A stretch of 64,000 nucleotides of DNA from Bispira polyomma (lineage: Eukaryota), in the NCBI GenBank assembly GCA_965649765.1, contig OZ287751.1, positions 38,130,001 to 38,194,000 of the forward strand, given 5' to 3'. The notes below the pieces were generated by a model. The model ran no database searches. It had not been told where the DNA came from and was given only the letters and a program-made list of their open reading frames with translations. Shown in pieces: positions 1-64,000 of this stretch. Positions within the stretch are counted from its first letter, which is position 1. Each line of letters opens with the position of its first letter. The position numbers were made by a program, and so were the translations under genes.

Positions 1-59
1 TGTGAAACATTTTAAGAACACTTAGCAAAGTTATTTCAATGTTGCTTTACTTTTTTTAG

Positions 60-144
60 GGCGTGTATTGGACTCGCAGTCACCATGGCGGTTGTCCATC
101 ATTCCAGAAATGTTTTGGGCTGTGATTAATTTTTTTGTACTATT
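60..144 (+). CDS. SELENOK: Selenoprotein K, coding exon 2 (exon 1 lies upstream of the window)
   Basis: tttttttag|GG CGT GTA TTG GAC TCG CAG TCA CCA TGG... translates as (G)RVLDSQSPWRLSIIPEMFWAVINFFVL(F), matching the SELENOK N-terminal/TM signature GQVLDSRSQSPWRLSLITDFFWGIAEFVVLFF. Donor gtaagt at 145. Confidence 0.95.
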
Positions 145-450
145 GTAAGTATTTGAGTTGATTTATTGTATTGTAATAATGTGTGTTGTAATTGAGTATT
201 TTAAAATTTTTGGATATTTTATTTGATAATCCTTTAACATTCAAATTATTTAGTTATAATTTACTTTAGTTGGTGTGCAGTCTGTTGACTGGCACAACTT
301 TATAATAATTTCTCTAGTGAATAAAACTTTTATATTTCATCAAAACAAGGCTCTCCATTTGAAGCAGAAACAATTGTAACTTGACTAAAGACCATGAAAA
401 TGCCTTAGTTTTATCAGTTTAAATAATTTAATAAATTATTCTGGTAACTC

Positions 451-640
451 CATGGGCTGTATTCACAAACATTCTTAGAGTGCAATTCTTAGAATTTTGT
501 AAAGTCTCGGTCAATCATACAATAGATTTTTAACATTGAACACTTTGTAGTCTTTCAGATTCTTTGGAACAATTCTTTCAAGCAAATAAATTGCTTAAGA
601 CCAAAATTTACGAAAAAGAATCTTTGTGAATACAAGCCAT
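451..640. mobile_element. MITE (Harbinger/Tourist-like)
   Basis: Imperfect terminal inverted repeats CATGGGCTGTATTCACAAA ... TTTGTGAATACAAGCCATG; no coding capacity. Confidence 0.55.
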
Positions 641-1192
641 GATGTTTGTAAAGTTCACTTTGTAGAAGTATTAACTCGTACTTTAAATATGGTTAGTAGT
701 ATAGTTCGAGTAAAGAACACCACGCATTTCTGAGAAGAGTTTGACTACTTTCTGTAATATGGCCACAGATAATTTAAAAAAGTTAATGTTGAAATTGTCT
801 TTGGATGGACCTGCCTCAAACAGAAAAGAAATGGTACAGCTCTGTCACACCCAGTTGTAGTACTTGGTATGACTTTAATCAGTAGAATATCCTTTAGAAA
901 GTCAAGTGAAGTAAACTAATGAGGGGATATAGTGTTGTAACATATTAGTCGGACATTATTTTGGGAGTTAGTAATGTATTACTGTTGACGGGGCATAGGT
1001 TTAGAGGTTTGGTATATCAAACTGGGGCTACAGTTGTTGTGTTGTGGTGCAACCTTTACTAGAAATGTACCAGTGTTTTGGGGCACCAGTAAGTCAGTGA
1101 CCTAGGGTATATATATTGCACATATCTCTTGAGTTTGTGTCTAATATAATAAAAATAAGTTTAATAAATTTCTAATTTTTGTTTATTTTCAG

Positions 1193-1211
1193 CTTTCACA
1201 CAATGGTGAAT
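1193..1211 (+). CDS. SELENOK: Selenoprotein K, 19-nt coding microexon
   Basis: ttttcag|C TTT CAC ACA ATG GTG AAT|gtaagt. Phase 2 in and phase 0 out join the flanking exons in frame (FFHTMVN, cf. human FFKTLLQ). Confidence 0.85.
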
Positions 1212-1537
1212 GTAAGTATGTGATGAACATGTATATGTCTGAATTCCTCCTTTCTCACACAGGAATTTAATTTAGACTTAAACAAATGTAAAAAAGTAGG
1301 TAACTGACTATGTTGGCTTTCACCACATTAATGTTCAAGGAGGCTTGAAGTGCCATGATTTGGCATAATAGTTATATTACATATAAATATAAATAGTTAA
1401 ATAATTGTTTTGTGGTACAGTTTTTACAATTATGATGAAATCCATGTTTTTAAAAATACATGCTAACGAGGTAGAACAGTAGCTTATTTACCTTTGATTG
1501 AGTCTAATAATTCAACCCTGATGCATTTGTCTTTCAG

Positions 1538-1587
1538 CCAAGCAAAAGTGGCAAAGGTGAAACCCATACAACTGATTACAGAGTAGG
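1538..1587 (+). CDS. SELENOK: Selenoprotein K coding exon
   Basis: ctttcag|CCA AGC AAA...AGA GTA GG|gtaagt = PSKSGKGETHTTDYRVG. Phases are compatible with both neighbours. Confidence 0.85.
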
Positions 1588-2189
1588 GTAAGTAAACAAG
1601 ATCATGGACACTTTAACGGTTATCATTCCTCACTGGAATTGAACCCAATTTCAGAACTCCTATGTATCAAAGATCTTAACCTCCCAAAAATCTCACACTT
1701 CATAACTAGTTTTACGAGCAAGATGCCTAAAATGTTACTACCTTAGTGGAATTCCTTGCTGAAAGCTCTATTATCGCATATGTACCACTTTCAGCTCCAT
1801 TCAACTTTCCGGTCTAAACGTTTGTAACAACACATTTTAAATGTTTTACACATAAAAATGACAAAACAAACTTTGAATCTTTGATATAGAAATGTCAATT
1901 AACATAAATATACCTTTTGGCCAGAGATAAGTGCTCTTCAATGTATGATAATCCCATTCAATTTTTGTGCCCAAACACCGACAGATACTGTTTATCTTTC
2001 AACCCAAAAATTCACATCTCCATGTTTCACAGGTAGAGTATTAAATTATGAATGACCCTAGTTTTTATGCCATAAATTATGAATGACCCTAGTTTTCATG
2101 CCTTATCAGAAGTACCCATCAGTAATTGAACTTTAGAGAGCAGTTGTTTTAAGCTTAGCCCTACAGTCATACACCTACTAGAGCCTCAG

Positions 2190-4092
2190 TAATTAAGCGT
2201 CCCTTGAAAAGGGCGCTTATTTGGTTTCACCCCTGGTTTCCTCGCCGCCGCCGCCGCATGGTCTTCCTTGAATATCTCCTTCAATATTATCTGCATCAAA
2301 ATTATTTTTGGCAGTTCTCTTAACCAGGAGTGGGAAATTTTTTTCATATTCTTGACTTTGAACTTTGGCCTACTTAAATGTCAGGTGACCCTGGGGGTGT
2401 AAAAGTGCTTGTCACTAGGTTTTCTCAAAAAGTATTCATCATAGCGTAATGAAATTTGGTATGTACCTTGGTAAGGTAATTTTCAGGACGGGAGACGCTG
2501 ATGAGATTAATCGGATGATAATTGACCGATTGCCAACCGATTGATTTTTATTGAAATGTGAAAAATCGGTACTTTTTTGGTGTCTCGGAAACTATTGGGA
2601 TTTGGGCTTTTTCTTGGTATAAGTTATTCATCTACTTTTTGATTTTATGTATGATGTAAAAATTTCACAGTTCTAAGTCCAGTACTCAATGAGTACTGAG
2701 TACTTCAAATAAGTATTTTGCTCTATTTTGCTCTATCTTGCACTTTTATCAACTTTTGAAAATGGGGAAAAAAATGTGTTGATGGGTGCTTTTTGAGTGT
2801 GTGAGGATTCTTTTTATTTTTAATTTTAGACCAGTACATGCAGCGCGTAACTTTTAAAGAATAGCCTGAATTTTTATTTATTTTTTACCCCATCCAAAAA
2901 TATGCGATCGTTACTGATATAAAACGATTTTAATTTTAAAAATTAAGGTTTTTTTTTTAAACGTCCGTTATCTCGGAAACGGTGCTAGATAGAGCGATTT
3001 TGAGCTCATTTTCGACCCACAGGGTTGATTTTGCTTATATGTAAACATTTAAAAAAATTTCAATTTTGGCGGCCATCTTGAATTTCTGCATCTTTTTCGA
3101 AAATGTCCGTTATCTCGGAAACGGTGCTAGATAGAGCGATTTTGAGCTCATTTTCGACCCACAGGGTTGATTTTGCTTATATGTAAACTTTTAAGAAAAT
3201 TTCAATTTTGGCAGCCATCTTGAACTTCTGCGTCATTTTTGAAAATGTCAGTTATCTCGGAAACGGTGCTAGATAGAGCGATTTCAAGCTCATTTTCGAC
3301 CCACAGAGTTGATTTTGCTTATATGTAAACTTTTAAAAAAATTTCAATTTTGGCGGCCATCTTGAATTTCTGCGTCTTTTTCGAAAAGGTCCGTTATCTC
3401 GGAAACGGTGCTAGATAGAGCGATTTTGAGCTCATTTTCGACCCACAGGGTTGATTTTGCTTATATGTAAACTTTTAAAAAATTTTCAATTTTGGCGGCC
3501 ATCTTGAATTTCTGCGTCTTTTTCGAAAATGTCCGTTATCTCGGAAACGGTGCTAGATAGAGCGATTTCGAGCTCATTTTCGATCCACAGGGTTGATTTT
3601 ACTTATATGTAATCTTTCAAAAAATTTTAATTTTGTCGGCCATCTTGAATTTCTGCGTCTTTTTCGAAAACGTCCGTTATCTCGGAAATGGTGCTAGATA
3701 GAGCGATTTCAAGCTCATTTTCGATCCACAGGGTTGATTTTGCTTATATTTAAACTTTTAAAAAAATGTTACATTTTGGCGGCCATCTTGAATTTCTGCG
3801 TCTTTTTTGAAAATGTCCTTTATCTCAGAAACGGTGCTAGATAGAGCGATTTCAAGCTCCTTTTCGACTCACAGGGCTGATTTTTCTTTTATGTAAATTT
3901 TTATAGTAATTTTTGATTTGGGCAACCATCTTCAATTTCTACGTCTTTTTAGAAAACGTCTTATCTCGGAAATGGTGATCCTTTTCGAGCTTACATTGAC
4001 CAAAAGTGCTGATTCTGCTTATATGTCAACTTTTAAACAATATCAAACCTTGTACACTAAACAATTTCATTATTATTTCAACTTTAGGGACA
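2190..4092 (+). mobile_element. Helentron-associated-like (HINE/DINE-1/pearl-type) non-autonomous element with internal ~142-bp tandem array; 3' end truncated
   Basis: 5' subterminal repeat AAGCGTCCCT with adjacent inverted GGGCGCTT, a (GCC)n microsatellite, and about 7 tandem units of 141-143 bp (2965-3975). A near-identical, more complete copy lies at 31530-33201. Confidence 0.75.
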
Positions 4093-4105
4093 TCTTTTAG
4101 TTATA

Positions 4106-6100
4106 AACTAGAAATAGGACGCCCTGTTAAGAGTAGCTGCAACATATGAAAAGATAGCATAGAAGAACACATTAGCATGTGTAATGTCCACCCCATGAAC
4201 CTTTTGGAACAATTGCACAGTAGTCTTACAGGACTGTTTTGTTTGTAAAATATATCAACGATGCTCCAAAATTAATTAGTATACCTGTAACTTTTTTCAA
4301 GTGCACGGACAAAATGTCGTTGGACAAAATACCGAGGGGACAAAACGGCAGTCAAAATTGCAAGGGGGACAAAATGCTGTCTAACTTAATGGTCCATAAC
4401 ACATTTACACAAGCACTGCCTAGTAGTGTACACCAGGAAAAATGTCCATCAAGTGAATCCCATCAGCAAAAAATTCCATCAGGAAAATTGGCCATGAAAT
4501 TTTTTGAATATTGCCTATAGTACATTTCTTAGATACCCTGTGGGTCGAAAATTTTGACGAAATTGTCTATCTCGCACGGTTAAGGAGATAGAAGCAAATT
4601 TACGCTTTTCCATTTTTGGCAAAAATTTGAAAATTCAAAATGGCCGCCATTTTTGGGGAAAGTAAAATTTTTTTCAAAATTGCCAAGAGTACATTATTTA
4701 GATACCCTGAGGGTCGAAAATTTCGACGAAATCGCTCTATCTCGCACGGTTAAGGAGATAGAAGCAAATTTGTGTTTTTCCATTTTTGGCCAAAATTCGA
4801 AAATACAAAATGGCCGCCATTTTTGGGGAGAGGAAAATTTTTTGAAAATTGCCTATAGTACACTCTTAGATACCTTCTGGGTCTAAAATTTCGACCCAAT
4901 CGCTCTATCTCGCACGGTTAAGGAAATAGTAGCAAATTTGTGTTTTTCCATTTTGGGCAAAAATTGGAAAATTCAAAATGGCCGCCATTTTTGGGGAGAG
5001 GAAATTTTTTGAAAATTGCCAATAGTACATTTCTTAGATACCCTGTGGGTCGAAAATTTCGACGAAATCACTCTATCTGGCACGGTTAAGGAGATAGAAG
5101 CAAATTTGTGTTTTTCCAGTTTTGGCGAAAATTCAAAATGGCCGCCATTTTTGAGGAGAGGAAATTTTTTTGAAAATTGCCTATAGTACATTTGTTAGAT
5201 ACCCTGTGGGTCGAAAATTTTGACGAAATCGCTCTATCTCGCACGGTTAAGGAGATAGAAGCAAATTTACGCTTTTCCATTTTTAGCAAGAATTCGAAAA
5301 TTCAAAATGGCCGCCATTTTTGGGGAGAGTAAAAAATTTTTCAAAATTGCCAAGAGTACATTGCTTAGATACCCTGAGGGTCGAAAATTTCGATGAAATC
5401 GCTCTATCTCGCACGGTTTAGGAGATAGACATATTTATGTTTTTTGCTATGTAGCTATTACTCGGGAGGTTACAGCTATTACTCAGTTAGCTATAAAGGT
5501 ATTATCACCAAAAGCAATCCCAAGCAAGCTACTGATCCAATAATCCTCAATCCTAAATTTTGTGAACATACTTTTCCTTCAAAATGCTTAAAATAAAAAA
5601 GGTACTCAAAGTAGCTAAGTAGCTACACCAAAAAGCAATCACCAAAAGCAATCCCAAGCAAGCTACTGATCCAATAATCCTCCATCCTAAATTTTGTGAA
5701 AATACTTTTCCTTCAAAATGCTTAAAATAAAAAAGGTACTCAAAGTAGCTAAGTAGCTATTGCTGAGTCAGTTATATAGCTATTATCACTAAAAACAATC
5801 CTAAGCAAGCTATTGACCTAACTATTGCTCATACCAAATTTGGTAAAGATATGTCAAATATTTTTCCTTAAAATGCCCGGAAACCAAAGAAGTACATAAA
5901 AGTAAGTAAGTAGCTATTACTCAGTTAGCTATAGAGCTATCTTCACCAAAAGCAATCCCATGCAAGCTATTAACCCAATAAACACCCATACCAAATTTGG
6001 TAAACATAGGATAAATAGTTTTCCTTGAAATGACCGGAAACCAAGCATGCCGGACGCCGAAAAAAGCAAAAATAATATGTCCACCCCAGTTGATTAACCG
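4106..6100 (-). mobile_element. Second HINE-like element family, inverted, with ~168-bp and ~140-bp internal tandem arrays
   Basis: AACTAGAAA terminus at 4106; ATGTCCACCCCA at 4184 and 6077; ~5.5 units of ~168 bp (4500-5430), then ~4 degenerate units of a second repeat (5500-6050). Confidence 0.6.
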
Positions 6101-6594
6101 TTGATATACCAGACATATTGCCATGGTTGTAGGAATACGCTTCTAAGCTTCTTAAAAATGGTAAAATGGAACATGGTTTGGAGTACAGTATATTCCAAGT
6201 GTAACATGACAAATAAAAAGTTATTTCGATTTCATTGGTGATCTTATGTTTTAAATATAAAGTACATGTCTAACCTGAATATTGTTGTAGTTAGCATAAG
6301 AGCATGTTACTGGAGGAATTATTTAACTTAACATCAAAAAAAATATGGAGGAAAACAGCCTTGGCTGTTGCAACAAATAGTTCGTAGATTTTACCATACT
6401 TTTTATAAACCACCCAGAATCATGCAAGTTCTGGCTATTTTTACAATAAAAGAGTACCTGTTAAAGAGTAGAATAATGGTAAAAGTTTACTTAGGTACAA
6501 AACTTACTTCTCGTTGCAGCTTTAGCCGAGTGTTAAAAAATCAATAGAACATGTGTAAATGTTCAGTATAATAAACTATGTTATCTCCTTGTAG

Positions 6595-6668
6595 GCCAGG
6601 TCAGGGGCCTGGTGGTGGACCTGGTGGCAGACCTCAGAGAAGGATGGGTGGTGTGCGGCATGGTGGAG
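6595..6668 (+). CDS. SELENOK: Selenoprotein K coding exon (Gly/Pro/Arg-rich tail)
   Basis: ccttgtag|G CCA GGT CAG...GGT GGA G|gtaagt = PGQGPGGGPGGRPQRRMGGVRHGG. The P-x-RRMG motif is characteristic of SELENOK. Confidence 0.92.
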
Positions 6669-7468
6669 GTAAGTCTCGCATCTTGTTATCCCCCCCATCT
6701 CCGCAACAAAGTTTAAGGGTGTATACTAGAATCGGTCTGTCCATCCATAGGTACAATCTTTCATTGAAGGGTGTATACTAGAATCAGTCTGTCCGTACCT
6801 GGACACAATCTTTCATGGGCCACTATTGACAAACTATTGCTCCCATGTCATTCAAATTTGGGACAGGGATAGACTTACATCAGACAATGATCCCTAGATT
6901 AAGGTGATCTTAAACTCATACATTTAAATTAATCACAGCCACTTTAAGGTTACAAAATGCACATGTAGGCATCTTGGGCCACTTTTAACAAACTATTGCT
7001 CTTATTTCATTCAAAGTTGGCACAGGAATAGACTTACATCAGATGGGTATCCCTAGGTTAAGGTGAATGAGAATTCCTCGGTTACAGTACAAATCCCTGG
7101 GTGAAGGTTACCTTCTACTCGTGCATTAAGTAATCTTTCAGGTTAAAAAAATGTACATTTACTCTAATGATTTAAGGCCGAATAGCAATTTTACTATCCC
7201 AAAGAGATGAAAGCATTCCAAATGAATATTCAAATATTCTTTGTATTGTTATTAGAAAAGAATTATTACAATTCTAAAAATAAGCAGTTTTATATGAAGA
7301 TGTACGTATAAAACTGATTAAAATTAGCAAAACCAAATATTTGAATAGCAAAATCTCTTATTTTTATTTGATATATCTGAACCAAATATTCTACTATTCT
7401 CTTTTAGTTGTAATAATTTCTTCCATAAGTCCGACTAATATGTGTCTACCATATCAATGTGTTTACAG

Positions 7469-7515
7469 GTGGAGTCAGTCCGCCACCCATGGCAGGAGGA
7501 GGATGAGGGCGTTAA
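7469..7515 (+). CDS. SELENOK: Selenoprotein K terminal coding exon with selenocysteine UGA (7504-7506)
   Basis: tttacag|GT GGA GTC AGT CCG CCA CCC ATG GCA GGA GGA GGA TGA GGG CGT TAA = GGVSPPPMAGGG-U-GR-stop, matching the SELENOK C-terminus SPPPMAGGUGR. Confidence 0.96.
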
Positions 7516-7823
7516 AGGCCTTGTCGTTATGGCAACAAGCCAGGCACAGGGCCAGTAACAGACACTCTTGTCTACAGGTTCTTCACAATATTTTTGTATG
7601 TGTGTGAATAGTTTATATCAGCGTTTGTGTTTATCTACTGTGTGCAAGTATTTATTTGTGAGTCAATGTTCTTACTTGTGGTAAAGTCCATTCAAATTTG
7701 AGTTGTCTGTATCCGGGATGTTAGCAGTAATTGTTCTGTAAAGTCATGTTATGTGTGTGTAAGTGGAGAACCTGTGACAAGAGAGTCGTCTGTTCATCCG
7801 AGGCAGTGCTGTGTCTGTGTACA

Positions 7824-7877
7824 CAGTGTATGACGTTGTCATGGTAAAATCTAGTATCCATGACGACCGAGAAGCTG
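7824..7877 (+). promoter_or_regulatory. SECIS element in the SELENOK 3' UTR
   Basis: ATGAC core (7830-7834); 10-bp helix II GTTGTCATGG (7835-7844) / CCATGACGAC (7858-7867); apical AAAA (7846-7849); 3' CGAG (7868-7871); short helix I CAGT/GCTG. Confidence 0.92.
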
Positions 7878-8044
7878 CCAAAAGATGTGACAGAATCCTA
7901 GCAATATTCAAGACAGTCTCATATATTATAGTTTTAGTGTCAAATGAAAAAATGCATGTCATCTGTATTGTCTATGTATAAAATGTAACTTTGCTAGTCC
8001 GTTGTTGGACTATAACTAGGCCAGTGATAGTAGTTGTAAATATA

Positions 8045-8222
8045 CAGTTGAACCCTGTTAAGTGGAACTCTTGTTAAGTCAATTTCTCCTTTTTGTGGAG
8101 AAACATATGTAGTCTCAAGAAGGTATTTTCATGTAATATTGACCCTGTTAAGTGGAATTCCTGCTTAAGTAGATGTTTGTCACCGTGGTCCTTTGAGGTT
8201 CTACTTTAAAGGGGTTCAACTG
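8045..8222. mobile_element. Tc1/mariner(pogo)-type MITE in the SELENOK 3' UTR
   Basis: TA|CAGTTGAACCC...GGGTTCAACTG|TA. Related copies at ~9319-9498, 28523-28697, 30926-31096, 37599-37720, 53672-53853, 57550-57702 and 63569-63716. Confidence 0.75.
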
Positions 8223-8289
8223 TATCATCTGTATGTGTGTCCGTGTGTCATTTGTTAATGCTCAATGCTCAGTATGTACTGGTGTATGT

Positions 8290-8295
8290 AATAAA
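8290..8295 (+). terminator. Candidate SELENOK polyadenylation signal
   Basis: First AATAAA I found downstream of the SECIS, followed by T/GT-rich sequence. Confidence 0.55.
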
Positions 8296-11243
8296 CATTC
8301 ATGTGACAGTATGCAGGCTACTACTTTTGTATTGACATGTTTTATATGCGTTAATTATTGTAAACAGGTGCACAGAAACTATTCTGTGATGAAGGGTGAA
8401 ATTTAAGGTGACCTGCATTTCTGCAATGGTTATTAGTTAATATACAGATTTTTTTTTAGTTTTGAGTAATAATTTGCAATTAATTATTTTTTAGTCATTA
8501 TTTCTGTTTAATAATTAAACATATTTACTACGATGCCTGGCCTATTCCTATGATAAAAAGTTATAATTCACAGCTGTTTTCATTCCATTGTCTAATTTCA
8601 TTTCGTTGTCTAATTTCATTTCGTAACATTGGGCGTTTGTTTTTAGAAGCATGTTCGAAGTTAAATTTTTAGGTAATTAATACATGTACCACTAGGTTAT
8701 TAAGCTTTTAACAGTTTTTGCAGTGAAATTAACAAGTAATGCAAATATAGAATTGAAAGTAAAAATTTTAAGTTTTGTGATTATAATAATCTTGTGTTAT
8801 CAAGATAAAAGTATTAAAAGTGAAAGAACAAGTAACTCTGAGTGTAACAGCTAACTACGTCTTCATTTTCTTTCTTTTTTTTTGCGATTTCTACATGGTT
8901 TTGGGGAGTACTGAAGGTTATGGCATTTAATGTGAGGAACCTAAAGTTGCCACACTAAAAAATATTTTTTGAAATGAGTACAATAAAGTTAACCAACTGA
9001 AATATAATTACTGCAGACAAAACTACTGAAGGTAGGTTAAATGGAGATAAATAATGAAAGGTAGAAATATTTAGACCCTTTGTCAAATTTTAGGTTCCTT
9101 ACTCTTAGTTACTTGTAATATAAAGTGGTGTATGTATTATTTTAATGATACTTATGTACAGTGTAAATACAGGTTTTATGGTGGTAATATACAGCTTTTA
9201 CATAATCCAAGTATTAGAAGAGGTTCAGAATAAACATACACTTAAATCTGATGGGTTTTAATAATTACCATTTAGAAGTTTGGGGGTTTGTTGGTCACTG
9301 TCTTGGAACTAAAAATTTACAGTCCCACCCCTTTAAGTAAATCTCTGTTAAGTCAAACTCCGTGATAAACAGAAGCGAATTTGTGGTCCTACTTAACCAG
9401 ACCTTTTCCATTAAACTTTGCCCTGTTAACTAGAAATCCTGCTGAAGTAGCAGTATTTTGTGCGGTCCCTCGAAGTTCTACTTAACAGGGTTCGACTGTA
9501 GTTGGGTTTTACGCCGCCTTCAACAGCTTAGGTCATATCAAGACGACCAGATTCAGTGGTTGAGGGAAGCAGTGCTAATGCACTGTAAGCCACAGACGTA
9601 CAGTACTACCCGACAAACTTCCTCGCATGTAGGAACTTGCAAGATTGAAATCCACATTGGTGAGACCAGTGATTTTAAAGAAGCCACTTTTAACCATTAG
9701 GCCACCATGGTCCCATCACTGTGTTGTGCAGGTGGATGTCTCCTAGTAGTCGACTTCCTGGTCAACCTGCCACCAAACATTTATATACAGTTTAGTAGAC
9801 CTCTATTATCCATATACCAGGTTGGAAGGGCATTTTAACAATTTAATAGGAATGTATCAATTTTGGGGGGGGGAAGGAAAATGAGTTTAAAAAATTGAAT
9901 ATACTGATAGGCGATAGACATTCCGATAATATGGGTTGCTTCTGTTGACCACATTTGTGCAATACCATGGTCAGACATCACGTTAGCTTTGTAGTTGTAA
10001 CCCCAGACTTCCTTGTGTGGATTGTGTCTGATACTATTACTTAAATATATGGTACAAATAGTTTTTACAGCGAGTAAATGTGTAACGTCATGGTCTGACC
10101 TTGGAAACTGCGCTCTTTCCTAAAAATGCTTCTCACAAACTCAATCTTGGGAAATAATTCTCGCAGGACGTTCATATTTGGTAAAAGTAATTCCCTAAAG
10201 GGTCTAGACGTAAAGTCGCGGTCTGATCTCATTTCAACCTTCAGCTCACAATGTTGTGTACATTTGATGTTTGCAATTACTTGTTACATAAAGCTTATGT
10301 TTGGTACAATGTTAATTTGGGGGGTACAGTTGTCCATTACTGTGGTCTAATTTTGACTTTTCATCTAGGGAGATCTATTTTTGACCTTGTCTAGACAAGC
10401 TCTTCGGAACTAATCGTCCAAAGATAACTAGTAAAAAATTCCTTAGGGTGTATATGTGCAAGGCCATGTTTTGACAAAAGTTTGCGCTAGGAGTAATGAC
10501 CCTGACCTGAAACATCTTTAGTCTAAACACTATGTCAGAATTATTATCACTTGTGATAAGGAGAATTTCGGCCCATTCTGAAAAAAACATAGCCATCCTA
10601 CTCCTTATCTTCACTAAAGTAATACATAGGGTTATCATAGGTACAGATCACTCGAGATTAATTTTGGCCCATTTAATAAAAACAACTTGGTCCCCATAGC
10701 CATGGTTTCAATCAGATTTGAGGCACTACTAGCAGATTTCTATAGCTAAGTTCTTCACATATCCACATATGTCAGTCTTTTTTCAGTTGCAATTGCCATA
10801 AAATATGATTTTTCTATTGCATCTTAAATATTAATCATGGACTTCATAGGGCAAGCTGAAATTCTGTATTCCTAATGCGTTCTTCATTTTAGGTTTGTAG
10901 GTAAAAAGTATGCCACATTATTCACTCGTCTTCCGTTTGACCTAGCAATAATGGCCTTTTCCTCAACCCTTTGATGATCGTTGAAGCAGCATGTGTAGTA
11001 AAAGACAATTGTTATTGTATATAACATATTTTATTACATGGGCATCATTTTTTATCAAACCCTTGTTTGACCAGGATCTAGGAGGTAACATGCAATTAAA
11101 TATTTTACCAATGGAGGTGGGTTTCATAGAACTTATCATAGCTTGAAGTAGCCTTGAATATTATTAGAATTGACGGCCAGATGACCAGTCTAGAATAGAA
11201 CATTGTCAAAGAATTACTGTATTTCCTTTTGTCATGTGTAATG

Positions 11244-11249
11244 TTTATT
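11244..11249 (-). terminator. Candidate UBXN6 polyadenylation signal
   Basis: TTTATT on + (AATAAA on -), ~1.3 kb after the stop codon. Alternatives at 11030-11035 and 12105-12110. Confidence 0.35.
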
Positions 11250-12520
11250 TCTCCAAAAGACTATACAAAACAAGGTTGTTAAAACTAGAAATTTACAATG
11301 AACAGGTTACAATACATATTACATTAAAATGTGTCGCAAATCGGAGTACAAATACCGAAAACTACCATTTTGCTTTAAACACTTAACTGTACACCATAAT
11401 ATATGGAAATTGGGGGGTACGGTGGGCTGTTACCATGGGTCAAGAGAGTTTCCTGTAGTTAAATGTATTTGTTGTTACTTTGTTACAGAGAAAAAGCAAA
11501 TGGTGCAGGAGGTTTTGAAGTAATATTCTTAATAGTTCTAACGCAGCATTTCATAATTGTAAATTTTAACCTCCTCAGCTCATCAATATATAAATGTTAC
11601 ACTTGACAATACAGATTCACAAACGCACAAGAGTAAAATGAACTCTCACAAGAGTCATAACTCATACTGACTAATAAAGGCTTTCCCTCGGTGGTACTTT
11701 GATTAATGTGTTATAGAAAATAGGTCTGCGAGTAACTTGACTCCTACCCAAGTGAAGAGTAGTGTAATATAGATGATTTTCATAAAAAGGAAAATCAATC
11801 AAAAATTCTCTGTTGGCATTATTGCAATACAGCAAAGCACCAATTACTGTGAGCTTGGTTTTAATCTTTTTATCTAATTGACAAAGAAACAAACCCCCAA
11901 CAAATTATTATAACATATGGAGTCCACTGACATTTCTATAAAATTAAAAGGTTTTTAGGATAACCCTATATAAATTACAAACACTCCTGTAACAATTTAC
12001 AGTTTGAATAATAAGGGTTATATTTAAATATATGAACGTAATTACAACAGTTACACTAGTTATTGACAAACATTATGTCATGGACAAAGATTGAACAGAA
12101 CTGCTTTATTCCCTAGAGTTTGTACAACACCTTGTTCTTAACTAAATAGACCCATCAGCCATATCGAAATGAACAAACAAAAATAGACAATGTAGAGCAC
12201 TCTAGGATTAGCACTAAGAAGTCAACATTTATCCAAAAAACACAGTAGGGTCCAATACCAACAGGAAGGAATAAGCATTGCTTTCTAAAAAGGTAAATTT
12301 CCTACTATTAATCACAAAAAAAACGGAAGTTATTTACTTCTAACATTATTCATACCTAATAATAGTTCAGAAGTGGCTAGGCATTGGAAAAAGAAGAGAT
12401 ATACACCTTTTTTGTTTTTCTGATCAAATTAAAATATTTTTTTGAAAAGTGAAAAGATTTACAAGCAAGTGAGTAAAACAGTTTCAGACCCTTGCATAGT
12501 CTACACATATATCCAATATA

Positions 12521-13653
12521 CTAGAGATGCAACGCCTGTGCAAGTAGTTCTACTTTTAAGAAGTCTTTCACTTGGAGTGTGCCTTGCTGAGCACTCATTT
12601 CCGCGAGGACGTTGGGATCGTATGCAAAGTGTACTAGAGCAGCGGGGGCCAAACCCAGGGCCGCCAGAGAGAGGCTGTCATCTTTTAACTGACTTCCTCC
12701 TTGGACGGCCAGCGAAAACGGAACCCAGTCTAATGTCAAATTCTCCCGCACATAGTCTGCCACGGCGCTCAGCTTCTCGCTGGCTTTAAACGTTCCCTGC
12801 AGGATCACTCCATCTGGAAAACGCACCCTCACGAGACAATAGCGGTACCTTCGGAGTTCTTTCTGCCGTTCTCTTTCCCGCATTTCCTTTGTTCTGAGCA
12901 TTCCAAACCTCTCGACGGCTTCAGTTTTAGCCTGCTGTTCTTTCATCATCTCCTCAGGGCTGATGTTGTAGAACTCTCTAGGCACCTCCATGCGGTTTGC
13001 AATATTTCCTTTGCCAGAGATATACACGGTTTTATTCTTGTCCAGGGTGGGCCGTATGGCTTCAGCCGTCACCAAGATCTCCTTCATAGAGGCGAGATGT
13101 GCGGCATCCAACGCCATTTCGGGATCCATGACTAGGAACACCTCTGGAGTGTTGTTAGGTCCCGGCAGAGTCTGGTGTACGAACCCTGCAGCCTGCAAGA
13201 AAGCCTCAGTCCCTTCCAATGAGGACACACGCTCTTGGAATGCTTTGTTGTTCACCCGGATTTTACGAAATTTCTCCTGGCTGGGATAGGCTGCAATGTT
13301 GTCTAGATATTTACACAATGTCTCCACACAAAGACGGACTTTCTCGCTGTCTTTATTAAAGGTGTAAATCATCAACGCAGATGTCATCTGTGGTTCTTCT
13401 GCTAGTTGGGAATAGAGAAAGCTTTGTATACACTCCTCCATCTCATTCTTGGGCAGCACATCATCTGTGACCAATGGACAGGAGAAATATACCCCAGACA
13501 CAGCCAGCAGGGGGCAGCCCTCTAACTCTACTTCTTTGGGAGCAGAATAGACCTCAGCTAGTCTGTAAGCTTCCTCCTGTTGCTTACGTTCTGACTCCAG
13601 TTCCTGCTTTACCTTGGCTTTGATGCTAGCAGCACTCGTGCCAAAGGATGGAC
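12521..13653 (-). CDS. UBXN6: UBX domain protein 6 (UBXD1), terminal exon with PUB and UBX domains
   Basis: Acceptor tttttag at 13654-13655. PUB domain CVETLCKYLDNIAAYPSQEKFRKIRVNNKAFQERV...FLQAAGF; UBX domain RYRYCLVRVRFPDGVILQGTF...LGLAPAAL, lacking the FPR motif as in UBXN6. Stop TAG at 12523-12521. Confidence 0.95.
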
Positions 13654-13737
13654 CTAAAAAGAGAATTAACAAAGAAAGTAGAATACCAACAAACAACAAC
13701 AAACAAATCTAAATAAATATAACCTTTATTTTTTTTT

Positions 13738-14116
13738 TAGGGGTGAGACGGGCCCTAAAAAAGCGGCCCGAATAATCGCTAGCGTCTAACCGGTCCGAAA
13801 CCGGGTACCCGCGAATTTAGTATGCATCAATCTCAGAAACCAGTCTAACAAAATGGCGGCAGATGTAAACAAAATCTATTGAAAAATAAAGGCAAATATC
13901 TGGGGGAATATTAGAAATTAGAAGGAAAACGTATGTTGGGAGCATAAATTAGACCAAAGTTATTGTTTTCGCGAAGTGAATTAGGATTATACGCGATAAT
14001 GACAGATTTTTACTATAAAACGTATATGTTTTCAAGTGCCCGAATAGCAATTTCGCCGCGGTTTTCCTAAAAATTCGGCCCGTAATCGAGTAACCGGCCC
14101 CCCCGTCTCACCCCTA
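13738..14116. mobile_element. hAT-like MITE
   Basis: Perfect 15-bp TIR TAGGGGTGAGACGGG / CCCGTCTCACCCCTA, flanked by T-runs compatible with an 8-bp TSD. Confidence 0.7.
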
Positions 14117-14237
14117 TTTTTTTTAAATCACAAATACAACCTTGAAGTTCCCAAAGCCAAGATCAGAATGCCAAATTGTTTTACTCGATATTTTAGATAT
14201 ACTTTATTATCTAGAATCCAGTTATTTCTTCATATAT

Positions 14238-14486
14238 TGAATTGAATTGGGATATTTAACATCCACACTTGTACCTGTTTAGGTTATATTGGGACGGGTA
14301 GTTGGAAACGCTGGAGAAAACACTGGATTGATCAAGGTTCTGCACTGAAACCAGCGGCCCACAGTAAGGAACTACCTCCTTTTTCACATAGACATCGACG
14401 GAAGTCGAACCCACGCCAGCCGATCCCAGAGGTGCGAGACCAGTAATTGTGAAAGGTAATGCTAACCATTAGGCCCCGGAGGCCCC
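14238..14486 (-). mobile_element. tRNA-derived SINE, family A
   Basis: A-box/B-box on the - strand; similar to 21258-21508 and 31232-31482; flanking repeat TTCTTCATATAT. Confidence 0.8.
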
Positions 14487-14909
14487 TTTCTTCTTCATAT
14501 ATATATTGATACAAAAAGAATGTATGTAAAATATTTGTCCCAACTGATGCAGCACATTTAGTAGTGTAGAAGACAGCAAACCAGATAATAGCTTTCTGTT
14601 AGGTTTAAATGCTAAAACCATCTATCAAAAGTCAAAAGCAAGATTTGGTTTGTCCGAAAAATATATACTTAAGAAGTAGTCCTTGAAATCCTTGTAATTT
14701 TACCATATCCATGTCATAACCATGTTACTATCGGCTAACTTAATATATTTTTTCATTAAAAGTTTAGAGGAAATCCATATCCTGTTCAGAGTTATGACTC
14801 ATGTACACATTTTATGTTTTGTTTATGTATGATGAGATGTTCAAGGTGACAACTGAATTGGTTAAAAATTTCAAAATTCGATCGCAACACTAACATTTAG
14901 GCAACCCAC

Positions 14910-15031
14910 CTGCCTTAGGACCTCCTGCACGAGCTAATGCGGCCTGAGCAGCAGTGTTTGCAGCCTGGGAGCTGGTCTGTCGATGGACTACAGGGGCTTG
15001 GTGAACTGGCTTTGAACTCGATGTCGGAGGT
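14910..15031 (-). CDS. UBXN6: UBXN6 coding exon 2 (VIM-like motif)
   Basis: ttgaag|A CCT CCG...AAG GCA G|gtgggt = PPTSSSKPVHQAPVVHRQTSSQAANTAAQAALARAGGPKA (cf. human AAAAALARL). Phases 2/1 fit the neighbouring exons. Confidence 0.9.
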
Positions 15032-15762
15032 CTTCAATACAACCAAGTTACATAATAAAAACTTAACACAACATTGACACTTAACTCTATTCCTTCTTTT
15101 TTTTAAAAATCAGATAACTACAGTAGACAACCTGTTATATCAACATACTCTGAGGGAAAGAATTTGTAAGGTTACTAGAATTGCTCTTAAAGTAGAAGAA
15201 ACGTTTAAGTATAAATTAAAACCGAAATATGTACAACTTTATGAATGAGTCTATGAGATTGATAACCTGCCATCATTCCTTTGGACAATAGAGGTTTGTA
15301 ACTATATTTTTCCTGTTGCTAGTATATCCCTAAGCGAATGCATCCTATTACAGGAAGTAGAGTATCACCAAACAAAACAAACATTTTTCCACTTGATCAA
15401 ATTGCAAATGAAAGTTATAAATCTGCAAAAATGTAGCATGGCAGGTGATATATTTGGAATATATTGTATCTGTTTATATAATTTGAGGTTTTCCCGCTAT
15501 TTGTAGTTCATCATAACACCGGTAGCAGTATACTTTTGGTCAGTAAGTATGTTTGTCTGGATACCGGTAGTACTGACCCATCCCTGATTTTAACAACTGC
15601 GCCAGTCACATTATAAACTTTGCTTTTTTTTTCTCATGTCCCAGCAGGCCAATGTATGTAACTAATATACATAACACAAAAGACAGTAAACCCAAGTTAT
15701 AATTTCAGCACACACCTATAAGTTTTAATGTATAATAAGAACCGAATAAACTAAATATATAC

Positions 15763-15860
15763 CTTTGTTTGGTGTCTTCGGTTAGCTTATGACCATCACC
15801 AGCAACCTTAAACTTGAGCTCCAGCTTCTTCTTCTCAAAGAACCTTTTAATGGCTGCCAT
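15763..15860 (-). CDS. UBXN6: UBXN6 coding exon 1
   Basis: MAAIKRFFEKKKLELKFKVAGDGHKLTEDTKQ(R) matches the UBXN6 N-terminus (KKFFQEFKADIKFKSAGPGQKL). Donor AG|gtatat at 15762; exon acceptor at 15935-15936. Confidence 0.92.
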
Positions 15861-15878
15861 ATTGACCTAGCTCTTTGG

Positions 15879-15934
15879 TTACTCACTGTGAGGGTGTGAA
15901 GAACTATCTTCTGATGACTGTCTACTGAGAGATC
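15879..15934 (-). CDS. Putative upstream ORF, exon 2 (in the 5' part of the UBXN6 ATG exon)
   Basis: tacag|GA TCT CTC AGT...AGT GAG TAA = (G)SLSRQSSEDSSSHPHSE*, in phase with the donor at 20471. Confidence 0.55.
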
Positions 15935-16955
15935 CTGTATATAACACACGCATGGTCATTCTTTGGTGCAGATACAACATTTAACAATCAACATCCTAAT
16001 GTCAGAAGTAATCTGTTATTACTTATTTTTTATAGGAAATGCGTAGAAGGAAAAAAAAGACAGATAATTGAGTCTAGAAGTTGGACCTGAATAGAAGAAC
16101 AATGAATGGATTGTACAACACATGGTACATTACAGCCAACAAAATCTCACATATTCAATACTTCTCAATAATATATTTGCCATGTTTTACACTTTAATGC
16201 CTAATTTAAGAGGGTTGAGATCAAGTGCTTTTAAAAGGATTTAAATGGAAATCCTTTTAAATTGTTTAAATCCTTTCAGTTTCAAAAGTTTTAAATCCAA
16301 TTTTTTTTGTACATTTTACTTGTACATCTACTGAACTATATGCATACAATGTGAGGGTGTCTCAATAGGTTTGAGGAAGCTTGCACTTGAGAGAATTGCA
16401 CTTAATAGAGTATGTCGAGTTATACAAGTTCTATAGAGATACTTTGGGTAATTGTAGTCTTTTGAACTCATAGATTAAAGGCAGTACACAGTTACAGGGT
16501 TGAGAAAAACCCAGGTTTTACAAGTATTACCCAGACCTGTGGAGAAAACCTGGTTTACCGGTTTTTACTGTGCAATATGTATGCAATATGTATGTTAATG
16601 AACTTAAAGACTTAACAAAAACAAAAAAAATTGAAACCCCATTATCTCCACATGGCTTGTCATTTCCTTTGAATAAAGTTAATAAAAAGATATTATAATA
16701 TGTCGATAAAATAATATATTTATCTCTGTCGGTATTGTTCATGCTTAAAGTGTCGGAAAAATAATAAATTTAATTGAGATTCGTAAATTTACCGACCACC
16801 GGCATAACTTGAGAGTTAAAATGCTGAGGTAGTCGGGATAATAGACACATCAACTTCAATATAACAAAAATTATAGCTGGTTTATTAAGCAAATCAAATT
16901 TTAATTTAAATTTCATTAAATTCATTTAAATTGCGATTTTCTGTGTATTAAATTC

Positions 16956-17164
16956 AATCAATATTTCTTGCTTGATTTTAACCAATAATGAATCATTTTT
17001 AAGGAACTGAAATCTGCCATAGTTACAACTGATGGATTGAACAGTGTATTAAGTGTATTATTGATTCTGTGTATTAAGTTCAATCCATCAGTTGTAACTA
17101 TGGCAGAGTTCAGTTCATTTAAAATGATTCATTATTGGTTAAAATCAAGCAAGAAATATTGATT
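16956..17164. repeat. Fold-back inverted repeat (~87-bp arms, 35-nt spacer)
   Basis: 16956-17042 is the near-perfect reverse complement of 17078-17164. Confidence 0.9.
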
Positions 17165-17339
17165 TTATTAGAATAAATCTTTTCACACATTCAATCTTTG
17201 GGTGTGAAAACAGCCACGCCAAACAACTGTAAAAATAAAACTTCTCATCATAAACATTTATTAAAGAAAAATGATACTTTGAACGCTATCTGACCCTATA
17301 TATACCCCTTTTAAACCCTAAAAGTTATGTAATTTTGAG

Positions 17340-20299
17340 TAACTAATTGAGTACAATGCCAGCAATTGACAAGCTTTGAGGAGACTAGGGGTTTTTTTTA
17401 GTTAGAAATATATTTTATCATGCTCATACTACAACAGGAAAGAGACAAGGCTCAGGCTCAACAGGAATCGAACCCAAGACCACCACCGGCCCCTTGGGCC
17501 CCCCAGGGAATGTCCGACTGCCAAGAATGTCACCTCTGCACTGGGTCAAGCCTTGGATCGAGCGAAGAGAGGCCCTGGGATACTACACCAACTTAATGCC
17601 AGAGTTTGAGCAAGGGGATGGACCTGGATACAGAAACTTCTTTTGGTTGCCTCCAGATCTATTCGAGAAAATAAAACAGAGGATCACACCCCATGTCAAG
17701 AGAGCCACAACCTGGTACAGAAAGCCCTTGGATGTTGGACTTAAACTGGCAGTCACCTTGAGGCACCTGGCCACTGGGGAGAGCTACAGTTCCCTGTCCT
17801 ACCAATTCTGGGTGGGCAAATCAACCATTACCAAGTTCATTCCAAAGATTTGTAAGGCCATTATCAAAGAATACGAGGGAGAAAATCTGGCCTGCCCAAC
17901 CACCCTCATTGACTGGCTGAAACTGGAAGAAGTCTACAGAAATCAATGGAACATCCCTCATGCTGTTGGCTCTGTTTACATAAAGCATGCAGCCATCAAG
18001 AAACCTCCCAAGGCTGGGAGTGAATTTTTCAACTATAAAGGCTTCTATTAAATTGTGCTGTTAGCCCTGGTTGATGCCGATTACAGATTCATTTGGGTGG
18101 ACATTGGCTGCAGTGGGTCCTGTTGCGACGCCCAAATTTTCAACCACTCAGAGCTGAAGGAAAAGTTGGAACACGGATCCATCGGGCTGCCCAGACCAGC
18201 ACCACTGTTTGAAGGGATGTGAACTACTTTCTGCCAGGGGCAACGCCTTCGCCCTGAAAGCAAAGGATATGTAATTACAGGATATCCAGGGGAAGGAGGG
18301 TCGTCAAGAATGCCTTCGGAATATTAGTCGGCAACATCCTCTGGTGGCCTCAAACCTGACTTTAACCTGTGTGATATTGCATGAAATTTTAAGAAGCCGC
18401 TGTGGTAACCCAGCACTAGAGCACCCAAACCCTCAAGATAATCCGCCTGAGCCTGAGGAGCACCTAGTGGGAGATCAATTGGCCAACGATAGAAATCCAT
18501 CAAGAGGAAGGAATGAGCAAAGGGACGGTTTGATGGACCAATTCATGAATGAGGGGGCAGTCCTGTGGCAAAATGACAGAATAAGTTTGACCTGAGCCTA
18601 ACCACCTGAGACTGATAAGAAGCTGCCCTGAGATGTCGCAGTAGCTGCAAACAAAAAAAGTCCTTTTCAGGACCAGCCAAATATTTTAAGAACAATTACT
18701 AAGCTGTTTGTTACAACCCTCACCCCCTTACATCTCACAAATCACATATCTTAAGGTTAAACCCAGCACCCATACATGTAATATTTTTGGCCCCACTATA
18801 GAAACATGAAATAATTTTTACCCAAACACACACACTGATAAAAGAAACCCCTTATTATAACAGATTTGAACCCAAGGCCTTACACTGACATTATAAATTC
18901 CTACTGGGGACCCCATAATATATAACCTAAAGATTCCCCAGCAATAGATAGTTCATGGGCCATTCAGTGTCACAGATCAATTTTTCAAACTTTGTCATTT
19001 GTGTGACCACTAAAACCCTAATGGCTACTAAAACCCTAAAAGTGGGGTGACCACTTGTTAGGAAGAGGAATATCTCAGGAATTTGTTTATTTTGTCTGTG
19101 AGAAACTCTTTCTATTGCACAACTGTCAAAATATGGGGTTCCAAAGAGTTGCTCATTACTTTTTTCTTAAATCATTTCTTTTCTCTTATTATTTAAAAAA
19201 AATGAAAAATTGAGGGGACAGTGTAATCTTTTTGTTTGGATTAATATTTTGGATTTCATATTTTGGGATTTGAACTGAGGGCCAATGATACTTTTATTTC
19301 TGTCTGTATGTGTGAATTGTTTTTGAAGGGACGGTGTAATCTGTTTGGGATTTTCAACAAAATAGCTCAACATATTGTTCTTGGAAGATCCGGGTTGCCC
19401 TGGAAAGGGCCGGAGGTTCTGACGTGTGGCGGTCCAATAAGCACCGCCAGGAGATGGCTGACTGGTTACTGCGGTGATTGTGATGGCTATACAAGGGGCA
19501 GGACGTTGGGTTGTTGCTGGTTGAGCGATCCAAGTTGCTGTTAGTTGCTCAGTTGTTGGGCATTCATTGTAATCAGCTGTGGTGTTTCTGTCAGTCCGAG
19601 CTAAAGATCTGGCACTGAGGTATGAAAAAGTGCTGGGGTGTTGGGGCTACTGATCTGTTTATATCCATACTCTTGGGGTATTCCTGGGTTATACCTTCTC
19701 AGAAATAATGAAATTACAAGCCAGCAACCTCCAAATATAGTGAGTCCCGCACTGCGGGGATGTTTTTATACCCAAATGCCCCAGTTCGATCCTATTGGTC
19801 AGAAGTGAATACGTCAGATCCTACGGGTTGTAAGTTCGATTGTATACACACCCTGTTCGATTGTTTAACTCGCAGATCCGATAGCCAAAACGTTCGGGCC
19901 AGTTCGATCGCAGTAAAAAAACTTACCAACTGCAGGTTCTGATTGGGTGAGAGTAAGTTTGATCGGTACGCAAAACGTCAGATTGGGATACGAGTAAGTT
20001 CGATCTGACTACTGGCCTGTTCTGTCTGATCAAAAATGGGCGAATTCGAGTAAGATAGGACAGACCAGTGTTAGGAGTGTCTGGAGTGCGATAAGACTTA
20101 TCGGACAAAACGTATTGAAAATAAAATCGAACATATATCCATCAATACGATTTAGAGGTCTGGGGAGGTAAGTCGGGGTACTTTAAGAAAATATCAAATA
20201 TGTTTGATATCCTTGCCGACCTTCCTCCCAAACATATACGTCACGCCCCAGACCTCGAAATTGGCAAGGTCGAGGATCAAATCGGCATAGTGGAACTGG
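17340..20299 (+). mobile_element. Harbinger DNA transposon remnant (approximate extent)
   Basis: Transposase remnant, then CpG-rich subterminal sequence (19740-20299) ending ...GGCATAGTGGAACTGG|TAA. A matching left terminus was not found. Confidence 0.5.
17420..18595 (+). pseudogene. Degenerate PIF/Harbinger (HARBI1-like) DDE transposase
   Basis: KLAVTLRHLATGESYSSLSYQF, WNIPHAVGSVYIKH (normally GAIDGKH), FFNYKGFY*, ADYRFIWVDIG, RRVVKNAFGIL (catalytic E replaced by K). Contains stops and frameshifts. Confidence 0.9.
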
Positions 20300-20471
20300 T
20301 AATTCAGTGGAACCACCATTTTTGATTAAAAGTATGTTTATTTTGTCCATGACGAAAATATCTACACGACGAAAATATCTAGCGAGGTAGTTGCTGCAAA
20401 CCTTTTCATGCCGAAAAGGAACAGGGTAGCAAATCTAGCAATACAATATAGTAACTCAGTAATGAGGATAC

Positions 20472-20721
20472 CTTTCATAAATCTTTTAGTTAAAGTTTCA
20501 CCATAGATACTCCAAGCAATTTTGATAAGAACAATATTAAAAACAAGACAAATAAACAGAATAAGAATCAATTTATCCTCAACACAAGTTTTTTGCCAAA
20601 AAGTATCTGAGTCTGAATCAACACGGTCTTCTCGCAACGGTACTGAGAAGTTATCAGTTTCTTCTACAGGTTGGGCTGGTTGAAAAAGTTCTTCCTCAAG
20701 AGTAACAACTTCTTTGTCCAT
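20472..20721 (-). CDS. Putative single-pass membrane microprotein (uORF/first cistron of the UBXN6 transcript), exon 1
   Basis: ggaATGG start context; acidic N-terminus; hydrophobic LILILFICLVFNIVLIKIAWSIY followed by basic TKRFMK; donor AAG|gtatcc at 20471. No family recognised. Confidence 0.6.
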
Positions 20722-21169
20722 TCCAACTTATGATGCCACAACGATCATCACATCCAGTCATGTAATTGTTCCTGTCACTTGACTATGAAGATACACACAG
20801 GAAGTTGTCGGTCTACCCATCTTCAGAAAACAAAATACAATATTATAAACCCGACTAATTAAGAAATATAATAGATAATCAAAATAAAATGTCATGTGGG
20901 TAATATTTGGAACTTGCATGTAGGGTAGGTATTTTTTAATGAGAAAGAAATATTTCTATGCTCACAATAAATCTTTTAAAATAAATCTGTGTCTGATGTT
21001 CATTGGGATTTTTGGCCTACTTAAAGAAATATGTTGATCGTAAAATGCATACAACGTAAATGTGGTACGCCGAAAACCCTATAGCGCCGAAAACATGATG
21101 CACGACCATACTTAATAATGTAAATATAATAATAGTATTCAATAGGTCAGATTGTTACAGAAGCCTGTA

Positions 21170-22110
21170 AGGGTCAATAAAGGAAAAAAATAACAATATA
21201 CTTTAGTCATGATAACGACATACTGAGTTGTTATTATGACATATGCTATGTCGTTATTTGAATTTGGATTATTTAACGTCCACTCTAGTACCTTTTAGTA
21301 GGTTATATTGGGATGGGTAGTTGGAAACGCTGGAGGAAACACTGCATACAGTCGATCAAGGTTCTGCAGAGAAACCAGCGGCCCACAGTAAGGAACTACC
21401 ACCTTTCCCACATAGGCATCGGCAGGATTCGAACTCACTCCGCCCAGAGGTGAGAGACCAGTGATTGTGAAGCGCAATGCTTGCTAACCACTAGGCCACC
21501 GCGGCTCCTGCTATGTCATTATAACAACATACGCTATGTCAAAATAATTACTTAGTATGTCGTTATAATGACCTACACTTAATTAGCTAACCCACAAGTT
21601 CTTGTTTTAACAAATTTCTTTCTCCTCTTTATATATATTTTCACAAAAAGACCTATATCTAATATTTTATGATTAATCTTTCACTCAGTCTATTCAGAAT
21701 AACTGCATTTATATTTCTTTAAAAACAAGAACCAACTATTGCATGGAGAAAACATATTGTTTAAAATTTTTCTGGGTTTTTTTAAGCCAAGAATAATGTC
21801 AATTTTAATAGGACAACCTTTAGAAAATGTTATTAAAAAGGGATTACAATACAGATGTAACATATATATAAACACGCTTTTAGCGATTATACAATACAAG
21901 GTTTTTTTAAGATGAAGACAGAAATGCTGTGGAGCCGAAATAATCATTATTGCCAAAAGTTTTCCTGTAAATTAATTTGCATATTTGTTCTAAATATTTC
22001 CAAAAATCATTTTTATATTGAAATTACACTTAGATTATACTAACATTATTACGACATACTCTATGCAATATAACGACACAGATATATTTTTTTTCCCCTT
22101 AATTGACCCT
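21170..22110. mobile_element. Non-autonomous DNA transposon with a nested SINE
   Basis: TA|AGGGTCAATAAAGGAAAAAAA ... TTTTTTCCCCTTAATTGACCCT|TA; internal ATAACGACATA-like repeats. Confidence 0.6.
21258..21508 (-). mobile_element. tRNA-derived SINE, family A
   Basis: TGGCCTAGTGG A-box and GAGTTCGAATCC B-box on -; 14-bp TSD TGCTATGTC(G/A)TTAT. Confidence 0.85.
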
Positions 22111-22409
22111 TATAAGCTTCCGTAGATTGTTAACATATAGAAGTATCTTTCAGCAATGTTAAAATACATTCCATGGAAACAGCATCTCACATAGGTTACC
22201 CTATTGGTACAACGAGTAACCAAATCTCGTGTGACCCATTCAAGACAGGATTTTATAAACAAAGTAAATTTTGTAACTTTAAATTTCAGTAAATGTTCAG
22301 TATGTAAAATATTGTCGTTTAAAAAGTTTATGTATGGCTCTTTAACTGTCAAATCGATACCAAGCAGTTAAACTAGTTTCTGCTCTGTCAGACTTGCTTG
22401 AGTTCGAGT

Positions 22410-23450
22410 TGATATTACCTCAGGGCTCAGTTCTAGGTCTAATTCGATTTTCATTATACACAGCACCCTCAGTCGTGTCATTGACAAGTACAAATCAATC
22501 AAGTATCATTTCTATGCTGATGATACACAATTTTATGTTTATTTATCAAATAGAAATGCAACTTCTGCATTTAATAGCTTTAAGTGCTGACTTGATGATG
22601 TTCACAAGTGAATGTTTAACAATAAGTGGAAACTAAACCCGAATAAAACAAAATTCATTTTTTTCGGATCCAAATCACAATGTGAGAGTCTGGCTGATAT
22701 TTACCCAGTCAATATTCTGGGAAACATGTTCCACACTGCTGATACAGCCAGAAACCTGACTTTGACTCTAATTTCTTATTTGCTAAACATGTCCAATTGG
22801 TTTGTAGGGTTTGTTTTATCCAGTTGAGAGATATGAGACAAGTAAGACGACACCTGTCTACCTGCATTGCAACCGAGGTGGCAAATGCCCTGGTCATCAG
22901 ACACCTTGGTTACTGTAACTCTCTTTTCAGAGGTCTCACTGGGCCTGACCTGTGCAAATTGCAGTGTGACCAACACAGTTTGGCTCGGATAGTAATGATT
23001 GCATATTGAGTATAGAGCAATATTCAAAACTGCTACCTTTGTTTATAAATATCTTAATTCAGGTTTCCCTTGGTATTTCAGTCCTGACTCCCTGTATATG
23101 TCAATGCAATACAAGAAGTAGTAGGCCTGAAAATGCTTTCTTAAGTGTCCCGACTTTTGTACGATCAGTTCAGAAGTCAAAAAGCATTTAACAATAGTTT
23201 CTTATATGATGCTTTTAAGCTGTGAAATGAACTGCCTAATGATATTCGCACTTCCTTCTCACTTGCCTGTTTTAGGAAAACGCTCAAAATCTACCTATTC
23301 AGCAAGGCTTTTCCACCTTAGCCTTCTTACATTTTTCACGACCCCTGTACGTCCAATGGCTATATGAAATTGTCAAAATGATTTTCTGTCTTGTGCACCT
23401 TAGAATCTTCTAGCAGAGATACAAGCGCTATAAAATTAGTTAAATTAGAT
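22410..23450 (+). mobile_element. L2/CR1-group LINE 3' fragment (decayed reverse transcriptase)
   Basis: LPQGSVLG...FSLYT, HFYADDTQ, KLNPNKTKFI and ALVIRHLGYCNSLF spread over shifted frames. Confidence 0.85.
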
Positions 23451-24319
23451 CAATCGCGGCAAACGTCCGATATCCGAGAGGAAGTTTTCGAGATATAGTA
23501 GGTACCTACCGTACCCTCTGTCTTGTTATTACCGGGTAATAATACTTATTTCTAAAAGTGTCGTACTGAGTTACCTAATTTCGCTCACTAAATGGAAGCA
23601 AGTGAGAGGCTTCAAGTGGCATTAATTGCTCGTTAATTATTTGCCTTGTATGCTACAGTAAAAGTTTACATAGTGATGTAAGGCTACATGCTCAAGTGCT
23701 TGGTAATTTCTAAATATAGCCTATTGTACTGAGGTTTAGGTGTAAGTCTCTATTGCAATTAAGGTCATAAAAACTTCAAATAAACTTCCTACAACTTTGT
23801 TTTCTTTCAAAAAATACTCTGGAAGGGGCAGCTTTTCCTCTTCAATAGGGCTATTACCATTGAAATTCCGTTTGAATGTACGTAGAGGTAGATATATATA
23901 AACTTCCTACAACTTTTTTCTCTTTAAAATGTACTCTGGAGGCACAAAGAATTTCCTTTATGTTAACATGGTATTACAATATTACTGATAAATTTTTTAA
24001 ATGTCATTGAAAGTGCATTTTTATCAAGATTGTTTGATCGGGTCCATGCTGAAAAATGGTGTAGACAGCACTATCTACCATCTCATTTTCGGTAGTTATT
24101 GTTATAGGCCGTTTCGTCACTAGGCTCCGATTTGAATCGACAACCACCCCCAGTGCATACTTGGCATGGCCATTTTGACTAACGGTTTACTAACGGCTTC
24201 ATTATTATTAGGAATGCAAGATGGATTAAATTACCTTTTGTAAAACAATGTTTTTTTTAAATAAAACAAAGTTGTATAACGTTTATTTGCAGTTTTGCCG
24301 TTTGACTTTTTATTGAATG

Positions 24320-25608
24320 CAAAAAATCAGTACTTTTTTGCTATCTCAGAAACTTGGGATCTTAGCTTTTTCTTGGTACAAGTTATCCATATACTTTTTG
24401 ATTTTATGTATGATGTCAAAATCTCACGGTTCTAAGTGTAGTACTTAATGACGAGTACTTCAAATGAGTAATTTGCTCTATTTTGCTCTGTCCAGCACTT
24501 TTATTAACTTTTCTTTTGAAGTACTTCTCATAGTTCAATGAAGTTTGCATGTACATTGCAAATACTAAAGCATAGATGTCTGTAAATATTTTGGATGAAT
24601 TTGGTGATAATTGACTGATAGACAGGGTTGATCAATTGAACAAAATGGAAAAAAAGTGTGGATGGGTTCTTTTTTCAGCGAGTGTGGTTTTATTTATTTT
24701 TAATTTTAGACCAGTACATGCAGTGTGTAAGTTTTAAGGAAAAGCCTCAATTTTCATTTATTTTTTACCCTGTCCAAAAATATGCGATCGTTACTGATAT
24801 ATAATGATTTAAATTTCGAAAATGTTAGAAATTCATGTTTTTTTATAATGTCCATTATTTCGGAAACGGTGTGAGATAGAGCTCATTTTGCCCAAAAAGG
24901 CAAATTCTGCTTACATGTAAACTTTTTAAACAACTGAAAACTTGTACACCAAACAACTTTATTACAGGGGGGACAGCGATTTGTTCGAAATTCACAGAAA
25001 TTTGACCAATATGAGCAAAAGGAAATAATGTTAAGGCAATTCACTGGTAATTTGTGGAGGTTGTTCCATTGCATACAAATCTGACTCGTATCCAGATACA
25101 TTAAGGTACTTCTGATGAATTTTAACCACAAGTTAGAAACTAAAGTCACTGGGTTAATATTGATTAAAAAGTGGACAGCATTTCGCCATTTTCAAACAAT
25201 AGTAAATATTTAGATTAAAATATTACCTATAAGTTTTATTAACAATAATAATTGTGTTATGAAATAGTTTATGTACACGACACATAATATAAGAATCAGA
25301 AAAGAAACCGCAATACAGCCCAATAGCCAATCATTGTTACTGTCTAATCATCAACCTTAAATTTTGGGCAGTACCACTGTTTATTTAGCTTTGTTGGTAC
25401 TTTAAATTTATTCAAAATTTATTTAGACAAACAATAATCTATATATTTGTGGTGTAGGCATGTGTATGTTATATGGATATTATAATGCGAAAATAATTCC
25501 TTTAAAATGAATTTTATACAGTGATTAGGTGTAATAACCATATTTATGGCCTGTCTTGTTTCAACTTAATGGACGCTTTATTTTTGTTACCAAAAACCGT
25601 TTTCTAGT
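24320..25608 (+). mobile_element. Diverged partial HINE-like element related to 2190-4092
   Basis: Shares the 5' body with the 2190 and 31530 copies; ends GGACGCTT...TTTTTGTTACCAAAAAC...TTTTCTAGTT. Confidence 0.6.
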
Positions 25609-26144
25609 TTGTATTTCTTCAATTGTTTCATTTCTTATTACACATAATGATACAATACGGCAAGGGAAAGGTAAACACCTACTACCAAGAAGATGAAGTA
25701 TTTAAAATACTTAAATTTACATAAAAAATTGCATTTAAAAAATAAGTGATCAAGACTTTTGGGAAATATTCAACTAAATCTTAACACATGTAGCAACACA
25801 AATAAGTCAATTACAAGAGAAGGTTTATGCTGAATTGCACTTTAAACAATACCAGTGGACAAGCTTAACTTCATAGTATTCATCAACTACTTTTGTTTTC
25901 TTCGAACTTTGCCTAATTAACAACACAAAACATCAAAGAAAATTGACTCAATGTACTTTATAAAAATCTACGAAGGCATGTAAACCCAGTGCCATTCAGA
26001 GGATAAATGATAAAATATTTCTAAATTTATTTTGTCATTCACACAATATAAAGCCAACTTGAGATACTTATAATGCATGAAATAATATTAATTTACACAA
26101 TATAATTTCCACCTTAGATACTTCATACTTATAATGTTTTAAAG

Positions 26145-26820
26145 CCTGTGGATCCCTCTACTTACTGCGCTCTGCAGAGATGTTGGCATTAATCCAGGTC
26201 TGCCAGCATCCATGCTAAAGATTAGTGTGTTTAACGCCTGATTTGTGCAGAATAAGGCACCCACCATCATTGACTTGATCACTACCGACGACCTGGATGT
26301 TGCTGCTGTCTCCGGGACGTGGTTAAGTAGTAGGAATGCTACATCTTTCTTGACTAAAATAACTCCTCTGGGGTTCAAATTCTTTCTCTCCACAAGGCTA
26401 TTATAACGTGGAGGGGGGTAAGCATTTTTGTAAAAAATTATCTCTCTTGTGAAGTTCTCAACAACCACTCCTTTTCCTCCTTTAAATCCATCACTTACAA
26501 AATTTCAAATTGTTTTTAGTCCTCCCTGGTTTCCTCTGTTTACCAACTAACCATCCCTTCTCTAGCTACCTTTACTCAAGAGTTTTCTAAATTTTTCGAG
26601 AACCTCAACCTTTTCCTATTCGAAGCCAATATCCTTTGTTGATTTCAATATCAAGGTTGACATAAAAAACACAACAACCAAAGACTTTGACAGCCTCCGC
26701 AACATTTTTACCTTCTCGCAGTTCCTTTCTAGTCCCAGTCCTACCCGTCTCCACAATCACACTCTGGATCTGGTAATAGCTAACATTGCCTATCTTAATA
26801 TGCCTGTATCCGTTTCACAA
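26145..26820 (+). mobile_element. L2/CR1-group LINE fragment: decayed APE endonuclease
   Basis: + frame from 26161 reads LCRDVGINPGLPASMLKISVFNA*FVQNKAPTIIDLITTDDLDVAAVSGTWL...RGGG; later HNHTLDLVI. These are APE motifs (NARS..NK, ETWL, RGGG, HTLDL). Confidence 0.8.
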
Positions 26821-27171
26821 AAACCTTGTGCAATAATAATAATAATAATAATAATTGGAACAAATTTAATCTAAAAAATGGCATTTTAAACAATTTTGGA
26901 AATACCTTGTATTTCCATGTGTAATAATAATAATAATAATTGGAACAAATTTAATCTTAAAAAAAGCATTTTAAACAATTTTGGAAATACAGTTAAATTT
27001 TAACTAACAATATCTTCATTAGTTTCAAATCGGCCCGGTGTCGAGATGGCCACCAACAGTTAGCACAAACAGATTTTTTTGCTTTCAATCCACTTCAAAC
27101 AGAAAATGTGGCAGGTTGCATCAATTACTGTTGAAACTGCAAACTTTGAAACTGCCGTTAGTGTCAAAACA

Positions 27172-27175
<4 letters not shown>

Positions 27176-27223
<48 letters not shown>
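27176..27223. repeat. (AT)n microsatellite
   Basis: About 24 uninterrupted AT units. Confidence 0.95.
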
Positions 27224-27228
<5 letters not shown>

Positions 27229-28333
27229 TAGTCCCAAAGCTCAGAAATGTACAGGAAATATATATATTTCCTGTCTTCATCAATCATAACTGATATTGTG
27301 TCACTTGTGATAACTAGGTTCATGGTTGTGATGAAATTTTATTTATTTCTATTATTTTTCCTTTTGTTGGTGCTAACTCTCTGAAGTTGTAGGACACCAA
27401 AACAATTGTGTACTATCCCCGCAAAAAGTTTAAAAAGGTTTTCTATAATGTTAACAGACTAACTGCATTCAAAATAGAGTTTACACCTAACAAAACCTAA
27501 TAAAATGATAGGAAAGTATAATGTCTACAGCCTGATGATGATACCTCTACTGGTGATTAAGGCTGAAAAATGAATAGTAGAATATTCGGCTCAGATAAAC
27601 CAGATAAAAATATAGAGATTTTGCTATTTGATAATTGTGTTTTGCCAATTTTAATCATTGTTTTATATACTTTCTTCACATAATACTGCTTATTTTTTTA
27701 GAAACTTAAGCAAATTCAAACAAAACTTTCCTAATTATCAATAAAAATAATATTCGATTATTCGTTCAGAATGCTTTCAACTATTCGGAATAGTGGAAAT
27801 TGCTATACGGTTTCAGCTCTATAGTGGTGATAATACATGTACCTTGAGTTACAGCAGTATTAATTCAGTTTTATCATCATGACCCAAAGTCAGTTGTAAG
27901 GGAAGTAGCATATAGTACTGTGGTGTGATATCTAGAGAATGGAGCAAATTAATGTAAATTTCAGTTACTTCCAACTGAAAAGGGTTTGCCCATATATCTA
28001 CCAGTAAACTTTTGCAAGAGACCCTCCAGAATTTCTTTTGATTTTTACAAAAATGTGTGTTATCTTAAAATGGATGGATTCTAGGGTGACCCAAAGGTTA
28101 ATTTTATTTTCAAACCACAAGCGTGTCATCAATCTACTAGTGTATTATGAAATCTTGAGCTGCATGTCACGTCCTTGTTTGTGGCAAATTATATATACAT
28201 ACTTCCCACTGTAACAGTGCCGGTGTATATTTTCAGTTAAGTGGTGGTGTGTATGAATCATTGGATGTCAGAATGTCATACATTGTAGTTATGACCAAAA
28301 AGCGTTGATTAAAACCAGTGTGCAACGATCACA

Positions 28334-28407
28334 ATGAATGGGACACTAATTCCACATACACCAATTGCAGTAGACTTCTGGAAGGTTCGAAAATGCCCTT
28401 CAGCCAA
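28334..28407 (+). CDS. DCLRE1B: 5' exonuclease Apollo/SNM1B, coding exon 1
   Basis: [24 protein letters not shown](K), cf. human [16 protein letters not shown]. Donor gtgagt at 28408; upstream acceptor ttttcag at 28236. Confidence 0.95.
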
Positions 28408-28927
28408 GTGAGTAATAAACGTTAAAAAAGCAATACACATATATATCCTGAAGGTGACTGACAGCAAAATATGTCGCTCACTAAACATTTAACTTAAGTC
28501 AAACATTAATTTTTGTTGAAATACAGTGAAACCCTGTTGGGTCGAATCTGAAGGGACCATAACTATTTGTTGTACTTAACAGAAATTCTACTTAACAGAG
28601 TAAATTACAATTATAAATACAGCAATGGCACCTTTAAATAATTTCTACTAACCAGGTAATTCCACTTATCGAAGTTCTACTTAAAGGGGTTTGACTGTAA
28701 TTTAATTTAATCTATTATCTTAAGTTTCTGTTTATTGTGGGCAGATAATAACAGTAATTAAGTGTTTTACCTTTTGATGATTTTTCTGATTTTGATATAA
28801 CAGGTTCACAACTTGTTGTCTTTTGGTTTTACATATAAACCTAACTAATGTGTCATAGAAAAGTCAAAATAAAGTCAACCTGTATGCTATTGCAGTAATA
28901 TACAAATATTGTGTCATTTGTTGCCAG

Positions 28928-29042
28928 GCTGTTTTTTCTTACTCATATGCATGCGGATCACACAGTTGGACTGACACCATCATGGGCCCGTCCTCTGTAT
29001 TGCAGTCCTGTCACAGCCAGATTGCTGAAACACAAGTTCAAG
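28928..29042 (+). CDS. DCLRE1B: Apollo coding exon 2 (HxHxDH metal-binding motif)
   Basis: [38 protein letters not shown]; ccag| acceptor and |gtcagt donor. Confidence 0.95.
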
Positions 29043-29362
29043 GTCAGTTCAGTGACACCCCCCCCCCCCCCCCCTACTGGCCGATTTCACTTCCTTGTTT
29101 TGCTTGTTCTTACTTTTTTGTTTGGGTTTATCGCACTGTTCAACACAATATTGGTTCTCCTTCTACAGAATCTAATCTAATCCAATTAAACTTTTATATT
29201 CCTTAATCCTTATTAAGGCGAATTCTGAGGACTGAGGTGCATATTACATATTCATATTCATGTCTCGCAACGTCCTCTTCCGGAAAGTGTACCTATCCCA
29301 GAATTGACTTTAATAACTTTAAATGTGGTACCTGGTAAATGTGTCTTATTCTATTTGTTTAG

Positions 29363-29538
29363 ATCAAAGACAGTTTGATCCATACTCTGGAGGTTGGGGA
29401 GAGTCACACTGTCTTCCTAGATGACACTCACTGTGAGCAGATGACAGTGACACCCCTGGATGCTCACCACTGCCCTGGATCCGTCATGTATCTCTTTCAA
29501 GGTTACTTTGGGACCATACTACACACAGGGGATTTCAG
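29363..29538 (+). CDS. DCLRE1B: Apollo coding exon 3
   Basis: [15 protein letters not shown]...[26 protein letters not shown](R); tttag| acceptor and |gttaga donor. Confidence 0.95.
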
Positions 29539-30339
29539 GTTAGAATCTATACCTTTTGGCTACTGCAGTAAACCATCCATATAGTGAACAGGGGTATCTC
29601 TAGCATGTATATTCAAAATATAAAGAAACATTTGACTTTGGCGGCTGCCATCTTTAATATCTGTGTCATTTTTTAAATAGGCTATATCTCGAAAATGCTG
29701 CGAGATAGAGCGAGCCAAAATGTTCTCTATAAAGAAGTGTTCACAGTTTAGAGGGTCTGTACAAATACACAACTGGTTGCAAAAACAGGACTGGCAAAAA
29801 GTTTTCATTATATAGAGGTGTTAACTATTAAGGTGTTCTGTATCAGAGGTTTTGCTGTGTCCTACACTGGGGATTTCAGGTATTTTAATAATTAAGGCAT
29901 GGAATGGTAGGAAAATACATGGGCGGGGTAGTCACTTGATCAGATCCAGGTACCTCAAGCTTAGTAAAATAGTTAGGTAAACATACAAAATATTTGGGTA
30001 ACAGAAATTCTGTAAATTTTTTAATTGAAATTTGAAAATCAATAAGAAAGTAAAATGGAACAAAAACACAAACCAAATAGTTAAATAGGGCTGTTTATAC
30101 GATGGATACATTAATTTTGTAGTGTCAAGCAAAGTATGTAAAGTGTATGCTGTAAAAAGAATAGAATATATTGACGACCTATCAGTGTTGACCTGACCAT
30201 CAGAGAGTGACTAGTCAACACATAATTTTAGGTGTTGGAAGGGCGCTATTTGAAATACATGCCAGAATAGTACAGTATTAAAGTGAGGAACAATCCTATT
30301 TTCTGAGCATTTGACCAGGCACCATGAAAATGTGTGTAG

Positions 30340-30668
30340 GTTTATAGTCAAATATCACCTCTATTGAGGTCACAGTCGACTTTACAGTTTACACCCCCAG
30401 CATGTGTTCTTCTATTTGTCGACCAATTGTTCAGTCTCAGCTCCCTCAGGAAGCATACTAGCCATGCTACCGCATACGGTGCAGAAAGACTACTACACAC
30501 AGTAGAAGTCAGGTACCCATTGATACACCTGGGTAGAGAGGGACAACTTAGTGTAAAGTACCTTGTCCAAGGGTACATCTTCAGGCCTGCGGCAAGGTTC
30601 GAACCTGGACCCTTAGATCCCTCTTGGATTAAAAGTCTTGAGACTTTAACCGCTAGGGCACAGAGACC
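30340..30668 (-). mobile_element. tRNA-derived SINE, family B (CORE-like central domain)
   Basis: GGTTCGAACC B-box and CCTTGGACAAGGTACTT...CTACCCAGGTGTATCAATGGGTACC on -. Confidence 0.75.
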
Positions 30669-30749
30669 ACAAATGTCACAAATCTTAGTGCGTTTGATCA
30701 GCATTCGAAAGGATGAAATTGTGTGAACTTGTTCTTATCTCCACTTCAG

Positions 30750-30922
30750 GTATTGCAGGAGCATGTTTGATGCAGGACCCCTTAGTACAGGACTTCGTAT
30801 CGATGTGCTCTACCTTGATAACACTTACTGTAACCCTGCGGTAGAACTGCCCACCCGTCAGCAAGCCTTAGAGGAAATCATCAGTATTATGGAGAGGCAT
30901 CCACAGCACAGGGTTCTTATAG
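30750..30922 (+). CDS. DCLRE1B: Apollo coding exon 4
   Basis: YCRSMFDAGPLSTGLRIDVLYLDNTYCNPAVELPTRQQALEEIISIMERHPQHRVLI(G), cf. human LYLDNTNCNP...HPQHNIKIG. Not in the ORF track. Confidence 0.93.
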
Positions 30923-31231
30923 GTACAGTCAAACTCTGAGAACTTTGAGGATAAGTGAAATTACCTCGTTAGTGGAAGGTATTTTAAGGTCCCATTGTCA
31001 TATTTATAACTGAGAGCTGTCTTGTTAAGTAGAATATCTGTTAAGTAGAACAAATATTTGTGGTCCTTTCAGATTTGACTTAACAGGGTTCCACTGTATT
31101 TTAAGAAACTCAGCCAAGTAGGCCATACACATGGTGATTTCCCGTCGATGACAATTTGTCTGAGATGAAAAATTGCAGAATTTAGATTTGCAGCACATAA
31201 GAGGATTTGAAGGTTTGTTAATTACCATACA

Positions 31232-31482
31232 TTTGAATTTGGATATTTAACGTCCACTCTAGTACCTTTTAGTAGGTTATATTGGGACGGGTAGTTGGAA
31301 ACACTGGAGGAAACACTGCATACAGTCGGTCAAGGTTCTGCAGAGAAACCAGCGGCCCACAGTAAGGAACTACCACCTTTCCCACATAGGCATTGACGGG
31401 ATTCGAACTCACGCCGCCCAGAGGTGAGAGACCAGTGATTGTGAAGCGCAGTGCTTGCTAACCACTAGGCCACCGCGGCCCC
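31232..31482 (-). mobile_element. tRNA-derived SINE, family A, full length
   Basis: A/B boxes; perfect 15-bp TSD GTTAATTACCATACA (31217-31231 and 31483-31497). Confidence 0.9.
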
Positions 31483-31529
31483 GTTAATTACCATACAAGG
31501 GATTGGCAATACTATTAAACTTTTGAAAC

Positions 31530-33201
31530 TAATTAAGCGTCCCTTGAAAAGGGCGCTTATTTGGTTTCACCCCTGGTTTTCTCGCTGCCGCCGCCGCTGC
31601 ATGGTCTTCCTTGAATATCTCCTTTAATATTATCTGCATCAAAATATTTTTGGCAGTTCTCTTAACCAGGAGTGGGAAATTTTTTGATATTCTTGGCTTT
31701 GAACTTTGGCCTACTTAAATGTCAGGTGACCCTGGGGGTGTAAAAGTGCTTGTCACTAGGTTTTCTCAGAAAGTATTCATCATAGCTCAATGAAATTTGG
31801 TATGTACCTTGGTAAGGCAATTTTCAAGACGGGAGACGCTAATGAGATTAATCGGATGATAATTGACCGATTGCCAACCGATTGATTTTTATTGAAATGC
31901 GAAAAATCGGTACTTTTTTGCTATCTCAGAAACTATTGGGATTTGGGCTTTTTCTTGGTATAAGTTATTCATCTACTTTTTGATTTTATGTATGATGTAA
32001 AAATCTCACAGTTCTAAGTCCAGTACTCAATGAGTACTGAGTACTTCAAATGAGTAGTTTGCTCTATTTTGCTCTATCTTGCACTTTTATCAACTTTTCT
32101 TTTGAAGTACTTGTCATAGTTCAATGAAATTTAGCATGCACATTGCAAATACCAAAGCATAGATGTCCGTAAATTTTTAGATCAATGTGGTGATAATTGA
32201 CTGATTGACAGGGTCGATCAATCATACAAAATGGGGAAAAAAATGTGTTGATGGGTGCTTTTTTGAGCGTGTGAGGATATTTTTTATTTTTAATTTTAGA
32301 CCAGTACATGCAGCGCGTAACTTTTAAAGAATAGCCTGAATTTTTATTTATTTTTTACCCCATCCAAAAATATGCGATCGTTACTGATATAAAACGATTT
32401 CAATTTCGAAAATTTAAAAAATTAAGGGTTTTTTTTTAAAGCGTCCATTATCTCGGAAACAGTGCTAAATAGAGCGATTTCGAGCTCATTTTCGACCCAC
32501 AGGGTTGATTTTGCCAATATGTAAACTTTCAAAAAATTTTCAATTTTGGCGGCCATCTTGAATTTCTGCGTCTTTTTCGAAAATGTCAAATATCTCGGAA
32601 ATGGTGCTAGATAGAGCGATTTCGAGCTCATTTTCGACCCCCAGGGTTGATTTTGCTCATATGTAAACTTTAAAAAAATTTCAATTTTGGCCGCCATCTT
32701 GAATTTCTGCGTCTTTTTCGAAAATGTCTGTTATCTCAGAAACGGTGCTAGATAGAGCGATTTCAAGCTCATTTTCGACCCATGGGGTTGATTTTGCTTA
32801 TATGTAAACTTTTAAAAAAATTTTGGCGGCCATCTTGAATTTCTGCACCTTTTTCGAAAATGTCAAATATCTCGGAAACGGTGTTAGATAGAGCGATTTT
32901 GAGCTGATTTTCGACCCACAGGGTTGATTTTGCTTATATGCAAACTTTCAAAAAATATTTTAATTTGAAGTAATTTTTGATTTGGGCAACCATCTTCAAT
33001 TTCTGCGTCTTTTTCGAAAATGTCTATTATCTCGGAAATGGTGCTATATAGAGCGATTTCGAGCTTAAATTTGACCAAAAGTGCTGATTCTGCTTATATG
33101 TCAACTTTTAAACAATATCAAACCTTGTACACTAAACAATTTCATTATTATTTTAACTTTAGGGACGCTTCGTTTTTGTTATCAAAAACTGTTTTCTAGT
33201 T
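31530..33201 (+). mobile_element. Complete HINE-like element with ~4 units of the 142-bp array (DCLRE1B intron 4)
   Basis: 5' AAGCGTCCCT / 3' AGGGACGCTT subterminal inverted repeat; 3' hairpin GTTTTTG-TTAT-CAAAAAC; CTAGTT end. Confidence 0.8.
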
Positions 33202-33473
33202 TACCTTGATTTGAGTCCAATTACTGTTAGCGATAAGTCTAGTTGGCAAAACTTTGAAAGAATAACCATATTTTCTCCAAAACTACAGGTCCAACAGACT
33301 TCCTGTTTCCAGATACCTGGAGAGTTATAATATGGAGAAACATATTTGACAAAAAGTACTTACTCAGTTTTAAATCAGTAATATGTATATTCTTTTCATA
33401 AAGCATTAAATATCTTGTAATTCTGTACAGTGTCTGTATATGTTATAACTGTGTATGGTTCCGGCATTTTCAG

Positions 33474-36374
33474 GAATGCGTCAGCTTGGCAAAGAAGACC
33501 TGCTTGTAAAATTAGCTAAGCACTTCAAGGTATATGTCAGTGTTGAACCATGGCGCCACACTCTGTATGAACAACTGGAGCTGCCCCCAATTTTCAGCCA
33601 GGATGAAAACACAGGTAGAATCGTCACTGTGGACACAAACAAATTCAACCTAAAGCTTCTGGAGCGGTTTAATCTAGAATGTCCAACCATTGCTGTCTTA
33701 CCTACTGCACTGTACACGATTTTGCATCAGAACCAGTTGCAAACCAGGAACTCAAATGTGTATGTAGTACCTTACTCGGACCATTCGTCTTTTCACGAAC
33801 TCAAGGAGTTTGTGTCTCAAGTTCGGCCGGGAAAGGTTATCCCTGTCGTTAAGGAAAAGAGGCACGAAGGAAAGGTGTTGGCCACAAGTAATATGAGTCA
33901 TTTTCACAGTTGCCTCGATCCCTATAACTCTCCCCTCGACAGCATAGAAATACCAGACTCGGTGAAAGCCTTTATTGAAAACCGTAACGTCTCAGAGAAG
34001 CGGCCGTCGAGCTCACTGACGAGAATAGAAGCAGCCCATCTGAGGAAACCTCTGTTCTCAAGGAAGATCTCATCGGGTGACAGGAGTGTGAAAGGTGTTC
34101 AGTACGACAGTTCTCTGACTGGACAAAGTGTATGTAGTAGTAGTACTAGTAGTGGTAGTAAAGTAGAACCTGAAATGCCTTTACTGGTTGTAGAGCCTCC
34201 CCCTTGTATCATCACTTCATCCGCCGGATATGAGGAATTTCCTCCTGTGATTAACATAGTGCCATTGGAGGAGCCATTAGAGGAGACCACCAATACGACG
34301 GTGCAGCACAGCAGAGTAGGTACTGTGCCAGAGGAGCAGGGTATGCTAAATACAGAGGGCACCAATCAACAGGAGTCAACATTTCCACACCAGGTGGCAA
34401 CACAGGTCTCCTCTGAGCAGAGAAGCAGCAATGGTCAAAAAGAGGGATCAGAAAGGAGTGAACATCAGTCGGTATCACAAGATGACGATGTAGAGAGGGA
34501 TGATTATGCAGGTGAATCTGCACATATACATAGTTCTAGTGGTAGTGGACAAGGGACTTCGACTGATCTTACAACAGAGCGTAATGATATGGTTGGCATA
34601 CAAGATGGTGGATGGGTATTACTTCAAAATGAAATAAAAACAGAGCCATGTGGTACTAATGCAGTAGTTTGTGATTTCCCAGGACAAGCCATTCAAAGTC
34701 ACAGCTTATTCTGTCTCAGTAGTGTCAAAGTTCAACCGCTGGACAGTTTGCAATTTGAGGCTGGAATTGTATCTGATCCAGTGCTCGATTCTGCTGCTGA
34801 TGTATATAAGGTGTTTAATATATATAACATGCCGACAAGTACAACTACAGAAAGCATTGAGACACATGAAGTAGGCCATCATCAGCATGGCCTTTTAAAG
34901 ATAGATGCTACAGATGACGAACATTCTGTGAACTGCACTAGTCCAGTTGATGTGCATCACCCAGATGGCCAGAAAGAATTTCTACCCAGAATAGTCCATG
35001 TTTCCAGTGTTTGTGATAGTGAAGAAAATCCACATCTCGATGTCATGAGAGGAAAGTCTCCTAGAAAAAGGGGTAGACCAAGAAAGCGTAAAAGACAGAT
35101 TGTCCAAAACAGCAGGCCAGTAGTGGAAGGAAGCACAGTGCCAAAAAGGGGAAGACCCAAAAAACTGACACCCGTAACTGAAAGTAGTAGCTCTGGGGAA
35201 GCATTGAAGCATGTGTGTAATAAAAGGGAGCCGTTAAAGGTCAAGATTGTGTGGGGACCTAGGCCAGATGAAGCTTTGACTACCAGGGCTAGAACATACA
35301 GCCAATACCAGCCATGTGAAAGGAGAAAACTGACCCCAGAAGGTTCCTGTGAAACGAAATATCCATCAAAACTGAAAGACAGCATGTGTGAAGACAGTGT
35401 CTATGACCTTGACCAACATGAGAAGGATCATCCCTGCCCACACGATAAAGTAAATTCCTGTGACACCCATGCTAGTATTATTAAGGATAATGGTATCCAT
35501 CAAGAGAAAGGGATAATCCATCGTAAAAGAGGTCGACCAAAAGGCAGCATAAAAGTGTTCAGGCTTAGCAAGAGTGTTTATGTAGACAGACTTAATAGAG
35601 GTCCAGAGAGTGGATCAGTCCATAACAGTGATAAGCCTAATGAATGTGATTCTACTACCACATATAGTGCATTTGACAGCAGTAAAGCTATAAGTGGGAA
35701 AGTGAAAGGCAACAGAAGTTACCTTCAAAGGGGCAAACGTTCACGCACTAATCAGGAAGATAGAACGTCACTTATAACTGATAATGGAAGTACGTCACTT
35801 CTAACTGATAATGAAAGCACGTCATTTATAGCTGATAATGTAAGTACGTCACTTCTAACTGATATTGGAAGCACGTCACATATAACTGATAATGTAAGTA
35901 CGTCACTTCTAACTGATAATGGAAGCACGTCACTTATAACTGATAATGTAAGTAATCAAATGAACAAGAAGGTAGATATAGGTTGTATAAGAGTTTCTGT
36001 GGATGACAAGTGTTGTCAGACAGATCAACCAGGGGACATAGGGCTTAGTAGTGGAGAGAACGGTGACATTATAGAGGATAAGTTAATATTAGGTTCCGTC
36101 TCCATGATTGAAAACACTGAACAATGTGAGGCACAAGAATGTGAAGCACAAGAATGTGAAGTACAAGAAGATCTTCTTCAGGTCAACGATGACAGATGTT
36201 GTTGGACAGGCTGTAGTGAAGGAACAGAGACAAATCATTTGTTAGGTGATACCATAAAGCAGAATAATGGCAAAAACCAAGAGAATGGCAATTCAAATGT
36301 GTCCATAGAAGAGTCAGGGTTAGGACTGCGCCATTTTGTAGTTGAGAGTCAGAGCTTCTCGCAAGAAAGTGAAG
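33474..36374 (+). CDS. DCLRE1B: Apollo coding exon 5: beta-CASP domain plus long low-complexity region with AT-hooks
   Basis: ttttcag|GA ATG CGT CAG CTT GGC AAA GAA; LGKEDLL, PTIAVLPT, VPYSDHSSFHELKEFV, IPDSV; donor GAAG|gtaaat at 36375. Confidence 0.9.
35765..35953 (+). repeat. Coding 27-bp tandem repeat, 7 copies (TSLLTDNGS-like)
   Basis: ACGTCACTT(A/C)TAACTGATAATG(G/T)AAG(T/C) units. Confidence 0.9.
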
Positions 36375-36464
36375 GTAAATATAGCTTATTTTGACATTTT
36401 AAATCAATAAGAAAGTTGATTTTTTAAATCTTTATTGTATGTATCTTTATGGCATGTATATTAA

Positions 36465-36794
36465 CCCTTTTGACCCCTTTGTTGTCGGCAAGTAGACGGC
36501 AGTTGTTACTCCCAGGACCTATGTCTGTCGGCAAGCAGATCACAATTGTTACTCCCAGGACCTATGTCTGTCGGCAAGCAGTCAACACCCAAAAATAATA
36601 TTTTATTTTTCTTCAGTTCCTCACAGTAGGAAATTGTTAGTACAGCAGACTCTCCTGGTAATAATACAGGTGGTCGATATTTAATGCTGGAAGTAGTTTG
36701 TGGTATATGTTTTAATGACTTTAGCTATCTGAAACCTATTGTCAAAAAATCTCTTTCAATTCCTGCCGGTTGTTTTCTCCCAGTCACCAAAGGG
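36465..36794. mobile_element. piggyBac-like MITE
   Basis: TTAA|CCCTTT ... AAAGGG|TTAA; internal ~44-bp direct repeat. Confidence 0.65.
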
Positions 36795-37126
36795 TTAAGG
36801 TCAAACTGTAACTTTCAGAGGACGTGTCTTACTTTTAGATTGTAAACTTACCAGGAACATTGTTAGCTTGTGGTAGACTTATTTGTGTGTATTTTAAAAA
36901 ACATCTCTATTCTAATTTGAAATACTATGGGAATTTCAATTGTTTGAAGAATTGTGAATTATCTGAATTCCAATTTTCTATGGGTACATTTTAAACATTG
37001 TGTGTCTTAAAAAAAAAAAATTGAAAACTAAAATTTATTTTGTTTGCAATATTACCCCACAATTAATGCACAGTAAATTACAACTGCATGTGAATACACA
37101 ATGAATTTGTACCTTCTTTGTTTTAG

Positions 37127-37313
37127 CTGCAGAAGCAAAGGGTGAAGTATTGGAAGATATGTCACTTCATGGCTTTGTCCTTGCTATGACACAAAAAGAA
37201 AACGATGGGCAAGAACTATCATCCAAGAATGTAGAGGAAGACGAGGACAGGGTAGAACCAACATCTAAGACATCATCAGAAGTAACACAACAGATCTGGG
37301 GCGATGTCTCCAG
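37127..37313 (+). CDS. DCLRE1B: Probable Apollo coding exon 6
   Basis: ttttag|CT GCA GAA...TCC AG|gtatgt. Phase 1 in and phase 2 out bridge the two large ORFs exactly. Confidence 0.7.
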
Positions 37314-38121
37314 GTATGTGGGGATAGTAATGAAGTGGTGGACATTTACTGGCAACTGCAGTCTGTTAAAAAGCATCAAGTAGAACAAGTACGGATCAAG
37401 TCTTGGGTGTTTTCAAGTGTTAACAATGCAATGATGTTGTGTTGGCATATTTTTTAAAAACAGAAATTCATCCTGATGAACTTGCTGGTAATTGTTGCCA
37501 TTCTAGGCTTCAGAAAGAGTGGTACTTGCATTATATTACAGTGAAGTACAGTCAAACACCTTTAGGTAGAAGTCTAATAAGTGGAATTACCTGTAAAGTA
37601 GAAGTTATTTCAAAATCCCATTGTTATATCTATAATAAAATCTACCCTGTTAAGTAGAATTTCTGTTAAGTGGAACAAATTTTTGTGGTACCTTTAGATT
37701 CGACTTAAGAGGGTTCCACTGAATAGTACACTCATGTAGTGGTAACACACCCGCCTCCCACCTCTTTGGGTTTGAATTTCGGTGCTGGTGTTTATGTGGA
37801 ATATTTTTCTGTAGACTTGGTGAATGCCGGTTGGTTTACCCTGTTCTGATGTCCTCCACCATTAAGCTGCCCATTGATATATGACACTAGGGCTGCATTG
37901 GTACTGCTGGTATTGTCGTTGCAGGACCAATTTATGTGCCCACCGGCTATAAAAAGTTAATACAGGAATTTTGAAAATGCAGGCTTTTTACTGCAAATCA
38001 ATAACAAACATTATGTATTTAATCATAAAATGATTTTATGTTGGCTTTTAAAACTTTTGGAGTTTTTAGTTGTTTTTAGGCTTAACACATAAGTTGTTTT
38101 GATTTGGTTTTGCTGGTCTAA

Positions 38122-38795
38122 TGGTCTAAACACACACAGCCGCATCCACATTTTTTTCGGAATGTGATTTAAATCCCATATCGAATTTATCTTCTTTATA
38201 GCTATACTAAGACGAATAATTCAGCAGGATCATGCGCAATGAAGATGTTTTTTTTTTGTTGTAAATTTACTGGGAAAATGATGTAAATGTACATATCATC
38301 AACAATAGCCCATCAGTAGATTTAATATCTTTTTCTTATTTACCTCTTTCAAGGTATGTGCATTTTTTATTTTTGTTAAAACATAGAAATGATAAAAAAG
38401 CACACTTAAACTTGCATACTGTGTGTAAACATAGACATTTAAGATACATTACACTACCAGAAAAAAATATGTTAAACAACTGTCACTACTTTTTTTCACT
38501 GACTATTTATTTAACTGACTGTAAAAACAGTAAATTTCGACAGGCACCAATGAGCCAAAAATAAATGTAAACAAACCTGGAATCTCAAATTTCCCCCAAA
38601 ATACACTTGTTTTCAGAAATCTGCTGAATATATTTGTCCTAGATTCAGAAAAAAAATCTGTGTAAAAAAAATTTGGGTGGGATCTATAGATCCGCATCCA
38701 GATTCGGCTTAGTGTGTCCCCCTACAGTGTGCATGATGTACAACCGGATCGGTGATCCGAATGCGCATCTGGATGTGGCTGTGTATATCTTGACC
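38122..38795. mobile_element. Harbinger-like MITE family with GGATCC-rich ends
   Basis: GGTCTAAACACACACAGCCGCATC ... GATGTGGCTGTGTATATCTTGACC; relatives at 61107-61451 and 62790-63022. Confidence 0.55.
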
Positions 38796-38974
38796 TTTAT
38801 AATTCCTGTTCTTTAAGGTGCGCTCAATTTGCAGCTTTTGGGTTAATTTTGGGGCAGTATCCAGGACTACCGTCCCACCATTAAATAACATAAAACATGT
38901 TTAAAGCGATGTTAAATTTAAACTTAACTGTAAGTGTCTCTGATCTTTTACTCTTTTTCTGTTATTTTATTCAG

Positions 38975-41900
38975 ACTGAACGAACAAACTGGTACTATGG
39001 ACATACAAGATAATATTCATGCTTACATGGAATTACCAGATGAAAATCAAAACGTGACGGGTAACAAAAGTACGAGTGCCAAAGCATCGAGTGTTACACA
39101 AGAAAAGGTCACAGTTAAGCATGGTGACTGCATTAGTGACTCAGATACACATAATAACAGTGGTAATGATGTCAATAAGCCCAGTAGGGCAATTATTTAC
39201 AACTCAAATGGTAAACCAGTTCCTTCCACGACAAATGTGAGGGTGAGTATTATTGGTGCTGACATCTTATTCGGTACAGTAACACAGAATTATTCTACCA
39301 ACAAAGACACTATAGAAGAGGTAACCATTGAACCAGGGAGGTTTAATGAGGTCAATAAAGACACTATTGGAGAAGTAACCATTGAACCAGGGAGGTTTAA
39401 TGACAGTATGGAAGAAGTAACGATTGAACCAGAGAGGTTTAATGAGGTCAATAAAGACACTATGGAAGTAGTGACCAGTGAACCAGAGAGGTTTAATGAG
39501 GTCAACAAAAACACTATGAAAGAAGTAACCAGTGAACCAGAGAGGTTTAACGAGATCTACAAAGACGCTGTGGAAGAAGTAACCAGTGAACCAGAGAGGT
39601 TTAATGAGGTCAATAAAGACACCATGGAAGTAGTGACCAGTGAACCAGAGAGGTTTAATGAGGTCAACAAAGACACTAGAGGAAAAGTAACCAGTGAACC
39701 AGGGAGGTTTAATCAGTTCAACAAAGACACTAGAGGAAAAGTAACCAGTGAACCAGGGAGGTTTAATGAGGTCAACAAAAACACTATGAAAGAAGTAATC
39801 AGTGAACCAGAGAGGTTTAACGAGATCTACAAAGACACTGTGGAAGAAGTAACCAGTGAACCAGGGAGGTTTAATGAGGTCAACAAAGACACTATGGAAG
39901 TAGTAACCAGTGAACCAGGGAGGTTTAATGAGGTCAACAAAGACACTATGGAAGTAGTAACCAGTGAACTAGGGAGGTTTAACAAGGTCAACAAAGACAC
40001 TATGGAAGTAGTAACCAGTAAACAAGAGAGGTTTAATGAAATCAACGAAGTAACCAGTGAACCAGAGAGGTTTAATGAGATCAACAAAGTAACCAGTGAA
40101 CCAGAGAGGTTTAAGGAGATCCACAAAGAAACTACTATGGAAGAAGTAACCATTGAACCAGAGAGGTTTAACGAGATCTACAAAGACACTGTGGAAGAAG
40201 TAACCAGTGAACCAGAGAGGTTTAATGAGGTCAATAAAGACACCATGGAAGTAGTGACCAGTGAACCAGAGAGGTTTAATGAGGTCAACAAAGACACTAG
40301 AGGAAAAGTAACCAGTGAACCAGGGAGGTTTAATCAGTTCAACAAAGACACTAGAGGAAAAGTAACCAGTGAACCAGGGAGGTTTAATGAGGTCAACAAA
40401 GACACTATAGAAGAAGTAACAAGTGAACCAGGGAGGTTTAATGAGATCAACAAAGACACTATGGAAGTAGTAACTAGTAAACCAGAGAGGTTTAATGACA
40501 CTATGGTAGTGGTAACCAGTGAACCAGGGAGGTTTAATGACACTATAGAAGAAGTAATCAGTGAACCAGGGAGGTTTAATGATATTAACAAAGGAACCAG
40601 TAAACCAGGGAGGTTAAATGAAATTAAAAATGGAGAAGTCACAAATGTCAGTAGTGTAGAGTTTTCTGATCACACAGATGGGCAATCTGACAGGAATGTT
40701 CAGTTGATAGTTGAAAATAGAGCAGTGACATCCATGGTTGGTAAACCTTCCATATCCAGGGTTGAGAACTTCGAAAAACCATCCACACCCAAGATTGGTA
40801 GGAACAACCAATTGGTGAACCAAGAAGTAGCAGTGACTGAAGAAAAGGCCAAAGACAACAGCTGCATTGGAGATGTAACTGAGTCTATTTTTACTAAACA
40901 GTCAGCATCATGGAATAAAAGTGTGCTTGATTCAGTTTCTGATATATTTAATTTCTCTGATGAGTATGATGGCATAGCAGCATGTGAACCTCACAGTGGT
41001 TGCGGACAACATAATGACTATGGTGAAGTGCTTAAAGAATCTTCAGACAAATCAGCAGCAGAAGAAGATAGGAATGAAGAAAGGGGAGTGAGACATTCAG
41101 ATCAGAACATGCGCATGGTTGGTTTGAGTAAAGTGTATATCAGGGCCAAGTCCCTGGATAGAGAACTGACTAAAACAGGTGACGTTTTAAACAGCAGTAG
41201 TTTGACAGGTTCTGTTTTATCAAAGAGGAGTGTTAAAAATCCATCTAATGGTCAACTTTCATCAGAAAAAAGTTCATCTAACTTGGTCTTTTCCTATGAG
41301 TCAGTCAGATGTTCAGACAATGGAATAAATGTGAAAAATGTTCAGAGGCCTTTGTTTGATTGTACAGAACACCAACAGCCCAACAAGAAAGAAGAAATAG
41401 CTGAGCGAAATGTAATAAAGAAGAAAAACAAAATGGAACATAGAACAGACATACATAGATTTGGATCAAATAAATCCAAGCAAATCTCTCCGAGGGTCAA
41501 AACAAATCCCCCGTTGCAACAGTTAAAAGAGCTGCAAGTTGTTCTGGGTAGAAGTGTGGCCACATCTAAGATGACTAGATGTAATGCAGTTCCATTGAAA
41601 GTAAGTAAGTCAAGTAGAGTGTTAAGTCATGCAGGTGACAAGTATAAAAAAAAAATTGGACCTAAGTTTTACAGTGAACATGCTGCAAAGTCTCCTCCTG
41701 TGCAGGATCTCAATAAAGGTTTAAACAGTGTAGAATATGAAGCCAAAAACTTTGACATGGAGGTAGAGGTATCTCCTAGGTTAATTAGTAAAGATAGAAA
41801 AGTCACATCTGAAGTTAAAACAAGGTGTACAGAGGAGCAAGCAGAAGAGAGGACATTACTTAGTTCAGAGAAAGCAGGACCCTGTCTCTCTTTAAGTACA

Positions 41901-42722
41901 CTGAAAAGCCCAGTCACATCTGATGATCAAACAGACAAGATGGACATCAGCCTGAAGCATAAGGACTCTTTGGGTGTTTCTGCCAGCAGCTTGACTGAGG
42001 AGTTTACTCCAGCCTTGTCATTGATGGAGCCTGGTAAAGTACACCGTGATACAATTGACATCAGCAGAAAACCAATGAAACGTAGTTTTAAACAATCTAA
42101 GTTAGGTATGCAGAAGAAACAAGGCAGGAGTTCATTAGATGTAGCTGATGTCTCTTCTAGAAGTCGCAAAGCTGACTCGTTCTATGTGAAGACATTGAAG
42201 GGCTCTTGTCGTACTCCAAAAACTGTGCAATCTTGTAGTGCAAGCAATAGCTTGGGGCCTATTTGTGCAAAGGACCGCAGCATCCATGATTGGGTGAACT
42301 CGACCATTGATTGTCTTAAACCATCAAACCTGGGCAGCAACAGCAGCACATCATATTCTGCTGCTTCTGTACATTCTCCTGCACTCTCTGCAGGTGAGGA
42401 AGCTGAACTCTGGCCGTCATCCACCATTGAGCTCCTGATAAACCAAGAAGTAATGTTGTATAGGAACAGCCACGATGGTGTGACGAACAAGGTGTCGTGT
42501 AATTTATGTCCATTATCAAAGCGCCACGTAATACGAGAGGTTACTAGCCCAGGTATAGAACTTCTGGTGTTGGAGGAGTCCTTGAAATATAAGTCATATA
42601 AGGAAAAGACCTGTAACATCAGCTGTTCACCAAGTGCTTTGAGTGTTTTACCTAATCAAAAAAGGAAGTCGCTATTGCAAGGTTTTAAACCTGTATTTAA
42701 TGTGAAGCATGCCACACCTTAA
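38975..42722 (+). CDS. DCLRE1B: Probable Apollo terminal exon 7 (1248 codons, with an 18-aa repeat array)
   Basis: Strong polypyrimidine acceptor ttttattcag|A CTG AAC in phase 2; 3.7-kb uninterrupted ORF. Assignment to DCLRE1B rests on splice phase, not homology. Confidence 0.68.
39300..40625 (+). repeat. Coding 54-bp minisatellite, ~26 copies (NKDTMEVVTSEPERFNEV)
   Basis: Visible in both DNA and translation; all length variants keep the frame. Confidence 0.92.
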
Positions 42723-43669
42723 GATTGTGTTCAACATTTTTATACAGTGACCTATGCCTTAATTGGTGGTGATAGTAAAGTGCTTTTAGCCAAATAATGC
42801 ATTTTGATATACAAATAGTTCTCTTAATAATTTTTGTTGTTCAATAAGAATACTGTGCCAGTAGTTTATGTGATGTTCAATTGTTTGATCTTGCAAATTG
42901 CAATGCACTATTGTTTGGCATCATGTTAAAAATGATGTCATACTCCCATAGGTTACAGAAGGTACTAACATATTGCCACGTTCATAAAATGAATGAATGA
43001 ACATCTGTGTGTCCAATCTTTCAGATTGTGTGAACAACATCATGGCTGTATCAGACACATCCGCTTTCTTAATCGATGGTCGACAAAACATTGTCCATCC
43101 TTTCTTTATTATTTCCCTAAGTGGTGGGATCTTTTTATTATTTTCCTTTTTATAAATTTTTTATTTTGCAAAAAAAGACTTTCTACAGTACAATAATTAC
43201 ACAATACAAATATATGTAGTACAAACATAAAAACAAAGATGGCAATATACATTACATAAATAATTAGCATGGCAATTATATTGTAATATATATATTTATA
43301 TTTAGTGGCATCTTTAGAAGCCAGCTAATTTGCTTCATAAACATTGCATAATCATTTCATGATGGTTCCTGATAGTACATTATACTGTTTTGGTGCAAAG
43401 TTCGTAAAATGGTTGTACAAAGATGCATTCATTTGCGAGAAAACATGCCATGTGTTCGCTTTTTCATTGCTGATGAATTTTTATTTTATTTATTTAACTT
43501 TTTAAAAAATAATTCTGTCACTGATGTTTTGAACAGTTTAAAACATTTGTCACATCTGTGGAAATGTGTATCGAGTTAAACTTGGATGCCCTTGAGTTAA
43601 GACGTACATGGAAAGAATTAGACCAATTTGCCAAGAAAGTTGACCATGTGACCTAGGCATTTCAGTGTA

Positions 43670-43988
43670 GGTCTCTGTGGCCTAAGTGGTTAGAGTGTTT
43701 GACTTTGGATCTGATGGTCCAGGTTTTATCCTCGCTGCTGGCCTGGTGATTATATCCTTGGACAAGGTACTTTACACAAAGTTGTCCCTCTCTACCCAGG
43801 TGTATATATATAAAATGGGTACCTGGCCGCTGATGGGTGTTCGTCTTTGTGCGCCGTATGTGGCAGCACGGCTAGTATGCTTTCTAAAGGGAGCCGAGAC
43901 TGAAAAATTTGTTGGCAAGTGGAAGAACCCAGGCTGGTGGTGTAAATTGTAAAGTCGAATAATAGCTCAGTAGAGACTATAAACCTAC
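43670..43988 (+). mobile_element. SINE family B
   Basis: Similar to 30340-30668, 49704-50027 and 55162-55530. Confidence 0.75.
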
Positions 43989-45682
43989 ACACAGAGGTAC
44001 AGATAGAAATCCAATTTAGTGTAAAAGCTGACTGTACAAAATCTTCCACAAACTTGCACGATTTGTATGATGTATATATTGGACTGTTTATGTGTAAAAA
44101 TAGTTGTTTAGACGCATGTTCATATATTACAAAGCAGTTTATACCTTGTTCATTCATATGGTATGTTTTTTACTTTCAGATGTTTATATACTTTTACATT
44201 TGTGTGTGTTTGTTCTGTTTTACAGATTCTGCCTTTCTGAAATCTGTTACCTGTTATTTTTGTTGAGTTAACCTATTTTTTTGGACAATACTCTCCAGTT
44301 GGTGGTATTTGGTCCTAAAGTTTACATTTTATGAAAGAGTTCATGTAACCCATAAATGTCAAGGACACAGACAATATTTTAATATTTTATTCTCATTACA
44401 GTGTAAAATGCCAATTTATCCCAATATTGGCTAAAGTATTTGTGTAATTTAGCATGAAAAAAACAAAGCTATTCTGTCCCTGTTTAACAATTGGTGATTC
44501 TGCATCAATTAAAATGTCAAGTACACAATATTTAATTATATTATTCTCATACAGTGTATAATGCCAATTGATCCCAATGTTGGCTGAAGGAGTTATGTAA
44601 CATACAATAAAAAAAGAAGATATTCTGTCCCTGTTTAATAATTGGGGATTCTGCATCACTATAAGACCACAAATGACACTTGTAGGCTGTAGCCCAAAGG
44701 GACAGATTATTCAGTGTAGACCTTGGTCCATATCCAAAAACATTCTTTGACTGCTATTTTTGTCATTTTACTGGGAGTCTTAGCCAATAAGATTGCTACT
44801 TACAATTTTAACAGCCAATGAACTTTGTTGATACAAAATATTAAGGGACAAGGTTCTCTGTAAATTGCTCCAACCTCCGTATTCCTAACTTTGACACAAT
44901 GTTTAACTTGTCTGTTTTGGAAAGATGCACTGACATACCTACAATATTAAGAAATGTAAAGAGGTTTCTCAGTAAATAGTCTCCAGTGTAACTTTTGGCA
45001 GTAAATAGTTAAACTCGCACACACAAGCTGGTTTGTGTTATTATAACAACTAAAATTAAAATGAAATATTCGGATAATAAAGGGTCGGATAACAGGGGTT
45101 CTATTTTACTTGTAATGTAGTTTAAGTTGTACAGCAGGTAAAATTGATAAATATACTTTGTATCCTATTGGAAGTTTGCAAATATATGCACAGTAGAACC
45201 TCTGTTAACTGAACTTTTTTATTATCCAATATTGATTTGTAAGTTGTAACACATTTCCATTAAAATGCCTCTTCTATTTGATGAACCTTTTATTATTTGA
45301 ACAAAGTATTCCTCTGCCAAAATATGTTTGGATAATAGAGGTTCCACTTTAACAGGTTTAGTTAAGCTTAGTTCACCAGTTGTATTAATCAAGCATTTAG
45401 CTTTATGTAAAGAGTAGTGCAATAGGTTTGGCCATACAATTGTAAATTATTTTGAAATAATAGTACAACCTCTATGGTAAGAGTGTTGCAAAATATAACC
45501 TGAAACCCCACAAACTAGACACCTAAGTACCTTTTCTTGTATCCATAAGATGCATCCGGTGGTTACTTTCTTTTAAACATGTTTATGCTGCCGATCATAG
45601 ATAAATTTTGTTCGTTAACACATTTTTAAATTATTATTACCCTCGATATATTCAAACATCCTAGGATTTTGTACAAATTATC

Positions 45683-46055
45683 AATAAGCCAATTCAGCAT
45701 TTCGAGTGTGCATCGAGTGCGCAGGTATCGTCGGGATAAATGATAGCACGTGTGAGTGATAATGACAGAGAATCGCAAATGTCGGCAATTTTCTTCCACT
45801 TCAAATTTTAGAAATAATAAAAACAATTGATATAAAGCAATAATATAGGCAGTCTTGGTATCTAAAGAAAGGTTTCGATGATAGCTTTTTGATTATAAGT
45901 TCAGTTATTTAATAATTATACTTTATAATATTTAATTTAGGAAAATGTAAATACGTGATCTGTTTTAGTTAGATTTTATTGATTTGTTTATCTCGAACCG
46001 GAAGCATCTGCTTTTATCTTGCACATGCACACTCGAAATGCTGAATTGGCTTATT
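45683..46055. mobile_element. MITE with 31-bp perfect TIRs
   Basis: AATAAGCCAATTCAGCATTTCGAGTGTGCAT (45683-45713) and its exact reverse complement (46025-46055). Confidence 0.8.
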
Positions 46056-46101
46056 ACATTACTTTCCAAATCTCGACACAAAAGCAACATTTGTTTCATT
46101 T

Positions 46102-46106
<5 letters not shown>

Positions 46107-46139
<33 letters not shown>

Positions 46140-48340
46140 AAGACATACAAATAATACAAGATTACAATATACACAATATACATAAAACATAATGTGTGGT
46201 GAGTATTAACATCATAATAGTATCCTATCTCTTTAGTTGTTAATTTTTCCCTACTATATAAACCTGTACTTACATCTGTCGCAAAATAAATTTAACTTGT
46301 TTCTGTATTTCACTATCAACTCCTTTTAAATTGGTGCCTGAACTAACTGTAGTTTGGTAAATTTGCAATTTTCCTTTCATCATCAGTAAAAAATCAGAGA
46401 GCAGTGGTGTTTTTTCTTCAGTTCGTGATTTATTCAAAATCCATTTGCCTAGCAATAGCATAATATTTTGGATATGATTAAGTACACTCCGTTTCCCTTC
46501 CTTAATATCTATTCCAAACAAGATTTCACATACTGTGTATTCTTGTCTGTTATTTATATGTAACACCTTGTGTATCCACTTTTGTATTTCTTTCCAGAAG
46601 TTGTTACTTTGACTACAAAAATATAAATGATGATCTATTGTGTCTGTTAATCCACAGTAATTACAATTTGGTGTATTTTTTATTTTCCACTTATATAGGT
46701 TATAATTACAGTCAAGCACTCTATTTATAATTTTGTATTGGAATGTCTGTAGGTAAGGTTCCATCCCAGTTAGATGTGATAATTTAAAAATTTTGTACCA
46801 TGGGGCAGTTTCAAGAAATGGGTAGGTTTCAATCCATTTTTCCACTGATGTTGGTGCTTGCCATTTTTTGTTGATAACTGCCCAATATAGGACCTTGTTC
46901 TTTACTTTTGTCAAGTCAACTAATTTGCCCTTCACAAAAATTTTTACTTCCCTACTTTTTGTTGAACATGAAACCTGTGTGTTTTTCATTTTTTCTTTCC
47001 ATAGTTTCGGTATGGCACTTATAATCTTATTATAACTCAATGTATCTATTTTCAAACCAGACTTCTCAATAAATTTGTCTCTTTGTAATATCTGACCTTG
47101 ATAGTTTGTTATGTCTGCCAAAACTAAATTTTTTGTACGAGTTTCCAATAATTTTAGCTCTTTTGCTTGTATAGGTTTGTCTTTTATACATATATATTTA
47201 TTGTCGAATATAAATTCATTATAAATTTCATTTGTAGTGTTTGGAGGAACGGCATGAAATTCTAACCAGCAATCAATAACTTGTTTATGGAAGGGTGTTA
47301 ATCCCTTATCTCTGTAAAAGGCTGGCAGTTTATTTTTAATTTTATACTGCTGTATATTTAACAGGTACCATGTTAGGTTTTGCCATTTTCCTTGTGGATC
47401 TGATTTTGTAACTAATTTTTTAATCCATTTAATTTTTGAAGTTAAGTGTATGCCATAAATATCTGGCATTTTGAGACCGCCCCATTGAATATGTGGCAAT
47501 TATGGTACTTCTTTTAACTTTGGCTTTTTTATTGTCCCATAGAAAGTCAAATAACATCTTATCTATTTTTTGTAATACAGATGATGGGCAATAACATACT
47601 GATAGTAAGTAGTTTATTTGTGGCAAGACTAATGACTTAATTATTAAAATTTTGCCTTTCCATGACAGTTTTCGACTTCTCCAAATATTCAAGATTGTTT
47701 CCATTTTTTTCAGCTTTGTATCATAGTTAAGTGTGTGGATAATTTTAGATTTGTTGAAAACCATATTCCCAATGTTTTAAAACTGTTTTGATTGATACTG
47801 ATTTTGTCTATAGTTTTTGGTAATGTTATACTTTCAAATTTATATGTACCAACGGGAATTGCCTCGGTTTTTTCCATATTGATTTTCAGACCAGAACAGT
47901 GCTCAAATTTATGTAAAAGTGATATTAATTGAACAATGGATTCAATGTTATTTACAAATACTGTTGTATCATCAGCTAGTTGACATATTTTATATTCTCT
48001 CTTTTCTATCTTTATACCTACTATATTCTGATTATTTCTGATTTTGATTGCCATAATTTCTGCAACCAATATAAAGAGGAACGCTGATATTGGACACCCT
48101 TGTCTTATACCCCTACTTAACTCAAAGTAGTTTGAAAAATAGCCATTATTACCAACACAGGATTGTATTTTTGTATATAGTATTTTTATCCATTGCAAAA
48201 AACCTGACCCAAAGTTAAAAGATTTTAATGTTCTGAAAAGGAATGGCCATTCCACACTGTCAAAAGCTTTTTCAAAGTCAACAAGAATAATATACCCAGG
48301 TATATGTTTCAAATCTGTGAAAGACATAACATCTTCAATA
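46107..48340 (-). mobile_element. 5'-truncated L1/Tx1-group LINE (ORF2 RT + CCHC, two frameshifts, poly(A) tail)
   Basis: DFEKAFDSV, GIRQGCPISAFLF, QLADD, CNYCGLTDTIDHHLYFC across ORFs 48327-47710, 47764-47429 and 47499-46270; T28 tract at 46107-46134. Confidence 0.92.
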
Positions 48341-49703
48341 AGTTAATACTATCAGTGCCATTTAACGGTTTTTATGATTTACGTTATTTTTTTGTCTTTA
48401 ATTTATTTTCTAATCACGTTTACATGCAGAAACACTGAAATATTCTAAACTACATTCATATGCGTATAAATCTGTCTGAAATTAATTTTAAAACTTTTTT
48501 AGTCAAACATTTATTTCTGCTATAATATCGTGTTTCTGCAGAAATTTGGCCTCCTTTTAAAAAAACAAGATGGCATTCACAGACAAGTCGTTACAGATAT
48601 TGTTACCAAATGTGGTATACAGTTCGCCTATATGTTGATAGTCCTAAAAGCAAACTTTCGCCTCATTCCAAAAATCAAAATGGCCACCACAGGCAAATTA
48701 AAGATTGTCTTCCTTAACACTCTCAGAGTAAAACTATTGCAGCTAGCCTCACCAAATTTTCAGGACATATGCACTGCTATAACATCTGGCTCCCTCTGAA
48801 CTTTGGCATCATGTTGGAACACAAGATGGCAGTCGCAACAACTTCTTTAAAAATGATTTTTTTATTATTCGCAGACAAGCCGCAACTGATATGTGTAATA
48901 AATTGGGTAAACAGTGTCCTACAGTATTGCTACTGCTGAACTTACTCTTCTTCGCATCCATTTCACTTATGCTAACTATCTTCACCTATCAACCGAGCTA
49001 TTTCTCAGCTTTGTTAGACACAACAAGCATCAGCCCTCCAATGTGATTTGTCTAGTTTTATTTGGAAATTTTCTATTTTTCTACAGTCTATATATAAAAA
49101 TGTATTTTAAAAATTGTACGCAATTTGTACATGTTTACCCTACTTTAGCAAATGATATATATATCATTCGTCTTGATAATGTGCACAACTTTTAAACTTT
49201 GTGTATTTTCCTCCGATCACCTGAATTAGGCCACATAGTCATGGTAGAATGTGTTTGTTTCAGTTTAATTTGGCCAAGTATGAATTACAAATAAAATGAG
49301 CCATGGATAAAGTATTGTTTTCATTTAAGAATTATCTAAACAGTGGATAAGTTAACCAAAATTGGCAAAGAGAACATGCTTGCTCAGAATCAGTTCTTAA
49401 ATCCAGATATTTATTGAAATAATGCGACAAGGTATACAGTAATATACAATAGATTAAACACAGTTTCACAGAATCCACTAAAGGTGCACTCTTTCTGAAA
49501 AGGGTATTCATGTTTGGAACAAATAGGACTGGACCATGACCTTTTAACCTTGACCTAAATATCTTGTATGACCTATGTGTTAGTACTTGTCATTCAGGTG
49601 TTTATATTTGGTACAAATCATCAATAAAACATAAGATTTCCTTGTGACAACTTAATGCTGTAAGGTGGCAATTTTGGTCATTACTTGACCCCAGGTTGAC
49701 CTT

Positions 49704-50027
49704 GGCCTTTGTGGCCTAGTTGCTAGAGTGTTTCATTTTGGATCAGAGGGTCCCAGGTTCAATCCTTGCCGCTGGCCTGGAGATTGTATCCTTTGACAAG
49801 GTACTTTACACAAATTTGTTCCTCTCCACCCAGGTGTATAAATGGGTACCTAGCTGCTTAATTATGGGTGTTAGTCTTGACGCTGTATGTGGCAGCATGG
49901 CTAGTATGCTCCCTTAGGGAGCTGAGAGTGAACAATTGGTTGACAAGTAGAAGAAACCCAGGCTAGCAGTGTAAACTGTGAAGTCGGCTGAAGTCTCAAC
50001 AGATGTGATATAAGACTATAAACCTAC
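49704..50027 (+). mobile_element. SINE family B
   Basis: TGGCCTAGTTG A-box, GGTTCAATCC B-box, CCACCCAGGTGTATAAATGGGTACC. Confidence 0.75.
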
Positions 50028-53000
50028 ATTAACATTTGACATAAAATACCGGTAAGGCTCTTTTTGAATTATCAGCCGACACAGGTGATGGTGTTATTAT
50101 ATCGGAGGTCAGTATCTCTCGAACTTTTTACAAGTAAAGTAAAACCCCCATATAATGAACACTAATAAGACACAGTAAAGAGTATTCATTATAGAGAAGT
50201 GTTCATTATTCGGATAGTATTCACTATGGCACTAAATTGACATCTGGAGTTAAAAACTAGCTTGAATCCTTTTTGATATTGAAGAAGTTTTTTTTTTCAC
50301 ATCTCTTCTGTAGGGCACATTCTTTGATAGTTTTCTTTTAACCTACTGAATAGATCGGTTTAAAATTTAAGCCGCAAGATATGTGTTGCACATATAGGCT
50401 CCTAACAGATATTTGCTTAAATATGAACTTTTTGTGAAGTTCAAGAAATGATAGTTGCTTGGGCCCTATACTTCAAGATCACAGGTCGTATATGAGCTTT
50501 CCATAAATAAATTCCAAGATCCTAGTTTCCTATTTCCTCCCACTACTACCTTTTCAAGCAGCTACAGCCATTGGTACAGTAAATATTAATCAAAAACATG
50601 AATATACAGCAGTACAAAGCTAAACTTAAAACAGAGTAGCAACATAGAACAACTTACAAGTAAATTATCTGGGCCCTATAGAGAGATATTCTATGAATAT
50701 TAATTATGATTAAATTCCCAGAACAAAGCAATAAAAAAATACATATAGAATATAATATTGAGTGGTAATATTTAGGACTCGGTAAGCCTTTAAAGGATCA
50801 AATGTCAAACTAAAATTGTAAAATTCAGGCAAATTGACATGAACAGTTTTTTTTTTACCCCAGAGACTTAATAGCTGCTGGGTACCCTTATTCCCAAAGT
50901 TGGGCAGATGGGGACTTTCAATGTCCAGACTAGATTTCTGTAACTATACATGTCACAGGATGTTAACATTTGGTATAAGATTTATATTGATGTTTTCATG
51001 TACAACCAAAATGTCATGATCTTGCCTAGCTTTGACCTTTAACTCGCTTTAATAATCTGCTCTGGACTTCTCTCAGAAACTAGTAGTCAGATGAAGTTCA
51101 TATTCGACAAATATCAAATAGGAAGTATAGAAGTACAGTGTCATTTTTTAACGTCATACTGACCTTTGACCTTGCAATAATGACCTTGACCTAAAAAACT
51201 TTGTCTGGAATATTACAGTCCGGCTATATCTCATTTCTCATCACACAACTTTCATATTTAGTAGCAAAATTTCCCATGGGGTGTAGATGTGCAGTGCTAT
51301 GGTCTGACCTCATTTTGACCTTGGAATAATTGAGTGATCACCAGGACCACAGTAGTCATATTTATGTATCTCTGTTTAAGTATTAAGTTGCTGCTTTTGC
51401 TTCATACAGTTATCAGTATTACTATAACACTGTTTTGTTTAATTATCTTGGAAGTATATTGCTTTGGCTTTTTCTGTTTTCACTAATTCGGAGAGTGTTC
51501 ATTATGGAGTCTCTAAATTCAATTTCTCAGCAAACAATTACCTATTTATAATTTTGATCAAGGGGGAATGTAAATGATCGATTTTACCAATATAGAAAAA
51601 GCCAAAATAGTTTGTTTGGGCTAAGAGATCGCAACATTTGTCATAAAGTTATTTATAAAATTAACAAATACTAAAAAAGGTCTTTTTTTTTAAATGTATG
51701 AACAAAGTAAAAAAAATATGGCTTTGTATATTTCACTTTCATACAATTGTAGCCACATTATAAAAAGGCATATTAACATACTCCAATGTGGTTTGGTTAA
51801 AAAACCTTTTATTTAACCATATCTTAGCTGGGATATAAAAAGAATATATTGTATGTGATACCTGAAATAGATATTGACTTCTCTGGCCAGACTAGTTTGC
51901 ATTGATCCTAGCTCCAGTTGATTTTCCTGTGCAGTAATGCCCCCTTTGAAGTGTACTATTGGTGTGCATTATTTACAGCAACAGTTATTTCCAGGCAATT
52001 AAATTTATTGGGAAATGACTGTACAAAGGGTCCCATGAGTCAGACATGTAGGATAAAAAAAAATTACAGTCATGATTTAAGAGTGCTTGTTTTGGCTGTG
52101 ACAGAAATCTGAACCTTCATCTTTTTTTTTCTGCTACATCATGTGATCAAGTGTACATTCAAAGATACCAAGAACATTTCAAACCAGTTGCAATTATCAT
52201 TTGGGGAAGTTAATAAAGTAAAAGCATTCATTTGACAAAATTCCTCATTATATTTTTAGTAGATTAGAGTATATATAATCTTGTTATGAATTATAGAATT
52301 ATATTATTTCGTGTTATCAACTTCATTCAAGAATATGTTGACCTACATAATAGCTATAGAATTTAAACCCCATTTGCAATTATAATTTTGGGAAGCTGAG
52401 TAAGAGGTAATCTTTCTTCAAACTAAGTACAGGTATATATGTTCAATTATATTTTGGTATGGTTAGACTATATATATAACCCTGTGATAGATTATAGAAC
52501 TGTTAACAGAATGTTGCGTACAATATTACAAATACCAATACAGTGGAATGTGTAACCAGAACCAGTACATAAGTAGAACTTCTCTATAATTAGAACTAAT
52601 TTTTAGGAGACCCCACCATACAATAATAATGAATACAGTAGAACCTCTATTTTACGGACATCTTGGGAGAGTGACAATTTTTTTGGATAATAGAAGGTCC
52701 GTAAAATAGAAGTGGCATTTTTGTATAAAACATAGTTAAAAATAAGTTTGGGAGAGTGAAATTGAGTCCGTAAAATCGAATATTTTGATAATATAGTGTC
52801 GAATAATGGAGTTTCTTCTGTATTAGTATTACTGGTACGAATAGAAGTTCGCTATTATACCCAGCATCAAATTCTGTGTGTAAATATTCGACATTTGACT
52901 GATACCAATAGTGTCTTCTGTAAATTGCATTGCAAAATTAATAATATTAAATGTACTGTGAAATTCACAGCATTCTCTGTTGTCTCAGGTTACATACACA

Positions 53001-54139
53001 TTATTCATATGATGACAAATTACTGGCACAATGAAGCCACTGAAGCACAGAGAAAGAGCGGCATTATCACCTAAAAGGTGGCTTTTGTTAAGCTGCTTAA
53101 ATATTTAACCAGTAATAATGTCTTGCAAATAGACTCATTAACTGGGTACAAAAGTGGTTAATGCTTCCTCCTTTAAGGGCTATAGTTTTGTGCATTGTGC
53201 TGCTTGTAAATGTGTTAAATTCTGCAGAAAATGCCCTATAAATAGAGGGTGGTGTATGAGGGAGGTGCAGTTATGTTACAGTTAAGGGTGGGTGAGGGGG
53301 GGGGGGTTATATACATTGTTTACCCCATTTTTTGTTGGTGGAGGGGTTTAAACCCCCTTGGTGCCCCTCTACTTATGATGTATTGAGTTTGTTGCTGAGT
53401 CAAGTGAGTACATCCTTGAGTAATCCCCCCCCCACCACACACACACACACACCTCACCTCTACCTCCATGGATGCTTTAATGGCTGCACTTGTCATCATC
53501 ACCTCTCTTATAGACTAGTCTTAACCTAGGCTCCAGTTTCCCACTACAGTAGACTCTATAATCAGTATAAGTAAAATGTCTGCATTACTACAGCCAATTT
53601 TCTGGCCCCAACATTCAAAAATATTGTTTTAAAATTAGCTATAATTAAGACTTATACTGATTCTACTGTATACAGTAAAACCTTTTTAAATAGAACTCTA
53701 TTTTGACAATTTCCATTTTATGAAGAGAAATATCTGTAGTCCCACAAAGGCCTTTTGTTTTAATAAATATATCCTGTTTAAGTAGAAATCTTGTTTAAGT
53801 AAGGGTATTCCTCCTGACCTTTTGAGGTTTGACTTAAAGGAGGGTTTCATCTGTATCACATTTTCATATGCTATCAGATAGCCAACCTTGACATACTTGA
53901 TTGCAATTTTGTACCCAGTGCTAGTAGGTTTTAATGTCACTTTTCATCACTCACTTGTTATATCACAACAGGAAGTTTTTACTGGTGGAAGAAACCAGTT
54001 CTAACTAGTTAAGTCAAGATTAGTGTGATGTAAACCGCGGCCCTTTATCAAGTCTACTGCCAATATTCCCACATGCATGCCAAGATTTGAAATTCATGAC
54101 TACCTAGAGGCGGATGTTACCTCTACACTGTCCTAAACT

Positions 54140-55090
54140 GTCCTGACCCCCAAATCTACCTATTATTAACAGCAAACAATGCACAAGATCTGCTTTGCAT
54201 CCTTGCCAGATGTCTCAACTCTATCTAAGCTCAGATGAATTTTGCCAAACTTAAACTCAATCCTGACAAAACTAAATTTATACTAATCGGCACTAAAAAA
54301 GACAGGGATAAATCTAAATCTCTGTTTCTTAATAACCTACTCGGCAATGACGTACTCCAAGCTGATAAAGTAAAGAAATTGGGTGTCACTTTTAACTCCC
54401 TCTTGTACTTTAATGATCATATCTCTAATATACGCCAATTTTGCTACCTCTATATTCACGACCTCAAGATAATCAGATAACACCTATCCCATCAAACTGC
54501 CATAGTCATAGCAAATACACTCGTAAGCAGTCGATTGGACTACTGCAATTCTCTACTTTGTGGACTAAAGAAGTACCAGCTGCAAAGGCTACAATCAATT
54601 CAGAATCACCTGTGCAGAGTTGTGTGCCGTGTGGGATTTCGCATTCGTACGAGTTCTTTTCTCAAAAAGCTCCATTACCTGTCAAGTATACCGCATCATT
54701 TTCAAGACCAATGTTTCTACATACAAAGCTGTAAACACCTTTGTCAGCCCCCATATCTTGCCTCATTGTTGTTTTTCAGGAGGCTTATCAAGGGAAACAG
54801 AATTTCAGTCAATGGTACAAGAACTCTTAAACGGATTGGATCATATGCATTCTCTATTGCAGCACCCACCCCATGAAATAATTTACCAACTAATATAAGA
54901 TCCCTCACTAGCTTCAGAAGTAACCTTAAGACCCATTTTTTCACCCTCGCTTACCCTCCATAGACCCGTTTCTCCTCAATATCACCCCTGATCACAAATT
55001 TGCTTTGGAAACGGACTATGATTTTAACAACTCTGTCAATGATGTTGCACTTTAGAAGATGCCTGGCATCAATTAGGTGCATTCAAAATC
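54140..55090 (+). mobile_element. L2-group LINE 3' fragment
   Basis: DPQIYL, KLKLNPDKTKFILIG, KLGVTFNS, VSSRLDYCNSLL, AFSIAAP, with stops and frameshifts. Confidence 0.85.
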
Positions 55091-55161
55091 ATTTTATATC
55101 AGATCATACACCACCAAAGTCACTGTTTGGGAAAAGAAGGGTTCCCTGTTGTTTATACAGT

Positions 55162-55530
55162 GGTCTCTTTGGCCTAGCAGTTAGAGTGTCTGACTTTGGA
55201 TCTGAGGGTCCAGTTTTGAACCTTGCTGCAGGTCCAGAGATTGTACCCTTGAACAAGCTACTACACACAAAAGTTGTCCCTCTCCACTCAGATGTATAAA
55301 TGTGTACCTGGCTCCTAATGGGTGTTAGTCTGTGCACTGTATGTGGCAGCATGGCTAGTATGCCCCTTAGGGAGCTGAGAGCGAACAAATTCGTATTTGG
55401 ACTAAGTACTTCACACACAATGGGTACCTGGCTGCTAATAGGTGTAGTTTGTATGCCGTAAGTGCCTGTATGGCTAGTATGCTTGTAAAGTTGGATAAGA
55501 CATCTATACAGGTGATATCAGACTATAAAC
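55162..55530 (+). mobile_element. SINE family B with partial internal duplication
   Basis: Same consensus as 43670 and 49704; the GGGTACCTGGCTGCTAAT...GGCTAGTATGC segment is repeated. Confidence 0.7.
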
Positions 55531-57083
55531 TGATAAAGGTACCTACGCTATACTGAACTGATTCGAAATGAATTTGTTTCACATCATATCATACTTTCTG
55601 ACAAACCTGAGACTAAAGCGAGACTATTTCTAGGCAACAACGCCATAGAACAGTGATGTTATAAGAGTGAACAGTGTTTGTTGATTCTGATACACTCAAA
55701 TTGGCCTTGGGTGTCATTTATAGCTTTTTTGGCATTTTAGGAATTATATCCCCACTGCCTGATCCAAAGGCATCAATAGTTAATTTTTTTTGGACCCCTT
55801 CACACTTTTCAGCAACATGTGGCAAATCAATAGTCAATTTATCACTACTGTAATAAGTTTGTCATCATGGTGCATGAAATGAACTTGTCTCTGGGTGGTA
55901 TATAGAATATAGATACTGTATCAATCAAACATCCCATATCCAAAGGATATGGTTTTCTACTTACAGCTAACTTCTACTTATAAATGATTTGAAACTAGTA
56001 ATTCCAAATAAAAAATTGAAATGGATCAATTATTTTAAATCTATATTTGATCCCAAACTTTAAAAAAAAAATGAATGTCTAGAAGTATTTTTATAGCTTG
56101 AAAGCCATCTATAGGTTCTTGTTGATTGTCTAAGGTCTAAAGTAGGCCCAACCTCTCCTCAAATTTGTACTTGCTTTTGAAAGAACTTCTTTGAGAAAAA
56201 ATGAACACATTTCTTGTATCTGCACCACACATTTACCGCATCATAATCTCCCGATTTCTTTATTGCTTGATTATTTCTTGTATAGAAAGCTTGTATAAAC
56301 ACACTATTCACTTTAATGAATAGGATGATGTTACTGAAAACAACATTTAAAACATGAAGCTAGGGAAGTTTCTGTCCGAGATCATTTTTTGATCACCTGG
56401 GGATTATGCTGCTAATTTGATAATTAAGGAGTGATGTAACCTACAGCCAATGAAATGAGGGAACATCATTATGACGGAGAGTTCGCTTAACTTCCTGCTT
56501 TTTGTTGCTAGCTCACTCAATGCTATCAAATTTGGTTGCCATGCAACCAAATTTACAAAAGGGAGGTGATTCTTTGCAAAACCTCTGAACCATTGTTTTC
56601 AATTTAATTTTCCCATTATTGTTGAGTTAGATTACATTAGATTTTAATATTTAGCACAGATCAACAAATTCGCCAAAGCTAACATTTTGGTAAATAAATA
56701 AAAAAAATTAAATTTAGGAGAGTGAAACTATGTCCCTTATATCGTATATTCGAATAATGGAAGTATAGGTAATAGCTAGATGTTCTACTGTATTATTAAA
56801 TGTGAATTATCATTGAAATGGTCCCTTATATATAACTACGACTGATTTTCCTCAACTAAAGAGAGGGAGAGACCATGTTTTGAGTTGATCCCCAATTTGT
56901 TAGCTGCTCCAGCCTAAGGAGCACTTCTGAATGAAATCCAAGTGATGATGATGATCCATAGATCTTGTGCATAGTGGCTGTGTGTCTGGATTAATTGAGG
57001 ATTAACTGGCTGTATTTTCAATTGTGGAGACAGACAAACTACAGCCTCAGATCTGTCTGTACCAATGAAAGTGTGGATGGACT

Positions 57084-57428
57084 AAGTCCAGTCAGATATA
57101 TCTGATGTGTAAACTTACCAAGGTTTATAGATCAACCATTACAAGGGGTGTGGTCCAGAGAGAATTCTAAATCTTTCAATAAAAGTTAAAGTTGGCAAGA
57201 GGAAACATCAAATTGGATGGCTTTTAAGTCCAGTTAGATTTATCTGATTTGTTAACTGTTACCAAGGTTTATAGATTAACCATTCAAATGGGTGTGTGCT
57301 CACAGAGAATTCTAAATCTTTCAATTAAGGTTTAAGTTTGCAACAGGAAACATCAAATTGGTAGGATTTAAAGTCCAGTTCGATATATCTGATTTGTTAA
57401 CTGTTACCAAGGTTTATAGATTAACCAT
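57084..57428. repeat. ~144-bp tandem repeat, ~2.4 copies
   Basis: AAGTCCAGT...TTACCAAGGTTTATAGAT recurs at 57084, 57227 and 57372. Confidence 0.85.
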
Positions 57429-60400
57429 TATTGCAAGAGGTGGTCGGAGCAAAAAAGTTTAACTTCAACTTTAACAGGATATATAACCTGATGAAATAAA
57501 GAACAAGTACAGGTATGTAAGAGGCTTATTTTTTTGTAAAAATAATGTAATAGTAAAACACCTTCAAGTAGAAGTATATTAAGTCAATTTTTTTTTTGTA
57601 GTCTCACAAAAGCCTTCTCTTTTAAAATATGCTATCTATGTTAGGTGGAAATCCTGCTTAGGTAGAGGTATTTTTGAGGTTCGACTGAAAAGGGATCAAC
57701 TGTATGTGAAAATTGAGCAAAAAAATTGGAAAATACACTTACATGAAGCAAATTGTAAAATTAATAAAAATTAATTTCTCAAACAATATTCAAAATACAT
57801 GTACATTTGTATCTACATATATATGTACAACTGAATGACTGATATGAAAAAAGAGCAAGATGCTTTTTGTAACCACAAGGCTCTGTTCAGATAAATGAAG
57901 TTGGTAAAATGGAAGAGTCATTTTAGTAACGGCATACCATAATTGAAAAATATAAATTTGGGAGAGTGGAAATTATTTCATTAATATAATCAGATAAAAG
58001 AGGTTTTAATGCATGTTGAACAAAGAATGATTGTAAAAAACATTAAAATCTGTCTAGACGTCTGCATATTGTGGTTTTTGTCTATATAACCAATATAAAT
58101 TGGTATATTAGTTAAAATGGATTTGGCACAACATTATTTAGTATGTATCGACTGACAGGTGTTTATGAAAAAGGTGCTTTATGGATTGTTTTAGTAAATT
58201 ATGTTATTTTGTAAATTTTCATTTTTTGTTTGTTTGTAAAATTTATGAGAAAAACTAACTACCCATACAGGTGTGTTTGTTTTATAATGGATGCATTCAG
58301 AAAGCTTTATTTAACACAGAGATTTTAACCACAAGTAAGTTTATTCTCATTTTATTCTTTATGTATAAACTATACTTCTTTGTAAGTTTATCTTATTGAA
58401 AACATTGTAGAAATTGAGAAATAATACATTGTAAAAGTATTCAGTGATTTTAAATTGAATTAAAGTTTGTTTATTTAAAATTTTAGTTAGTAGAGAAGTT
58501 ATTACCAAGAATGTATTAGTTTTGGGTTCTAGGTTATAGTTTTTACCAACTGAAACACAAAACAATAGAACATCTTGGTTTGTGTGCAGAATTCAATGAT
58601 TGTAAATTGAATAAAAGTTTGTGTATTTAAAATTTTAATCAGTGGAGAAGTCATTACCAAAAATGTATTAATTTTTCAGCCTAGCTAGGGTTATGGTATT
58701 TACCAACAGAATCACAAAACAATAGAACATCTTGGTATACAGGTTGCTCTGTTTAACAATGAGATCTACACATACATTGTATACCTTAGATGACAATTAC
58801 ATGATTGATGATGATACCTTCTGTATCATTCATAGTCTTAACCAGGCTCAAGCTTGGGAGTTCAATGTTAATATTCTGTCACATTTAAGCCACAGAAAAC
58901 CCTCTGATAGTGAACACCTCCTAGCTATAATGGTTAACATCTCTCTATATATAATGAACTCACTTTTTTCCAGTCTTGTTTTCCATATCTGTGTGTTATA
59001 CAGTCTCTCCGAAGGGTGACCACCTAATTATAGGAAACTTTATAAAGTAGAGAACCATTATATTATGTGCCTGTTTGTATCTTTGTAATTTTTTTGTACA
59101 ACAAAAAGAAATAAAAATATTAAAAAACTAAAAAAACTAAAAAAACTTATATACCATACTCTGGAATGTTTATTATCCAAACATGTCGGGTAAGCAAGAT
59201 TTTGTTCTGATGATAGAAGGTAAATAAAACAAAAGAGACATTTGAAAGTGCAAATTTTGGAAAGGGAACAAATATTAACAAAATTTATTGTTTAGATAGT
59301 ACATGTACGGATAATAGATACTCCACTGTATAAGGCTTCAACTTCTTTTGAGAAAATACACATTTAAATATATTAGTAAATCAAGGATATGTTCTTGGGC
59401 CAAAAAAAAAAAGTTAGACCAATATTGATATGTTTATTATGTTATTATTATGTTTTGCAACAGAAAAAGGTCACACAAATTTGTGACTTTATTAATTATC
59501 AAGACGCTCTTATTTGGAGAAAATGTAAATGAAGGATTTGGATACTAGAATTTTGTATAATAGGGGGTTTGTACTGTCTACACTTACAATGTATTTGTGT
59601 AGTGAAAAGACTACTATAGCTATCAGTCCCTTTCTGACTGTGTAAATATTACTAGGGTCATTAGAGGTGTAATGGTCTCCACCTGTGTTCTGACTGTGCT
59701 TGTATTTCCTTAGCATAGCTAGAATTAGTGAGAAATAGTTCCCAGTAGAGGAAAGCCTACACAAATATATGACAGTTGGCTATAAGGCATGTGGTTTTCT
59801 GTAAAGGTCCCAGCTAAAGGTCACTAATGTTTGTTAATTGAGCATTGTGTCCAGTTCAGGCATTCATGTAAAGAGGCTAAAAATAACGTGTGAATTAGTT
59901 GAGAACAATTGTAATGGATTTGCATTTTTAGTCTATTTTCTGTTTATAGCTTTGCCCCCTGTTATAACTTATAGTTTAATATGTATAACGACAGTGCAGG
60001 TATATAATCAAGTAGATCCTCTATTATCCAAACACCATGAAAGAACATGAATTGGTTTGGATAATAAGAAAGGTTAATCACATGTGACAGTTAAGTGTAG
60101 TACATAGTCGGTGCATATATTTTTGTAATGCAATATAATTTTAGTCAGTTACTATGTGCTTGCTTACGATCTCAATATACGGTGCACCAAGGATATAGCA
60201 ATTTGGATAGTGTAAATTTGAGAAAGGTAAAATATTATTCAGAGAACTAAATTTATTTGGATAAAATAAGTTCCCATTATAGAAGTTACAATATGATGGA
60301 ACCCTTTTAACTATCTCTGGGTATGCGTTAGAAACTTTTATAAATAAACATGTTGAGAGAGCAGGATTTCGGACAATGCAAGCTTATAGAAGAGGCATTT

Positions 60401-61106
60401 TTGTATTAGAGTGGAAAAAATTGTTTATTCCGATAACAGAAGTTCAGATAATGGAGGTAGCACAAATCAAAAAGCTTTTTAAATAGACTGTATTTGACCA
60501 TACACCAGTATTCTACCATTGTCACCCGCTTCATTGTTTTTCATACATCATTGTCATTTTGTAAATATCTCATTGCGAGATGTTTAAACCAAAAAAGAGG
60601 TTGCACTGTTCTTCTAAAATATGTCACTCTGTCATTATGACAAATATATTTTACTGTTTCACTAGTAGTTTAAGGATGGCTCCCACTTTCACGTTGTCCT
60701 TACTATAATCTCGACTTACCCAGCACGTATCTGTCAGGGTGAAAATGTGCCTTCAATCCGGTTTCTAATTGCGGTCCGTCAAATCATATATGGAGGTAAA
60801 TATAGCGATGCCCCTGCTGTGTCACTTTCATTGCAGAAATTTACTCGCTATATTCACCTCCATACATAATATGATTTGAGATCTACGCTTAACTAGAATT
60901 TCAGACGGAAATCACTGTGGGTTTAAATTTTTATACTGCTTACGTTGAGGGATGTTTCTGCGACCGACAAATCGTCATACACACACGAGCATCTTTTTTT
61001 TAAGTCGCTCAAGTGGGAGGCGGGCATTACTATGCATTTAGTGGGGCTTTAGAAACAGAGGCCTGACCTAGTAAGTTTCCAGTACTGTATTGACAAAAGG
61101 TCTTAA

Positions 61107-61451
61107 AGTCCAGACACACAGAACCGCATCCGGATCGGGATTGGGATTGGTTTCTTTTTGAACCAAATAATACAGTGGAACCAAACACACAGAAGATGGA
61201 TCCGTATCCAGATCTGCTGATCCGGCCCGGATAAAATTTACACAGATTTTATTTCTAATTTTTGATGGATCCGGATCCCTTCTAAGCACCTACAAAGTAG
61301 CTTAACATATCACATATTTAAACACATAAACACTCATTATGTGCCCATGATTCGGCCGGATTTTCTGTCCTGTTTGAATTGAAGAAATGAAAATCCGTTT
61401 TCAAATGATTAGACGGATCCAGATGCAGATGTGGTTCTGTGTATCTGGACC
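61107..61451. mobile_element. Harbinger-like MITE
   Basis: GTCCAGACACACAGAACCGCATC ... GATGTGGTTCTGTGTATCTGGAC imperfect TIRs with TAA/TTA flanks. Confidence 0.65.
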
Positions 61452-62354
61452 TTAAGTCTTAAGCTTAACATTCATGTCTAGAATATTTAAGACTGTGTAC
61501 TGGTAAATTCAAGTTATGTGCAATGTCAACACCAAGCAAAGATATTTTCTTACTGTCACTAGGACAAAGACAAAAATCTTTATCTTTTCCACCAAAATGA
61601 AAGACCAAAATCTCAAGCTGAAGACAAAGTTAAAACTATGGCATTTTGTGAATATGGACTCAGGTGTTTTATTACTACACTTTATTCTTGATTCATTATT
61701 TCATGAAATCATTTTGCATTAGGCTCCATAAAAGTGTTAAACGTATGACTAGTGCTTTAATTTACAAACATTAAAAGTTTGGCTGTACACTAGTTGTTGA
61801 TAAAAGTGAATATTCAGATAATTGAACTCTAGAATATAGAGGTAAATCTGTGTTTGTTAAACTTGGTAGACTAGTTTTATCATTATAGCCTTGACAGGTA
61901 CATTATTATAGATATTTCTGGTACAGTAAGTAATCTTAAATTTGCCACTGTATCTTAAATTCGCCACTCCAAAAATTTTAGCCAAATCAATAAAAACTGG
62001 TGAAAAATAACTGGAATTTAGGTAAGGAAGGCAAAATAGTCACATAAATCTCAATTTCAGCAAATATTACCCACAATTCTACCAAAAACACAACATTTTC
62101 TAAGTGGCGAATTTCAAATACAGTGACCCTCCAGTTGCCCTACTTTGTATTAATATCAATTTATTGAAACACTGAATTTACTGTTTAACCCCCGGATATA
62201 CGTCATCCTGCTTTGTTAAATAAACTAGATTGTTCAGGTAAATCCTCTTTAGCTCCCACCCAAAGGTTTATTTTACCATTTAAATCTGATCTTCCTGGAC
62301 GTCAGCTGACTGAAATTCCTGCTGTGGAGTTAAGTGAGTAAACCTTATTAATTG

Positions 62355-62368
62355 GTAACCATGGCAAC
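62355..62368. promoter_or_regulatory. Consensus RFX X-box
   Basis: GTAACCATGGCAAC fits GTNRCC-N2-RGYAAC; function untested. Confidence 0.4.
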
Positions 62369-64000
62369 TTAAATCAAATCCATGTGTAGGCATCCATGCT
62401 TCACACACCCAACAACAGGTCAGTTCTTTTAAAGGTAGCTTGTGTTTTATTTGGACCACCCATAGCTTCCTTTTTGGCATTTAGAATGACCCCCTCATTG
62501 AACAAATGCCGCATCTTACAAACTGGTGTAGTATCTGTTTTAACTGTATTACTGGAGAAAAAAATTAATGGTAGCCCTAATCCTTAATGTATAAAAATGT
62601 AGGCAGTATCAATAAAAAAGTATTATATGTACGTGTATCACGTAGAATGGTCGCATAATCACATCGAAAAGGAAGATGTATCAATTTTTAAAATGCTTTC
62701 TGGTTTCGTAAAATAGTGGTATAAACCTTATTACTGATAATTTCCTAGACATTATGTAGATATTTCAGCAAATTTACTGGAACTCTAAAGGTAAAAATAC
62801 ACTGAAACGCATCCGGATCGGGATCCGGATCCATATAATCATCTGAAAACAGATATTAGCTTAATTGCTATTCACAATGGACAGAAAATCCACCTGAATC
62901 CTGTGAAATTTTATAAGCTACTCAGCAGATCCAGATCCGTCTTCTGTGTGAATGCTTACACTGTTTTATTTGTGTCAAAATCATACAGATCTGCGAGACG
63001 GATCCGGCATGTGTGAATGGACCTTTCGCAATACTTTTTGTATAAAATATGAAATTTATCTTTAATTATAACCCTAGTGTGGCCTCGAACCAATGGTCAT
63101 AGGTGAAATCTAACATATTCTAAGGCATTAAAGGCACCTAATACATGACAATGCCAATATTACTTTTTCAAATATGACACAAATACATTCTAATACCCTA
63201 AAACCACAGGAAAGTTTTGAAACCAGGGTCTGGATGTTTAAGGAACTGGTACAATTTGACTAATATAACATTTGCGTCAAGGTCAAATTGGCTTAATATG
63301 GGTGAATAGCTAAATGCTGTACCATATTTCCAAACTTAGTGGGTGAAGTTCATGAAATTTGATAGAATGTCTCTGGACATCTATTTTAAAGTAAATTTTA
63401 TGGCCCCTTATAGGGTCAATTTGTGTGTTGGTTTCTTCATATCTTTTTTCCTACTGGTAGATAGAGCTTTAAAGTGTCTTGTGTGTGTGTTAAGAGAACA
63501 CCATAGTCCGGGGAATCTAGTGCTGTTGTCAGACAAAACCTATTACTATTAAGTTATGACTGTAGCTACAGTGAAACCACCATGTTAAGTCGTATTTGAA
63601 GGGACCAAAAATATTGGTTAAAATATTAATTAGAAATTTAGCAATGGGACCTTAAAATACCTTCTACTTAACAGGCAATTCAGCTTATCAGAATTCTACC
63701 TAAATGGGTTTGACTATATTATTAGTACGATATGCGCCTAAAAAGGGGTTCAGTTTTCAGATTCTTTCGTTTAAATAAGTTCTTATTTCCCTTCTATTAC
63801 TGATTCAAATATGTTATGTGGAAGGGAAATTCTGGTTACAAATGATTTCACAGAATTTAATTTAATTTGTGTAATAATTAATGAAGCATTGTTTTTGTAT
63901 GTTTAATTTTTTATCTCCCTGAAGAGGGAGGCTGATTCAGTAGAATTTCTATGCCCATTCAGCAAGTCAGTTCTTGTTAACATATTATAGTTGTGCAGGT

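Follow-up and report, generated by a model that had tools for sequence, protein, structure and literature searches.

The closest described system is the fly dicistron CG42306-Gint3, in which an upstream open reading frame (uORF) with a conserved peptide, reported by Hayden and Bosco in 2008 (PMC2276209), precedes Gint3 (Armless/UBXN6). According to the FlyBase list of dicistronic genes (PMC4528330), every CG42306/Gint3 transcript is dicistronic, with the two ORFs 5 nt apart. FlyBase calls the two genes unrelated, and its curators hold that simple scanning does not account for the majority of dicistrons in the fly. The arrangement has been published only as far as Diptera (flies and mosquitoes) and without a family name for the upstream peptide; neither its identity as TCTA nor its conservation across protostomes was found in the literature searched. 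Human TCTA (T-cell leukemia translocation-altered) is a stand-alone gene at 3p21, whose function has not been clarified (PMC4439957). In other bicistrons of animals, such as MOCS2A/B, STREMI-SLC35A4 and Sloth1/2, a single processed mRNA likewise encodes a pair of conserved proteins, although their sequences are unrelated to TCTA and UBXN6. The products of MOCS2 and Sloth1/2 cooperate, whereas cooperation between TCTA and UBXN6 is only a hypothesis, and STREMI-SLC35A4 is restricted to vertebrates, while the TCTA-UBXN6 pair is older and has been split in them.

The window analysed here, a stretch of 64,000 nt from Bispira polyomma that the analysis assigns most probably to an annelid, contains the single UBXN6 orthologue with PUB and UBX domains, 450 aa long over all its coding exons, preceded by a two-exon uORF (Table 1). 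The gene model given by the initial annotation holds on direct reading of the sequence, including the start at 20721 (ggaATGG), the donor AAG/gtatcc, the acceptor ahead of the UBXN6 ATG (AG at 15936-15935), an intron flanked by phase-1 boundaries, and an in-frame join to 101 codons, with Gly-Ser at the junction followed by 16 more full codons. The TAA (15881-15879), the 18-nt spacer with its in-frame TAG and the UBXN6 ATG at 15860 were likewise found as described. Both uORF exons are matched without differences, at single-copy depth, by DNA runs of the species, which rules out assembly errors as the source of the stops, and no retrocopy of the spliced form was found in the genome. The sequencing runs for this species are three, all of DNA type, and the 20472/15934 splice junction is a predicted one.

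Table 1. Features of the TCTA-UBXN6 locus (window positions)
Feature	Position	Strand	Remarks
ETS-like CAGGAAGT	20798..20805	+	possible promoter element
Putative upstream AUG	20696..20761	-	21-codon ORF overlapping the TCTA start; matters only if transcription starts upstream of it
TCTA-family uORF, coding exon 1	20472..20721	-	250 nt, made up of 83 codons and 1 nt; donor in phase 1
Transmembrane helix	20515..20571	-	residues 51-69, then near-invariant W-x-x-Y-G motif
Out-of-frame AUG	20490..20504	-	4-codon mini-ORF; identical position in L005
Phase-1 intron	15935..20471	-	4537 nt, full of multicopy repeats; read directly
TCTA-family uORF, last codons and TAA	15879..15934	-	exon shared with UBXN6 start
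Intercistronic spacer	15861..15878	-	18 nt, second in-frame stop (TAG) inside
UBXN6 first coding segment	15763..15860	-	98 nt
UBXN6 second coding exon	14910..15031	-	122 nt
UBXN6 last coding exon	12521..13653	-	carries PUB and UBX domains

Conservation of the uORF had been suggested as a check, and comparison with a related genome gave a dN/dS of 0.088 (P=4e-13), indicating purifying selection, with no selection signal in the shifted reading frames. The last codons (15879..15934) show 62% identity to the close relative L005 (pN/pS P=0.05). This purifying selection, together with the finding that exon 1 is the best and only PF15128-family match in the 1.035-Gb genome, argues that the uORF did not arise by chance, and on sequence grounds the upstream ORF is confirmed as a real two-exon gene.

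The initial annotation had presented its product as a membrane microprotein encoded upstream of UBXN6; the coding gene stands, but the family had been overlooked. As shown by its sequence homologies, the peptide belongs to the TCTA family (PF15128), as an orthologue of fly CG42306 and a relative of vertebrate TCTA, and is therefore not a new microprotein. Against PF15128, exon 1 of the window alone scores 22.5 bits (E=9.6e-5), below the Pfam gathering cut-off of 27 bits, which is passed by the positional orthologues in L017 (40.5 bits) and L030 (31.7 bits). Searched exon by exon, the peptide gave no match in a single-sequence word search and remained below recognition in a first Atlas search; the closest Atlas clusters for the L017 uORF are chordate TCTA. 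Homology to CG42306 is based on a by-eye comparison with the published sequence and on HMM searches via the arthropod uORFs L014 and L037, both of which bear the fly-type C-terminal tail, L014 being matched by an annelid-built HMM with E=5e-10. The product, of about 100 aa, has one transmembrane (TM) helix followed by W-x-x-Y-G, and W70 and Y73 are invariant in all 19 sequences compared. The acidic N-terminus and single helix predicted at the outset agree with a Kyte-Doolittle value of 2.99 at residues 51-69 and a net charge of -10 before them; the charge after the TM segment, within exon 1, is +3. The predicted structure consists of one helix (residues 47-82; pLDDT >90 at residues 51-70), and the N-terminus might lie in the lumen or outside the cell, with the tail in the cytosol.

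The fly locus and this one have in common the downstream gene, the gene order, a short spacer, a uORF Ka/Ks of about 0.1 and homologous upstream peptides, in which the TM is followed by WSIYG and this by x-x-(I/L)T-x-x-F. They differ in the spacer length (5 nt in the fly vs 18 nt) and in the peptide: that of the fly has 121 aa and an LPKEH tail of arthropod type, the one here 101 aa, its N-terminus being acidic and its tail rich in Ser. Vertebrate TCTA is also a small single-pass protein, and the Pfam and Atlas matches extend over the TM and W-x-x-Y-G core; however, only this core aligns with vertebrate TCTA (103 aa in human), and the human gene lies apart from UBXN6, which is at 19p13.

Nine species (bivalves, annelid-like, bryozoan-like, arthropods, copepod-like and one unplaced animal) carry the pair on transcript contigs free of introns, and it also occurs in further annelid-like genomes and in Lingula (L016), where the upstream gene is missing from the called genes; for most contigs, both the taxonomy and the status as transcripts are inferred. 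Five genomes (the window, L005, L007, L016 and L020) have the phase-1 intron at the same position. The hemichordate, bird and clitellate-like UBXN6 loci tested yielded no uORF; for the bird (L036) this covers the 2 kb upstream of UBXN6. The proposal that the arrangement is ancient in protostomes is reinforced by a layout common to annelids, molluscs, arthropods and Lingula, and the pair would date back at least to the protostome ancestor, its genes being separate in vertebrates and probably in clitellates. L030, at first suspected to be a cnidarian, was placed by the tree among annelids, leaving no cnidarian data point.

Very probably, one spliced mRNA bears both stop-separated ORFs, TCTA-family (101 aa) and UBXN6, a p97 cofactor of 450 aa, and would be produced from a single promoter upstream of 20721. 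The dicistronic model proposed initially is in keeping with the two-ORF contigs of the nine species and with the fly transcripts, and the last uORF exon contains the UBXN6 start codon. It is improbable that UBXN6 is mainly translated from a separate monocistronic isoform of a shared locus, arising from an internal promoter in the intron, from an alternative first exon, or by trans-splicing of a spliced leader to the acceptor at 15935. FlyBase records monocistronic isoforms too at 114 of 159 dicistronic loci, a clitellate-like UBXN6 leader (L035) lacks the uORF, L006 is a stand-alone TCTA transcript, and a strong donor exists at 19926 within a CpG-rich segment of the intron; however, this segment is a multicopy repeat not conserved in L005, the fly pair has dicistronic transcripts only, and among ten UBXN6 transcript contigs examined, each from a different species, nine carry the uORF. 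A membrane-anchored TCTA-UBXN6 fusion, formed by readthrough or frameshift, is highly improbable: although the ORFs are in frame with each other in the window and several relatives, two in-frame stops separate them in the window and the pair is out of frame in L005 (20-nt spacer). Since spacers range from -1 to 133 nt and fall in all three frames across species, two separate proteins are expected, as had been supposed, and stop-codon readthrough was rejected on the same variation in relative frame. As for the promoter, the reported ETS-like motif is confirmed some 80 nt upstream, although it reads on the + strand, with ACTTCCTG on the transcribed strand; it is weak on its own, as the 64-kb window holds six CAGGAAGT-type 8-mers. 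An ACTTCC core occurs at a similar distance in L007, and none in L005.

Regarding the translation of UBXN6, we lean towards leaky scanning or diversion at the TCTA AUG combined with reinitiation. Most ribosomes would initiate at the TCTA AUG, while those making UBXN6 would scan past it or be diverted around it and, having translated no more than a very short out-of-frame ORF, go on scanning until they reinitiate at the AUG of UBXN6, with some reinitiation after the TCTA stop perhaps contributing; the uORF would in this manner cap UBXN6 output and couple the levels of both proteins. This is suggested by the unusually short out-of-frame ORFs inside the uORFs, where only 1 of 19 exceeds 12 codons although 7.8 would be expected (P=0.0002; start codons picked by the analyst in 8 contigs), a bias absent from the UBXN6 coding sequence (P=0.95). 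The 12-codon threshold was arbitrary and fixed before the test, and mean length gives the same outcome. In each of the ten contexts examined, a purine (A or G) stands at -3 of the UBXN6 AUG, and leakage past the TCTA AUG of the window should be limited owing to its good context (G at -3 and at +4). Such a context, also present in L005, and the very short spacers (5 in the fly, 6, 9, 9, 10, 16, 18 and 20 nt, together with a TAATG overlap) fit instead a reinitiation coupled to termination at the end of the full TCTA ORF, which, like an IRES, would yield two proteins from one mRNA. That route seems rather unlikely, taking into account that spacers of 48-133 nt exist too, that it gives the short out-of-frame ORFs no purpose, and that the calicivirus-type TGGGA was not found in the last 100 nt checked in 10/10 transcript contigs (at genomic loci this check is uninformative, these 100 nt being mostly intron). 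The idea that the Tyr-Gly codons hold a conserved mini-uORF was discarded, TAT-GG occurring in only 4 of 15 sequences, including the stand-alone L006.

The conserved-peptide uORF mentioned initially for fly Gint3/CG5469 corresponds to the known CG42306-Gint3 dicistron. The uORF product had been envisaged as a membrane-resident partner of UBXN6 or as a regulator of its translation, and it could be speculated that TCTA is an ancient membrane partner or regulator of UBXN6-p97, co-translated since the protostome ancestor, with a protein-level link persisting in vertebrates after the separation of the genes; we regard this as a tentative and rather doubtful proposal. It is more likely than not that the linkage is an inherited accident, with TCTA sharing the housekeeping promoter and having no functional tie to UBXN6/p97. 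The genes are separate at the bird, hemichordate and clitellate-like loci, FlyBase labels the fly pair unrelated, the fly wing phenotype is rescued by UBXN6 alone and not by CG42306 (HA-Als alone rescues als RNAi), and the literature search found no paper tying TCTA to UBXN6 or p97. Nevertheless, the pair has been retained in at least five phyla, and the removal of the tarsal region by CG42306 overexpression and the shortening of tarsal segments by als depletion are a weak hint of one pathway. The accident reading concerns function only and is compatible with the reading preferred above.

These data extend the dicistron to annelids, molluscs, a brachiopod, and bryozoan-like and copepod-like animals, that is, to both main protostome branches. 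Naming the upstream peptide as TCTA provides a specific and cheap hypothesis, that TCTA works with UBXN6/p97 at membranes, and the signature of short out-of-frame ORFs points to a way, open to testing, in which a second cistron could be translated despite an ORF of 100 codons ahead of it. Moreover, RNAi against UBXN6 or targeting of its leader in these invertebrates affects two proteins, and annotation may overlook the upstream gene, as in Lingula. In the tree, the unplaced L034 groups with arthropods at 54/83 support, its grouping with deuterostomes not being rejected (p-AU 0.50; 0.17 with the bird); if L034 is a deuterostome, co-translation possibly dates from the bilaterian ancestor.

All the coordinates of the initial annotation, which had described a spliced open reading frame ahead of UBXN6, were found again by direct reading of the sequence. 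With its junction predicted from the DNA, the joined uORF would comprise 101 codons, and the UBXN6 coding segments (98, 122 and 1133 nt) encode a 450-aa protein with PUB and UBX domains. Both uORF exons show zero differences from three public DNA runs, at a depth corresponding to a single copy. A non-coding exon may lie further upstream of the uORF.

Features of the window and of compared loci (Lxxx), with positions and spacers
Feature	Position	Strand	Description
TCTA-family uORF exon 1	ATG 20721 to 20472	minus	83 codons + 1 base, then GT donor
uORF last exon	after AG 15936-15935 to TAA 15881-15879	minus	phase unchanged across predicted junction
Spacer	TAA 15881-15879 to UBXN6 ATG 15860	minus	18 nt, holds second in-frame stop
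TCTA tail	15879-15890		H-S-E (H-G-E in L005)
Acceptor-like pyrimidine tract	20806-20840	minus	AAG end at 20821
Neighbouring gene	start 28334		head-to-head with uORF, ~7.6 kb off
Harbinger/PIF-like transposase remnant, broken	17494-18222	plus	within uORF intron; HTH_Tnp_4, DDE_Tnp_4
Inverted repeat	near 16960-17200		within uORF intron
SINE-like repeat, two copies	21295-21500 and 14275-14480		also in L005, 71-77% identity
Lingula TCTA exon	L016:8641-8901		1.1 kb upstream of UBXN6, absent from record's called genes
Copepod-like TCTA	L037:97-657		186 aa, additional N-terminal hydrophobic segment; no Pfam match
L008, bivalve-like	intronless contig		uORF-UBXN6, spacer 10 nt
L009-L012, bivalve-like	intronless contigs		uORF-UBXN6, spacer 6 nt
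L017, annelid-like	intronless contig		uORF-UBXN6, spacer 76 nt
L030, annelid-like	intronless contig		uORF-UBXN6, spacer 108 nt
L031, bryozoan-like	intronless contig		uORF-UBXN6, spacer 9 nt
L014/L015, arthropod	intronless contigs		uORF-UBXN6, spacer 48 nt
L033, arthropod	intronless contig		uORF-UBXN6, TAATG overlap
L037, copepod-like	intronless contig		uORF-UBXN6, spacer 133 nt
L034 (SRR31406944), unplaced animal	intronless contig		dicistronic, spacer 64 nt

The spliced model was searched one exon at a time, and exon 1 matched the Pfam family TCTA (PF15128) at 22.5 bits (E=9.6e-5), which falls short of the 27-bit cut-off. It is the top PF15128 match of the whole 1.035-Gb genome, and the only match there to a profile of 19 homologues. 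Same-position uORFs elsewhere exceed the cut-off (40.5 bits in L017, 31.7 in L030), and the closest Atlas clusters to that of L017 are chordate TCTA proteins. The initial annotation had mentioned a conserved-peptide uORF in fly CG5469/Gint3, and the literature bears this out: it encodes 121 aa, has been followed as far as Aedes (Hayden and Bosco 2008, PMC2276209), and corresponds in FlyBase to CG42306, located 5 nt from Gint3, every transcript being dicistronic (PMC4528330). Like the window peptide, it carries WSIYG after a hydrophobic segment (PMC2276209). The fly-type C-terminal tail was found in arthropod contigs L014, L033 and L037, of which L014 and L037 match TCTA-family profiles. Taken together, the PF15128 match, the same-position uORFs and the fly and arthropod matches identify the window peptide, at the sequence level, as the orthologue of CG42306/TCTA, a link between fly and TCTA proteins that orthology databases may already contain.

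In L005, a related genome, the two exons, donor, acceptor and order are all as in the window. The HMM search and dN/dS analysis envisaged in the initial annotation yielded homologous uORFs in other UBXN6 leaders and, for the exon 1 protein of window and L005 (69% identity), a dN/dS of 0.088 (Fisher P=4e-13), which is approximate because synonymous sites are near saturation; the comparison value for UBXN6 is 0.038. Constraint is also present in the N-terminal 37 codons alone, and the signal is gone in shifted reading frames of exon 1. By its conservation, the upstream ORF qualifies as a genuine two-exon gene under selection, and it belongs to the TCTA family. Its intron, made up for the most part of high-copy repeats, does not align with that of L005 except for one repeat; apart from the SINE-like element, the remaining non-coding DNA is unalignable.

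The window was placed among annelids by UBXN6 similarity and trees. A TCTA exon upstream of UBXN6, with a phase-1 intron at the identical position, occurs in the window, L005, the loci L007 and L020, and Lingula anatina (L016), with predicted spacers of 18, 20, 34, 16 and 9 nt, respectively. Intronless contigs with a continuous uORF followed by UBXN6 were taken as transcripts, and contigs lacking names were assigned to taxa by trees and similarity. The pairing is found in annelids, Lingula, arthropod contigs and bivalve-, bryozoan- and copepod-like ones, in line with the earlier suggestion that the arrangement may be ancient in protostomes. The simplest reading is that it arose at or before the protostome ancestor and was later separated in some lineages. 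No uORF was detected within 10 kb upstream of UBXN6 in the hemichordate Glandiceps, within 2 kb in a bird (where the DNA is GC-rich and promoter-like), in the 345-nt leader of the clitellate-like transcript L035, or in the 0.5-3.4 kb upstream in eleven short genomic contigs, presumably from gutless oligochaetes given the sample series, where a farther exon is possible because only this distance is covered. In clitellate-like animals (L006, L018-L029, L035), TCTA and UBXN6 are seemingly on separate transcripts, L006 being a stand-alone TCTA transcript with a 3' UTR of its own. Their UBXN6 start exon still opens at an acceptor, which lies 60-70 nt upstream of the ATG, and in phase 1 it often has a stop after two to four codons; a recent split or an alternative last exon is possible. 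The UBXN6 N-terminus of L034 has a 10-residue stretch in common with bird UBXN6, and trees give this animal no placement; if it is a chordate, the pairing would be older than the protostome-deuterostome split.

The window TCTA gene and UBXN6 are almost certainly on one mRNA. Since spacers fall in all three frames across loci, a conserved fusion is disfavoured, and the two separate products favoured in the initial annotation find support. The eight transcript uORFs examined contain marginally fewer out-of-frame AUGs than their synonymous permutations (19 vs 24, P=0.05), only one out-of-frame ORF exceeds 12 codons (7.8 expected, P=0.0002), and mean out-of-frame ORF length is 5.4 vs 10.7 codons; the same test showed no short-ORF bias in UBXN6 coding sequences (P=0.95). 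The stand-alone L006 has one 33-codon out-of-frame ORF, a single case. The sole out-of-frame AUG of the window uORF opens a 4-codon ORF, retained in L005; L037 has a single one in its uORF and zero in its spacer.

Reinitiation is known to work well behind short ORFs (a point taken up in PMC2276209), so such short ORFs are the trace expected of selection for scanning through the uORF. Ribosomes would scan past the TCTA AUG, translate the short out-of-frame ORFs and reinitiate at UBXN6, and we lean towards this combination of leaky scanning and reinitiation. The good context of the window TCTA AUG is a difficulty for it; an upstream AUG whose ORF overlaps the TCTA start, present in five loci including the window, might divert ribosomes around that start, although its frame varies between loci. 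Coupled reinitiation or an IRES appears a less probable source of UBXN6, and a dominant monocistronic isoform a rather improbable one.

The fly CG42306-Gint3 dicistron, of which the window pair is the orthologue, was already known; the present analysis adds the assignment of the upstream peptide to the TCTA family, a range spanning the protostomes, the separations in some lineages and a sequence signature bearing on how UBXN6 is translated. Fly als RNAi is rescued by HA-tagged Als alone and not by CG42306; CG42306 overexpression leads to loss of the tarsal region, and als depletion to shorter tarsal segments (PMC4219662). The function of human TCTA is "not clarified" (PMC4439957), and a literature search, thin on subscription journals, returned no publication that connects TCTA to UBXN6 or p97; that TCTA acts with UBXN6/p97 seems doubtful.

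In the AlphaFold model of the peptide the N-terminus is disordered, and there are two helices, one short and one long (residues 47-82). Charge asymmetry and the extra N-terminal hydrophobic segment of the copepod-like protein suggest an N-out, C-in topology; PMC4439957 mentions an extracellular domain of TCTA, at an unspecified end. Arthropod TCTA tails are of the LPKEH type, unlike those of spiralians, which commonly end in (H/Q/N/K)-R-(D/E)-stop (L017, L020, L030, L031, L006). The latter ending is reminiscent of that of human TCTA.

What the first reader, a model, noticed from the sequence alone, without database searches (positions are those of the whole stretch)
28334..42722. Giant Apollo/SNM1B: ~2457 aa with a ~2100-aa C-terminal extension
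Seen: seven phase-compatible exons (74+115+176+173+2901+187+3748 = 7374 nt) with intact catalytic motifs (HMHADH, HCPG, TGDFR, LDNT, YSDHSS). Similarity to Apollo ends near IPDSV (~aa 345), yet the frame stays open for a further ~6.3 kb over three exons. Established: human Apollo is ~530 aa and reaches telomeres through a short C-terminal TRF2-binding YxLxP motif. I found no such motif by eye here. Inference: a lineage-specific, mostly disordered tail has been added and may provide a different recruitment mechanism.
Basis: partly seen in the sequence, partly recalled or inferred. Interest (0 to 1): 0.75.

Follow-up and report, generated by a model that had tools for sequence, protein, structure and literature searches.

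The report
Giant worm Apollo nuclease gene
This worm's only Apollo (SNM1B) DNA-repair/telomere nuclease gene most likely encodes a roughly 2,450-residue protein, in which a very long floppy linker with DNA-binding hooks and tandem repeats separates the normal enzyme head from the short tail motif that Apollo proteins of other animals also carry; no RNA data were available to prove the splicing.

Summary
The seven exons exist as described: all have AG/GT borders, the frames are open, and the total is 7374 nt. Exons 1-5 are an Apollo orthologue. PDB Apollo is the best match for exons 2, 3 and 5. It is the only Apollo found in this genome; SNM1A and Artemis lie elsewhere.

No RNA run was found, and the three runs laid were genomic DNA, so the exon 5-6-7 joins are not shown directly. 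Three indirect lines support them.
- Exon 6 has the best donor and a top acceptor in the 2.6-kb gap, and it is the only strong frame-restoring exon there.
- Exon 6 has tail-like codon use.
- The last about 30 residues of exon 7 resemble the C-terminal motifs of other Apollos. They rank 1 of 527 ORF ends, and 1 of 2000 shuffles reaches the top-5 score. A generic HMM was not significant.

The lack of YxLxP is expected outside amniotes (PMC8653790). Long tails are common in invertebrate Apollos (up to 1340 aa). This size, the three AT-hooks (0 of 138 homologues) and the 26-unit repeat are unusual. The scan had already noted the AT-hooks on this same window (s1-607794), not on other DNA.

The parts
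28334..28407 (+). Exon 1; starts with ATG ([16 protein letters not shown]...), donor gtgagt
   Evidence: tblastn of three Apollo orthologues matches their residues 1/2-24/25 here at 60% identity.
28928..29042 (+). Exon 2; metallo-beta-lactamase motif HMHADH
   Evidence: The best PDB match is Apollo at E 1e-14, against SNM1A at 8e-8. Pfam Lactamase_B_2 is weak.
29363..29538 (+). Exon 3; HHCPGS and TGDF motifs
   Evidence: PDB Apollo E 7e-24, against Artemis 7e-11 and SNM1A 6e-7.
30750..30922 (+). Exon 4; YLDNTYC motif
   Evidence: tblastn tiles orthologue residues about 121-186 here.
33474..36374 (+). Exon 5 (2901 nt). The first ~165 codons are the end of the beta-CASP domain (YSDHSS; Pfam DRMBL at 33740-33856). 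The rest is an ~800-residue tail. Donor AAG|gtaaat. If this donor is not spliced, the frame stops at 36392-36394.
   Evidence: Pfam DRMBL E 2e-12; PDB Apollo E 1e-19. A homologous 1060-aa ORF in a relative aligns up to 3 residues before the donor. 0 stops in 806 tail codons.
35066..35083 (+). AT-hook 1 (KRGRPR, followed by RKRKR)
   Evidence: Regex match. Pfam AT_hook is below its cut-off for the region (12.5 bits against 17.4). 0 of 138 stored Apollo homologues have a basic-flanked GRP.
35144..35161 (+). AT-hook 2 (KRGRPK)
   Evidence: Not conserved in the relative P0001.
35525..35542 (+). AT-hook 3 (KRGRPK)
35765..35954 (+). In-frame 27/54-nt tandem repeat (7 x 9 residues, TDNxSTSLL type) inside exon 5
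   Evidence: Tandem Repeats Finder; translation.
37127..37313 (+). Exon 6 (187 nt; an alternative acceptor 6 nt further at 37133 also keeps the frame). It links the phases of exons 5 and 7.
   Evidence: The donor is at the 99.4th percentile of 175 GT sites and the acceptor at the 96.9th of 127 AG sites in 36375-38974. Among 160 frame-restoring open candidates, the two acceptor variants of this exon score 11.4/11.6 and the next best scores 3.0. Tail-type codon score is 0.46 per codon, against -0.32 and -0.24 in the other frames; 0 of 149 stop-free intron windows reach it. It is single-copy DNA between high-copy intron repeats.
38975..42722 (+). Exon 7 (3748 nt, stop included): 108 residues, then the repeat array, then 695 residues of sequence without detectable relatives, ending in the Apollo-type C-terminal motif
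   Evidence: Single copy in the genome. No homologue in two large protein searches. AlphaFold pLDDT 33 with no secondary structure.
39299..40634 (+). Tandem array of 26 units ending in RFN/RFK/RLN (mostly 18 residues, EVNKDTMEEVTSEPGRFN type; units of 13, 14, 18 and 19 residues, all in frame)
   Evidence: Synonymous:nonsynonymous single-base differences among 18 full units are 196:588, so there is no sign of purifying selection on the peptide.
42633..42665 (+). C-terminal motif A (SALSVLPNQKR). It sits at the position of the frog LSLLP, lizard Y-x-L-x-P and invertebrate xSVIP/xRVIP motifs, 22 residues before the end.
   Evidence: Rank 5 of 65,726 six-frame positions with a matrix from 25 distinct instances of other species; alignment.
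42690..42722 (+). C-terminal motif B (PVFNVKHA, then TP and stop); compare PVFNVKPL-end in an oyster and FSVKPL in hemichordates
   Evidence: Rank 25 of 78,347 positions; this falls to rank 2649 if the oyster NVKPL instances are left out. Combined A-then-B score is 19.3. The next best is 10.0 among the other 133 ORF ends of the window and 10.9 among 393 control ORF ends.
42374..42399 (+). Strong acceptor-like site inside exon 7 (pyrimidine tract + cag|G, first base 42394). It is in phase with the exon-5 donor at 36374 and with a donor-like site at 34511. It is a candidate for shorter isoforms; untested.
   Evidence: Crude score 9.0, the highest of all AG sites scored in the gene; sequence read.

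Best explanation
This is the worm's single Apollo/SNM1B (DCLRE1B) gene.

Shown:
- Exons 1-5 encode a complete metallo-beta-lactamase/beta-CASP 5' exonuclease head of about 340 residues.
- The same fifth exon runs on, with no stop, into about 800 residues of low-complexity sequence. That sequence holds three AT-hooks and a 9-residue repeat.

Inferred:
- The exon-5 donor at 36374 is spliced to a 187-nt exon 6 and then to a 3.7-kb last exon.
- That last exon adds 26 copies of an 18-residue repeat, about 700 residues of fast-evolving disordered sequence, and the short C-terminal module (L-S-V-L-P, a basic patch, F-N-V-K) that Apollo orthologues of molluscs, brachiopods, hemichordates and frogs carry at their ends. 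In amniotes the same position holds the TRF2-binding Y/H-x-L-x-P motif.
- The 2457-residue product would therefore work like any Apollo: a nuclease head tethered by a C-terminal docking peptide to a partner on chromatin or at telomeres. The flexible linker is about four to five times longer than usual, and its AT-hooks could add direct minor-groove binding to AT-rich DNA.
- Shorter isoforms that keep head and docking peptide may exist beside it.
For: Gene identity:
- PDB Apollo beats SNM1A and Artemis for exons 2, 3 and 5.
- Three orthologues tile exons 1-5 without a gap.
- DRMBL domain, E 2e-12.
- The genome's other DRMBL loci are SNM1A and Artemis.

Tail of exon 5:
- It is contiguous with the domain, with 0 stops in 806 codons.
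- A relative has a 1060-aa homologous ORF (35% over 736 residues), with a conserved block just before the donor.

Join of exons 5-6-7:
- Exon 6 has the best donor and a 97th-percentile acceptor of the gap. It is by a wide margin the best of 160 frame-restoring candidates.
- Its codon use is tail-like, and 0 of 149 stop-free intron windows reach its score.
- There is no good donor between 36395 and 37126 that could serve a separate first exon; the best scores 2.1.

C-terminal module at the end of exon 7:
- The A+B score of 19.3 is top of 134 ORF ends in the window. 0 of 393 control ORF ends from 200 kb elsewhere reach it. So do 11 of 20,000 shuffles and 1 of 20,000 random 70-mers.
- In a motif-free local-alignment test against 78 non-redundant orthologue tails it ranks 1 of 527 ORF ends. 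12, 1 and 0 of 2000 shuffles reach the best, top-5 and top-10 scores.
- The alternative stop after exon 5 gives an end without this module.

Assembly: exact agreement with independent DNA contigs.
Against: - There is no transcript evidence at all. 0 of the 3 listed runs is on record as RNA, and the laid contigs cross exon-intron borders, so they are DNA.
- A profile HMM of 27 orthologue tails finds the end of exon 7 at the right place, but only at E 1.3, rank 3 of 4542 open segments.
- Motif B depends on the oyster-type instances (rank 2649 without them), and its proline is replaced by histidine here.
- I built the motif tests after seeing the resemblance.
- The 695 residues before the motif have no homologue anywhere, not even in the relative that shares the exon-5 tail.
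- The repeat units show no purifying selection (196 synonymous: 588 nonsynonymous).
- No AATAAA or ATTAAA lies within 1.3 kb after the stop.
- A very strong acceptor-like site inside exon 7 (42394) is in phase with exon 5, so a much shorter product is possible.
- The splice scores come from a crude consensus matrix with frequencies that I recalled, not from a trained model.
Confidence: 0.65

Rival explanations
1. One gene, but the main product is much shorter. Exon 5 would be spliced straight to the internal acceptor at 42394, either from its end at 36374 or from the donor-like site at 34511. By arithmetic this gives 1255 or 634 residues, and both keep the nuclease head and the C-terminal module. 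The 2457-residue form would be minor or tissue-specific.
For: The AG site at 42394 has the highest acceptor score of all sites scored in the gene (9.0), and a long pyrimidine tract precedes it. 634 residues is close to the median of 610 among 138 stored homologues.
Against: The phase match has a one-in-three chance. The 1139 codons of exon 7 upstream of 42394 are open, so they must be translated in some form. Exon 6, with its strong sites and tail-like codons, has no role in this model. The relative keeps its whole exon-5 tail open up to the donor.
Confidence: 0.17
2. Exons 6-7 form a separate downstream gene, or a transcript from an internal promoter, and Apollo ends at the stop 20 nt beyond the exon-5 donor (1152 residues).
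For: No RNA shows the join. Exon 7 has an ATG eight codons in. Its 695-residue body has no Apollo or other homologue. The relative's ORF also stops a few codons after the conserved block at the end of exon 5. 1152 residues lies within the known range, which reaches 1340.
Against: The end of exon 7 looks like an Apollo C-terminus (rank 1 of 527), while the read-through end of exon 5 does not. Exon 6 starts with a strong acceptor and so needs an upstream exon, and the only good donor in phase is that of exon 5. The frame of exon 6 is open from its first base in the phase that exon 5 hands over.
Confidence: 0.12
3. Exon 7 is a decaying or non-functional open frame, for example a recently expanded satellite-like repeat with flanks, that happens to lie downstream; the motif match is chance.
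For: The repeat units evolve as if unconstrained. The absence of stops in the array alone is weak evidence, P about 0.1. The HMM test gives E 1.3.
Against: There are 0 stops in the 695 codons after the array, against 49 and 89 in the other frames. All unit lengths are multiples of three. It is single copy. The motif tests point the other way.
Confidence: 0.04

Closest known systems
Apollo / SNM1B / DCLRE1B of vertebrates (about 530-590 residues; solved nuclease domains 5aho, 7a1f, 7b2x)
   Same: The metallo-beta-lactamase/beta-CASP head is N-terminal and starts at MNG, with all catalytic motifs. It is the best PDB match for three exons. A short motif near the C-terminus aligns with the frog LSLLP and the lizard Y-x-L-x-P.
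   Different: The protein is four to five times longer. There is no aromatic first residue in the motif, so no Y/H-x-L-x-P. It has AT-hooks and tandem repeats in the linker. The C-terminal 60 residues gave no PDB match.
Long-tailed invertebrate Apollo orthologues, names as given by the sources (Elysia 1340 aa, Mercenaria 1191, Acropora 1141, Ruditapes 1089, Sinanodonta 1041, Lingula 956, Saccoglossus 939, Dreissena 927)
   Same: Same head, a long low-complexity tail, and in many of them the same two-part ending (xSVIP/xRVIP, basic patch, FxVKP[LV] at or near the end).
   Different: The model here is nearly twice the longest one seen. 0 of 138 have AT-hooks. None has this 18-residue repeat. Limit of the comparison: the searches could only see proteins up to 1447 aa, 1690 aa or 2184 aa, so other giants may exist unseen.
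P0001, an unnamed relative's 1060-residue open frame (genomic ORF call, source 'ena')
   Same: It is homologous to exon 5 from the acceptor to 3 residues before the donor. That includes about 500 tail residues at 27% identity and the closing block L-x-L-R-x-F-V-x-x-S-Q-S.
   Different: It has no AT-hooks at the aligned places.
AT-hook proteins (HMGA type)
   Same: It has three K/R-R-G-R-P-K/R cores with basic flanks.
   Different: The motifs are embedded in a nuclease tail. Pfam AT_hook stays below its cut-off (12.5 bits against 17.4). DNA binding is untested.

Membership tests
SNM1 / beta-CASP metallo-beta-lactamase nucleases | Metallo-beta-lactamase motif H-x-H-x-D-H and the further metal ligands | tested here: met
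   HMHADH in exon 2, HHCPGS in exon 3 and TGDF at the end of exon 3. These align with the Apollo chains of the PDB.
SNM1 / beta-CASP metallo-beta-lactamase nucleases | beta-CASP / DRMBL domain | tested here: met
   Pfam DRMBL PF07522, E 2.2e-12, 47.5 bits against a cut-off of 22.
Apollo (SNM1B) subfamily | Closer to Apollo than to SNM1A or Artemis | tested here: met
   E-values against Apollo, with the next subfamily in brackets: exon 5 start 1e-19 (SNM1A 1e-5); exon 3 7e-24 (Artemis 7e-11); exon 2 1e-14 (SNM1A 8e-8).
Apollo (SNM1B) subfamily | Catalytic domain at the very N-terminus (unlike SNM1A) | tested here: met
   The ATG at 28334 opens [16 protein letters not shown], as in the orthologues, and a stop lies upstream in frame.
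Apollo (SNM1B) subfamily | One orthologue per genome beside SNM1A and Artemis | tested here: met
   The DRMBL search of the whole genome gave 4 matches at 3 loci: this one, an SNM1A-like one and an Artemis-like one. Only the best candidates are scored by that tool, so a very diverged copy could be missed.
Apollo (SNM1B) subfamily | TRF2-binding Y/H-x-L-x-P motif near the C-terminus (defined for amniotes; PMC8653790) | tested here: not met
   No Y-x-L-x-P or [FYH]-x-L-x-P in exons 5-7. L-S-V-L-P sits at the aligned position. The paper places the motif in amniotes only, so it does not define the family outside them.
Apollo (SNM1B) subfamily | C-terminal module of non-amniote Apollos (hydrophobic-x-V/L-I/L-P, basic patch, F-x-V-K-P-L/V end); my own description, which I did not find in print | tested here: inconclusive
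   For: (rank 1 of 527 ORF ends; 1 of 2000 shuffles for the top-5 score). Against: HMM E 1.3; P replaced by H in motif B; the tests were designed after the resemblance was seen.
Apollo (SNM1B) subfamily | 5'-to-3' exonuclease activity and a telomere or crosslink-repair role | not testable with these tools
   Needs enzyme assays and genetics.
AT-hook DNA-binding motif | R-G-R-P core with basic flanks, recognised by Pfam PF02178 | tested here: inconclusive
   Three KRGRP[RK] matches. Pfam gives 12.5 bits, below the 17.4 cut-off, with 2 stretches.

The most novel reading that the evidence does not exclude
The C-terminal peptide through which amniote Apollo docks on TRF2 did not arise new in amniotes. 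It is the remodelled form of a much older two-part C-terminal module (hydrophobic-x-V/L-I/L-P, basic patch, F-x-V-K-P-L end) shared by worms, molluscs, brachiopods, hemichordates and frogs. Apollo would then have been tethered to a partner through its extreme C-terminus long before the vertebrate TRF2 pocket existed. This worm shows how little the linker matters: the module survives at the end of a 2100-residue disordered spacer that has picked up AT-hooks and a 26-unit repeat, giving the longest Apollo seen in these searches.
Probability: 0.4. Interest if true: 0.55.

Novelty: new variant of a known kind. Interest (0 to 1): 0.42.

Why it matters
Apollo is the nuclease that creates the protective overhang at leading-end telomeres in mammals. 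How it is recruited outside vertebrates is not known.

If the model holds, this gene gives two testable leads.
- A conserved invertebrate C-terminal module lies where amniotes have the TRF2-binding motif. It could be used to fish for the ancestral partner.
- The gene is a natural case in which the nuclease and its docking peptide are separated by more than 2000 disordered residues carrying AT-hooks. That bears on how much linker length and added DNA-binding motifs matter for tethered nucleases.

If the long form is not made, the locus is simply an ordinary long-tailed invertebrate Apollo, and a warning about joining long open frames without RNA.

Tried and rejected
Transcript evidence:
- The look-up of sequencing runs listed 3 runs, none on record as RNA.
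- The one read-laying run (33400-39300, chosen to span both disputed junctions) showed genomic contigs only. There was no joint at 36374/37127 or 37313/38975. The listed joints all lie inside high-copy intron repeats.

Homologues of the exon-7 body:
- None among the 8000 scored candidates of 686-2184 aa.
- None in 1.84 billion representatives.
- Only chance-level BLASTP hits to 25 Apollo homologues.
- The atlas's best score was 0.80, a level that shuffled proteins reach a third of the time.
- Pfam gave only low-complexity matches to the repeats (Suprabasin repeat, DUF3106), which I reject as compositional.

Other checks that settled nothing:
- CpG observed/expected gave no promoter signal at either the gene start or the gap.
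- No AATAAA or ATTAAA occurs after either candidate stop, which is uninformative.
- The C-Q-T motif that recurs at the end of exon 5 and in P0001 is absent from exons 6-7.
- The profile HMM of orthologue tails was not significant.
- The last 60 residues gave only an E=1 match to ribosomal protein uL13 in the PDB.
- The two AlphaFold runs were single-sequence, so their low confidence is only weak support for disorder.

Literature:
- PMC8653790: I read passages and section 7. Its supplementary Fig. S4, which may show non-amniote Apollo ends, was not seen because supplements are closed.
- The searches were seen as listings and abstract starts only. None of the listed titles or abstract starts concerns an invertebrate Apollo tail, an AT-hook Apollo or an annelid Apollo. 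I claim no more than that about print.

The total length and the isoform lengths are arithmetic.

Full report
WHAT IS THERE. The window is AT-rich animal DNA (GC about 0.30-0.43). On the + strand, two very long open frames stand out: 33455-36394 (979 codons) and 38934-42722 (1262 codons).

Every internal border is AG|exon|GT. Each exon is open in the phase handed on by the one before. The sum is 7374 nt, which is 2457 codons plus a stop. I verified this exon by exon and did not join the exons for any search.

IDENTITY. The evidence that this is Apollo:
- Exon 2 carries HMHADH; exon 3 carries HHCPGS and TGDF; exon 4 carries LDNTYC; exon 5 carries YSDHSS.
- Pfam finds DRMBL in exon 5 (E 2.2e-12).
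- Against the PDB, Apollo is the best match each time: exon 2, 1e-14 against SNM1A 8e-8; exon 3, 7e-24 against Artemis 7e-11; start of exon 5, 1e-19 against SNM1A 1e-5.
- tblastn of three orthologues (P0004, Owenia P0040, Lingula P0031) tiles exons 1-5 in order without a gap. Similarity fades near 34015-34120.
- A DRMBL search of the whole 1.04-Gb genome gave 4 matches at 3 loci: this one, one whose ORF is closest to SNM1A and one closest to Artemis.
So this is the genome's one detectable Apollo gene.

THE TAIL IN EXON 5 NEEDS NO SPLICING ASSUMPTION. The beta-CASP end and the next ~800 residues lie in one exon.
- That stretch has 0 stops in 806 codons, against 60 and 111 in the other frames.
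- A relative's 1060-residue ORF (P0001, a genomic ORF call that begins in the intron) is homologous over 736 residues (35%). Weaker matches run to 3 residues before our donor, where both share L-x-L-R-x-F-V-x-x-S-Q-S. The tail alone gives 27% identity over 576 aligned positions, E 1e-22.
- The tail holds three KRGRP[RK] AT-hook cores at 35066-35083, 35144-35161 and 35525-35542.
- They are not conserved in P0001, and 0 of 138 stored Apollo homologues have a basic-flanked GRP.
- Pfam AT_hook stays under its cut-off.
- A 27/54-nt in-frame repeat lies at 35765-35954.

ARE EXONS 6 AND 7 PART OF IT? There is no direct evidence. The run search returned 3 runs, none on record as RNA. The laid contigs run across exon-intron borders (for example 35889-36527, 36758-37602 and 38680-39300), so they are DNA.

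The indirect evidence is as follows.

(a) Splicing and phase. Direct splicing of exon 5 to exon 7 would be out of frame, so a linker of length 1 mod 3 is needed.
- The gap holds 175 GT and 127 AG sites. The exon-6 donor scores at the 99.4th percentile and its acceptor at the 96.9th.
- Of 160 open, frame-restoring candidates, the two acceptor variants of exon 6 (37127 or 37133) score 11.4 and 11.6. The next best scores 3.0.
- The matrix is a crude consensus with frequencies that I recalled.

(b) Codon use. Exon 6 in frame has tail-like codon use (0.46 per codon, against -0.32 and -0.24 in the other frames). 0 of 149 stop-free intron windows reach that value, though these windows overlap heavily.

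(c) No upstream alternative. No good donor lies between the read-through stop and exon 6 (best 2.1). The strong acceptor of exon 6 therefore has no other obvious partner than exon 5.

(d) The end of exon 7 looks like an Apollo C-terminus.
- Listing the ends of the homologues showed two recurring motifs: x-S/R/C-V-I-P followed by basic residues, and F-x-V-K-P-L/V at or near the end. They occur in oysters, mussels, Lingula, hemichordates and unnamed transcripts. Frogs have L-S-L-L-P and Anolis has Y-D-L-S-P at the first position.
- The window ends ...ALSVLPNQKRKSLLQGFKPVFNVKHATP-stop. MAFFT aligns LSVLP under those motifs and PVFNV under the oyster PVFNV-KPL.
- Matrices built by rule from the other species gave these ranks: motif A, 5 of 65,726 six-frame positions; motif B, 25 of 78,347, falling to 2649 without the oyster instances.
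- The combined A-then-B score in the last 70 residues is 19.3. That is top of 134 ORF ends in the window, where the next is 10.0. It is reached by 11 of 20,000 shuffles and by 1 of 20,000 random 70-mers, and by 0 of 393 ORF ends in 200 kb taken from ten other chromosomes, where the top is 10.9.
- These tests were designed after I saw the resemblance, so I added a motif-free test: local BLOSUM62 alignment of the last 40 residues against 78 non-redundant orthologue ends. The end of exon 7 ranks 1 of 527 ORF ends for the best, top-5 and top-10 scores, and 12, 1 and 0 of 2000 shuffles reach them.
- Against this, a profile HMM of 27 ends hits the right place only at E 1.3, rank 3 of 4542 segments. 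The PDB search of the last 60 residues found nothing relevant.
- The read-through end of exon 5 does not score in any of these tests.

EXON 7 BODY.
- The body has 108 residues, then 26 units ending in RFN (13-24 residues, mostly 18), then 695 residues.
- The array shows no purifying selection (196 synonymous: 588 nonsynonymous), and its open frame alone is weak evidence (P about 0.1).
- The 695 residues after it have 0 stops, against 49 and 89 in the other frames.
- The body is single-copy, has no detectable homologue, and gives pLDDT 33 with no secondary structure. The exon-5 tail behaves the same way (single-sequence runs, so weak support).

COMPARISON WITH WHAT IS KNOWN.
Named invertebrate ones run from 533 to 1340 residues.
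- Of the 138 stored proteins the median is 610 residues; 18 have 900 or more and 4 have 1100 or more.
- Long tails are therefore ordinary for invertebrate Apollos. A product of 1152 residues (read-through stop) would be unremarkable, and 2457 would be nearly double the longest seen. Longer ones were invisible to my searches.
- Myler et al. 2021 (PMC8653790, passages and section 7 read) state that the Y/H-x-L-x-P motif of Apollo is present in amniotes and that the TRF2 pocket exists only in vertebrates. Its absence here is expected. Their Supplemental Fig. S4 was not available.
- I found no listed paper on invertebrate Apollo tails, AT-hook Apollo or annelid Apollo (listings only).

ALTERNATIVES.
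- Inside exon 7, a long pyrimidine tract plus cag|G at 42394 has the highest acceptor score in the gene (9.0). It is in phase with the exon-5 donor and with a donor-like site at 34511.
- By arithmetic, those joints would give products of 1255 or 634 residues that keep both the head and the C-terminal module. The phase match has a one-in-three chance, and the open frame upstream of 42394 still has to be explained by the long form. I rate this second.
- A separate downstream gene, or a dead frame, is made unlikely by the C-terminal module, the exon-6 signals and the open 695 codons.

VERDICT.
The gene is one Apollo gene, most likely (about 0.65) with a 2457-residue product.
- The tail is better read as a hugely expanded, partly lineage-specific linker between a normal head and the family's old C-terminal docking module than as a new recruitment device. 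The AT-hooks are the one addition that may change how it meets DNA.
- It is a new variant of a known kind, of moderate interest, and it needs cDNA.

Noticed in passing
window 36355-36748 and 37537-38915: Both disputed introns are largely made of very high-copy repeats. Summed contig depth is in the thousands to over 100,000, against about 15 or about 100 for the exons. Many internal joints appear in the DNA runs. A 43-nt tandem repeat lies at 36476-36581.
   Followed up: partly
window 30348-30726, 43686-44157, 55000-55418, about 49800: Copies of one interspersed repeat lie on both strands, with similar short ORFs (for example ...LAMLPHTV..., ...GQLSVKYL...). These copies produced several of the top chance hits of the motif-B matrix.
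   Followed up: no
window 46270-48327, minus strand: Three adjoining ORFs (409, 111 and 205 codons) look by eye like a reverse transcriptase of a LINE-type retrotransposon. No family search was run on them, and no cellular gene was evident between 42.8 kb and the window's end.
   Followed up: no
window 32000-33500 (intron 4): CpG observed/expected rises to 1.0-1.14, against 0.47 for the window. I take it for a young repeat or an unmethylated island inside the intron; not examined further.
   Followed up: no
window about 29055-29071: A run of 17 C lies directly after the exon-2 donor.
   Followed up: no
L003/L004 (G000:C5:69.03 Mb) and L005 (G000:C4:67.12 Mb): These are the genome's SNM1A-like and Artemis-like genes, seen through their DRMBL exons. 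The best PDB matches are DCLRE1A (7e-12) and Artemis (2e-6).
   Followed up: partly
stored proteins P0005, P0007, P0008, P0009, P0065, P0091, P0117 (bivalve-type Apollo tails): A further conserved tail motif, C-x-x-C-E-L/M-D/E-A-F, lies 20-60 residues before the end in several long mollusc Apollos. It is absent from the window's gene, which has only C-N-L-C at exon-7 residue 1175.
   Followed up: no
window 37127 / 37133: Tandem acceptors 6 nt apart (ttag|CTGCAG|AAG) have near-equal scores. Either keeps the frame, so two isoforms differing by two residues are possible.
   Followed up: no
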